In this document: positions 1 to 43,552 of the stretch, one piece after another
How the letters are laid out: every line of letters begins with the position of its first letter
How positions within the stretch are numbered: position 1 is the first letter of the stretch
Origin: a virus
Taxonomy: Duplodnaviria; Caudoviricetes
DNA: 43,552 nt
Virus record (IMG/VR): IMGVR_UViG_3300037419_000730
Coordinates: 1-43,552 of that record
Reading direction: 5' to 3' (one strand)
Translations under genes and position numbers: made by a program
Notes under the pieces: model-generated
Told to the model about the DNA's origin: nothing
The model's input: the letters and a program-made list of their open reading frames with translations, nothing else
The model's database searches: none

Positions 1-95
1 GGTGACTCATTCCACGCGTGCCGCAGCACAAACGGAACGCAAGACAGAAAAGTGATCGGATCGGCCGCGGCGCACCCCGCGATAATCGGCGCTCC

Positions 96-194
96 ATGAC
101 CACGCCGAACCCCATCGCCGCCGCCGATCTCGCCCGGCACACGCCGATGATGCAGCGGCGTCGCTCACTGTATAGACGAGCCACAAGAACCTGA
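96..194 (+). pseudogene. mutS: Displaced native 5' end of mutS (MTTPNPIAAADLARHTPMMQ), reading into phage DNA and stopping at TGA 192-194
   Basis: ATG at 96 is in frame with the HTPMMQ motif that typically begins MutS. A GATAAT -10-like hexamer lies at 81-86. Confidence 0.88.
141..156 (+). repeat. attL core ACGCCGATGATGCAGC
   Basis: Identical to 43454..43469; encodes TPMMQ of MutS. Confidence 0.95.
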
Positions 195-216
195 AGCTAC
201 GCCGAAAGTCACGCCG
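194..216 (+). promoter_or_regulatory. Tandem integrase arm-type sites (AAGCTACGCCG, AAAGTCACGCCG) inside attL
   Basis: The same motif recurs four times near attR (43227-43307). Confidence 0.65.
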
Positions 217-228
217 AGCAGGTAGGCA

Positions 229-244
229 CTGTACGCGTGTACAG
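229..244 (+). promoter_or_regulatory. LexA (SOS) box CTGTACGCGTGTACAG
   Basis: Perfect CTGT-N8-ACAG, 8 nt upstream of ATG 253, overlapping a TACAGT -10-like hexamer. Confidence 0.8.
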
Positions 245-252
245 TACACCGG

Positions 253-477
253 ATGCAGGAAGTCGAGCAGTTCAAGTGGTGGTTACCGCCGGGCCAGGGC
301 CGCAAGAAACCGTATCTATCCAGCTGGCACATGACGGCCGAGGAGGCCGCGAAGCGGGGCGCGCTGCGTCCGGAGACCACCTCGCGCATGGTGATCCGAA
401 GGCCTGAAACGGCGCAGGAAGCGATCGAGATGCAACGGCGTACCGACACCTCCGTGTGGGCCGGCGCGAAGCGCTGA
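253..477 (+). CDS. Small hypothetical protein (74 aa), probably SOS-regulated
   Basis: Fills the gap between attL and the endolysin; SOS box directly upstream. Confidence 0.75.
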   Translation: MQEVEQFKWWLPPGQGRKKPYLSSWHMTAEEAAKRGALRPETTSRMVIRRPETAQEAIEMQRRTDTSVWAGAKR

Positions 478-483
478 GGCCCC

Positions 484-969
484 TCACGCCGCGTCGCCGA
501 GGCACACGCCGCGCTCCTCGTGCCGGCGCTTCGTCAGGCCTGGCAGGGACACCAGCACCCCGGCCACACGGGCCTTGTCCCACCGGGGCAGCTCCTCGCA
601 GGCGGCCGGGATCGCGCCCTGTTTGAGCAGCCGCGCCGCCTGGCTGTTGGCCGGGTCGCAGGTGATCTTCGGGCCCATGTTGTAGACCGCGTCCGCGAAC
701 GCCGCGAGCACGTTGGGCGGCAGGTCCGGGGCGCAGCGCTCCACCGTCTCGACCGCGTGGCGCATGTCCGCGTCCATGAACGCGTCGCACTCCTGCAGGC
801 TGTAGCGCCTGCTCTTCGCCACGTCGGGGCCGGTGTGCCCGCGGCAGACGGTCAGGATGCCGGGCGGGTCGTAGTACGGGGTGAACTTCAGGCCTTCGTG
901 GCCGGTGGCCAGCACGGTGGCGATCGCGGTCGCCGCGGCGATGCGCCTGTTGCGGTCAGGCTTTTCCAT
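484..969 (-). CDS. Endolysin, GH24 lysozyme with SAR-like N-terminus
   Basis: HEG..PYYDPPGILTVCRGHTG catalytic region, C-terminal GLTKRRHEE, Ala-rich N-terminal segment. Confidence 0.92.
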   Translation of the reverse strand: MEKPDRNRRIAAATAIATVLATGHEGLKFTPYYDPPGILTVCRGHTGPDVAKSRRYSLQECDAFMDADMRHAVETVERCAPDLPPNVLAAFADAVYNMGPKITCDPANSQAARLLKQGAIPAACEELPRWDKARVAGVLVSLPGLTKRRHEERGVCLGDAA

Positions 970-1183
970 CGCCCGGTCCGCTGACGCTGTCCTGCTTGAT
1001 GAAGCGCGACACGAGCGCGGCGATGTTGGTCAGCAGCATCAGCTTCATCGTCGTGTGCGGCGACACGTAGTCGTCCAGCCCGTCGACCAGCGCGGGCGCT
1101 GCACCCAGCGCGTTCGCAATCAGGATCCAGCGCACCGACCAGGCCTTGAGCAGCACCTGCTTGGCGTTGTCGATCAACCTCAT
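956..1183 (-). CDS. Putative holin
   Basis: 75 aa with two hydrophobic segments; overlaps the endolysin start. Confidence 0.7.
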   Translation of the reverse strand: MRLIDNAKQVLLKAWSVRWILIANALGAAPALVDGLDDYVSPHTTMKLMLLTNIAALVSRFIKQDSVSGPGDGKA

Positions 1184-1184
1184 G

Positions 1185-1361
1185 TCAGAACTTGATCCAG
1201 CCCTTGCCGTAGGCGATGCCGATGGCGATCGCGCCGACGACCACCAAGAGCCGATTGACGATCGCCTTGCCCACCTGACGGTAGAACTCGTCGGCCATCT
1301 CGGTTTTCGCGGCTTTCACCACTGCGCGCTCGCGATCCGTCAGCTCGATGTCCTCGCTCAT
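1185..1361 (-). CDS. Small membrane protein of the lysis cassette (holin/antiholin candidate)
   Basis: MSEDIEL start overlaps the Rz stop (ATGA); one C-terminal TM segment. Confidence 0.6.
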   Translation of the reverse strand: MSEDIELTDRERAVVKAAKTEMADEFYRQVGKAIVNRLLVVVGAIAIGIAYGKGWIKF

Positions 1362-1876
1362 TTCACCGCCCCGGTTGCCCACCCGTAGCAGGTGGCGTAT
1401 TCGTCGCGGAGGCGGTCGGCTTCGAAAGCGAGCTGTCGAAGATCTGCTGCAACCTCGTCTGGAAGCTGAACGACGGCGGGGACATCAGCGCTGGCGGCGT
1501 TGCCTTGGGCGCTTCCGGTGCCGCCACCACCTGCCCCAGGTCCTGCACCTTCGGCGGGGCGGAAGCGCAGGCCGATACCAGAGTAGCGAGCGCGCAAAGC
1601 GTCAGTTTCAGCCCGGTGTTGCCCACGTTCGGCCTCCAGTTGGTTCTTGAACTTGTCGCGCTCGGCCATCGTTGCGATGACTTCGACCTGCTTGGCTCGG
1701 TACATCGCGCTCGCCTGGTCTTTCTGCTTCGCGATCTCGGTGTTGATGCGGTCGAACTCGCCTTGGTCGGCGACCTTCTGCGATGCGACACCGGCGTCGT
1801 GCTGCCAGTAGCCCACGCCGACCAGGCTGGCCAGCCAGATCAGGACGCCGCCGAGGATCGCGTAGGGGTTCAGCAC
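1358..1876 (-). CDS. Rz-like inner-membrane spanin
   Basis: GTG start right after a late promoter box; N-terminal TM (YAILGGVLIWLASLVGVGYW), coiled coil and C-terminal Cys. Confidence 0.8.
   Translation of the reverse strand: MLNPYAILGGVLIWLASLVGVGYWQHDAGVASQKVADQGEFDRINTEIAKQKDQASAMYRAKQVEVIATMAERDKFKNQLEAERGQHRAETDALRARYSGIGLRFRPAEGAGPGAGGGGTGSAQGNAASADVPAVVQLPDEVAADLRQLAFEADRLRDEYATCYGWATGAVK
1363..1626 (-). CDS. Rz1-like outer-membrane lipoprotein spanin embedded in Rz
   Basis: GGAGG RBS, GTG 1626, signal peptide with lipobox LVSAC, then a Pro-rich region, in a different frame inside Rz. Confidence 0.75.
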   Translation of the reverse strand: MGNTGLKLTLCALATLVSACASAPPKVQDLGQVVAAPEAPKATPPALMSPPSFSFQTRLQQIFDSSLSKPTASATNTPPATGGQPGR

Positions 1877-1903
1877 GCGCAGATGGTGGCGCGCGCCGGC
1901 TGA

Positions 1904-1915
1904 GTTATGGAAACT
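1904..1915 (-). promoter_or_regulatory. Late-promoter box AGTTTCCATAAC (lysis operon)
   Basis: Exact 12-mer, N15, CACCAT, N6, GTG. Confidence 0.8.
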
Positions 1916-1920
1916 CCTGC

Positions 1921-4900
1921 TTACTGGTGCGCGTGCATGTCGCCGGTGGTGATGCCGCGCCACCACTCCGCAATGTCCTCGGGGTGCTGCTTGCCGTTCC
2001 ACACGTCCGCGAGGAACTGCACCGTGGAGCCGGGCTGGCCCAGCGGCATGCCCAGGATGTAGCCCGCTTCGGTCATCGCGTGCTTGATCCAGCGCTCGTG
2101 CGTGCTGCCGTCCTTGAAGTCGGCCAGCAGCCGGTCCGTGTTGCTCACCACGGATGCCACCGGCGACATCTCGTAGTCCTTGCCGCCTGCGTAGTGCCCA
2201 GCGATGTCACGCAAGATCGGCACGCCGCCGCTTGCGGACATGGCCATCTGCTTGGCGAACCACTTGATCCAGCCCTCCTCGCCCTCTTCTTCCTTGGGCG
2301 GGTGCATCATGTGGTGGATCGCCTGCACGCCCAGCGTGTACATGAAGCTGCGCAGGATCAGCGTGCCGACGTCGCCGCGGAAGCCCGCCCAGTCGCCGGT
2401 CTCGCGCGCGTCAGCGAAACCCGCCGGCAGCTCGCGCACGCGCTTGCTCGTGTCGATGATCCGGTTGATGTTGTGATTCCAGAAGGTGTAGAACATCGTG
2501 AACAGCTTCTGGAACTCGTTGCCGCGCTGGATGGCGGCCATGTCCTTCACACCCCCGCCGCCGTGCGCGTTGCGTACCGTCTTGTCGGCGAAGTAGATCG
2601 CATCCTGCTCGCCCATCTCCAGCCCGCCCTTGGCCTTGGGCGTCATGGCCTTCAGATACGCCCCCATCCACGTCGGCGCGGCCGACGCGTAATCGAGCAT
2701 CGCGATGCCCTGGTAGGCGCGCTGCTCGATCGCCAGCTTGGCGCGCTGCAGCGCTCCGGTCGCCGGGTCGGCGAGCTTAAGGTGGATGTCGCGCAGCTGC
2801 TCGCGCACGTCGCGCTCGATCTCGTTCATGCGGTGGCGCATCTCGGTCGAGCGCTCGGCGATGAATGTGCTGTTGGCTTCCCACTGCCCGTCACGCGAGA
2901 ACGCCTGCAGGCCCTTGTCCAGCCACTCCGGACCGAGCTGCTTCATCACCCCGGCCCAGGTCTTCTTGTTGAAGATGCCCTTGCCCATGGTCTTGAAGCC
3001 CGCCTCAGCGACCGACTCGCCGGCGGCCGTGGTGCCGTGCATGATCATCGTGGAGATGCGAAAACCTAGCCCCACCATCGTCGCGCGGGTGCGCAGCTCG
3101 TGGGCCAGGCGGTCCCACATCTGCAGCTCCGACGGGCGCACCGCGGCGTCGTTGGCCAGCGACAGCAGCCAGCCGTTGAACTGCTTGTAGTGTTCCTTCG
3201 AGAGCGTGGCCTCGATGCCCTCGCGCACGGCGCGGTGGCTCAGAAACCGGTCGGCCTCGATGATGGCGCGGCGCGTGGTGATGTCGCGGATCTCGTCCTT
3301 CAGCACGCGCGGCAGCACGTCGATCGACAGCAGCATCGGCTTGGCGTAGTTGTCGTTACGCGTCTGCTCGCGGCCGGTGGACGTGTCGGCGCGCGTGTAG
3401 ATGTTGTCCTCGAACAGCGAATCGAGGTGTTTGGCGTGCCGCTCGGCCACCGAGTGGCTGCGCGCCGGGTCGTAGGTGATCGGCCAATACCAGCCCGTGC
3501 GCTCGCCGTGCGCAGTCTGAAAACCGATGCGCGGCACCTTCTTGGGCGCCGTGGAGCCCATCTCGCGCAGCATCTGCTGCTTCAGCGGGAACAGCTCCTG
3601 GAAGGTGCCCGCGATCTTCTCCACGAAGTCCCATTCGGCCTTCGTCATGTTGCGGTCCAGAAACTCCAACACCGCGGCGGCGTCCCACTTTTCACCGCGC
3701 AGCAGCTTGGAGAAGTGCTCCGCATCACCCCGGATGCCGGCCAGCGCGATCTTCTCGCCCCACGTCAGACGCTGGGGCTTGCCCGTCAGGCCGTCGATCA
3801 CGGGCAGCTCGTAGCCCTTGCCGCGGTTGGCCTTCACCACATCGGCCGGCAGCTTGGCCACGGCCGCTTCCCACGCCTGGCTGATCTTCAAATCGAGGTC
3901 GTTGCGCCGCCCTTCGGCGTCGGCGATCTTGCGAAACACCAGCCGGTTGAACACCCCGTTGGGGTTGTAGTCGTCCAGCCAGTCGATCATCTGCTCCATC
4001 TTCAGCAGCGACGCCTGCACGCTGCGCGCGAACGACTTCAGGCTGATCCACTTCTCGTCGACGCGCGACAGGCCGCGGTTCGTTTCGGTCGTTCGCTTCG
4101 GGAGTTTTTCCAGTTGGGCGACCGCCTCCTGCGCAACGTCGGCGAGCATGCGCGACTCGTTGCCGTCCTGCACCTTCTGCACCTCGCGCCCCAGGTGCTC
4201 AAGGGACTTCACCGCATCGATGAGGCCGCGAAACTCCGTGACCGTCATGTCCTTGTAGTGCTTGCGGTTGGCGTCCAGAATCATCGACTCAGGCACGTCG
4301 ACCGAGAACTTCATGGCCGCGAGCTTCTCGACGAAGGCCTCCAGCGACAGCATGTTCTTCTCGGCCGCTTGCTCGGGCGACAGGCCCGTGCGCAGGTCGA
4401 AGCGGGCCAGCAGCGCGTCGATCTGATCGCGGAATTCCAGCTGCACCTTCTCGCGCACGCTGTCCTTGGTGAACTTTTTCAGGTAGTCCAGCCCCTTGGC
4501 CACGTCGGCGACGGCTTCCTGCGCGGCCTTCACCAGCTGGTTGTTCAGCAGCGCGGCGCGCTGGGCTTGCGCCGCGGCCAGCGGGTCTTTGGCCACCGCC
4601 TTGAGCGCGTCGCGGTTGGCCTTCGTCTCGGCCGCCTCGTATTGACGCGTGGACAGGTCGCGGATGCGCTGCTCGCCGATGGCGGCGTACGCGGCTTCCT
4701 TCGCACCGCGCACCAGCTGCGCGGCCGGGATGGGCGACTTCGTGAGGATCTTCAGGCCGGTGGCCATGAACCGTGCGCGGGCGTCGTTGTGCACCGCCTC
4801 GGATGCCGCGGCGTCGATCGCGTCGGGGCTGGACAGCTCGCCGTGGCGTTCGATCATGTAGCGGTCCACCAGGCCCGCGATCACTTCCTTGCGCGGGGGC

Positions 4901-7900
4901 GCTTCGGCCAGCGCGCGCTCGAGCTCCGCGCCGTCCTTGAAGCCGAACATCTCGGCCAACTGCTGCGGGTCGAAATCCTTCAGCTTCTTGCCTTTGAGGA
5001 AATCCTGCAGCCGGTACACCGGCTCGTTGCCGACTTGCTCTTCCACCTCGCGCGTGATCGCATCGCGCGCCGTCTTGGCCTGCTTCTGCAGGTCGCGCAC
5101 GGCCTCGGCCTTCGCGCCCGACAGCCACTTCATATCGCGCAGCGACTTGCGCTGCATGTCCTCGATCGCTTCGTTGGTGGCCTCGGCCCCGAGGTCCTGG
5201 TAGCGTGCCCACTCCTCGGCCGACACGCCCGCGGGCTTTTCCTTGAGCAGCGGCTCGAACACACGCGCCGCCTGCGCTTCACGGATCGCCTCGTCGCTGG
5301 CCAGCATGCGGTCGAACATCTGGCGCACCTCGGGCGACAACTCCACGTTCAGGCCGCGCAGGCTGCGGTAGATGTTGACCATCCACGAGCGGATGCGCTG
5401 GAAGAACGGCTGAAGTTCGCGGCTGGGGGCCTTGCCTTCCATCAGGTAGGCTTCGAAGGCGCGCGCGAAGCGCTCGTGGCTGTCGCGCTGCTCGTCCACG
5501 GACATCGAGTTCCACTTTTGCAGCGACTCCACGCCGAACCACTTCAACACGCGGTCCATGTCGGCGCGGATCTCCGGCGGGGCGTCAGGAGTGGACGCGA
5601 TGCGCGCGTACGTGTCCAGCGCCCAGTGGCCGGTTTCGTGCAGGTAGGTGGAAAGGTCCGCGTCCTTGAGCAGCGCGAGAGTGCGCGACTCGGGCGCGAA
5701 GACGCCGCGGGGCGCTACGGTGTCCTGGTAGAAGCTGCCACTAAGTCCCGCGCTTCCGTCACCATGCCCGCCACGTACTGACTCCAGAACGCGTCGTCGT
5801 GCATCCGGGCCTGATAGAAGGGCTCGCAAGAGAGCCGCTCTTTGTACAGTGGTGCGGCCAGCCGCGCCAGTCCCCGGCTTTCTTCCATCGAAGCCGAGCA
5901 TGCCGGACACTGCTTCATGGTCGAGAGCAGCACCGGAGGCGTCAACGAATGATTGTGTTGCAGGGTCATACCGGACGTTCGCCGTGGCGTTCGGGTTGAT
6001 CGCTTCGGTCGTGGCGATCGAAGCGTCCACCATCGCGCGGATGTTGCCAAGGGTATCACCTTTGCGCCAGCGCAGGGCGGGAATTCCGACGTCCAGGCGG
6101 CCCACCTCCTGATCGGGGTGCGGGGCGATGTGGTCGGTGGTGCCGTACTTGAGGGCCGACGAGAGCATGTTCTCCAGCCGGCGGCGCATCGCCGCTTCGC
6201 TCACCCCAGCCGGATCGCCGATGAAAGTCAGGCCGTTGTTGTGGGCGTAGTTCGCTGCGAGGTCGTACATGCGGCTGCCGCCGCTGCCTTCCTTCAGGGC
6301 CGAGGCGTTGATCCAGACCTCGCTGCCGCGCTGAGTGATCGTCGCGTGGCGCCCGCCTGGCAGCGTGACCATCCACGACTGACCGTCCTCCGGTGTGGCG
6401 TTGGCCAGCATCCACTTTTCGCTGTCGGCGCTGTCCTCGCGATCGACGGGACCGACCTTCAAGCCCTTGGCCTTGGCGATCTCGCTGATGTCCTTGCTGG
6501 TCGACTTCTGAAAGCGGAACAGGCCCTCGTGCTTGCCCAGCTCCAGCAACGTGGTCGCGATGTCGCCGGCCGGATGTGCCTGATCGAGCCCGCCGCCCGC
6601 GTGCTCGGCCACCAGCCGCGGCGCGTACTTCGCCATCGCTTCTTCCGGCGTGATGCCCTCGTGCGCCGCCAGTCGCGACAGGATCGCGCCCTGCACGTTC
6701 GCGTACACGCGGTTCACGTCGGATGAAAAGCGCCCCAGAGCATCGAGTTGGTCCTGCAGCGACTGCACGACGCGGCCGTGCGACTCGCGCATGGCGTCGG
6801 CTTCCTGCTTGTCCTTCGCGATGCCAGCGGCCTGCTCCTGCATTCGCTGCGCGGCGTCCTGGTAGAAGGCCTGGGCCTCGCGGAAATTCATGCCCTGCGG
6901 GTCGGCCTTCAGCTCGGGCAGGATGGCCTTGTCCAGCGGCGTGCCGGCGATGAGGCTGGCGTAATCGGCCGTTGGGATGCGCACGAACCCCTCGGTGAGC
7001 TGGGCCTCGCGCAACTGCTGCACCACTTCGGGCAGAGTGCGCGCGAGCTCCTCGGGCCGCACACCGGCCTGCTGCAGGCCTTGCGCGAACGCCTTGCCCT
7101 CGATGTAGACGTGGGGCAGCTCGCCGTCTTCGGTGACGGCGCGCACGAAGTCGTGGAAGCCCTCCGGGTCGCGCTCGCGCCACTTGCTTGCAGCCGACAG
7201 CTGCCCGAGCGTGGACATGCGCTGGAAGGCGTCCTGCGCCGCGTCGGCCTGCTGCGCCGCCCGGTACGTCTCGCGCACCGCATCGAGGTAGCCGGGGCGT
7301 TCGCCTCGGGGGCCGCCCACGGCCAGCACCGAACCGGCCAGCCCGGACAGGATCGCCTGCTCCGGATCGAACCCTTCGGCCATGTTCGCGGGCAGCACCT
7401 GGTTCATCGCCTGGCGCTGCACTTCGCCCATCGCGCTGCCCGATGCGAACCCCGACAGGATGCGGGTCGCAATGTTGCCCGGTGCGGACAGCGGGATCAC
7501 GCCTTGCGCCGTGCTCGTCAGGTAGGAGATCTGCGCCGCCTTGGCGGCCAGCGCCGGATTGCCCGTGGCCGCGTAAATGTTGCGGCCGGTGTCCACGGCA
7601 TCGCTCAGCGACGGGAACATCATGGCCTTCGCGCCGTGTTCCACCGCGCCCGCGAGCACCTGCCCGGTCGTCTGAACGCCCAGGGGGGCCGCGCCAGGTG
7701 CAGCGGTCGTGCCGCCCAGCGTGATCTGCGAGAGCATGCCCAGCAGGTTGCCGGCCATGTTGGAGGCCTTCGCAACGAACGGTGCATCCTTCGCAGGGGC
7801 GAATGTGGGCGCGGCATTCAGGCGCGGTTCCACCATCTCGCGAAACCACGCGTCGGCCGTGTTGCCTCCCGTCAGCGCGTCGTAGGCGGCGGGGAACGCA

Positions 7901-8403
7901 CCCAGCACGAGGTTCAGAGAACCAGCCGCCTTGTTGAACGCGCCGCCTAAGCCCTTGACGGCTTCGGCCCCTGCTTCGCCTGCAGCGTTGTTGTTGAAGA
8001 TGTAGCCCAACGCGCTGCCCGGCCCGACGGTGACCGCCCTCTCCACGCCTGCCGCGTTCGGGATGTCGTCGTGCACGACGCTGACCACCTGCGGCTGGTT
8101 CGCGATGCGCTGCTGCAGCTGCGGCGCGTCCTGCATGTTCGAGCGCGCGAGCTCCACCGCCATGCGGTCCTTGAACTCCTGCGGGTAAGCCGCCACCACT
8201 TCGGGCGTGGTGTTGTAGCGCTTGGCCAGCGCGTTGTGCAGCGCGGCCTGATCGGGATTGCCGGTGGAGGCCATGCCTACGGCCAGCGCCGCGCGCGAAC
8301 CGGCATCGCGTTGCTGGTCGTCCAGCATCTGCACGGCGCCGTCCCACTTGTTGGCGGCCGGCGGCGCGGACATGCCCGCAACGATGTCGTCGTAATTGGG
8401 CAT
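1921..8403 (-). CDS. Giant internal virion (ejection) protein, polyvalent-type, 2160 aa
   Basis: Last of three internal virion genes. YLHETGH (HExxH) and HERFARAFEAYLMEGKAP motifs are typical of this class. Confidence 0.8.
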   Translation of the reverse strand: MPNYDDIVAGMSAPPAANKWDGAVQMLDDQQRDAGSRAALAVGMASTGNPDQAALHNALAKRYNTTPEVVAAYPQEFKDRMAVELARSNMQDAPQLQQRIANQPQVVSVVHDDIPNAAGVERAVTVGPGSALGYIFNNNAAGEAGAEAVKGLGGAFNKAAGSLNLVLGAFPAAYDALTGGNTADAWFREMVEPRLNAAPTFAPAKDAPFVAKASNMAGNLLGMLSQITLGGTTAAPGAAPLGVQTTGQVLAGAVEHGAKAMMFPSLSDAVDTGRNIYAATGNPALAAKAAQISYLTSTAQGVIPLSAPGNIATRILSGFASGSAMGEVQRQAMNQVLPANMAEGFDPEQAILSGLAGSVLAVGGPRGERPGYLDAVRETYRAAQQADAAQDAFQRMSTLGQLSAASKWRERDPEGFHDFVRAVTEDGELPHVYIEGKAFAQGLQQAGVRPEELARTLPEVVQQLREAQLTEGFVRIPTADYASLIAGTPLDKAILPELKADPQGMNFREAQAFYQDAAQRMQEQAAGIAKDKQEADAMRESHGRVVQSLQDQLDALGRFSSDVNRVYANVQGAILSRLAAHEGITPEEAMAKYAPRLVAEHAGGGLDQAHPAGDIATTLLELGKHEGLFRFQKSTSKDISEIAKAKGLKVGPVDREDSADSEKWMLANATPEDGQSWMVTLPGGRHATITQRGSEVWINASALKEGSGGSRMYDLAANYAHNNGLTFIGDPAGVSEAAMRRRLENMLSSALKYGTTDHIAPHPDQEVGRLDVGIPALRWRKGDTLGNIRAMVDASIATTEAINPNATANVRYDPATQSFVDASGAALDHEAVSGMLGFDGRKPGTGAAGRTTVQRAALLRALLSGPDARRRVLESVRGGHGDGSAGLSGSFYQDTVAPRGVFAPESRTLALLKDADLSTYLHETGHWALDTYARIASTPDAPPEIRADMDRVLKWFGVESLQKWNSMSVDEQRDSHERFARAFEAYLMEGKAPSRELQPFFQRIRSWMVNIYRSLRGLNVELSPEVRQMFDRMLASDEAIREAQAARVFEPLLKEKPAGVSAEEWARYQDLGAEATNEAIEDMQRKSLRDMKWLSGAKAEAVRDLQKQAKTARDAITREVEEQVGNEPVYRLQDFLKGKKLKDFDPQQLAEMFGFKDGAELERALAEAPPRKEVIAGLVDRYMIERHGELSSPDAIDAAASEAVHNDARARFMATGLKILTKSPIPAAQLVRGAKEAAYAAIGEQRIRDLSTRQYEAAETKANRDALKAVAKDPLAAAQAQRAALLNNQLVKAAQEAVADVAKGLDYLKKFTKDSVREKVQLEFRDQIDALLARFDLRTGLSPEQAAEKNMLSLEAFVEKLAAMKFSVDVPESMILDANRKHYKDMTVTEFRGLIDAVKSLEHLGREVQKVQDGNESRMLADVAQEAVAQLEKLPKRTTETNRGLSRVDEKWISLKSFARSVQASLLKMEQMIDWLDDYNPNGVFNRLVFRKIADAEGRRNDLDLKISQAWEAAVAKLPADVVKANRGKGYELPVIDGLTGKPQRLTWGEKIALAGIRGDAEHFSKLLRGEKWDAAAVLEFLDRNMTKAEWDFVEKIAGTFQELFPLKQQMLREMGSTAPKKVPRIGFQTAHGERTGWYWPITYDPARSHSVAERHAKHLDSLFEDNIYTRADTSTGREQTRNDNYAKPMLLSIDVLPRVLKDEIRDITTRRAIIEADRFLSHRAVREGIEATLSKEHYKQFNGWLLSLANDAAVRPSELQMWDRLAHELRTRATMVGLGFRISTMIMHGTTAAGESVAEAGFKTMGKGIFNKKTWAGVMKQLGPEWLDKGLQAFSRDGQWEANSTFIAERSTEMRHRMNEIERDVREQLRDIHLKLADPATGALQRAKLAIEQRAYQGIAMLDYASAAPTWMGAYLKAMTPKAKGGLEMGEQDAIYFADKTVRNAHGGGGVKDMAAIQRGNEFQKLFTMFYTFWNHNINRIIDTSKRVRELPAGFADARETGDWAGFRGDVGTLILRSFMYTLGVQAIHHMMHPPKEEEGEEGWIKWFAKQMAMSASGGVPILRDIAGHYAGGKDYEMSPVASVVSNTDRLLADFKDGSTHERWIKHAMTEAGYILGMPLGQPGSTVQFLADVWNGKQHPEDIAEWWRGITTGDMHAHQ

Positions 8404-10205
8404 CAGCGCACCCCCTGAGCGTTTTTGTAGACGGACTGGATGGCGTCCTCCGTGATGGGTTTGCCCGCGCGCTGCAGGGCCTGCGTGATCTGCTGGCGGT
8501 CAGCCGCCGGGATGTCCCAGGGCGCGGCGCGCTGCTCGGCGCTCATCTTCCACACCGGCAGGTGCGTCTGCCCCACGCTCGTGCCGAAGTAGCCGCTGCC
8601 GCTCAGGGCCTGATCCTTGAGCATGCCCAGCGTGACCTTGCGCGCTTCCTCGCGCATCTGCGCGCGCGTGAGCTTTTTGGCCTGCCAGTCGGGCTGCGCG
8701 GCCGCGAGCGCGTCGTGCAGCGAGGCCGTGAACTGGTCGAGAGTCTTGGCCGCGGGCGTATCCGGTTTCGGGCTGAGGTTCATCCCCGCCGATAGCATCT
8801 GCGCCTTCGTGTCGCCCACGGCGGTGCTCTGGATCTTCAGCAGGTCCTGCGCGTTGGCGTCCTGCCGGTTGATGCTCGCCTGAATCCCCACCAGGTGGTT
8901 CCAGTGCTGCTTCGTCAGCTGCCCGGACAGGGTGGCCAGGTCCATGCGCGAGAACGCCGCCGGGTCTTCGCTGGCCAAGCGCATCGTGTCCACATACGCG
9001 CGGCTGTCGTCGAAGTCGGCCTGATCGGCGCGCTTGAACATCGCGTCGACCGACGGTCCGAGACCGCGCTGTTTGATGTAGTTGTACTGGCTGGGCGACA
9101 GGTCGGTGATGCTGCCGCCCTTTTGGGCGAGGTCCCACACGTTGCCCAGCATTGCCTTGTCGTTTTCGCTCTGCTCGCTGCGGCGCTGCGCGTTGTCTGC
9201 ACGCAGCTTCTGCAGCGCCATGTCGTGCACGTCCGGGGTGATCTTTCCAGCCTTGTACTGGGCGTCGAGTTCCTTCTCCTGCGCGTCGATGCCGCTGATG
9301 CGGCCCTTGACGTCCAGCGCGAGACTCAGCGCCTGGTCTTTGGTCATGCCCGCCTCGAGCAGCGCGCGCACCTTGTCCTGTGCTTCGGCGGGCATTTCGT
9401 CCTTCACCTGGTCGAAGTAGGTTTTCGCAACGGCCAGATCGCCCGGGTTGCCGCCCTTGCGGTCGATCAGGTGCCCGAGCGTGAGCGTGTACGCGCGCCC
9501 CAGCGCGTTTTTCACCAAGTCCTGCGCCACGTCCGCGGGTAGGCCTTGTCGGGCGGCCTGGTCATGTGTCTCGCTGATGATGGTCTGCAGGTACTGCTGG
9601 TACGGCGTGCCGCCGCCGGGGGCGTTCGGATCCGCGCTCGCCAGCGGCGCATCGCTCATCGGGTTGAACGACAGCGGCGCGGACTCCTGCGCGGTCTTAA
9701 CGCGCACGTCGCTGGCCGCCTTCTGGTAGACGTCGCTTTGCTGGTCGCGGTGCTGCGCCGCCTGCACCAGCGCGGCTTGCACGCGCTGCGCGGTGGTGGC
9801 CTTCACCAGCTGCTGCTGCGCGGGGTTTTGCAGGTCCTTGGACAGCTGCTCGCCCAGCCCCTGCAGCTTCTGCGAGGTGGCATCGAACGCGTCCACCGCG
9901 CTCTTGCCCTTGCTCGCGAGGAAGCCCGTCTCCGGGTTGTCGGGCGTGCCGTACAGCACCGCCTGGATGCCGCCCATCAGCTTGGTGTCGTAGTCCTTGG
10001 CCGCGGCCTGGTTCAGGTCGTCCTGCTGGCGGATCTGCTGATCGAGCATCTCCTCGCCCGCGCGCAGCATGCCCCCGCCCAGCTCGCTCATCTCGCGGCC
10101 GGCCTGTGCGGCGTAGGTGCCCAGGTGGTAAGGCGTTTCCATCCGCACGCCGGGCAGGCCGGCGGGCGTGACGCTGGGGGCGTTTACGACAGGAACTTGC
10201 GGCAT
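8403..10205 (-). CDS. Internal virion (ejection) protein, 600 aa
   Basis: MPQVP start, Ala/Gln-rich helical composition, synteny. Confidence 0.7.
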   Translation of the reverse strand: MPQVPVVNAPSVTPAGLPGVRMETPYHLGTYAAQAGREMSELGGGMLRAGEEMLDQQIRQQDDLNQAAAKDYDTKLMGGIQAVLYGTPDNPETGFLASKGKSAVDAFDATSQKLQGLGEQLSKDLQNPAQQQLVKATTAQRVQAALVQAAQHRDQQSDVYQKAASDVRVKTAQESAPLSFNPMSDAPLASADPNAPGGGTPYQQYLQTIISETHDQAARQGLPADVAQDLVKNALGRAYTLTLGHLIDRKGGNPGDLAVAKTYFDQVKDEMPAEAQDKVRALLEAGMTKDQALSLALDVKGRISGIDAQEKELDAQYKAGKITPDVHDMALQKLRADNAQRRSEQSENDKAMLGNVWDLAQKGGSITDLSPSQYNYIKQRGLGPSVDAMFKRADQADFDDSRAYVDTMRLASEDPAAFSRMDLATLSGQLTKQHWNHLVGIQASINRQDANAQDLLKIQSTAVGDTKAQMLSAGMNLSPKPDTPAAKTLDQFTASLHDALAAAQPDWQAKKLTRAQMREEARKVTLGMLKDQALSGSGYFGTSVGQTHLPVWKMSAEQRAAPWDIPAADRQQITQALQRAGKPITEDAIQSVYKNAQGVR

Positions 10206-10206
10206 A

Positions 10207-10737
10207 TCAGGTCCCGACTCCTTCGGTCGCCTTGCGGTAGCGATACCAGCGATCGGCCACGCCGCCCGCGCTGGTGAGCAGCGAGCCGGCCGCCGACATC
10301 CACGGATTCATCGACGAAGCGGTGGCGCGATCGGCCGCGGCCTCGTTGCGCATGCCGGTGGCCTGCGTCTGGAAGCCCCAGGCCTGCCGCGCGGCGTTGT
10401 CGCGGATGGTGAGCGCGTCCTTGTCGCCGATCAACTTGGTGGATGCCATCAACTCAATCGGCGTGGCGCTGCCGATGTCCACGCCGTTGGCCGCGGCAAC
10501 GGCCTTCTGATCGGCCATCGTGGCAGCCGTCTTCAGGCGCTGGGCCTGTTCCTCTTGCTCGCCATTGAGCAGCGCGAATTGCGCCTGCTGGTCGGCGATC
10601 TTGGCGTTGTTGTCGGCCACGCTGGCTTGGTAATTCAAGGCCGCCTTCTGCCCGGCTGCGCTCTTGTACGCACCCATTGCGCCGCCGGCCATGCCGGCGC
10701 CGCTCAGGAAGGTCGCGAAGTTGTTGCCCATCCCCAT
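10207..10737 (-). CDS. Internal virion protein (T7 gp14-like position)
   Basis: Gly/Ala-rich, AANGVDIGSATP motif, follows the nozzle gene. Confidence 0.75.
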   Translation of the reverse strand: MGMGNNFATFLSGAGMAGGAMGAYKSAAGQKAALNYQASVADNNAKIADQQAQFALLNGEQEEQAQRLKTAATMADQKAVAAANGVDIGSATPIELMASTKLIGDKDALTIRDNAARQAWGFQTQATGMRNEAAADRATASSMNPWMSAAGSLLTSAGGVADRWYRYRKATEGVGT

Positions 10738-10738
10738 A

Positions 10739-13246
10739 TCAGCCTCCGATAGCGACTTCGGCCGTCAGGCTCACCAAGTCCAGCGGCAACGGGTCGGCCT
10801 GCTGGACGCACACCGAGCCATCCCAGTTCCAGCTGGGTGCGATGACGACCTCCGACATGCCCGTCATCAGCGCCGCGGGAGAACCGAAGTCGGGCGAAAC
10901 TGTCAGGTTCGCCGCGCTGAAGTCCGGACCGGCCTTGAAGCCGGCCGAGTTGTACACGCGCAGCGACACGCGGTTGACGTTCATCTGCCGGCCCATGCCG
11001 TAGGCGCCGTCGACCTGCGCGGAGAACGGCGGCGTTTGCAGCTGCGCGGTGATCGGCAGTCCCACGGTGACCTTGGACGCAGCCACGGGCAGCGTGATCG
11101 CGCCGCCGCTCACCGTCAGGCCGCCGCGCACCACGCCGTCGGCCAGCACGTTCACCGCCTGGCCCTCCAGATGCGACAGGCCGCTGATGGTGGTCGCGGG
11201 CGAACCGGAGTACGTCAGGCCCGCGTCGACGTAGAACGCATCGGCCAGGGTCGCGAAGTAGCGCGTGTGCAGCCGCTCGATGTAGCGCTTGCTCGAGCCG
11301 TTGATCGTGCGGCGCACGAGCACGTACAGCACGTCCTCACTGCCTTCGGTGATGACGCAGCACGACTCGAACACGCCGCTGGCGGCCGTGTCGTGCCGAT
11401 GCCAGGCGGCCACCTCCTGCTCGGGCACGTAGGTCATGCCCAGCAGATTGCCCGACGACGAGATGCACCACAGGACCGGAATCGGCCCCTTGGCGTAAGC
11501 CATGTCCGCGAGCGTGTTGTAGTCGAACAGGTGCGGAGCCATCAGGCAGATGTCGCCCGAGATGAAGCTCGACGCCTGCCACGCATACGACAGCTCGCGG
11601 ATGTGCCCGCCGCGCGCGGCCGCGTACAGCACCAGGTTGTTCACGACCACCGGCTGCACGTTGGATGCGCCTACGTACGACTGCGGCGCCATGTTGATGG
11701 CCGCCGGCGTGAGCACGTCGCCCACCGCGCTGCAGCGCCACTCGGCCGTGGCCGTGAGCAGCAGCAACTGGCCGGCCGCCACGATGTGCCGGATGGTGGA
11801 GGCTTCCCGGGACGCGATGCGCACGTTGATGCGGTTGTCGCTGGTCACCGGAATGTTGTAGGACATGTTGCTTTCCGTGCCCGTGCGTGTGGCCCAGAAA
11901 GTCTGCGGTGAATTCACGGTGCCTGCGAATACGCGCCGCTGTTGGAAGTACGACACCGCGCCGGGGTAGTTGCCCGAGGACGCGAAGGCCGCTGTGTTGT
12001 CCACCACCGGCGGCGTGCGCGAGATGTCGGGCACGATGTTGTTGTCGACGAACGTGTACGTACCTGAGTCAGGATCCTTCTGCGCTTGGCCGATGTAGCC
12101 GTAAAAGCCGTTGGTCGGGCCGAGGGAACTGGCGACGCTGCTTGTCTGGTCTGTGACGACCTTTTTGTAAACGTAATACCGAGCGTTCGCACTAGGGTTC
12201 GCATCGACGATCGTGGCTTTCAGAAACGAGTTCGCGGTGCTCAAGTCGAAGCCGAAGCCCTGCCCCGTGCTAGCCACGCTTTCCTCCAGCGTGTTGGCCG
12301 CAATGGTCGTCGCGACGTACCAGAATTCGATGGTCGCGGTAGGAGCTGGCGGGGTGTTGTTCGCACTCGTCTTCCACGTGACACTGGCGATCGAGTTGCC
12401 CGGCGGCGTGAACACCGGGGTGCTCGTCTGCCAGTTCGTCGCGCCGAAGCGCCGCAGCTCGGTGGGCGGGTAATTCGGGTGCACCAGCGTGAGCACGTCG
12501 GCCGACTGCACGAAATGGATGTCGAAGAGGTCGGCCGCCGCGTACGAGTTCGGGATCTCGTATAAGTTGGGGCTGGTGGGCATCGCGTACCAGTAGGTCG
12601 TGTTCGGCGGCGCATTGCCGATCGACGCGGTGCGGCAGTAGTAATTGATGCCGCCGGTCTTGACGATCTCGCCGATCGAATAAGGGCGATGCGCCGTGTG
12701 CGTGCCTGACTGCGTGCCGCTGGTGGCGATGGCCGCGCCGCCCGGCGTGGCGGCCAGCTGGTACGTGTTCGTCGCGGGGTTGAGCACGTAGTACGTCGTG
12801 CCCGCCGTCAGGCCCGTGGGCAGCGCGCCCGTGGTCGTGAACGCGACGGGATCGCCCGCGGCCTTGCCGTGCGCGTTTTGAGCCACCACGCCCGGGGTGG
12901 CGATCGTGATGGTGGCCGTGGCGCTGGCCACGTAGGCCGCACCGTCCGCGTAGCTGAGGGTCGCGCCGCCCGTGTGCCAGCGGAAATAACCCGCGCCCAG
13001 CTCGATGCAGAAGGTCTGCAGGTTGTTGTAGGAAAACGGGATGATGCGCGTGACAGCTGCTGAGTTCTTCACCTCTCGCACGAACTCCGTGCCGGGACGG
13101 TTGAACGCGGGCCCGTGGGGCAGCGTGATGAAGTTGCGGCACAGCGCCAGTCCCTCCTGGCGCTTTTGCAGGTCGATGCGGCCGAACAGCTCGGGCGTGA
13201 TCTCGCCGCCGGCAAAGGAACGCGTGAGGTTGCGGACGTTGGCCAT
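10739..13246 (-). CDS. Tail nozzle (tail tubular protein B-like) with inserted domains
   Basis: RSFAGGEITPELFGRIDL N-terminus; QSADVLTLVHP, YPGAVSYFQQR and AWHRHDT motifs. Confidence 0.88.
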   Translation of the reverse strand: MANVRNLTRSFAGGEITPELFGRIDLQKRQEGLALCRNFITLPHGPAFNRPGTEFVREVKNSAAVTRIIPFSYNNLQTFCIELGAGYFRWHTGGATLSYADGAAYVASATATITIATPGVVAQNAHGKAAGDPVAFTTTGALPTGLTAGTTYYVLNPATNTYQLAATPGGAAIATSGTQSGTHTAHRPYSIGEIVKTGGINYYCRTASIGNAPPNTTYWYAMPTSPNLYEIPNSYAAADLFDIHFVQSADVLTLVHPNYPPTELRRFGATNWQTSTPVFTPPGNSIASVTWKTSANNTPPAPTATIEFWYVATTIAANTLEESVASTGQGFGFDLSTANSFLKATIVDANPSANARYYVYKKVVTDQTSSVASSLGPTNGFYGYIGQAQKDPDSGTYTFVDNNIVPDISRTPPVVDNTAAFASSGNYPGAVSYFQQRRVFAGTVNSPQTFWATRTGTESNMSYNIPVTSDNRINVRIASREASTIRHIVAAGQLLLLTATAEWRCSAVGDVLTPAAINMAPQSYVGASNVQPVVVNNLVLYAAARGGHIRELSYAWQASSFISGDICLMAPHLFDYNTLADMAYAKGPIPVLWCISSSGNLLGMTYVPEQEVAAWHRHDTAASGVFESCCVITEGSEDVLYVLVRRTINGSSKRYIERLHTRYFATLADAFYVDAGLTYSGSPATTISGLSHLEGQAVNVLADGVVRGGLTVSGGAITLPVAASKVTVGLPITAQLQTPPFSAQVDGAYGMGRQMNVNRVSLRVYNSAGFKAGPDFSAANLTVSPDFGSPAALMTGMSEVVIAPSWNWDGSVCVQQADPLPLDLVSLTAEVAIGG

Positions 13247-13920
13247 CAGCGGTTCACTATCCAGGCAGCGCCCGGCACTGACCGCACGTCACCCGAGTTG
13301 GCGTTGGAGCCCTCGGCCTCGATCTGCTTGACCTCGGCCAGCTGCTGCATCGATTGCGCGACCTTGCGGCCTTCGTCACCTTTGATGATCGGCCCGGCGA
13401 GCATCGCGGCCAGGCGGTACGACAGCGCCTCGATGAAGGTCGTCGGCCACTTCGACGGGTCGGTGACGGTCTTGGTGTAGCGCAGCACCGCGTCCTGCTG
13501 GTTGGTGTAGATGATCGCGCCGCCGCTGCCGTCCTGCTCCACCGTGAAGGGCTGGGGTGTGTACGCACCGAGATTCGACACCGGAGCCACGAGCGGGCCG
13601 GGGTAGAAGAACTGCATCATGGCCGACTGGTCGTCGGCCGCGTTCGGGTCGAGCACCGCGATGTAATTCACGACGTCGGCCGGTGCGCTGTACGCGTAGG
13701 CCCAGGTCGAAGGCGGCGCGGTGACGGAAGCCGCGAGCGCTGCGCGCACCGTCGCGAAGGCCCACAGGTGCTTTTCCAGCGTGATGTCGCGCGCCAGCGG
13801 GTAGAACTTCGCGCAGTACCGCTCCTGCGGCGTGGTGGGCGCGGCGATGCTCGCCACCGTGGCGATGTCGCCCAGGTGGGAGAGCGCGAGGTTGCAGATG
13901 TCGATGTCAGCGTACGCCAT
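13246..13920 (-). CDS. Head-tail adaptor (tail tubular protein A-like)
   Basis: DICNLALSHLG, HLWAFAT, WAYAYSAPAD and FIEALSYRLA motifs. Confidence 0.85.
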   Translation of the reverse strand: MAYADIDICNLALSHLGDIATVASIAAPTTPQERYCAKFYPLARDITLEKHLWAFATVRAALAASVTAPPSTWAYAYSAPADVVNYIAVLDPNAADDQSAMMQFFYPGPLVAPVSNLGAYTPQPFTVEQDGSGGAIIYTNQQDAVLRYTKTVTDPSKWPTTFIEALSYRLAAMLAGPIIKGDEGRKVAQSMQQLAEVKQIEAEGSNANSGDVRSVPGAAWIVNR

Positions 13921-13935
13921 GCCCTGCTCCTATGC

Positions 13936-13958
13936 GAAAACGGCCCCGTCAGGGGCCG
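13936..13958 (-). terminator. Intrinsic terminator after the capsid genes
   Basis: CGGCCCC-TGAC-GGGGCCG followed by TTTT on the minus strand. Confidence 0.65.
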
Positions 13959-13983
13959 CTGCGCGCATGCGACGGCCTGCCCG

Positions 13984-14361
13984 TCACACGAGCCCTTCGG
14001 CGCCGCTGGTCGTCGGTGCGGGCGCGCGGCCTGCCGACGGCGTCTCGACCGGCTTGTTGTCGATCTGCACGGTGTGGCCGGTCAGCACCGCATTTGCCGC
14101 GGCGGCGGCGACGCTCGCCGCTTGCGCGAGCTCCACCGCCTCGGGGTCGCCGCCGATGGCTGCGACCTTCTGGCGCGTGAGGTCGCTCACGCTCAGGTCT
14201 TTTTTGCCCAGATCCCTCGCAGCTTCGCTCGCGGCGGCCTGCGCCGGCGCGTCGAGCGCTTCGAGGTTGGAGCCGGGCTTGCCGTCGTAGTCGACGACAT
14301 CGCCTTCCTTGGCCAGGCTGTTGTTGATGAACGAGGGGGCGAGCACCCGGTACTTGGGCAT
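13984..14361 (-). CDS. Hypothetical virion-associated protein
   Basis: GGAG RBS; MPKYRVLAPSFINN..EGDVVDYDGKPGSNLE; lies after the cement gene. Confidence 0.75.
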   Translation of the reverse strand: MPKYRVLAPSFINNSLAKEGDVVDYDGKPGSNLEALDAPAQAAASEAARDLGKKDLSVSDLTRQKVAAIGGDPEAVELAQAASVAAAAANAVLTGHTVQIDNKPVETPSAGRAPAPTTSGAEGLV

Positions 14362-14433
14362 GTGCTTCTCCGGTTCGGTTGACGATCAGGCCGACGCAAA
14401 TGTGTTGTGTTGCGCCGGCCCGTTGGACGCGGA

Positions 14434-14901
14434 TTAGAGGACCGCGAAGCCGTTGGGGTAGAACTTCTGGCCGTCCTGGATGTCCAGGCCGACGTCGGCG
14501 TAGTAGGCACCGGCGGCGACCGCGCCGACGAACACGTAGCGCGCGAGCACGTAGAGCTGGCCCTTGCTCGCAAGGCGCGGGTTGATCGCGCACGCGAAGC
14601 GCGAGCCGGCCGTCACGTTGGCCACCGCGATGGCGCCCGTGGTGCCCAGCACCGCCACGTTGCCCGTGCCGTTGGCGTTGTCGGCGGCGATGATCTGCAT
14701 CTCCACGGACGTGCCGCCCGACGCCGCGGTCACGGTTTCGAAGCGGCCGTACAGGTCGCCGCCTTCACCGAGATCGCGAGCGGTGCTGAGGTTGACGGTG
14801 TTGGTGGACAGCACCGACGTATCCGTGCCGGTGGCCGTCTGGCCCGACACCGTGTTGCCCGAGATGGAGCCCGACAGGGCCAGAAGAGAATCGACGTACA
14901 T
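14434..14901 (-). CDS. Capsid cement/decoration protein (Bbp16-like)
   Basis: STNTVNL...RDLGEG motif, beta-rich, directly after the MCP. Confidence 0.8.
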   Translation of the reverse strand: MYVDSLLALSGSISGNTVSGQTATGTDTSVLSTNTVNLSTARDLGEGGDLYGRFETVTAASGGTSVEMQIIAADNANGTGNVAVLGTTGAIAVANVTAGSRFACAINPRLASKGQLYVLARYVFVGAVAAGAYYADVGLDIQDGQKFYPNGFAVL

Positions 14902-14913
14902 GGTGGTTTCTCC

Positions 14914-16044
14914 TTAGACCACGCGGGCCTCGGTGTTGAGCAGCTGGTCGACACGACGCAGCGGCACGCCTTCGAAGGACATCCAGTTTTGCGGCGTGCC
15001 GAACTGGTTCAGGCCCTTCTCGACCGCGAGCGCATTCACGCTCTTGTTCAGGGCCTGCAGGCGCAGGATGGAATACGGCGTGCGGTTCATGTAGAACGCC
15101 GCGCGACCCATGTTCCAGTGCGGGATGCGATCCATCGCGCGGGACATCAGCGCGATCAGATCCGCCGCGGCGGTGTTCGCCACGAGGTTGGCCGTGTTGA
15201 TGTTGGCGACGCGCACGACGTAGCGCCAGTCCTTGACCACCAGGCCGTTCTTCCACACATAGCGGCCGCACAGGGCCTGCATGCGCGTGGCGTTGCCGGC
15301 GGGGTCGGTGCTGAACACCGTCTGCTCGCCCAGGTCGTCGTGCTGCAGGCCGGCCTGCGAGCCTTTCGGGAACGGGCAGAAGACGGTTTCCTCGCCCCAC
15401 ACCACCAGCCAGATGGAGGTGTTGTTGGTCGAGGTGCCACCCGCATCGATGATGTTCTGCGCGTTGCCGGCGCCAGAGATCGCGCCGTAGCGCGCGGCGA
15501 AGCCGAGGTACTGGCGCGGATCGGTGCCGGGGTTGCCGTAGAACAGCGTGCCGGCCTGCGTCTGGTTCATGGCCTCGAGAAAGGCCTGATCTTCCGACAG
15601 GCGGAACTGCGCTTCGTTGCCGTTGAGCTTTGCCAGCTCCACGTCGATTTCGCTGCGCGCTTCCAGGATGCCGCAGGACTCGTCGACCTGCGCGGTCGTC
15701 GACTTGCTGTTGGGCACGCCCTGGTTGAGCGAACGCCAGTAGACGGTCGGCAGGCCGGTGCGGATCGTCACGCGGTGACCGGTCGGCAGGTTGCCTTCCT
15801 TGAACACCGCGTCGTCCAGCACCTCGTTGGACTGCGACAGCATCTCGGCGACTTTCGCGACGCGCCCGTCCGGGTCTTGTCGTTTCGCCCAGTCCGCGAG
15901 GGTCAGGGCATTGGTGGAGAGCGTCGCGCCCGCGAAGCCGATCATCGCCGCATCGGCGGGGGTAAGCCAGCCCGCCTGCAGCGCGATCACGGCCACAGCC
16001 GCGAAGAGCAGCATTTGCCAGTTGGAGAAGAGTTTGAATTTCAC
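14914..16044 (-). CDS. Major capsid protein (BPP-1/epsilon15 type) with N-terminal hydrophobic extension
   Basis: LTLADWAKR..EMLSQSNE..RTGLP..WRSLNQGV..DWRYVVR..GVPLRRVDQL; AAAGGA RBS before GTG 16044. Confidence 0.93.
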   Translation of the reverse strand: MKFKLFSNWQMLLFAAVAVIALQAGWLTPADAAMIGFAGATLSTNALTLADWAKRQDPDGRVAKVAEMLSQSNEVLDDAVFKEGNLPTGHRVTIRTGLPTVYWRSLNQGVPNSKSTTAQVDESCGILEARSEIDVELAKLNGNEAQFRLSEDQAFLEAMNQTQAGTLFYGNPGTDPRQYLGFAARYGAISGAGNAQNIIDAGGTSTNNTSIWLVVWGEETVFCPFPKGSQAGLQHDDLGEQTVFSTDPAGNATRMQALCGRYVWKNGLVVKDWRYVVRVANINTANLVANTAAADLIALMSRAMDRIPHWNMGRAAFYMNRTPYSILRLQALNKSVNALAVEKGLNQFGTPQNWMSFEGVPLRRVDQLLNTEARVV

Positions 16045-16054
16045 GATGGTCCTT

Positions 16055-16807
16055 TCACGCTTTCGATTTGGTTTCGCCGTAGAGGACCGTTGCCGCGTCG
16101 CGCGGCACCTCGCCCGGCTTGGTCGTGCCGGGCGCGGGGCGGTCCTCGCTGATTGCCTTTCCGATCGCGTGGAACAGCTTCACCATCGCGGGGTGGTCGC
16201 CCAGTCCCGTGCCGGTGGGGTTGCCCTTCGCGTCGTAGCGGCCAAGCAGCGCACGCAACTCCGGCGGGGCAAAGCGTTCGACCGCCTTGCGAGCCACCGC
16301 GAGGTTCTCGTTCAACTTCTCGCCGCCGAGGTCCTTGTCGGCCTTGACCTGTTCCTGCCAGGTGGTCGACTGCTTCTGCATCGCGGAGGTGATCGCCTTC
16401 ACGTTGCTTTCAGCCAGTTTCGGTGCGAGCTTGTCGAGAACCTTCTGCGCAGCGTCCTGGGACAGGTTCAGCTCCTTGGCCACAGTGGAGAACTCGGACA
16501 CAACGGAATCGTCGAGCGCGACGCCGTTGGGAGCCTTGAACTCGTACTTCTCGGGGGCGCCGGCCGGCGGGGTTTTACCGTCTGCTTGCGCGCCCTGCTG
16601 GCCCGGGGTGGCCGGCGCAGCTGCCGGTGCGGCGGCTGCGGGCTGTACGTCGGTCGCTTGCTGCGATTGCGACGCGGCCGGTGCGGCAGCTGCAGGTGCG
16701 GCAGCCGGTGCGGCCGTCGTGCCCGAAGTCGTCGCGCCTGTCGCGCCGGGTTGCGCGCTGCCGGTAGCTTGGGTATTCCCGGCGGCTTGCGTGGAAACGT
16801 CACTCAT
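16055..16807 (-). CDS. Capsid scaffolding protein
   Basis: Ala/Pro-rich N-terminus; APEKYEF, ELNLSQDAAQK, GLGDHPAMVK, AATVLYG; upstream of the MCP. Confidence 0.8.
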   Translation of the reverse strand: MSDVSTQAAGNTQATGSAQPGATGATTSGTTAAPAAAPAAAAPAASQSQQATDVQPAAAAPAAAPATPGQQGAQADGKTPPAGAPEKYEFKAPNGVALDDSVVSEFSTVAKELNLSQDAAQKVLDKLAPKLAESNVKAITSAMQKQSTTWQEQVKADKDLGGEKLNENLAVARKAVERFAPPELRALLGRYDAKGNPTGTGLGDHPAMVKLFHAIGKAISEDRPAPGTTKPGEVPRDAATVLYGETKSKA

Positions 16808-17123
16808 CTTCGTTGTGCTCCTTGAGCATCTGCATGTACAGGTCGGCGCAGTACCGCATCGCCTGATCGATCAGCCGCAGCCCTTCGTTGCGCGTGCCTT
16901 CGTTGAAGGCCATCGTCAGCGCGTTGGTGTGGAAGGACGAGCGGAATGCACCAGCGCGCTCGAGCAGGCCGTGCACGAAGCGGCGCCCGCGCTTGTCGCG
17001 CATGACCCACTTCAGGTCGTCGATCTCGATCTTGGCCAGCAGTCTGGCGCGCTCCTCGGCCTTCTCGCGCGCGTCTTCCTGCGCGCGAAGGTCGAAGGTG
17101 TCGATGGATGCGGCCTGTGCCAT
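16800..17123 (-). CDS. Bbp19-like head protein
   Basis: DLKWVM..RGRRFV...AFNEGTRNEGL motif; ATG 17123 follows a late promoter box. Confidence 0.75.
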   Translation of the reverse strand: MAQAASIDTFDLRAQEDAREKAEERARLLAKIEIDDLKWVMRDKRGRRFVHGLLERAGAFRSSFHTNALTMAFNEGTRNEGLRLIDQAMRYCADLYMQMLKEHNEDE

Positions 17124-17151
17124 GCGCGCGAATCTACGAGCGCGCGGCAGA

Positions 17152-17163
17152 GTTATGGAAACT
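17152..17163 (-). promoter_or_regulatory. Late-promoter box (head operon)
   Basis: AGTTTCCATAAC-N15-TAGATT-N7-ATG. Confidence 0.85.
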
Positions 17164-17497
17164 AGTCGCTGCCGTACAGCAGCGTGGCCGCGTCCTGCGA
17201 GCCGGATTCGTCCGCGCCCGAGAGCTCCATGTCGGTGATCTGCAGCGACAGCGAGGTGTCGCTTTCGCCCTTGCGATCCTGGTACTGTGAGGTGCCGCAC
17301 ACCTCCACGCGGGCGGTGAGCGTCATCTTCGTGCCCACGCTGGGCAGCGATGTGATTCCCACCTTGGCCAGCGACTCGTCGTCCAGGCTGATCGTCAGCC
17401 CGTAGGGATATTTCGGCAAGTCGCCCTCGTCGGAGGGTGCGACGCAGGATTCCTCGCGCGCTTCTTCGACGCTCATCTCCATGTTCACGAGTGCCAT
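17162..17497 (-). CDS. Capsid staple-like protein (epsilon15 gp10-like)
   Basis: PKYPYGLTISLD..SLAKVG and LSLQITDM motifs. Confidence 0.65.
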   Translation of the reverse strand: MALVNMEMSVEEAREESCVAPSDEGDLPKYPYGLTISLDDESLAKVGITSLPSVGTKMTLTARVEVCGTSQYQDRKGESDTSLSLQITDMELSGADESGSQDAATLLYGSD

Positions 17498-17509
17498 GCG
17501 TGGCTCCGA

Positions 17510-17824
17510 TCAGAAGTTGACTTGGATGCCCACCGGCGCGAACGACGGGAGCGTGCTGGTGTCGTCGGCGACCGTCACGCCGCTGAGCGTGAGTTGCGGG
17601 CCGTGGGCGGCGCCGTGTTCGTCCTGTGCCTGGGCGGTAATGGTGTACACGTCAGCATCCAGACGCGGCATCAGATAGCAGCTCGGGGCACTTGTGCCAA
17701 CCGTGCCGACGTCATCGAAGACGACATTGCCGCCCGCGTCGGTGACGACGACATGCACGCCGACTACCGAAGCGCTGTTGGGCGATGGATTGAGGCCGCA
17801 GACGGTGATGTTCACGAATTGCAT
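17510..17824 (-). CDS. Hypothetical beta-rich (Ig/FN3-like) protein
   Basis: GAGAGG RBS before ATG 17824; VYTITAQAQD beta pattern. Confidence 0.6.
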   Translation of the reverse strand: MQFVNITVCGLNPSPNSASVVGVHVVVTDAGGNVVFDDVGTVGTSAPSCYLMPRLDADVYTITAQAQDEHGAAHGPQLTLSGVTVADDTSTLPSFAPVGIQVNF

Positions 17825-17835
17825 GATGTTTCCTC

Positions 17836-18495
17836 TCAGCTCCATGAAAGCTTGATCGCACCTTGCGCACCCCCGGTCGGAGTGACGCCATCCCAAGCCC
17901 CGCCGCCACCGCCGTAGGGGTTGCCGTCGCTGGCTCGATCGCCGGGAGCGCCCGCCCCAGCAAGGCCGCCTCCGCTCGTGCCGCCTGTCGTGCCGTCTAC
18001 TGACGCATTGCCGCCATTGCTAATGGGCCCAGCCGCGCCGCCGCCAGCCTCAACGCCTTGGTTTTGACTTGCGCTACCGCCGCTGAACTTCACATCTCCG
18101 ACGCCGCTTGCAGCCACGCCGCCATGGAATAGCGTTCCATCAGTGCCGCCACCCTTGGCAAGCATGAGCGTCGTTCCGCCAGAGGTATTCTGTTTGGCGA
18201 AGGCGTCCCCGCCTGCGGTCCTCTGCGGCGGTGCGGCCGGAATGCTGATGTAGATGCCAGTGACGCCCGTCAGGCTGGCAAGCGTGGTTTTGCTGTACGC
18301 CGCGCCGCCGCCGCCGCAATTGAGGATTTCGCTTCCGCTAGCGCCGGCCGCGTAGCCTTCGATAACCACCGAAGTCGCACCCGCGGGAACAGCGACCGTC
18401 TGCGCCCCCGGTGTGATGTACGTGGTGGAGAAGGGCAGGACCGGACCCGCAGGGGCGTGCGATATCGTCAAACCGAGCGACAGCCCTATCTGCAT
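17836..18495 (-). CDS. Putative head fibre (RcGTA Rcc01080-like N-terminus plus glycine-rich domain)
   Basis: Starts MQIGLSLGL; Gly-rich body; follows two spike-base genes. Confidence 0.65.
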   Translation of the reverse strand: MQIGLSLGLTISHAPAGPVLPFSTTYITPGAQTVAVPAGATSVVIEGYAAGASGSEILNCGGGGAAYSKTTLASLTGVTGIYISIPAAPPQRTAGGDAFAKQNTSGGTTLMLAKGGGTDGTLFHGGVAASGVGDVKFSGGSASQNQGVEAGGGAAGPISNGGNASVDGTTGGTSGGGLAGAGAPGDRASDGNPYGGGGGAWDGVTPTGGAQGAIKLSWS

Positions 18496-18499
18496 GATT

Positions 18500-18766
18500 T
18501 CAGTACAGCGCGAGGATGTTGGTGGCGGCCGTGCCGGTGGCGTACACGCGCTTGACACTCACGGGCAGCACGCCGGCCGGCGCGTTCTTGAACGTCACCG
18601 TGGTGCCATCGGCCATATCGACCTTGACGTCGCCTGCGACGCCGACGTACAGCGCGCGGGTCGGCGCGATCGGCAGGTCGCTGCCGTCCGCGGTCGTTAC
18701 ACCCGCGGCGCTCACCGCCGACTGCGTGTTCTTCGCGTCCAGTTGGAAAAGCGGGGGAGCGGCCAT
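18500..18766 (-). CDS. Head spike base protein (Rcc01079-like), copy 2
   Basis: DLP..TRALYVGVAGDVKV..GTTVTF..LPVSVKRVYATGTAATNILALY. Confidence 0.8.
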   Translation of the reverse strand: MAAPPLFQLDAKNTQSAVSAAGVTTADGSDLPIAPTRALYVGVAGDVKVDMADGTTVTFKNAPAGVLPVSVKRVYATGTAATNILALY

Positions 18767-18769
18767 GGC

Positions 18770-19072
18770 TTAGCCCTTGCGATACAGCGCGAAGATGCCG
18801 GTGGCCGTCGTGCTGGTGCTCTTGATGCGCTGGGCCTTGCACTCGGTGATCTGCCCTGCGCCCAGCGAGGTGAGCACGGCCGTGCCGGCGTCCGGCAGGT
18901 TGATCGCCACGTTGCCGGCGCCGGTCACGTAGATCGCATCGCACGGTCCGTTGGGCAGGTCGTTGGCGTCACTGGCGGTGACGGCGTAGCCATCGTATTC
19001 GGCCTGTGAGAGCCGAAAGCCCTTGGCCTGGTTCAGCCCGCCGGCGGGCGATCGTTGAAAAAGCAGTCCCAT
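18770..19072 (-). CDS. Head spike base protein (Rcc01079-like), copy 1
   Basis: AAGGAG RBS; AVTASDANDLP..AIYVTGAGNV..RIKSTSTTATGIFALY. Confidence 0.75.
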   Translation of the reverse strand: MGLLFQRSPAGGLNQAKGFRLSQAEYDGYAVTASDANDLPNGPCDAIYVTGAGNVAINLPDAGTAVLTSLGAGQITECKAQRIKSTSTTATGIFALYRKG

Positions 19073-19083
19073 CTCGATCTCCT

Positions 19084-20799
19084 TCAGGTGTACCCGGAAA
19101 ACGCCTGCGTGGCGTCCTGCAGCGCGTTGCTCGCCCCGCCCTGCGTGGGCGTGGTCGCGAGCGATTGCGCTGTTTTGGCTTGCTGCTCGGCGAGCGCAGC
19201 CTGCTGCGCCTGCGCCTGCTGCTTGGCGCGTTGCGCGCGGATCTGGTTCACGCCGTCTTCGTCGACCACCAGCTTCGGATCCACGCCCAGCATGTCGCTG
19301 TAGCTGTCGGCCCAGTAATCCACGTCCAGCTTGTCCAGCACCTCGGGCTTGATCGCCGCGAGGTTCGCCAGGCCGCCCACGAAGCGGTCGACGCTGTTGG
19401 TGGCCACGGCCCTTTGGGCCTGCGCCAGCATGGAGATCAGCTCCACGTTCAGGTCCTCGCCCTGAAGCTCCTCGGGCGGCGGGGGCACGATGCCCGCTTC
19501 GATCATCTTCTCGAAGGTGATGTCGATCAGCGGATTGAGCAGCTCGTTGTGCAGCCGCTCGAGCACGGGCCCGAGCATCAGCATCTTTTCCTCGTGGCGC
19601 TCGGCCACTTCGGTGGCCGTCATGCGCGTGGTCGCCGGGTTGTCCTGCGACAGCATCAGGAACAGGTCGGCGTAAAAGCTTGCGCGGATACGCCCGCGCA
19701 CATCGTTGATGTCGGCCAGCAGGTGGTCGAGCTGAAGCCGCACGTCGAACATCGATTCGATCTTGTCGCCGTTGCCCGCGCTGTCGCGAAAAGTCACGCC
19801 GCCGGGTAAGCGGTTCACCTCGCGATTCTTCAGCGAAGTGGGCAGCTGCAGCGGCGGGTTGGACATGTAGTCGATACCCTGCGACTTGCGCAACTGCTCC
19901 TGCTGCAGCTGCTTGATGTCGCCCAGCGCTTCCATCGCTGGAGAGTTGCCGTAGATGTCCCCGCCCGTGAGGTCCCAGCGCGGGGCCAGCACACAAAAAC
20001 GCTTGTAGCCCGACTCGCGCAGGGGCTTGTCACCCAGCTCGCGCCCTCCGTTGCCGATCTCCCAGTAGATCGAGCGCCACGGCATGTTGGCCGCGTCGGC
20101 CTTGCCCGGGTCGCGATCCTCGCGCGGCTCGACGACGTGCAGAATCGTGACCCAGTTGTCCAGCTGCCCGCGGTCGAACATGTTCTGCACGGTGCTGCTG
20201 CAGTTCTCGCGCCCGAATTCCTTGACCAGTTCGCTCACTGTCTTCTGGAATTCACGATACAGCGTGCAGACTTCGCCCTTCCAGTTGGTCGCGATGGCGT
20301 ACTCGCCGGCCGTCAGCGGAAAGAGGTGGATGACCGTCTCGAAGTCCTCCACCACGATCGCAGCGCTGGTGCCGAACGCGCCCAGCTCCTGATACATGCC
20401 CGCGAGCACCCGGTAGACGTTGGAGCGCTGAAAGATGTCCAGCATCGTGGACGTGCATTGCGACAGCCATTCCTTGACGGCCGCGTTGCGCATCAGCGCC
20501 TGGTCGCGCGTGCCCAGGCGAAACCACGGCCGCGCGGGCGAGGTCAGCCCGCCCATCAGGCCCGCCGCGAGCGTGTACAGCGCGCGCGTGCCGGTGTTGT
20601 CGAAGATGGCGTTGTTGCGCCTCCACCCCTTGTTGCGGTCCTGCACGAAGTAGCGGCCCTGGCGCGGCAGCAAGTAGGTGGAGATGTCCTGCCAGTGCGC
20701 AACCCAGCTGGCGCGCTCGGCCTTCAGCTGCCCCCATCGCGTGAAGCAGCGCTTCTTCAGCTCGGCGATGTCTCGCGCGGCAACGGTTTCGTCGGCCAT
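19084..20799 (-). CDS. Portal (head-to-tail connector) protein
   Basis: GLTSPARPWF, GDIYGNSPAMEALGD and RMTATEVAERHEEK..LGPV motifs. Confidence 0.93.
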   Translation of the reverse strand: MADETVAARDIAELKKRCFTRWGQLKAERASWVAHWQDISTYLLPRQGRYFVQDRNKGWRRNNAIFDNTGTRALYTLAAGLMGGLTSPARPWFRLGTRDQALMRNAAVKEWLSQCTSTMLDIFQRSNVYRVLAGMYQELGAFGTSAAIVVEDFETVIHLFPLTAGEYAIATNWKGEVCTLYREFQKTVSELVKEFGRENCSSTVQNMFDRGQLDNWVTILHVVEPREDRDPGKADAANMPWRSIYWEIGNGGRELGDKPLRESGYKRFCVLAPRWDLTGGDIYGNSPAMEALGDIKQLQQEQLRKSQGIDYMSNPPLQLPTSLKNREVNRLPGGVTFRDSAGNGDKIESMFDVRLQLDHLLADINDVRGRIRASFYADLFLMLSQDNPATTRMTATEVAERHEEKMLMLGPVLERLHNELLNPLIDITFEKMIEAGIVPPPPEELQGEDLNVELISMLAQAQRAVATNSVDRFVGGLANLAAIKPEVLDKLDVDYWADSYSDMLGVDPKLVVDEDGVNQIRAQRAKQQAQAQQAALAEQQAKTAQSLATTPTQGGASNALQDATQAFSGYT

Positions 20800-21068
20800 C
20801 AGTTTCCGTACAGCGATTGCTTGGTGGTCTTCAGCGTCTTCGGATCGACGCCTTGCGGACCGGTGAGGAACGTGCTGGCCAGGCTCGAGGGATTGCTCGC
20901 CTGCACGTTGGCCAGCGTCTGCGCCGCGTCCGGTGCGCGCGAAGGCTGCGGCGCCGGTGCGGGCGCCTGCTGCGCGGGCATCGCAGCGCCCTTGTTGCGC
21001 CCGGCCAGCGCAGCGCCCAGCCCCACGCCCATCGCCAATCCGCCCCAGCCGCCTGTGTCCATGCCCAT
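20799..21068 (-). CDS. Small virion assembly protein (T7 gp7.3-like position)
   Basis: MG start, PAP linker, STFLTGPQG...KQSLYG C-terminus; precedes the portal. Confidence 0.65.
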   Translation of the reverse strand: MGMDTGGWGGLAMGVGLGAALAGRNKGAAMPAQQAPAPAPQPSRAPDAAQTLANVQASNPSSLASTFLTGPQGVDPKTLKTTKQSLYGN

Positions 21069-21070
21069 GG

Positions 21071-21508
21071 TTACAGCTCCTTCATCCACACGTTGTCGAC
21101 GCACTCGTAACCATGCGCGCCCAGCGTGTCGCCTGCGCGCGTGCCGGATCGCATGTGCCAGAAGGCAAAGCGCGCACCGCGCGCGCGGGCGATCTCCTCG
21201 CCCAAGTGCATCAGCCGAGCGCCCATCAGGCCGCCGCGGTACTGCGGCGTGACGTACAGCGGATTGCCGCTGGCCACCTTCACCGCGGGGTTGAACGGGT
21301 GCGGCGCGAGCGTGATGCCTGCGTAGCCCACGAGCTCGCCGTCGATGAAGCCGCCCAGCGCGAGAAACAGAGTCGCGTCCTGCATGGCCACGAAGAAGTC
21401 GCGCGCCGGTGCGAAGTCGAACCCGCAGCCGGTTTCCCGCCAGTTCGCTCGCATCAGCGGCAAAGCAGCGTCCCAGTGTTCGGCGATGTTGATCTCGCGC
21501 ACGGCCAT
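21071..21508 (-). CDS. GNAT-family acetyltransferase
   Basis: LYVTPQYRGGLMGARL acetyl-CoA motif. Confidence 0.8.
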   Translation of the reverse strand: MAVREINIAEHWDAALPLMRANWRETGCGFDFAPARDFFVAMQDATLFLALGGFIDGELVGYAGITLAPHPFNPAVKVASGNPLYVTPQYRGGLMGARLMHLGEEIARARGARFAFWHMRSGTRAGDTLGAHGYECVDNVWMKEL

Positions 21509-21538
21509 AGCGAGCCGAGGCTAAGGGCCGTGTCGCGA

Positions 21539-21550
21539 GTTATGGAAACT
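21539..21550 (-). promoter_or_regulatory. Late-promoter box (portal operon)
   Basis: AGTTTCCATAAC-N15-TAGCCT-N9-ATG. Confidence 0.85.
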
Positions 21551-22811
21551 ACGTGAGCATCGACTTGCCGTAGCCGAAGGTGTCCTTGGCCGTGAGCAGC
21601 GTGCCGGCCACCCCGGCCATGGAGCCGGACGCGCCGCCTTGCGCCGCGGCGTTGGCGTATTCGCCCGCACCCACCTCGGGCTGGGGCGGCGTGTACGACG
21701 GCGACAGGGCGGTGGTCTGGGTGCCGTCGTCGGGTGTGGGCGTCAGCGCGGTGGTGATTGCAGAGACAACGGGCAGGACCTGCGAGATGGTGTTCAAGAG
21801 CGTGCTGCCCGCGCCTGCACCTGCTGTGACGCCTCCACCTGCCACACCCGGGGCGGCGGTTACAGGCGTCGCGGGCGTCGTCACCCCGCCGGTGCCCCCA
21901 TTGATGAACGAGTTCGGATCGCCCAGGTCCGGTGTATACGGGTTTTGCGGCGTGTAGATGCCCGGCTCGCTGATCACCTGCTGACCCGCATCTGCGACGT
22001 TCAGCGCCGGGTCGTTGATGAACGAGCTCGCATCGCCTAGTGTCTGCGCGCCCGTGGTCGTCAGGCCCTGCGCACCGCCCATGCTGGCCATGTTCGGGCT
22101 GGTGTTGAACTGCAGGCCGGTGCCGCTGTTGCTCGAGACGTTCAGGCCTGTGCCTGCGTTGCCTTCCAGCGGCCCGATCTGCGTTCCTTGCACGCCGCCG
22201 GTGAGGCTGTAATCCGCGTTCACCGACGTCGGACCGGTCAGGAACGAGCTGCCCGGCTCGCTGCCGTACGGGATGGCCACGCCACCATTCGCCTCCAGAC
22301 CAGCCGAGCCCGCGTCCAATGCGTTGATCGAGTTGCCCTGCACGGTCAGCGAGGAATCAGCAGCACCACCCGCCCCTGCCGCGCCGGCCGCGCCGGCCGC
22401 CACGTTACCGAAGGCATAGGCGAGCAAGGCCTCCGTGAGCATTGACATGCCCTTTTCGAACCCGGAGGGCGGGGCGATGTACTGCTGGCCAAGGAATTTG
22501 CCGGACGGGTCGTACTGGTTCTGCCAGCCGCTGCCGCCGTAGTGGGCGTCCTGGAAGGACGTGGGGCTGAACCCGGCAAAGCCAGCCAGCTGGTACTGGT
22601 TGGAACCCTGGTCCTCACCGAAGGACATCACGCCCGTGGGCGTCGTGGCCGCGCCCGACAGCTGCAAGTTGCCGATCTTGCCGCCGATGCCGTTCAACGA
22701 CGCCAGTTCCTCCGGTGTCAGGTCGCGCGCCATCGCGTTGAGCGCGGCATCCGGGCTGGAGCCAGCCGGCTTGTACGGGTTCGACGATTGGGTCAGGAGG
22801 GTGTCAGGCAT
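21549..22811 (-). CDS. Low-complexity Gly/Thr/Ser-rich hypothetical protein, 420 aa
   Basis: Own late promoter and GGAG RBS; exactly fills the terL-GNAT gap. Confidence 0.75.
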   Translation of the reverse strand: MPDTLLTQSSNPYKPAGSSPDAALNAMARDLTPEELASLNGIGGKIGNLQLSGAATTPTGVMSFGEDQGSNQYQLAGFAGFSPTSFQDAHYGGSGWQNQYDPSGKFLGQQYIAPPSGFEKGMSMLTEALLAYAFGNVAAGAAGAAGAGGAADSSLTVQGNSINALDAGSAGLEANGGVAIPYGSEPGSSFLTGPTSVNADYSLTGGVQGTQIGPLEGNAGTGLNVSSNSGTGLQFNTSPNMASMGGAQGLTTTGAQTLGDASSFINDPALNVADAGQQVISEPGIYTPQNPYTPDLGDPNSFINGGTGGVTTPATPVTAAPGVAGGGVTAGAGAGSTLLNTISQVLPVVSAITTALTPTPDDGTQTTALSPSYTPPQPEVGAGEYANAAAQGGASGSMAGVAGTLLTAKDTFGYGKSMLT

Positions 22812-22813
22812 GT

Positions 22814-24463
22814 TCAGCGCTCCATGAACGCCAGCGGATCGTAGGAAGCTGCGCCCGGGTTATGGAAACTGTCCATCTGCGCGAGCGGGTCGTAGCCCAG
22901 CACCTGCGCGTTGCCCCGCGCCGCGCGCAGCACGTTGATCTTGGGCGTGTCGATCAGCGCCATGATCGCGGCGCTGCCGTAGTCGGGGGAGCGGCCGATG
23001 CGCTTGATGATGTCCTCGCGCGATTCGACCTTGATCGTCTTGCCCTGCAGCTGCCACTTCGGCGCCGTGAGGTCGGCCTTCAGGCGCGGGATGAGCGGCA
23101 GCGCCATCTGCACAGCGTTGGCAGGGTCGAGCGCTTCGCGCATCGCCCACCACAGTTGCGACCGGAGATTGAAAAACGACAGCATGCCCGACTTGTCGCG
23201 CGTGGTGGCTGCCGTGCTCACGTTCACGCCGATCACCTGCTGGTGAAGTTCGACGAGCTTGTCGTAAGGGCTGGCGCCCACGCCGATCACGTCGATGTGA
23301 ATGGGGGCGTCGTCGCGCTTGACAGCCAGCACCTGGCCGGCCACCGCGGCGCCGTCGGGCGTCTGCTTGCCGGGTAGTGCGATCGGCTCGCCGAACCACA
23401 TCGGCTCGTGGCGCGGAATGATCACCGTCTCATCCAGGCCTCCACGCGCAACGTCCACGCCCAGCGATGCCATGGGCGCGAGCACCTCAGGGCGCTTCCA
23501 CCGCGCCATCGCCGCGTCGACCCATGCGGTGGGAATGACTTGCCAGGGGTCATCCTGCACGCCGGCTTTGAAGTCGCCGTACAGCATCTGCGAGCGCAGC
23601 GGCTCGGGCAACGATTGAAGTGTGCTCATGTAGCCACTCGCCATGTAGTAGGGGTTGTCGGTCACGCGCGCAGGGATGAACGTGCGCGACTTCGGGACGA
23701 TGATCTCCTCGGGCTTGTGCTGCTTCGCATCGAAGTCGTACACACGCTCGGCGCCGCGCAGCACGAAGGGCCTGTTGTCGGGGACCTCGTTGTCCTTGCC
23801 CGCGATCGTGGTGAACCAGCGAAGCTCGCCAGGCAATGCGGGGTTGGGGTGCTTGTCGTCCAGCCACGGGGCGAAAAACTCGATCACCCAGCGACCTTCG
23901 CTGGTGGTGGGTGGGTTGAACGTGAGCAGCGCCTGCTGCCTGATGCCCTCCTCGCCCGTGCGCATCCATCCCATGATGAATCGCACCTGTGCCTCGCGCA
24001 TCTCGGTGGCCTCGTCGAAGGCCTTCAGGTCGTGCGGGCGGCCCTGCCAGCGCCGCTCATCGCCCGGGTTGTCCAGGCCGCCGAACTCGATCAGCGGGGC
24101 GCTACCCGCGTTCACGCGCCACAGCGACTTCTGCGAGTTGTAGCCCACGGTGTGCCCGAGGATCTCGGACATGCGCTGGATGAAGCCCTCGGTCTGCGCT
24201 TTCTCGCGCCGAACGACGAGCACGCGCTTGTGCTTGGTGATCGACAGGCCGGCGATCAGGTCGGTCTTGCCCCCGCCGGCCGCGCCGCCGTAGCCGATGA
24301 TGTCGGCCTCGCTGTCGTAGGCCATCAGCTGCGGGCCAGCGAGCGGCTCCCACAGCTTGCGATTGGCCTCGAGGATCGCGTCGAACTCCGCGCGCTCCTC
24401 CGCGTTCAGGTAGGGCAGCAGCTGCGCGATCTCCGCAGCCGACAGGTCGATGGCTTCGAGCAC
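22814..24463 (-). CDS. terL: Terminase large subunit
   Basis: Walker A GGAAGGGKT, Walker B KAFDEA, nuclease LGVDVARGG.D and SPDYG. Confidence 0.93.
   Translation of the reverse strand: MLEAIDLSAAEIAQLLPYLNAEERAEFDAILEANRKLWEPLAGPQLMAYDSEADIIGYGGAAGGGKTDLIAGLSITKHKRVLVVRREKAQTEGFIQRMSEILGHTVGYNSQKSLWRVNAGSAPLIEFGGLDNPGDERRWQGRPHDLKAFDEATEMREAQVRFIMGWMRTGEEGIRQQALLTFNPPTTSEGRWVIEFFAPWLDDKHPNPALPGELRWFTTIAGKDNEVPDNRPFVLRGAERVYDFDAKQHKPEEIIVPKSRTFIPARVTDNPYYMASGYMSTLQSLPEPLRSQMLYGDFKAGVQDDPWQVIPTAWVDAAMARWKRPEVLAPMASLGVDVARGGLDETVIIPRHEPMWFGEPIALPGKQTPDGAAVAGQVLAVKRDDAPIHIDVIGVGASPYDKLVELHQQVIGVNVSTAATTRDKSGMLSFFNLRSQLWWAMREALDPANAVQMALPLIPRLKADLTAPKWQLQGKTIKVESREDIIKRIGRSPDYGSAAIMALIDTPKINVLRAARGNAQVLGYDPLAQMDSFHNPGAASYDPLAFMER
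22859..22870 (-). promoter_or_regulatory. Late-promoter box inside the terL 3' end
   Basis: AGTTTCCATAAC-N15-TACGAT. Confidence 0.8.
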
Positions 24464-24465
24464 GG

Positions 24466-24930
24466 CTACAGCAGGTCGGCCACCTCGCGCGCGGCCTTGC
24501 GCATGCGCGCGGTGACCAGCAGCGCCTCGGCGCGTGCGGCCGCATCGTTGTCCTCGGGCTGCGTGCGCAGGGAGCCGTCGGAGTTGGTGAGGTCGATCGA
24601 TTGCTGGTGGCGAAAGCGGGCTGGGTCGTACGACTGCAGCAGGAACATCATCAGCTTGTCGCTGCCACGCATCGCGCGCCGCTCGGCCTCAGCGATGAGG
24701 TGCTCGACGCGAAGGCGCGTGGCGTCCTCCCAGCGCTTGGCGAAGGCCTCATCGCCCCGCCGCTTGGCGTACAGGTGCGACCAGTTCAGGGCGACGGCGG
24801 CGGCGGCCTGGCGCACCGTGCAGCCGTGTCGCAGCAGGCGGAAGAACTCATCCTCGCGCTCCTCGCGCGTCAGGCCCGCCACCACGCCAGGTGGTTCGGG
24901 TCCGATCAGGTCGTCGACAGCTTCAGCCAT
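24466..24930 (-). CDS. terS: Terminase small subunit
   Basis: N-terminal HTH, EAERRA..GSDKLMMFLL motif; upstream of terL. Confidence 0.8.
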   Translation of the reverse strand: MAEAVDDLIGPEPPGVVAGLTREEREDEFFRLLRHGCTVRQAAAAVALNWSHLYAKRRGDEAFAKRWEDATRLRVEHLIAEAERRAMRGSDKLMMFLLQSYDPARFRHQQSIDLTNSDGSLRTQPEDNDAAARAEALLVTARMRKAAREVADLL

Positions 24931-24959
24931 GCCGGCGAGGGTATGCGCACCTTGCCGGG

Positions 24960-24971
24960 GTTATGGAAACT
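24960..24971 (-). promoter_or_regulatory. Late-promoter box (terminase operon)
   Basis: AGTTTCCATAAC-N16-TACCCT-N7-ATG. Confidence 0.85.
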
Positions 24972-25175
24972 TCACCGCCCGCGGCGAAGGGCGAAGTTGC
25001 AGACCTTCGACACGTAGCCCTTGCTGCGGTCGAAACGGCGGGCGAGCTCCGCCACGCGCATGCCGCCGTCGCGAAGCTGCCGCATCAGCTCCACCTCGTG
25101 GTCCGTGAGCTCGGCGCGATGGTGCGAGTCGCCGATGCGATAGCCGTTCACGCCGCGTTTGATCGCCAGTTCCAT
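24972..25175 (-). CDS. Small HTH protein, candidate late-gene activator
   Basis: GGAGG RBS; MRVAELARRFDRSKGYVSKV HTH; its stop abuts the first late box. Confidence 0.7.
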   Translation of the reverse strand: MELAIKRGVNGYRIGDSHHRAELTDHEVELMRQLRDGGMRVAELARRFDRSKGYVSKVCNFALRRGR

Positions 25176-25442
25176 GGTCCCGTCCTCCGTGCGAAAAACT
25201 GCAAGTTGCAAATTTCTGCTGGTTCGTCCTCTTTGCCGTCCGGTCCGTCGTTTGTGCCGTTTCTGGAACACGAGCTGTGGCACATGAACACTCCCCCCTA
25301 AAGGGGGGAGATGTGTCCTGTGCCTTTGTGCCTTGGAACGTTCCGGCACATGTGCCACGTGTTCCACGTGTGCCAGCAAAAATCTGCACGTTCAACCCGC
25401 CTTGAACTTGCACAAAACTGCCAACTGGAAAGTTTTTGCGCG

Positions 25443-27527
25443 TCATGCGGGCCCCACTTTGCCGTCCGCAATGCGCACGCGACCCGCCGCAACGAGCCCT
25501 TCCAGCGCCCGATGGGCCCTGAAATTGCGCCGATCCCGCTTGCCATCGTTCGGGTCGTGGGGCATCTGCGCGCACACTGAAGTAAGCAGATCGTTGACAT
25601 GCACGAGCTCCGAGCCGAGCCCGATCAGCTCCTCCAGCTGCATCATCACGAGCCGCTCGACAGCCCCCTTCGGCCCCTGCTGCGCGGCCGCCGCGATGGC
25701 CCTGACGGACGTTCCGTCCGTGTGCTCAACAACGCAGCTGGTGACCTCCTCGCCGTCCTCGTCGAACCCCACCATCACGGTCTCCAGCCGGAAACCGAAT
25801 TCCGTGCCGTCGTCGCCGTCCTTCATCTTGGTGACGGCCAAGCTGCGCTCGTTGTCCGCGCGCACCACCTCCAGCTCCACATCGGCCGCGGCGCGCAGCC
25901 CCGACCAGCCGCGCGCCCCGCGCGAGGCGTCCTTGCCCGAGTGGTGCACGAGCATCACGAGAGCGCCGGTGGCGCGGTGGATCCCGCGGCAGTGCGCCAG
26001 CGCGCGGCCCACGTCTTCGCCCGCGTTCTCGTTCGCCCCGGGCATCACCTGGGCGAAGGTGTCCACGATCACCAGCTGCGCCCCACCGGCCACGACGATG
26101 GCCCGCGCGATGTCCAGCGCATCGCTCTTTTCCATCAGGTTCGGCGCGTCTGCCAGCACCGTGATGGGCACCTGCTCGAGCTGCAGCTGGCGGTGCTGGG
26201 CGATGGCCTTCAGGCGATTGCGAAAGCCCCCAGCGCCTTCGGCGGCGATGTAGGCCACCCTGCCCTGTCGCACCAGCCGGCCGCGCCACAGCGAGCCTGT
26301 GGCCACCGCCACGGCCATGTCCAGCGCGGCGAAGGTCTTGCCCGAGCCCGATTCACCGAACAGCACCGCCAGCTGCGCAGCCGGCAGCACGCCTTTGACC
26401 ATCCAGGCCGGCGGCGTGCCTACCGCGAACTCGTGGGCGGGGATGAATCGAAAACGCGCTGCAGGTGCTTCCACATCGGGAGAAGAATTTCCTGCTCCAC
26501 CGACTGCTGCAGCTTCGCCATTCGCTGCTGTTGTCGCAGCCGGGCGGCCGCGATCTTGCTCGCCGATGGCTTCGAACTCTCCTGCCAGATCGGGGGCTGA
26601 GTATTCGATTGCATCGAGAAACTCCTGGTCGCTGCGGTGCTCGCAGTGGGCGTGCAGGCACTGGAAGTGCCCGTTGACGTAGCCGCCCGTGTGGGCGGGG
26701 AAATAGGTCGTGGCGCTGTCGCCCGAGTCGCTGGTGTGCTCGGCCTCGAAGGGGCACACGATGTGCATGCGCCCGTCGCGCTCGGTGCGCTTGACGCGAT
26801 CGATCGACAGCAGGAACTGCGCGACCGGGTCGTCGATGATCGCGCCGGTGAGCTTCTCGCCCTTCACGCTCGCGGTGGATCTGGCCGCTTCCTCGAGGCC
26901 GAAGGCTTCGACCAGGCGCGCCCACACTTCCTCGAATAGCGCGGGTGCGATGCGGGGGAGCGCGTCGGGCAGCTCGCCGCCGTCCCACTGATAGCGCACG
27001 CCCGAGGGATGAGTGCCCACCGCGATGAATTGCTGGCCAGTGGCCAGGAACTCCACGATGCCGTGCGCGGTCTTGAACTTGCGCTTCGTGAACTCGCCGG
27101 GCATCTCGAAGGCCAGCAGGAAATTCGCGGCGTTGCTGCGCGAGCGCCACGGCGCGTAGCCCCAGTGATCGTGCAGGAACTCGTGGATGCGCTGCGCGAG
27201 CTCCACGTCGCTCACGTCGACGTCGATCGCGCGCACGCGCCGTGTCTGCAGGCAGATGCCGTAGTCGCGTTCGCGCGACCAGCGGGCGAGCTCGTCGGCG
27301 CTGGCGTGGTGCTGGGTCCAGGCCGGGAAGCCCGCCACGTGCCGCCGTGAGTTGTAGACGCTGGGCGTCTTGCCCAGGTCCTTCATCTTCGAGTCGGGCG
27401 AGATGACAGCCTTGGGGTTGGACACCACCGGCAGCAGATCCTCGGTCAGCCCGAGCACCAGGTCGAAGTGCGCCCAATCGTCGCCCGTGGCGCCGTATGC
27501 AGTGGGGTGTTGGAGGATGGCTGCCAT
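25443..27527 (-). CDS. Primase-polymerase/helicase fusion (prim-pol plus RepA/AAA_25-like ATPase)
   Basis: AIDVD prim-pol motif, CPF..H/FQCLHAHC Zn motif, GESGSGKT, VIVDT, LVHHSGK..RGWSGL. Confidence 0.88.
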   Translation of the reverse strand: MAAILQHPTAYGATGDDWAHFDLVLGLTEDLLPVVSNPKAVISPDSKMKDLGKTPSVYNSRRHVAGFPAWTQHHASADELARWSRERDYGICLQTRRVRAIDVDVSDVELAQRIHEFLHDHWGYAPWRSRSNAANFLLAFEMPGEFTKRKFKTAHGIVEFLATGQQFIAVGTHPSGVRYQWDGGELPDALPRIAPALFEEVWARLVEAFGLEEAARSTASVKGEKLTGAIIDDPVAQFLLSIDRVKRTERDGRMHIVCPFEAEHTSDSGDSATTYFPAHTGGYVNGHFQCLHAHCEHRSDQEFLDAIEYSAPDLAGEFEAIGEQDRGRPAATTAANGEAAAVGGAGNSSPDVEAPAARFRFIPAHEFAVGTPPAWMVKGVLPAAQLAVLFGESGSGKTFAALDMAVAVATGSLWRGRLVRQGRVAYIAAEGAGGFRNRLKAIAQHRQLQLEQVPITVLADAPNLMEKSDALDIARAIVVAGGAQLVIVDTFAQVMPGANENAGEDVGRALAHCRGIHRATGALVMLVHHSGKDASRGARGWSGLRAAADVELEVVRADNERSLAVTKMKDGDDGTEFGFRLETVMVGFDEDGEEVTSCVVEHTDGTSVRAIAAAAQQGPKGAVERLVMMQLEELIGLGSELVHVNDLLTSVCAQMPHDPNDGKRDRRNFRAHRALEGLVAAGRVRIADGKVGPA

Positions 27528-29050
27528 CAGGCGGCGACTTTCAGCGCCCCACGCGCGGTGTAGTTCGCTCCGACGATGGCTGCAGCCAAGGGCGGGCACA
27601 CACTGTTGCCACACATGCGCACTTGTGCCTTTTTCGTCAGTGGCTTGCCATCCGCACCGCGGTCGATGATGTAGCTCTCAGGAAAGCCTTGGGCCCTGTA
27701 CAGCTCACGCGGGCCGAGCATGCGCATGCCGATTTCGACGATGGCGTAGGGCTCGCCGCGGACCGTGACCAGCCCGAAGCGGTCCAGCGTCGTGACCGTG
27801 TGCAGCGGCTCCTCCAGGCGGGGGTCCTGGTCGGCGCCGTAGTACTTTATGAGGAAGGCGCGCACCTCGCCGTGGTGTTGGCCTTGGGCGCTGATCGTGT
27901 GCAGCGGCTCGCCGGCTGCGCTACCGACGTTCTCGCCGCGCAGCTTCACCATGTGGCTGGCGACAAGGCTGTGGTGGTCCACGCTGGTGACCGTGCCGAT
28001 CGCGTCGCGCAGGTCACTGCCCACCACGCCGCCGTAGTGCTTCGCGAGGAAGGCAGTGACCAGCCCGTGATGGCGGCCCTGCGCGGTGATCGTGCCTAGG
28101 GGCTTCTCCACGCCCGGCACACGCGGATGCTGACCCGGCCTTTCGCCGTGACCCATCGAGATCAACGTCGGCACGACAAGCACGGAGTCGGCCTTTGCAG
28201 TGACGGTCTGGAAGGGTTGCGACACGGCCCGCGCGGGGCTTTGACCCATGCGCCCACCCACCCCGACGATGAAAGGCTCGGCGGCCTGCACCACGTACCG
28301 CATGACGCCCTTGGCGATGCGCCGCAGCGTGGCTTCGGCCAGCGGCCGCGTGCGCTCGAAGATGCTGGGGCACGGCTGGTCCCAGTCGATGCAGTCGGCC
28401 GCCACGGGCCAAGGCTTCAGCTTCCCCGCGCGCACCGGCAGACTGCCCGGCGCGCCGTGCGTCGGTTCAGGCCACACGATCGGCTCGCCGTCGCATCGCG
28501 CCACCAGGAACAGCCGCTTGCGAATGGTGGGCGCCCCGTAGTCGCAGCCGCGCAACTCGCGATGCTCCACCGCATAGCCCATTTGCTCGAGGCTGCGCTT
28601 CCAGCGGCGGAAGGTCCGGCCCTTGCGCTTCGGGCACGGTCGGTTGTCCTCGCCCAGCGGCCCCCACGTCTGGAACTCCTCGACGTTTTCCAGGCAGATG
28701 ACGCGCGGGCGCACCGCGCGCGCCCATTTCACGACAACCCACGCGAGGCTGCGGATCTTCTTGGACACGGGCTTGCCGCCCTTGGCTTTCGAGAAGTGCT
28801 TGCAGTCGGGGCTCGCCCACAGCAGGCCAACGTTGAACCCCGCCACCGCCACGGCCGGGTCCACCTCGAAAACGTCGCAGATGTAGTGCGTCGTCAGGGG
28901 GTGGTTGGCCTGGTGCAGCGCGACAGCCTCGGGGTCGTGGTTGATCGCGATGTCCACGTGCCGGCCGGTCATCTCGATGCCGGTCGATGCCCCTCCACCA
29001 CCCGCGAACAGGTCCACGATGATCTCGTTGTCGTAAGGCGTTCGTGTCAT
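27527..29050 (-). CDS. C5 cytosine DNA methyltransferase
   Basis: DLFAGGGG, SPDC, ENV, RKRLF, QGFP and GNSV motifs. Confidence 0.93.
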   Translation of the reverse strand: MTRTPYDNEIIVDLFAGGGGASTGIEMTGRHVDIAINHDPEAVALHQANHPLTTHYICDVFEVDPAVAVAGFNVGLLWASPDCKHFSKAKGGKPVSKKIRSLAWVVVKWARAVRPRVICLENVEEFQTWGPLGEDNRPCPKRKGRTFRRWKRSLEQMGYAVEHRELRGCDYGAPTIRKRLFLVARCDGEPIVWPEPTHGAPGSLPVRAGKLKPWPVAADCIDWDQPCPSIFERTRPLAEATLRRIAKGVMRYVVQAAEPFIVGVGGRMGQSPARAVSQPFQTVTAKADSVLVVPTLISMGHGERPGQHPRVPGVEKPLGTITAQGRHHGLVTAFLAKHYGGVVGSDLRDAIGTVTSVDHHSLVASHMVKLRGENVGSAAGEPLHTISAQGQHHGEVRAFLIKYYGADQDPRLEEPLHTVTTLDRFGLVTVRGEPYAIVEIGMRMLGPRELYRAQGFPESYIIDRGADGKPLTKKAQVRMCGNSVCPPLAAAIVGANYTARGALKVAA

Positions 29051-29089
29051 AGCTCGACCTTGTTGCTCTGCAGCAGATCACCGGGCGCT

Positions 29090-29114
29090 AAAAAAGCCAG
29101 CTCGCGGCTGGCTT
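29090..29114 (-). terminator. Intrinsic terminator downstream of cII
   Basis: AAGCCAGC-CGCGA-GCTGGCTT stem followed by a T run on the minus strand. Confidence 0.65.
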
Positions 29115-29135
29115 CCTTCATCTGTGTGGCGTGTT

Positions 29136-29441
29136 TCACTGCACGTCACCCCAATCGAGCTTCGGGGCCTGCTGGCGGATGCCCAGCTCCGCGAGCGTCT
29201 TGAGCGCTTCCACGTACTCCGGGTTGAAGCACTGCACCCCGACAGGGACCACTTTCAGACCGCAATGCGCGAGCAGCGCGGTGGCCTGGGAGATCGCACC
29301 GTCCTTCATGCGCGAGACAGTCGATTCGTTCACGCCCATTCCCAACGCCACGGTGCTTTGCCCGGTGGCTGCAAGGGCCTGCAAGACCACTTGCTCGTTC
29401 TTGCGTGCCCTTTCGATGGGCGACAGAGAGACTGTGGACAT
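29136..29441 (-). CDS. cII: CII-like transcriptional regulator
   Basis: ERARKNEQ..GQSTVA..MGVNESTVSRMK resembles lambda CII; follows cro. Confidence 0.8.
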   Translation of the reverse strand: MSTVSLSPIERARKNEQVVLQALAATGQSTVALGMGVNESTVSRMKDGAISQATALLAHCGLKVVPVGVQCFNPEYVEALKTLAELGIRQQAPKLDWGDVQ

Positions 29442-29469
29442 GAACTCTTCCTTTCTTCTTTTCGCTGTT

Positions 29470-29727
29470 TCAGTTCGGGGGCGCGGGCGGCTCGTGCGCC
29501 TGCTCACGCAGCACATCCCAGGGGATGTCGGGGCGCAGCCGCTCGCAGCGCACGCCCGTTTCCCGCTCGATCGCGGGGCAGTTCTCGGCGGGCACACGCT
29601 TGCGGGCCTTCCACATGGAGACGGTGCTCTGGGCCACCCCGATGCGATCGGCAAAGACGGTGACCGTCGGGAATTTGGAGATCGCCTCATCAAGGGCGGT
29701 CATCGGGGAGTCAGGGACGTCAGCCAT
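29470..29727 (-). CDS. cro: Cro-like (YdaS-type) regulator
   Basis: FADRIGVAQSTVSMW..RVP..CPAIERETGVRCERLRPD. Confidence 0.85.
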   Translation of the reverse strand: MADVPDSPMTALDEAISKFPTVTVFADRIGVAQSTVSMWKARKRVPAENCPAIERETGVRCERLRPDIPWDVLREQAHEPPAPPN

Positions 29728-29739
29728 GGTTGAGACTCA

Positions 29740-29811
29740 AGAATATCGCGTTCGTGATTTTCACACAACCACCAACGCGTTACCAGCACATCCTCTAATC
29801 ACATCCGTGAA
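29740..29811. promoter_or_regulatory. OR-like control region: three operators plus divergent promoters
   Basis: ATCGCGTTCGTGAT 29745-58, degenerate site 29768-81, ATCACATCCGTGAA 29798-811; minus-strand TTGTGT-N17-TATTCT before cro. Confidence 0.7.
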
Positions 29812-30616
29812 AACCATTGGGGACCGGATCGCCTGGGCGAGGGGACAACGCAAGCTGACGCAGGCGCAGCTGGCCGCGCGTGTAGGTATTTCGCAGTCAG
29901 CGATCGGCAGCTACGAGGCCGGCCACCGCGGAAAACCCCGCGAGTTGCTCAGCGTCGCCCGAGCGCTCGAAGTGAACCCGATGTGGCTCGAAACGGGCGA
30001 AGGTCGATGGGATGCTCTGCCGCGGTTCTACGAGAACGTCGGGGCCTCCGCAACGAAAGAACACGAGTCCGACTACGACGAACGCCCGATGTTCTCGCGC
30101 GCAAAAGAACCCACCCCGCCGGCCTATCCCTCCATGCAGCCGATCCTCGCCTGGGAACATGAGGAGGACCTCCCCGAGGGCGAGTTCGTCATGGTGCCGC
30201 GGCTGGAGGTGCACCTGTCGGCCGGCGCGGGCATGGGGCGCAACCAGGTCGAGATCGAATTCAACGAGCAGCAGCCCCAGGCGTTCCGCGCCGAGTGGGT
30301 GCGCCAGCAGCACCTGCGGCCCCGCAAGCTCGCGGCCATGACCGCTCGCGGCAACAGCATGGAGCCGACGATCCACGACAGCGACAGCCTGCTGGTCGAC
30401 ACGTCGCAAACCGAGGTGATCGACGGCAAGGTCTACGCCCTGTGGTACGAGGGCGGCGAGCGCGTCAAGCGGCTGTATCGCATGCCCGGTGGCGGATTGC
30501 GCATTCGATCGGACAATGCGTCCGAGCACCCCGAGATCGTGCTGGGCGCCGACTACGCCGGCCATGTGCGCATCATCGGGCGGGTGGTTCATCGAAGTGG
30601 GACAGGAGGGCTCTGA
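29807..30616 (+). CDS. cI: CI-like repressor (XRE HTH plus S24 peptidase), probably leaderless GTG start
   Basis: LTQAQLAARVGISQSAIGSYE HTH; SAG cleavage site, GNSMEP and VKRL. Confidence 0.92.
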   Translation: MKTIGDRIAWARGQRKLTQAQLAARVGISQSAIGSYEAGHRGKPRELLSVARALEVNPMWLETGEGRWDALPRFYENVGASATKEHESDYDERPMFSRAKEPTPPAYPSMQPILAWEHEEDLPEGEFVMVPRLEVHLSAGAGMGRNQVEIEFNEQQPQAFRAEWVRQQHLRPRKLAAMTARGNSMEPTIHDSDSLLVDTSQTEVIDGKVYALWYEGGERVKRLYRMPGGGLRIRSDNASEHPEIVLGADYAGHVRIIGRVVHRSGTGGL

Positions 30617-31122
30617 TGCTTAAGTACATCGTGATGGTGGGGGCAGCTGCCATGCTGCAGGGCTGCCTTGTTTTCATTCCGGGCAGCGTCGTCGGCGCCG
30701 CAACCGACTCGATCACGGGCAACACTGGCCAGAACTGCGTGGCCGGCTACATCAGGGTGGGCGACAAGATTCGCCTCACCGATGGGCGTGTCGCCGTCGT
30801 CGAGAAGTTGGAGGGCACCACCTCGAGGTGCAGTGATCCGAGTTTTCCCGTCCGCGCGTTGCTCAAATTCACCCCACCCACTCCGACGCCCCCGAGCACT
30901 CCGCCAGTAGCGCGCGGCGAACCCCGCGTGATCGCGGACAGCGAGGTCGCATTAGGCGACAAGCTGTCCGACGACGAATACTGCGCCGTTGACCGCTTGC
31001 GCGTCGGCGACAGGATCCGGCTTCGCGACGGCAAAGCAGCGACGGTGACGATCGCACTTGGCGCGTCGAGTCGTTGCTTGCAGCCCAGCTATCCCGCCCT
31101 GATTCGCGTGTCGACGGACTGA
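30616..31122 (+). CDS. Lipoprotein with a duplicated Cys-flanked domain, coupled to cI
   Basis: AGGAGG RBS, TGATG coupling, lipobox LQGC. Confidence 0.75.
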   Translation: MLKYIVMVGAAAMLQGCLVFIPGSVVGAATDSITGNTGQNCVAGYIRVGDKIRLTDGRVAVVEKLEGTTSRCSDPSFPVRALLKFTPPTPTPPSTPPVARGEPRVIADSEVALGDKLSDDEYCAVDRLRVGDRIRLRDGKAATVTIALGASSRCLQPSYPALIRVSTD

Positions 31123-31164
31123 TCCTGCGCGTCCACACACGGCGACTACTTACGTGATTAGGTA

Positions 31165-31224
31165 ATCGCGAACGCGATCAATTTATCGCGTTCGTATTGA
31201 CGCGCTAATCACATTCGCGATAAT
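31165..31224 (+). promoter_or_regulatory. OL/PL-like region: three operators overlapping TTGACG-N16-GATAAT
   Basis: ATCGCGAACGCGAT 31165-78, ATCGCGTTCGTATT 31185-98, ATCACATTCGCGAT 31208-21. Confidence 0.78.
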
Positions 31225-31268
31225 CGAGCCTCAACAGCGCACGGTGCGCTGCACTGCTGAGGACCTCG

Positions 31269-31754
31269 ATGACCACCCTGACCCTTTCGCTCGATCTGGC
31301 CGACACGTCCGGCATCGAGCTCGCCATCCACAACCTGACCCTGCTGCTGGGGAAAGGCCCCCAGTCGAGTGCGCCGGCCCGCGAGGCTGTGTCTGGCCAG
31401 CGTACTGTGCCGGCTGGCGCTGCGCGTGGCGTGACGGCCGGCGCGAGCACCCCCGCTGCTCAGTCTGCCGCGGCCCAGTCGCAAGCCTCGACTGCTGCGA
31501 CGGGTGAGCAGGGAAACGACACGCCGGCTGGCCAGCCTGCAGCTGCCTCGACTGCTTCTTCGACGAAGCTCGACGCCGCAGCCGCGCCCACCTTCGATGA
31601 GGTGAAGAAGGCGTTCCTGGCGCTGAGCACGAAGCCCAACGGCCGCGCGCTGTGCGAGGGCGTGCTCAAGCCCTTCGCGCTGGCCAAGCTGACCGAGGCC
31701 AAGGTCGAGCAGTACGGCGCGCTGAAGGCGGCCATCGACAAGGCGGCGACGTGA
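31269..31754 (+). CDS. Hypothetical early protein
   Basis: GAGGA RBS; first gene after PL. Confidence 0.75.
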   Translation: MTTLTLSLDLADTSGIELAIHNLTLLLGKGPQSSAPAREAVSGQRTVPAGAARGVTAGASTPAAQSAAAQSQASTAATGEQGNDTPAGQPAAASTASSTKLDAAAAPTFDEVKKAFLALSTKPNGRALCEGVLKPFALAKLTEAKVEQYGALKAAIDKAAT

Positions 31755-31867
31755 TCTGGGCCGCGCTGTTTGCGGTGGTCGTCGTGGTCGGGCTCTATAT
31801 CCTGCTCGACGCCATCGCCGACCGCGCCCTGGTCAACGACTTCGACGAGGAAGGCCATGCCCAGTAA
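31751..31867 (+). CDS. Small membrane peptide (38 aa)
   Basis: GTGA coupling; hydrophobic IWAALFAVVVVVGLYILL. Confidence 0.5.
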   Translation: MIWAALFAVVVVVGLYILLDAIADRALVNDFDEEGHAQ

Positions 31868-33161
31868 GCACGCCGTCTTCAGCCCCTCGGGCTTCAAGGC
31901 CCTGATGCTGTGCCCGGCCAAGCCCGCCATGGAGCGCGGCCTGCCGGACACGAGCAGCGACTACGCCGACGAGGGTACGGCGGCGCACTTCCTGGCGTCG
32001 TACTGCCTCGAGCTGGGTGGCGAGCCGCCCGACTACATCGGGCAAGAAATCTTCGTGGGCACCGAAGGCGAAACAACCTTCGACCCGCTCCCGTTGAATC
32101 GTTGCCGCGTGTTCACCGTCGACACCGACATGGCCGACGCCGTGCAGACGTACATCGACACGGTGCGCGACTACCAGGGCCCCGATGGCGAGCTGCTCGT
32201 CGAGCAGGCCCTGCCCATCGGCCACATTACCGGCGAGGAAGACGCCGAGGGCACCGGCGACACCGTGATCCTGCGCGGCGACGAGATCATCGTCAGCGAC
32301 CTGAAATTCGGCCGCGGCGTCGAGGTGTCTGCCGTCGACAACCCGCAGTTGATGTTGTACGGCCTGGGCGCGCTGGAGAAGTTCGGCCTGATGGGCGACT
32401 TCAAGCGCGTGCGCATGGTGATCTCGCAGCCGCGCATCACCGCAGCGCCCAGTGAGTTCGTGATGGACGTGGCCACGCTCGTCGAGTGGGGCAAGGAAAT
32501 CGCGATGCCGGCCGCACACCGCGCCGCGGCGATCATGACCGGCAATCTTGTCGAAGAAGGGTTCGAACCGTACGAGCGGGCTACACCCCACCCCGACGCC
32601 TGCCGCTTCTGCAAAGCCAAAGGCACCTGCCCCGCGCTCGCCGCCAGCGTCGAATCCGCGCTGCAGGCCGAGTTCACCGACCTGACGACGAAGGACGCGA
32701 CGGCGCAATTGCAGATCGTCGAGCAGCTGGTGCAGCGCGTCACGCCCGACAACCTGGGCGCGAAGATGGACTCGGTCGAACTGGTGGAGATGTGGTGCAA
32801 GGCCATTCGCGCGCGCTGCGAATCGGTGCTGCTCGCCGGCGGCACCGTGGCGGGCTACAAACTCGTGGCCGGCAAGCGAGGCAACCGCGCATGGGCCGAC
32901 GAGGCCGAGGCCGAGAAGACGCTCAAGTCGTTCCGCTTCAAGAAGGAGCAGATGTACGACCTGAAGCTGATCTCGCCCACCTCGGCCGAGAAGCTGCTCA
33001 AGGCCGCCCCCAAGCGCTGGGCCAAGGTCACGCCGCTGATCAAGCAGGGCGAAGGCAAACCCAGCGTCGCGCCCGTATCCGACACCCGGCCCGCCCTCGA
33101 GGTGAAGCCGATCGAGTCGGAGTTCACCGCCATCGCCGACACCGCGGAGGACCTGGTGTGA
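31857..33161 (+). CDS. DUF2800 Cas4-like PD-(D/E)xK exonuclease
   Basis: HAVFSPS..C, EGTAAH, GTGD..DLKFG, NPQLMLY and CRFCKAKGTC. Confidence 0.88.
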   Translation: MPSKHAVFSPSGFKALMLCPAKPAMERGLPDTSSDYADEGTAAHFLASYCLELGGEPPDYIGQEIFVGTEGETTFDPLPLNRCRVFTVDTDMADAVQTYIDTVRDYQGPDGELLVEQALPIGHITGEEDAEGTGDTVILRGDEIIVSDLKFGRGVEVSAVDNPQLMLYGLGALEKFGLMGDFKRVRMVISQPRITAAPSEFVMDVATLVEWGKEIAMPAAHRAAAIMTGNLVEEGFEPYERATPHPDACRFCKAKGTCPALAASVESALQAEFTDLTTKDATAQLQIVEQLVQRVTPDNLGAKMDSVELVEMWCKAIRARCESVLLAGGTVAGYKLVAGKRGNRAWADEAEAEKTLKSFRFKKEQMYDLKLISPTSAEKLLKAAPKRWAKVTPLIKQGEGKPSVAPVSDTRPALEVKPIESEFTAIADTAEDLV

Positions 33162-33364
33162 ACGCCCCCGAGCGTCACCTGCACATCGACGAGCGCCCGC
33201 CGTTCGTCGCCCACCCCTGCAACCAGCTCCCGCCTGCCGCGCGCGACCTGCTCGTGATCGCGTCGCAGGTGCCCGACCCGCACGAGCGCCGCCTGGCGAT
33301 CGACCACGCCATCGACCGCGTGAAGGCGCGCTTCCCCGAATTTTTCCGCCCAACCCAGGAGTAA
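33158..33364 (+). CDS. Hypothetical protein
   Basis: GGAGG RBS, GTGA coupling, fills the gap. Confidence 0.6.
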   Translation: MNAPERHLHIDERPPFVAHPCNQLPPAARDLLVIASQVPDPHERRLAIDHAIDRVKARFPEFFRPTQE

Positions 33365-33367
33365 TCC

Positions 33368-33928
33368 ATGCCTATTGCCAAGATCGAAAACGTTCGCATC
33401 TCGTTCCCCAACCTGTTCGAAGCCAAGGCCATCAACGGCGAGGGCGAGCCGCGGTTCTCCTCCGCGTTCGTCATCGTGCCCGGCAGCGCCGCCAATGCCG
33501 CGCTCGCCGCCGCGATGGAGGTTGTGGCCAAGGAGAAGTGGGGCGCCAAGGCCCACGGCATCCTGGCCGAACTGAAGGCCAAGGGCCGCGTGGCGTTCAA
33601 GGAAGCGCCGCTGTCCAAGGACGGCGAGGTGTACGACGGCTTCGAAGGCATGTTCTCGCTCAACGCGAGCAGCCCCACCCGCGTGGCCGTGATCGACCGC
33701 GACACCACGCCGCTCACGTCCGCCGACGGCAAGCCCTACGGCGGCTGCTACGTCGATGCGAGTGTGGACATCTGGGCCCAGGACAACAGTTGGGGCAAGC
33801 GCATCAACGCCAAGCTGCGCTGGGTGCAGTTCCGCGGCGACGGCGACGCCTTCTCGGGCGGCGCGCCGGTCTCGCAGGACGAGTTTCAGGCGATCAGCGA
33901 AGGTGCGGCGGCCGAGGGCCTGGTGTGA
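33368..33928 (+). CDS. DUF2815 single-stranded DNA-binding protein
   Basis: VRISFPNLF, YGGCYV and VQFRGDGDAFSGG; acidic tail. Confidence 0.88.
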   Translation: MPIAKIENVRISFPNLFEAKAINGEGEPRFSSAFVIVPGSAANAALAAAMEVVAKEKWGAKAHGILAELKAKGRVAFKEAPLSKDGEVYDGFEGMFSLNASSPTRVAVIDRDTTPLTSADGKPYGGCYVDASVDIWAQDNSWGKRINAKLRWVQFRGDGDAFSGGAPVSQDEFQAISEGAAAEGLV

Positions 33929-34125
33929 GCGCCATCGACGATCTGCGCGCGGCCGTGCTCGCGGGCGAGGCCAATGACCTCGCCTCGCGCGCTGCCATCG
34001 AGCTGGCGGACCAGATCGCCGCGCTAAACGCGGCGGTCTTCCCGCCAGCCCCGCCGGCCACCGACCCGGCCGTCATCGCGGCCCAGCCCATCACTGTCGA
34101 CAAGCCGCAGCTGGTGGGGAACTGA
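33925..34125 (+). CDS. Hypothetical protein
   Basis: GTGA coupling, fills the gap. Confidence 0.55.
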   Translation: MSAIDDLRAAVLAGEANDLASRAAIELADQIAALNAAVFPPAPPATDPAVIAAQPITVDKPQLVGN

Positions 34126-34126
34126 C

Positions 34127-34321
34127 ATGGCGCTGATCGTGATCACCGTGCAGGACGTGGACGGCGAAGCCCAGGTGAGCGTGGCCACCGAGCCGGGCTT
34201 GCCCGCCCAACCGACACCCGATTTCCTGCTGCCGCCCGCACAGGCGGCCGCTCTCACCATGCTGCGCGCCCTCAGCGGTGAGATCAAGGAAGACCGAGGG
34301 CTGATTCAACTTCTGTCCTGA
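34127..34321 (+). CDS. Hypothetical protein
   Basis: In the operon, 64 aa. Confidence 0.6.
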   Translation: MALIVITVQDVDGEAQVSVATEPGLPAQPTPDFLLPPAQAAALTMLRALSGEIKEDRGLIQLLS

Positions 34322-34372
34322 TGCCGTCTAGCCCGCGTTCTTTCCGGACTTTTCTTCCGCGGGTTGGGCTTT

Positions 34373-34399
34373 CCTCGGGCTTCGGCCCGGGGTTTTCTT
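34373..34399 (+). terminator. Intrinsic terminator upstream of the polymerase gene
   Basis: CCTCGGGC-TTCG-GCCCGGGG-TTTTCTT (UUCG tetraloop plus U tract). Confidence 0.7.
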
Positions 34400-34475
34400 G
34401 AAGGCACTGCGTCGCGAGGTTCGTTCTGCCCTCTTCCCCTCTGCGAACACCGCGCGTAGTGCCTTCACGAAAACC

Positions 34476-36536
34476 ATGAAACTCTGGATCGACACCGAAA
34501 CCTTCAGCGAGACGCCGATCAAGCACGGCACGTACCGCTACGTCGCCGACTGCGAACTGATGGTCGTCTCGTACGCGCTGGATGACGGGCCGGTGCAGGT
34601 CGAAGACCTGACCTGCTGCTCGCCATCGGCGGCATTGCAGCTGGCCTTGTTCGAAGCCGACGAGGTCTGGGCGCACAACGCCATGTTCGACCGCGGTGTG
34701 ATCGACAAGCACTTCACCGGCATCGCCCCGCCGCTCACGAGATGGCGCTGCAGCATGGTGCGCGCGCTGTCGCACTCGCTGCCGGGCGGGCTGGACAAGC
34801 TTTGCGAGATCCTGCAGGTGCCCGTCGACCAGGCCAAGCACAAGGCCGGCAAGGAGCTGGTGCGGCTGTTCTGCATGCCCCGCCCGGCCAACGCCAAGCT
34901 GCGCCGCGCCACCCGCGAGACGCACCCCGCCGAGTGGGCGCAATTCCTCTCCTACGCCGGCAACGACATCGAGGCGATGCGCGCGATCGACAAGCGCATG
35001 CCGACGTGGAACTACTCTGGCTTCGAACTGGATCTGTGGCACCTGGACCAGCGCATCAATGACCGCGGCTTCGCGGTGGACGTGCAGTTGGCCGACGCCG
35101 CGATCCGCGCGATCGACAGCGAGCAGACGCGCCTGCGCGGCGCGGCCTGGGCGCACAGCGACGGCGCGCTGGACTCGGCCACCCAGCGCGACGCCGTGCT
35201 CGAGCACGTCCTGGCCGAATACAACATCGTGTTGCCCGACCTGCGCGGCAGCACGCTGGAGCGGCGCCTCGCCGACCCGGACATCCCCGAAGGCCTGAAG
35301 GAGCTGCTGCGCATCCGCCTGCAGGCGTCCACCACCAGCACGTCGAAGTACCGCGCGCTGATCAACGGACACGTCGGCGGGCGCATGCGCGGCACCGTGC
35401 AGTTCAACGGCGCCGGACGCACCGGCCGCCGCGCCGGGCGCACCTTCCAGCCGCAGAACCTGCCGCGCCCGTCCGCAGGCTTCGACGAGGCCGTGCAGGA
35501 AGAGGCCGTCGGCGCGATCAAGGCCGACGTGGCGGACCTGATCACCGACGACGTGATGACGCTCACGGCCGACTGCCTGCGCGGCGTGATCGTCGCCCCG
35601 CCCGGTCGCAAGCTGGTCGTGGCCGACCTGTCCAACATCGAAGGGCGCATGCTCGCGTGGCTGGCCGGCGAGGAGTGGAAGCTGCAGGCGTTCCGCGACT
35701 TCGACGCAGGGCACGGCGAAGACCTGTACAAGGTCGCGTTCGCCCGCGCGTTCAAGATCATCGCGGCCGACGTGGGCAAGCAGCAGCGCCAGATCGGCAA
35801 GGTCATGGAGCTGATGCTCGGATACGAGGGCGGCGTCGGCGCGTTTCTCACGGGCGCGGCCACGTACAAGTTCGACGTGGAGGAGCTGGGCGTCACCGCC
35901 TACGACACCATCCCGGACTGGGCGCTGCGCGAGGCCGGCGAGTTCTACGACTGGTGCGTCAAGGAAAAGCGCCCCACCTTCGGCCTGTCGCGCACCGCGT
36001 TCGTGGTATGCGATTCCCTCAAGCGCATGTGGCGCGCCGCGCACCCCAACGTCGTGTCGTTGTGGCGCGAGCTGCAGGACACCTGCATCGCCGCGGTGGA
36101 GTCGCCCGGCACCACCCTGACCTGCCGCCGCTTCAAGATCCGACGCGACGGCGCCTGGCTGCGCGTGGGCCTGCCGTGCGGCCGGCGCGCGCTGTGCTAC
36201 CCCCAGCCCAAGGTGCAGAACGGAAAGCTGTCGTACATGGGCGTGAACCAGTACACGAAGCAGTGGAGCCGCATCGGCACCTACGGCGGCAAGCTCGCCG
36301 AGAACGTCACCCAGGCCGCCGCGCGCGACGTGCTCGCCGACGGCGAGATGGCCGCCGACGCCGCCGGTTACGGCGAGGTGCTGCCGGTGCACGACGAGAT
36401 CTTGGCCGAGACGCCCGACACCACCGAATTCAGCGCCCAAGGGCTGGCGCATCTCATGTGCTCGAACTCGCCCTGGGCCGACGGCCTGCCGCTGGCTGCA
36501 GCGGGGTTCGAGACGTATCGCTACCGGAAGGATTGA
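34476..36536 (+). CDS. Family A DNA polymerase (APSE-like)
   Basis: Exo IDTET and AHNAMFD; RTGR..QPQNLPR, ADLSNIEGR, RQIGKVMEL and VHDE. Confidence 0.95.
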   Translation: MKLWIDTETFSETPIKHGTYRYVADCELMVVSYALDDGPVQVEDLTCCSPSAALQLALFEADEVWAHNAMFDRGVIDKHFTGIAPPLTRWRCSMVRALSHSLPGGLDKLCEILQVPVDQAKHKAGKELVRLFCMPRPANAKLRRATRETHPAEWAQFLSYAGNDIEAMRAIDKRMPTWNYSGFELDLWHLDQRINDRGFAVDVQLADAAIRAIDSEQTRLRGAAWAHSDGALDSATQRDAVLEHVLAEYNIVLPDLRGSTLERRLADPDIPEGLKELLRIRLQASTTSTSKYRALINGHVGGRMRGTVQFNGAGRTGRRAGRTFQPQNLPRPSAGFDEAVQEEAVGAIKADVADLITDDVMTLTADCLRGVIVAPPGRKLVVADLSNIEGRMLAWLAGEEWKLQAFRDFDAGHGEDLYKVAFARAFKIIAADVGKQQRQIGKVMELMLGYEGGVGAFLTGAATYKFDVEELGVTAYDTIPDWALREAGEFYDWCVKEKRPTFGLSRTAFVVCDSLKRMWRAAHPNVVSLWRELQDTCIAAVESPGTTLTCRRFKIRRDGAWLRVGLPCGRRALCYPQPKVQNGKLSYMGVNQYTKQWSRIGTYGGKLAENVTQAAARDVLADGEMAADAAGYGEVLPVHDEILAETPDTTEFSAQGLAHLMCSNSPWADGLPLAAAGFETYRYRKD

Positions 36537-36547
36537 GGGGACTCACC

Positions 36548-36940
36548 ATGTCATACACACCACGCGAAGGATCGCTGCCCGCGCGCGCGATCGAACACCT
36601 GCGGACCCTCGATGAGGACGCCGAGCTCAGTACGAGCGCACTGTGCAGGGTGCTGGGCACCAGCAGCTCGCTGCTCATCACCAGCATGGGCGCGGCGATC
36701 CAGCACGGCGCCATGCGCGTGCGCAAAGAGGACCGCACGTCCTTCTGGAGCTTGGGCGACGGCACCCCGCCCGGCGACGAACAGGAAGGCGAGGACACCG
36801 AGCCCGAATTCAACGCGGCGCTGTGGACCGATGGCGATCTGGTCATCTACGGCGCGCAGGCCAACACGGACGGCAGCGTGACCCTGAGCCGCGAGCAGGT
36901 GGCCCATGTCAGGCAGCTGATCTCCGGCAGCCCATTCTGA
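36548..36940 (+). CDS. Hypothetical protein (possible winged-helix N-terminus)
   Basis: GAGGG RBS; fills the gap. Confidence 0.65.
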   Translation: MSYTPREGSLPARAIEHLRTLDEDAELSTSALCRVLGTSSSLLITSMGAAIQHGAMRVRKEDRTSFWSLGDGTPPGDEQEGEDTEPEFNAALWTDGDLVIYGAQANTDGSVTLSREQVAHVRQLISGSPF

Positions 36941-36950
36941 GGAGCACTAC

Positions 36951-37229
36951 ATGAACCTGACTCTGGAAGAACGCGAGCGCCGCGCGTACATCGAAGGGCA
37001 CACCGAAGAAGCGGAGCTGCTGGCCGCCACGATCGACTGCGAGTTCGATTCGCTCAACGAGATGCGCCACGAACGCGACATGGCGCAGGAAGAGAACGAT
37101 CGACTCGCGCGCGAGAACGACACGCTCACGACGGAAGTCGAGGGACTTGAGGAAAAGGTTCACACGCTCACGACGGAAGTCAATGGCCTGAAGGACCAGA
37201 TCCACGAGGCGGGGATCGACCTGCTGTGA
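36951..37229 (+). CDS. Acidic coiled-coil protein
   Basis: GAGGAG RBS; heptad repeats. Confidence 0.7.
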   Translation: MNLTLEERERRAYIEGHTEEAELLAATIDCEFDSLNEMRHERDMAQEENDRLARENDTLTTEVEGLEEKVHTLTTEVNGLKDQIHEAGIDLL

Positions 37230-37432
37230 ACTGGCTCCGCAAACTTTTCCGCCGCGTGCCGGCCAGCGAAGTGCTCGCCGAACAGCTGTTCGAAGCCGAA
37301 CGCCTGCACGTCGAGCACCAGGCAGCTGCCGAAGTGCACGCGGCGCTGGCGGCCGTCTACCGCATGCGCATCACGCGCATTCGGGGTGCACAGGCGAACG
37401 TGCTCGAGGTTCTGCGAGGTGGCAAGGCATGA
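37226..37432 (+). CDS. Hypothetical protein
   Basis: GTGA coupling. Confidence 0.65.
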   Translation: MNWLRKLFRRVPASEVLAEQLFEAERLHVEHQAAAEVHAALAAVYRMRITRIRGAQANVLEVLRGGKA

Positions 37433-37614
37433 AGTGCCCCCGCTGTGGCGAGCAGTTGCGCGTGCTTCAGACACGCACGGACGGCATTGAGCTTCGACGC
37501 ACACGTCGGTGCGCGCAGGGGCATGTCTTCATGACGGTTGAAGCGCCGTTGCGAGAGCGCCCCGCTGGCAACCGTCGCGGGCAGAGGTGGACGGGGGTAC
37601 AGCGCCGTGCGTGA
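37429..37614 (+). CDS. Zinc-ribbon protein (NrdR N-terminus-like)
   Basis: MKCPRCG...RRTRRCAQGHVFMTVE. Confidence 0.65.
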   Translation: MKCPRCGEQLRVLQTRTDGIELRRTRRCAQGHVFMTVEAPLRERPAGNRRGQRWTGVQRRA

Positions 37615-37912
37615 ATCCGACATCGAGAAGTACCTGGTCAAGCGCGTGAAGGCGCTGGGCGGCGAGGTGCGCAAGGTGCAGTGGATCGGGCGGCGCGGCG
37701 CGCCGGATCGGCTGGTGATGCTCCCCGCCACGTGGGTGCTCTGCGACGACAACGCGTACCGCCAGCACCGGCGCACAGCGTGGGTCGAGCTGAAGGCCCC
37801 TGGCGAAGCGCCGGATCCGCATCAGGCGCGCGAACACAGGCGCATGCGCGAGATGGGTGAACGTGTCGTTGTGATCGACAGCGTCGAGGGCGTGGAAAGG
37901 TTGGTGGCATGA
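37607..37912 (+). CDS. VRR-NUC nuclease
   Basis: RESDIE..GAPDRL..WVELKAPG..Q motif. Confidence 0.85.
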   Translation: MRESDIEKYLVKRVKALGGEVRKVQWIGRRGAPDRLVMLPATWVLCDDNAYRQHRRTAWVELKAPGEAPDPHQAREHRRMREMGERVVVIDSVEGVERLVA

Positions 37913-38523
37913 CAGCCGAAGCCTACCCCCTGCAGTGGCCCGCCGGTCGTGCGCGCACCGAGCGCTGGCGCCGCGAGCGCGCGAAGTTCGACGTGACCTT
38001 CGCACGTGCCCGAGACAACATCGTGCAGGAGATTGGGCGACTGGCCGGCCGCTACCCGGACCCACAGGTCGTCATTAGCACGAACATCGCTCTTCGCCGC
38101 GACGGCCTGCCACTTGCTGGCCAGCGCCAGCCGGACGATCCCGGCGTGGCCGTGTACTTCACGTACAAGAAGCGGCAGATGTCTTTTGCATGCGACCGCT
38201 GGGAAAAGATCGAGCACAACATGCAGGCGATCGCGAAGACGATCGAAGCATTGCGCGGCATCGCGCGCTGGGGCACCGGCGACATGCTCGAGGCCGCGTT
38301 CACTGGCTTTACAGCTCTGCCCCCGCCCTCAGCGTCGGACCTTGCCAGCACGAAGAAGCACTGGCGCGACGTGTTCGGGACGGCCGCGCGCACGCGCGCT
38401 GACGTGCAGGAAGTCTATCGACGCCTCGCGGCTGCGTTTCATCCTGATCGCGGCGGAGACCCCGTCAAGATGGCCGAGCTGAACGCCGCGCGCGACGAAG
38501 CGATGAGGGAACTGCTCGCATGA
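37909..38523 (+). CDS. Phage protein with C-terminal J domain
   Basis: YPLQWP N-terminus; FHPDRGG..MAELNAA J-domain HPD motif. Confidence 0.8.
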   Translation: MTAEAYPLQWPAGRARTERWRRERAKFDVTFARARDNIVQEIGRLAGRYPDPQVVISTNIALRRDGLPLAGQRQPDDPGVAVYFTYKKRQMSFACDRWEKIEHNMQAIAKTIEALRGIARWGTGDMLEAAFTGFTALPPPSASDLASTKKHWRDVFGTAARTRADVQEVYRRLAAAFHPDRGGDPVKMAELNAARDEAMRELLA

Positions 38524-39896
38524 CCCGCCGCGACTACACCCCCCGCGTCTACCAGTCCATGATCGTCGAGCACGTCCACAACGTCGAACGCAGCGCGGTG
38601 TGGGCCGGCATGGGCATGGGCAAAACCATCAGCACGCTCACCGCGCTGGACAGCCTGTACCTGGCCGGCGAGGACCACCCCACGCTCGTGCTCGCGCCGC
38701 TGCGCGTGGCGCGCACGACCTGGCCCGAGGAGGCGCGCAAGTGGTCGCACCTGCGGCACGTGTCGGTCATGCCCATCGTGGGCGACGAGAAGGAGCGGCG
38801 CGCGGCGTTGCGCTACGACGCATCGGTCTACACAACGAATTACGAGAACCTGCCCTGGCTCGTCGAGTATTACGGCGACCGCTGGCCGTTTCGAACGCTG
38901 GTGCCCGACGAGTCCACCAAGCTGAAGTCCTTCCGCCTGCGCCAGGGTGGCAAGCGCGCCGCGGCGCTGGCCAAAGTCGCGCACCCGAAGATCAAGCGCG
39001 TGATCGAGCTGACCGGCACGCCCAGCCCCAACGGGCTGCAGGACCTGTGGGGCCAGATCTGGTTCCTCGATGGCGGCGTGCGGCTGGGCCGCACCTTCGA
39101 GGCGTTCAAGCAGCGCTGGTTCCAGAAGTCGCACGACGGCTACGGCCTCACGCCCCTGCCCCACGCCCAGGCCGAGATCCAAGAGAAGCTTAGAGACATC
39201 TGCATCACGGTCGATCCGGCCGACTGGTTCGACCTGCAGGAGCCGATCGTCACGCCGGTGTATGTGGACCTGCCCCCGCGTGCGCGGGCGCTGTACAAGG
39301 ACATGGAGAGGCAGATGTTCATGGAGCTGGAAGGCCACGACGTGGAGGCCTTCAACGCGGCGGCGCGCACGATCAAGTGCCTGCAGCTGGCCAACGGCGC
39401 GGCCTACGTCGACGACGCGGGCAACTGGAAGGAAGTGCACGACGAGAAGATCCTTGCGCTGGAGGACATCGTCGAGGAGGCGGCCGGCGCGCCGGTGCTG
39501 GTGGCCTACCACTTCAAGAGCGACCTGATGCGGCTGCAAAAGGCCTTCCCGCAGGGCCGTGTGCTCGATGCCGATCCGGCCACGATCAAGGAGTGGAACG
39601 AGGGCAAGATTCCCGTGCTCTTCGCCCACCCGGCCAGCGCCGGCCACGGCCTGAACCTGCAGGACGGCGGCAACATCCTGGTGTATTTCGGCCACTGGTG
39701 GAACCTCGAGGAACGCATGCAGATCCTCGAGCGTATCGGCCCCGTGCGCCAGCTGCAGGCGGGCTACAACCGCCCCACCTTCATCTACAACATCATCGCC
39801 CGCGACACCGTGGACGACAACGTCATCGAGCGCGTCGATTCGAAGCGCGAAGTTCAGGAAATTCTTCTGGAAGCGATGAAACGGAGGAGCGCATGA
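38520..39896 (+). CDS. SNF2-like helicase
   Basis: GMGMGKT, DES, LTGTP, GHGLNLQ.GG. Confidence 0.9.
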   Translation: MTRRDYTPRVYQSMIVEHVHNVERSAVWAGMGMGKTISTLTALDSLYLAGEDHPTLVLAPLRVARTTWPEEARKWSHLRHVSVMPIVGDEKERRAALRYDASVYTTNYENLPWLVEYYGDRWPFRTLVPDESTKLKSFRLRQGGKRAAALAKVAHPKIKRVIELTGTPSPNGLQDLWGQIWFLDGGVRLGRTFEAFKQRWFQKSHDGYGLTPLPHAQAEIQEKLRDICITVDPADWFDLQEPIVTPVYVDLPPRARALYKDMERQMFMELEGHDVEAFNAAARTIKCLQLANGAAYVDDAGNWKEVHDEKILALEDIVEEAAGAPVLVAYHFKSDLMRLQKAFPQGRVLDADPATIKEWNEGKIPVLFAHPASAGHGLNLQDGGNILVYFGHWWNLEERMQILERIGPVRQLQAGYNRPTFIYNIIARDTVDDNVIERVDSKREVQEILLEAMKRRSA

Positions 39897-40111
39897 GCGA
39901 AGCCGTCAACCACCCCGCGCACTACGGCGGCGCCGACAACACCTACGAAGCGATCAAGGTGATCGAGGCGTGGGGCCTGGGCTTCTGCCTGGGGAACACC
40001 GTCAAGTACATCAGCCGCGCCGGCAAGAAGGACGACATCGTTCAGGACCTGAAGAAGGCGCGCTGGTATCTGGATCGCGAGATCGCCAACCTGGAGAAGC
40101 GGAATGTCTGA
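39893..40111 (+). CDS. DUF3310 family protein
   Basis: VNHPAHY..GNTVKYISRAGKK..DLKKARWYL. Confidence 0.85.
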   Translation: MSEAVNHPAHYGGADNTYEAIKVIEAWGLGFCLGNTVKYISRAGKKDDIVQDLKKARWYLDREIANLEKRNV

Positions 40112-40829
40112 AGCACTTCGCGTGCTGGACCACGGCCACGTCCGGCTGGTCGACCACATGGGCAGCGACCTGTCCATCGTCCGCAGCGCCCGCGTCTCGT
40201 ACGACGCCGAGTGGCGCACCGGTGAAGACGAAGGCAAGGACGCGAAGCTGATCGCGTACCTCGTCAAGAACCGCCATACGTCGCCTTTCGAAGCGGTCTC
40301 CTTCACGTTCGACGTGAAGGCGCCGATCTTCGTGCTGCGCCAATGGCACCGGCACCGCACCTGGTCTTACAACGAGGTGTCGGCCCGCTACGCCGAGCTG
40401 CCCGAAGAGTTCTACATCCCCGACCTCGAGCAGATCACCACGCAGTCGGCCAGCAACAAGCAGATGCGCACGAACGAGCGCCATCCCAGCGCTGAGGACT
40501 GGCGCAACTGCATGCGCGGGCACAACGAAGTGACCTTCGACCTCTACCGGGCGATGCTGCGCGACGGCGTGCCGCGTGAGCTCGCGCGCTCGGTGTTGCC
40601 GGTTGCCACCTACAGCCGCATGTTCGCGACGGTGGACCTGCACAACCTGATGCACTTCCTGAAGCTGCGACTGCACGAGCACGCTCAATACGAGATCCGC
40701 GTGTACGCGGCTGCCATGCTGAAGCTGGTCGAGCCGATCGTGCCGGTGGCGGCGGCGGCGTTTCGTGAGCACTACCTCACCGATGGCGTGAACGCGCCTT
40801 CCAACGATCAACCCGGAGACACCAAATGA
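40104..40829 (+). CDS. thyX: Flavin-dependent thymidylate synthase
   Basis: SARVSY, HTSPFE and RHRTWSYNEVSARY (RHRx7S) motifs. Confidence 0.95.
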   Translation: MSEALRVLDHGHVRLVDHMGSDLSIVRSARVSYDAEWRTGEDEGKDAKLIAYLVKNRHTSPFEAVSFTFDVKAPIFVLRQWHRHRTWSYNEVSARYAELPEEFYIPDLEQITTQSASNKQMRTNERHPSAEDWRNCMRGHNEVTFDLYRAMLRDGVPRELARSVLPVATYSRMFATVDLHNLMHFLKLRLHEHAQYEIRVYAAAMLKLVEPIVPVAAAAFREHYLTDGVNAPSNDQPGDTK

Positions 40830-41509
40830 CGACGATCACCGCGCCGCACCCGGCGCTTCAATCTGCCTCGTTCGTGATCGCCTTCGGCGGCGAGGGCGCT
40901 GCCGCTTACATGGTGCACGGCGGCTGGGAGGCGATGCTCGATAGCTTCGCGCGAAACACCATCGGCCACAGCGCCACCGACATGAGCCAGCCGACGCACC
41001 CGAACGCCGACGAATGGGCGAGCTGGCTGGAGGACTTCAACGACCTGGACGAATGGGCAAGCGACGAGAGCAACCTACCCTACAGCTTCGACAGCGAAGT
41101 CGGCGAGATCTCGACCGTGACGATCTACCGGCTGTCCGACGCCACGAAGGCGGCGCAGGACGTTCTCGCCGAGCGACAGCGACAGATCGAGGCTGAGGGA
41201 TGGCATGCCGATCACGACGACGAGCACGCAAACGGTGAAATGGCAATGGCCGCTGCGTGCTATGCGGCGCACTCGTCCGTGTGGCAGGCAATCGAGCACA
41301 CGACCGTGCGCAACAAGCCCGGCTTGGCTCAACGCCTCGTTTCAGCGCAGGAGTTCGTGCATCGGATGTGGCCGTGGGGCACGGCATGGTGGAAGCCGAA
41401 AGACGACCGCCGCAACCTCGTCCGCGCCGGCGCATTGATCCTCGCGGAGATTGAACGCCTCGACCGCGCGGCGGGTAGTGCTGGCGTGCAGGGAGGCGTT
41501 CATGGTTGA
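40826..41509 (+). CDS. Phage accessory protein (C-terminal DVLAERQRQ..HDDEH domain)
   Basis: C-terminal domain common in phage ead/Ea22-type accessory regions. Confidence 0.7.
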   Translation: MTTITAPHPALQSASFVIAFGGEGAAAYMVHGGWEAMLDSFARNTIGHSATDMSQPTHPNADEWASWLEDFNDLDEWASDESNLPYSFDSEVGEISTVTIYRLSDATKAAQDVLAERQRQIEAEGWHADHDDEHANGEMAMAAACYAAHSSVWQAIEHTTVRNKPGLAQRLVSAQEFVHRMWPWGTAWWKPKDDRRNLVRAGALILAEIERLDRAAGSAGVQGGVHG

Positions 41510-41705
41510 GCGCGACTCCGACGAGTTGGAATACGCGCAACGCTACGCAGCATTGCGCGCACGCGGATACCCGATGAGTGAAGCGGCTCGCAAGGCGCAC
41601 CGCGAAATGGAGGCTGACGCTTCCAACCTTACCGCTGCTCGCATCGCCCTCAATGCTGCACGCAATGCTGGCGTGGGAGAAGAAGTACCGACGAGGAAGG
41701 AATGA
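41502..41705 (+). CDS. Hypothetical protein
   Basis: GGAGG RBS before ATG 41502. Confidence 0.55.
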   Translation: MVERDSDELEYAQRYAALRARGYPMSEAARKAHREMEADASNLTAARIALNAARNAGVGEEVPTRKE

Positions 41706-41956
41706 AGCTGTACTACGACAAGTCGGAGTTGCAGGATGCGACCACGCTGTCCGAAAGCACCATCGACGAGGAAATCCGGCAGGGCCGGTTTCCGAAGCCT
41801 CGGCAGCTGGCCGGCCGCCGCGTCGGCTACCTGGTCGAGGAAGTGATCGAATGGGCACGTACGCGCCCGATTTCCGAGCAGCTCCCGCCGCCGAACACCG
41901 GTGCTAAGAAGCCGCGGCGCGCGCGAGTTCTTCAAGACGCGCATCAAGGCGCGTGA
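41702..41956 (+). CDS. AlpA-like excisionase/recombination directionality factor
   Basis: LSESTI..IRQGRFPKPRQL..RRVGY..EEVIEW; convergent with the integrase. Confidence 0.85.
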   Translation: MKLYYDKSELQDATTLSESTIDEEIRQGRFPKPRQLAGRRVGYLVEEVIEWARTRPISEQLPPPNTGAKKPRRARVLQDAHQGA

Positions 41957-43208
41957 GCCAGGTCAGGCGTTCGGCGTCGTACTGGTGCCGGTTATAGACG
42001 CCCATGACGCCCGGCAGCATGTGCCCCAGCACCGATTCGGCAACCTCGGCAGGGCAGCCCATGATCGCGAGTTGCGTGCGCACCGTGCGGCGCAGGTCGT
42101 GCGGCGACCAGTGCGTCACCGGCAAACGCGGGCGCGGCTGAGCCCCCTTCTCTTTCGTCTTGCAGTAGGGCTGATGGTGATACACGCCGCCCTGCACGAC
42201 TTTCTGCTCCATGGGAATCTCCGAGCCATCCTCGGCGGTGACGACCGACGGGAACAGGTAGCGGCTCGCGACCGCTGAGCGCCGCATCACGATCGCCCTG
42301 GCCCGGCCGATGAGCGGCACGCGCAGATCCGTCGCACCCTCGCGCCGCGCGTTCTTCGTCTTCTCCTTCGGAATCGTCCACCAAAGCCCCGTCGACTCTT
42401 CGGTGATTTCGCCTTTTTCCATCGCCATGATCTCGGCGCCGCGGGTGCCAGTCCACAGGTACAGCGCCACGACGTCCTGCAGCAGGCGCGAGAAGTTCGG
42501 CAGCCAGTTGACCAGCACGCCGAGCTCCTTTTCGTTGAGCACGCGCTTTGTCGAACCCATGTGCTTGCCGTCGATCTTCTTGCCTTTCGTGCGCGGCATC
42601 TTTCCACGCCACACCTGGCGCCACCAGTTCGGCGTGTTCTCGGGCAGCTTGTCGGCGTCCAGGCCGTAGTCGTACGCAGCCCCCATTTCCTGCCGCACGC
42701 TCGCCATGAGCACAGGCCGATCCGACAGCCCCTGCAGCAGGCTGTATGCCTCACTGCGCAGCAGCAGCGCGGCCGGGCGCTCTGCGATCGGCGCTGTGTG
42801 GGCCTCGAGCAGGCGCCGCACCTCCGCGCGCCCCTTGGGCTTGCGGTGCAGGTCAATGTGGCCGGCGAGGTAATCCTGCACCAGGTCGGCCACGCTGTAG
42901 GGCTTCTCTTTCTCAGCCACAGCAGCCGCGCGCGCCCGCTGCCGAGCCGCACGCTTTTGCAGCTGCAGGTCGACGCCGTTGTCACGTTCCGTGCGGCGCT
43001 TCTCCCATTCGACGGCGGCGGCCGGGTAGGACATGGATGGCCACTCGCCCAGCTTCAGCTGGCGCATGCCGCCGTCCACCGGGCTCTTGTAGCGATAAAT
43101 CCAGCTGCGCCGCGTGTCGGTCGCGACGAGCCGCAGGCCCGGGTGCTCCTGTAAAGTGATGTGCTCGCCAGCCGGTAACAGCTTGGCGGCGCGTGCGTCG
43201 AATGACAT
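41904..43208 (-). CDS. int: Tyrosine integrase (P4-like, with arm-binding N-domain)
   Basis: GLRL..SWIYRY N-domain; TGTR, KTKN, HDLRRT, LGH and YNR catalytic residues. Confidence 0.95.
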   Translation of the reverse strand: MSFDARAAKLLPAGEHITLQEHPGLRLVATDTRRSWIYRYKSPVDGGMRQLKLGEWPSMSYPAAAVEWEKRRTERDNGVDLQLQKRAARQRARAAAVAEKEKPYSVADLVQDYLAGHIDLHRKPKGRAEVRRLLEAHTAPIAERPAALLLRSEAYSLLQGLSDRPVLMASVRQEMGAAYDYGLDADKLPENTPNWWRQVWRGKMPRTKGKKIDGKHMGSTKRVLNEKELGVLVNWLPNFSRLLQDVVALYLWTGTRGAEIMAMEKGEITEESTGLWWTIPKEKTKNARREGATDLRVPLIGRARAIVMRRSAVASRYLFPSVVTAEDGSEIPMEQKVVQGGVYHHQPYCKTKEKGAQPRPRLPVTHWSPHDLRRTVRTQLAIMGCPAEVAESVLGHMLPGVMGVYNRHQYDAERLTWLTRLDARLEELARAAAS

Positions 43209-43222
43209 GGCCTGCTCCTGAG

Positions 43223-43310
43223 CGCAGCGTAGCTTTTTGACAGTGCCGGCGTAACTTTCAGGTCGGGCCGGCGTCAGTTTTTCGAGGGACCACAGAAAAG
43301 CTACGCTGCG
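43223..43310. promoter_or_regulatory. Integrase arm-site cluster bounded by a perfect 15-bp inverted repeat
   Basis: CGCAGCGTAGCTTTT 43223-37 / AAAAGCTACGCTGCG 43296-310, with related copies at 43247-58 and 43269-80. Confidence 0.7.
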
Positions 43311-43386
43311 ACGACAAGTGTAGCCGGGCCTAAACGGGTGTTGTCGGGCGACTGAAGCGGGGCAGGAAAATCAAAAATCTCAGAGG

Positions 43387-43430
43387 AATCAACGAGTTGC
43401 AGCTGGACACCTCGGAAAATCAATGGCTTG
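43387..43430 (+). promoter_or_regulatory. Two IHF consensus sites (WATCAANNNNTTR)
   Basis: AATCAACGAGTTG 43387-99 and AATCAATGGCTTG 43418-30, between the arm sites and the core. Confidence 0.75.
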
Positions 43431-43552
43431 CGAAACTCGCGAGGCCGGGCGTTACGCCGATGATGCAGCAATACCTGCAGGTGAAAGCGCAGCATCCGGA
43501 TACGCTCGTCTTCTACCGCATGGGCGATTTCTACGAGCTGTTCTTCAGTGAC
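43397..43552 (+). CDS. mutS: DNA mismatch repair protein MutS, N-terminal part (runs off the window); start is phage-derived TTG 43397 or ATG 43460
   Basis: Translates [33 protein letters not shown], the canonical MutS domain I with the GDFYE mismatch-binding motif. Confidence 0.95.
43454..43469 (+). repeat. attR core ACGCCGATGATGCAGC
   Basis: Identical to 141..156; about 250 bp from the integrase start. Confidence 0.95.

Follow-up and report, generated by a model that had tools for sequence, protein, structure and literature searches.

The right attachment arm of a temperate phage integrated in the mutS gene of its host carries an in-frame ribosome site, a TTG start codon and a leader that, on comparative sequence evidence, very probably keep mutS working while the same DNA is used as an attachment site. 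The window, i.e., the whole stretch of DNA analysed, is a single virus record of 43,552 nucleotides, with 140 nt of host DNA to the left and 83 nt to the right of a 16-bp core. This core is the longest direct repeat between the two window ends (141-156 = 43454-43469; the next longest is 10 bp) and encodes TPMMQ of MutS at both ends, and the insertion thus lies within the HTPMMQQ codons. Judged by its gene content, the element between the core copies is a complete temperate prophage of podovirus type, approximately 43 kb in size: profile matches include terminase, portal, capsid, tail, holin, endolysin, spanin, cI-, cro- and cII-like regulators, an AlpA-type excisionase and an integrase in which the catalytic residues R-K-H-R-H-Y are all in place. 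The host is probably a Burkholderiales soil bacterium, as suggested by the neighbours of the integrase in sequence comparison; a DNA search of 401 genomes around Ramlibacter monticola with window positions 1-156 yielded nothing beyond short, weak matches. The features of the element between the two junctions are as follows.

193-216, plus strand: putative left-arm arm-type sites of the integrase, CTACGC at 197-202 and the variant TCACGC at 209-214
484-2002, minus strand: lysis cassette of endolysin, holin and Rz-like spanin, by family matches
1921-24930, minus strand: virion module of T7/BPP-1-like podovirus type (terminases, portal, capsid, tail tubes, internal virion proteins), by family matches
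29136-30616, no single strand: switch genes, cII-like, cro-like and cI-like (HTH and S24 peptidase), by family matches
31197-41956, plus strand: promoter-like TTGACG-16-GATAAT (from sequence) and rightward early genes (exonuclease, SSB, PolA, helicase, ThyX; family matches) up to the excisionase
41702-41956, plus strand: AlpA-type excisionase or recombination directionality factor (PF05930, phrog_66)
41904-43208, minus strand: tyrosine integrase of 434 aa with arm-binding domain and strong Shine-Dalgarno (SD) sequence, reading away from mutS
43227-43307, no single strand: three putative right-arm arm-type sites, GCGTAG at 43227, GCGTAA at 43249 and inverted CTACGC at 43301
43316-43345, plus strand: conserved AAGTGTAG and degenerate repeats, a putative excisionase-binding array; the control arms described below have both too

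Several other open reading frames were observed. A 74-aa ORF (253-477, plus strand) lies just inside attL, convergent with the endolysin gene, in a moron-like position; neither Pfam nor PHROG gave a match for it, and it does not resemble the gene beside the att site of phage Aval. A 420-aa ORF without a family match (21549-22811, minus strand) is located between the terminase and portal genes, and the element also encodes a C5 DNA methyltransferase (27527-29050, minus strand) and, at 40104-40829 (plus strand), the ThyX thymidylate synthase. In the host DNA, a minus-strand ATG at 10-8 may begin a gene divergent from mutS.

The two junctions between phage and host mutS contain the following features.

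81-86, plus strand: GATAAT, a hexamer that may be the -10 element of the promoter of native mutS; ATG 96 follows after 9 nt
96-194, plus strand: stranded native mutS start, with a 15-codon leader, TPMMQ and then phage-derived codons to TGA 192-194
141-156, plus strand: attL copy of the 16-bp common core (codons TPMMQ), a direct repeat and the arm overlap in attP contig L169
43383-43387, plus strand: GAGGA, Shine-Dalgarno-like sequence of the replacement start, SD energy -5.8, with the TTG 9 nt downstream
43387-43399, plus strand: distal IHF consensus site, an exact match whose last triplet is the TTG start
43397-43453, plus strand: replacement mutS start, TTG and 19-codon phage-derived leader
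43418-43430, plus strand: proximal IHF consensus site within the new coding region, an exact match, found with at most two mismatches in 72 of 95 related arms
43454-43469, plus strand: attR copy of the 16-bp core
43454-43552, plus strand: domain I of the host mutS body, truncated where the window stops, by Pfam MutS_I and solved MutS chains

At attR, the mutS frame is open from 43334, and TTG 43397 is the sole ATG, GTG or TTG in that frame ahead of the core. TTG is a weak start codon. The sequence-only reading had proposed that a stranded native start (ATG 96, stop at 192-194) is replaced by a GAGGA-TTG start that exchanges a 19-aa leader for the native 15-aa leader; the attL part was confirmed base for base, and all attR coordinates are correct. 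Only 99 nt of mutS body (43454-43552) are covered by the window. The frame downstream of the attR core matches Pfam MutS_I (E 4e-13). Against solved MutS chains, the similarity sets in at TPMM or slightly ahead of it, in most cases with the T. One solved native MutS carries V at the position where the phage leader replaces H, and comparison of attL sequences showed that native mutS leaders vary freely in sequence and length.

The native ATG 96 has no SD sequence (SD energy -1.7), and the start looks to be of leaderless type, on the evidence of its upstream hexamer. The native mutS of locus L301 has the identical GATAAT at equal spacing, Ramlibacter monticola has GAAAAT at equal spacing, and the same GATAAT hexamer occurs in the phage early promoter-like site. 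In several Burkholderiales, the ATG of native mutS lacks an SD sequence and is preceded, at 7-9 nt, by a -10-like hexamer (window 81-98; L301; L268-L271; G004:C1:1089370-1089420), a pattern that suggests leaderless mutS mRNA in several members of this order. A consensus promoter scan of attL found no promoter for the rescued gene.

To our sample of related arms, a search with the integrase contributed 261 loci, which together with the window comprised 110 attR-mutS loci, 28 attP-like loci, 52 others and 72 with too short an upstream sequence. From these, 95 representative mutS-type arms, less than 80% alike over 90 nt, were compared; L063 and L157 were excluded from this count as irregular, although L063 was later found to be an ordinary arm. 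The frame of MutS is open for at least 15 codons in 94 of the 95 arms, against 54 ± 4.8 (maximum 66) in 100 dinucleotide shuffles, and an in-frame ATG, GTG or TTG lies 10-33 codons upstream of the core in 92, against 31 ± 4.5 (maximum 46); the arms share ancestry and so do not represent 95 independent events. The other two frames contain 15 and 4 starts, and none of the 95 arms has an in-frame stop nearer than 12 codons to the core. A start with an SD energy of -3.4 or lower is present in only 27 of 95 arms (shuffles 9.7 ± 3.2), so that initiation may be weak in many relatives. The 14 control arms belong to relatives whose target is the 3' end of a different gene, which we take to be GTP cyclohydrolase II. 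In each reading frame, 10 of the 14 have at least 15 open codons; the set is too small for a strong test of frame.

Alignment of related attR arms, a check proposed in the sequence-only reading, thus found the open frame and in-frame start kept in 92 of 95 arms. The proposed conservation of the ribosome site and TTG held only in part: AGGA is retained in five of the six closest arms, the window's included, and the closest relatives keep an SD-like purine run and the TTG, but the identity of the start codon (ATG, GTG or TTG) and its position (10-33 codons) vary widely. Phage Aval has ATG at the position of the window's TTG, and locus L003, whose integrase is 83% identical, has TAG immediately 5' of the same TTG. 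A clear distal IHF site is present in 38 arms. Its last triplet is a start in 11 of them, 9 of which are without another start nearer the core; of the 27 with a non-start triplet, 24 possess an alternative start nearer the core (Fisher p 6e-5). Arms losing the TTG start nearly always compensate with another start.

A different account of these arms is that the TTG leader is a by-product of the IHF sites and that MutS restarts at ATGs inside the core. Two such ATGs are present (43460 and 43463), a GAGG lies approximately 15 nt upstream (energy -4.1, wide window), and the leader shows little sequence conservation. If translation began in the core, however, neither a frame open for at least 12 codons in all 95 arms nor starts enriched far above shuffles would be expected, nor would the compensation for TTG loss or the excess of substitutions at third codon positions of the leader (65, vs 41 and 38 at the other two; p 0.01). 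We consider a restart in the core extremely improbable. The third-position bias is far stronger in the MutS body (120 vs 21 and 8), and from a bias that is present but much below that of the body, the phage leader is probably translated and loosely constrained. The replacement start itself looks real and selected, the open frame and in-frame start of this phage-supplied N-terminus appearing conserved over the related arms.

The IHF consensus, which we take to be WATCAANNNNTTR, has exactly two matches on both strands of the whole 43.5-kb window, and both are in the right arm, where the TTG as the last triplet of one site and the placement of the other within the new coding region had been described exactly. 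The suggestion that this overlap serves as a control feature did not survive comparison. The start coincides with the distal IHF triplet in at most 11 of the 38 arms with a clear distal site, and the same layout is found in arms that need no start: the control arms share the arm-type sites, their spacing, the putative excisionase sites and the IHF-like motifs, and the distance between the last arm-type site and the core is 152-154 nt in 82 of 90 mutS arms, as it is in 13 of 14 control arms. On these alignments, the overlap is recombination anatomy and not conserved control. IHF binds DNA, and therefore could affect transcription but not the use of the TTG on mRNA.

The preferred reading, in which the attR arm supplies a working start, would run as follows. 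A complete temperate phage has inserted into the TPMMQ codons of host mutS, and its right arm brings a ribosome site, the TTG at 43397, presumably used in vivo, and the 19-codon leader, from which MutS would be made in the lysogen. The integrase would bind the arm-type sites, IHF and the AlpA-type excisionase would shape the intasome, and precise excision would restore native mutS. The arm would thereby have a double role, with its geometry set by recombination and selection retaining some in-frame start within it. The likely purpose would be to exploit one of the most conserved proteobacterial DNA motifs without making the host, and the phage's own prophage DNA with it, a mutator.

Restoration of the native gene by excision, as had been predicted, is consistent with a scar-free attP and an in-frame empty site. 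One assembled contig, the independent viral contig L169, crosses attP and is 100% identical to the window over 3980 and 3255 nt with a 16-bp overlap, which points to excision to a circle as in the mutS HTPMMQQ elements. Logan contigs of 4 of the 11 listed public runs were examined. In run X11, one contig spans attL with 0 differences from the window, and another, of 124 nt, runs in frame from the native leader into the mutS body. Relative to the leader of the lysogen, the empty-site contigs have a single mismatch, which the X11 attL contig lacks; they are therefore probably derived from a sister strain without the prophage, and do not themselves prove excision. On one side or both, the X4 and X7 empty-site contigs and the X4 attR contig end 14 nt beyond the core, and they were left out of the bridging set. 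The DNA of the window may have originated from runs X1 and X4. Among relatives, 39 of 80 genome loci were submitted to an attL search, and the pattern of core, 33-52 nt and YTACGC matched in 32 of these 39 genomes; 30 loci were returned, from which off-target L266, L273, L286 and L290 were dropped, while L267 is without a clear mutS start. The one genome checked by hand among the 7 without an attL match is in register. In 26 attL/attR pairs and in R. monticola, the core copies differ by substitutions only, although the pattern demanded an in-register core, to which a frameshifted attL is invisible, and rare scarred cases are possible.

These data bear on whether the element could act as an on/off switch of the Vibrio 12B01 or SpyCIM1 type, in which the mismatch-repair gene is broken or untranscribed in one state. 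In V. splendidus/Vibrio 12B01, a 2-bp excision scar creates a hypermutator (PMC5296598), and the target motif is the same as in the window. The window element has no sign of such a scar or of an excision frameshift in mutS, with identical cores, an exact attP and an in-frame attB. Nor does integration appear to inactivate the gene: the frame is rebuilt at attR, and among 59 lysogen loci with enough sequence, MutS frames of at least 800 codons are present in 57. The other two, L036 and L073, both MAGs, have the mutS frame broken far inside the gene, away from the junction, likely by assembly error. We therefore give an on/off switch almost no credence. The phage-controlled mutator switch put forward by the sequence-only reading is likewise not supported, as mutS is in frame in both states, the 12B01-type scar is absent and the IHF overlap is not conserved.

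A quantitative effect is a separate matter. Lysogeny might move mutS from a leaderless-type start to an SD-TTG start fed by a weak promoter inside the arm-type sites, so that occupancy by integrase, excisionase and IHF would tune MutS, and MutS level and mutation rate would differ between lysogen and cured cell or follow integrase occupancy; this would be a lytic-competent, reversible mutation-rate dial across a large Burkholderiales phage family. The native side has a -10-like hexamer and no SD sequence, whereas the arm has an SD sequence and no sigma70 match: a consensus scan of 43100-43552 found no sigma70-type promoter for the rescued gene, in agreement with the initial reading. The TANNNT hexamers of the right arm (43230, 43252 and 43302) occur only inside arm-type sites. 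From the weak TTG behind an SD sequence, the position of these hexamers and the KplE1 precedent, MutS level could differ between the lysogen and the cured cell. KplE1 has an intS promoter that overlaps its att arm and is subject to repression by integrase and the directionality factor (Panis et al. 2010, PMC2951348), and Chu et al. 2017 suggested a promoter swap (PMC5296598). Against such tuning, the 83 mutS arms scanned for TANNNT and stricter hexamers have no conserved -10 position except inside the last arm-type site; the hexamer inside that site, found in 36 of 83 mutS arms and listed for none of 13 control arms, was not counted as evidence because the latter are a related Burkholderia set. 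The arm sites, spacing and IHF-like motifs recur in the 14 control arms that need no start, and a start codon and position that vary so widely are unlike a tuned switch. A full lysis cassette would also make the phage a poor reversible switch, since excision normally accompanies induction and would usually end in lysis; active lysogeny is defined as excision without lysis (PMC13492144). Overall, a dial of this kind appears unlikely.

The window element is an extra example of a class published in 2017 and not a new class. Chu et al. (mBio 8:e02045-16, PMC5296598) described elements in the mutS HTPMMQQ motif in hundreds of Beta- and Gammaproteobacteria, with element-supplied starts, many listed elements of 30-47 kb and named prophage members (B. 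multivorans CF2). Clean excision was sequenced in three non-Vibrio strains, B. multivorans CF2, P. putida F1 and E. coli 536, and the hypothesis was advanced that excision swaps mutS between two regulatory regions (PMC5296598). The window element has the same target codons, an orphaned native start at the far end of the element, prophage character and an integrase adjoining mutS, with 246 bp, within the 300 bp typical of these elements, between the integrase start (43208) and the core (43454); by sequence and conservation, it also appears to supply an in-frame translation start (PMC5296598). Three strains of Table S2, Methyloversatilis universalis FAM5, Massilia alkalitolerans DSM 17462 and Herminiimonas sp. 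CN, match the window integrase at 51-55% identity and place it among the relatives of that class (PMC5296598). The emphasis of the sequence-only reading on a full virion-encoding phage was right in that the gene set is complete but not in its novelty, as Chu et al. (PMC5296598) already list prophages, and of 17 relatives whose two ends lie on one contig, 15 measure 38-45 kb. What distinguishes the window is its T7/BPP-1-like podovirus cargo and a TTG start that overlaps an IHF consensus; in the text of Chu et al. (PMC5296598) as consulted here, no analysis of the ribosome site, start codon or IHF sites of the arm was found. In literature searches that covered few subscription journals, HTPMMQQ together with mutS was found only in Chu et al. 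2017, and no paper was found that tests mutation rate in a clean-excising lysogen.

SpyCIM1 of Streptococcus pyogenes is also a phage-related element at a mismatch-repair locus, described as a non-lytic remnant located between mutS and mutL whose integrated form blocks mutL transcription (PMC5296598, PMC13492144); unlike SpyCIM1, the window element is inserted within mutS, provides the gene with a new start and encodes a lysis cassette. The recombination module resembles KplE1 and P4-like modules with AlpA-type directionality factors, in which int lies beside the att arm and reads away from the core, arm-type and IHF sites are present and the excisionase is transcribed separately (PMC2951348). 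KplE1, in contrast, targets the 3' end of a tRNA gene and supplies no protein start, and promoter overlap with the arm, demonstrated there, would only be presumed for the window element (PMC2951348).

Two isolated phages, Acidovorax phage Aval (OP131589) and Ralstonia phage RS-AB1 (PP316168), carry the arm, as does the prophage of Ramlibacter monticola KACC 19175. Their integrases are 53-64% identical to that of the window, and their arms run in an open frame, with a start, as far as the TPMM codons; the R. monticola arm has the identical GAGGA-9 nt-TTG layout. The virion modules differ from the window's, with an HK97-type head and tape measure in Aval and R. monticola and P2-like genes in RS-AB1. 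The R. monticola element, of 40 kb, encodes terminase, portal, capsid and tape measure, and among 16 genes tested only int and alpA are in common with the window. A text-search listing of the Aval paper (PMC11619371) contains no mention of mutS.

Related integrases were also observed at other targets. In Paraburkholderia, relatives of approximately 53-55% identity (L060, L061, L062, L066, L154 and L159) immediately precede the ATG of a gene, at an arm of approximately 190-230 nt from the int start, and an SD-like run is found upstream; the gene start looks to us like that of a DeoR-type regulator, and L158 sits before what we take to be a LysR-like gene. Replacement of a 5' end would thus possibly occur at other targets. 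The same integrase clade is found at the 3' end of another gene in 22 loci (L006, L012-L019, L025, L038 and others), presumably GTP cyclohydrolase II as for phage KS9, and Rhodoferax loci L065, L067, L068 and L074 have a 3'-end target that is presumably a Maf-like gene; arm geometry is unchanged in both groups. The arms of L157 and L128 are much shorter or rearranged between int and core (the L157 core is 134 nt from int). Upstream of L282, the attL of L020 in a Noviherbaspirillum MAG with an element of 62.5 kb, the sequence resembles another phage arm with two IHF-like sites, representing either a tandem insertion or an old phage arm kept as the host mutS start. Two attL-like junctions 2.2 kb apart in one genome (G008:C11:31514 and 33700) are perhaps a small tandem remnant at mutS.

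To the class of mutS elements, the present analysis adds comparative evidence of selection on the replacement start. The cultured, non-pathogenic soil strain R. monticola KACC 19175 shares the arm, and could be used to address the question raised by Chu et al. of whether clean-excising mutS elements alter mutation rate. If MutS level does differ between lysogen and cured cell, the evolvability of hosts would be under the control of a common prophage family.
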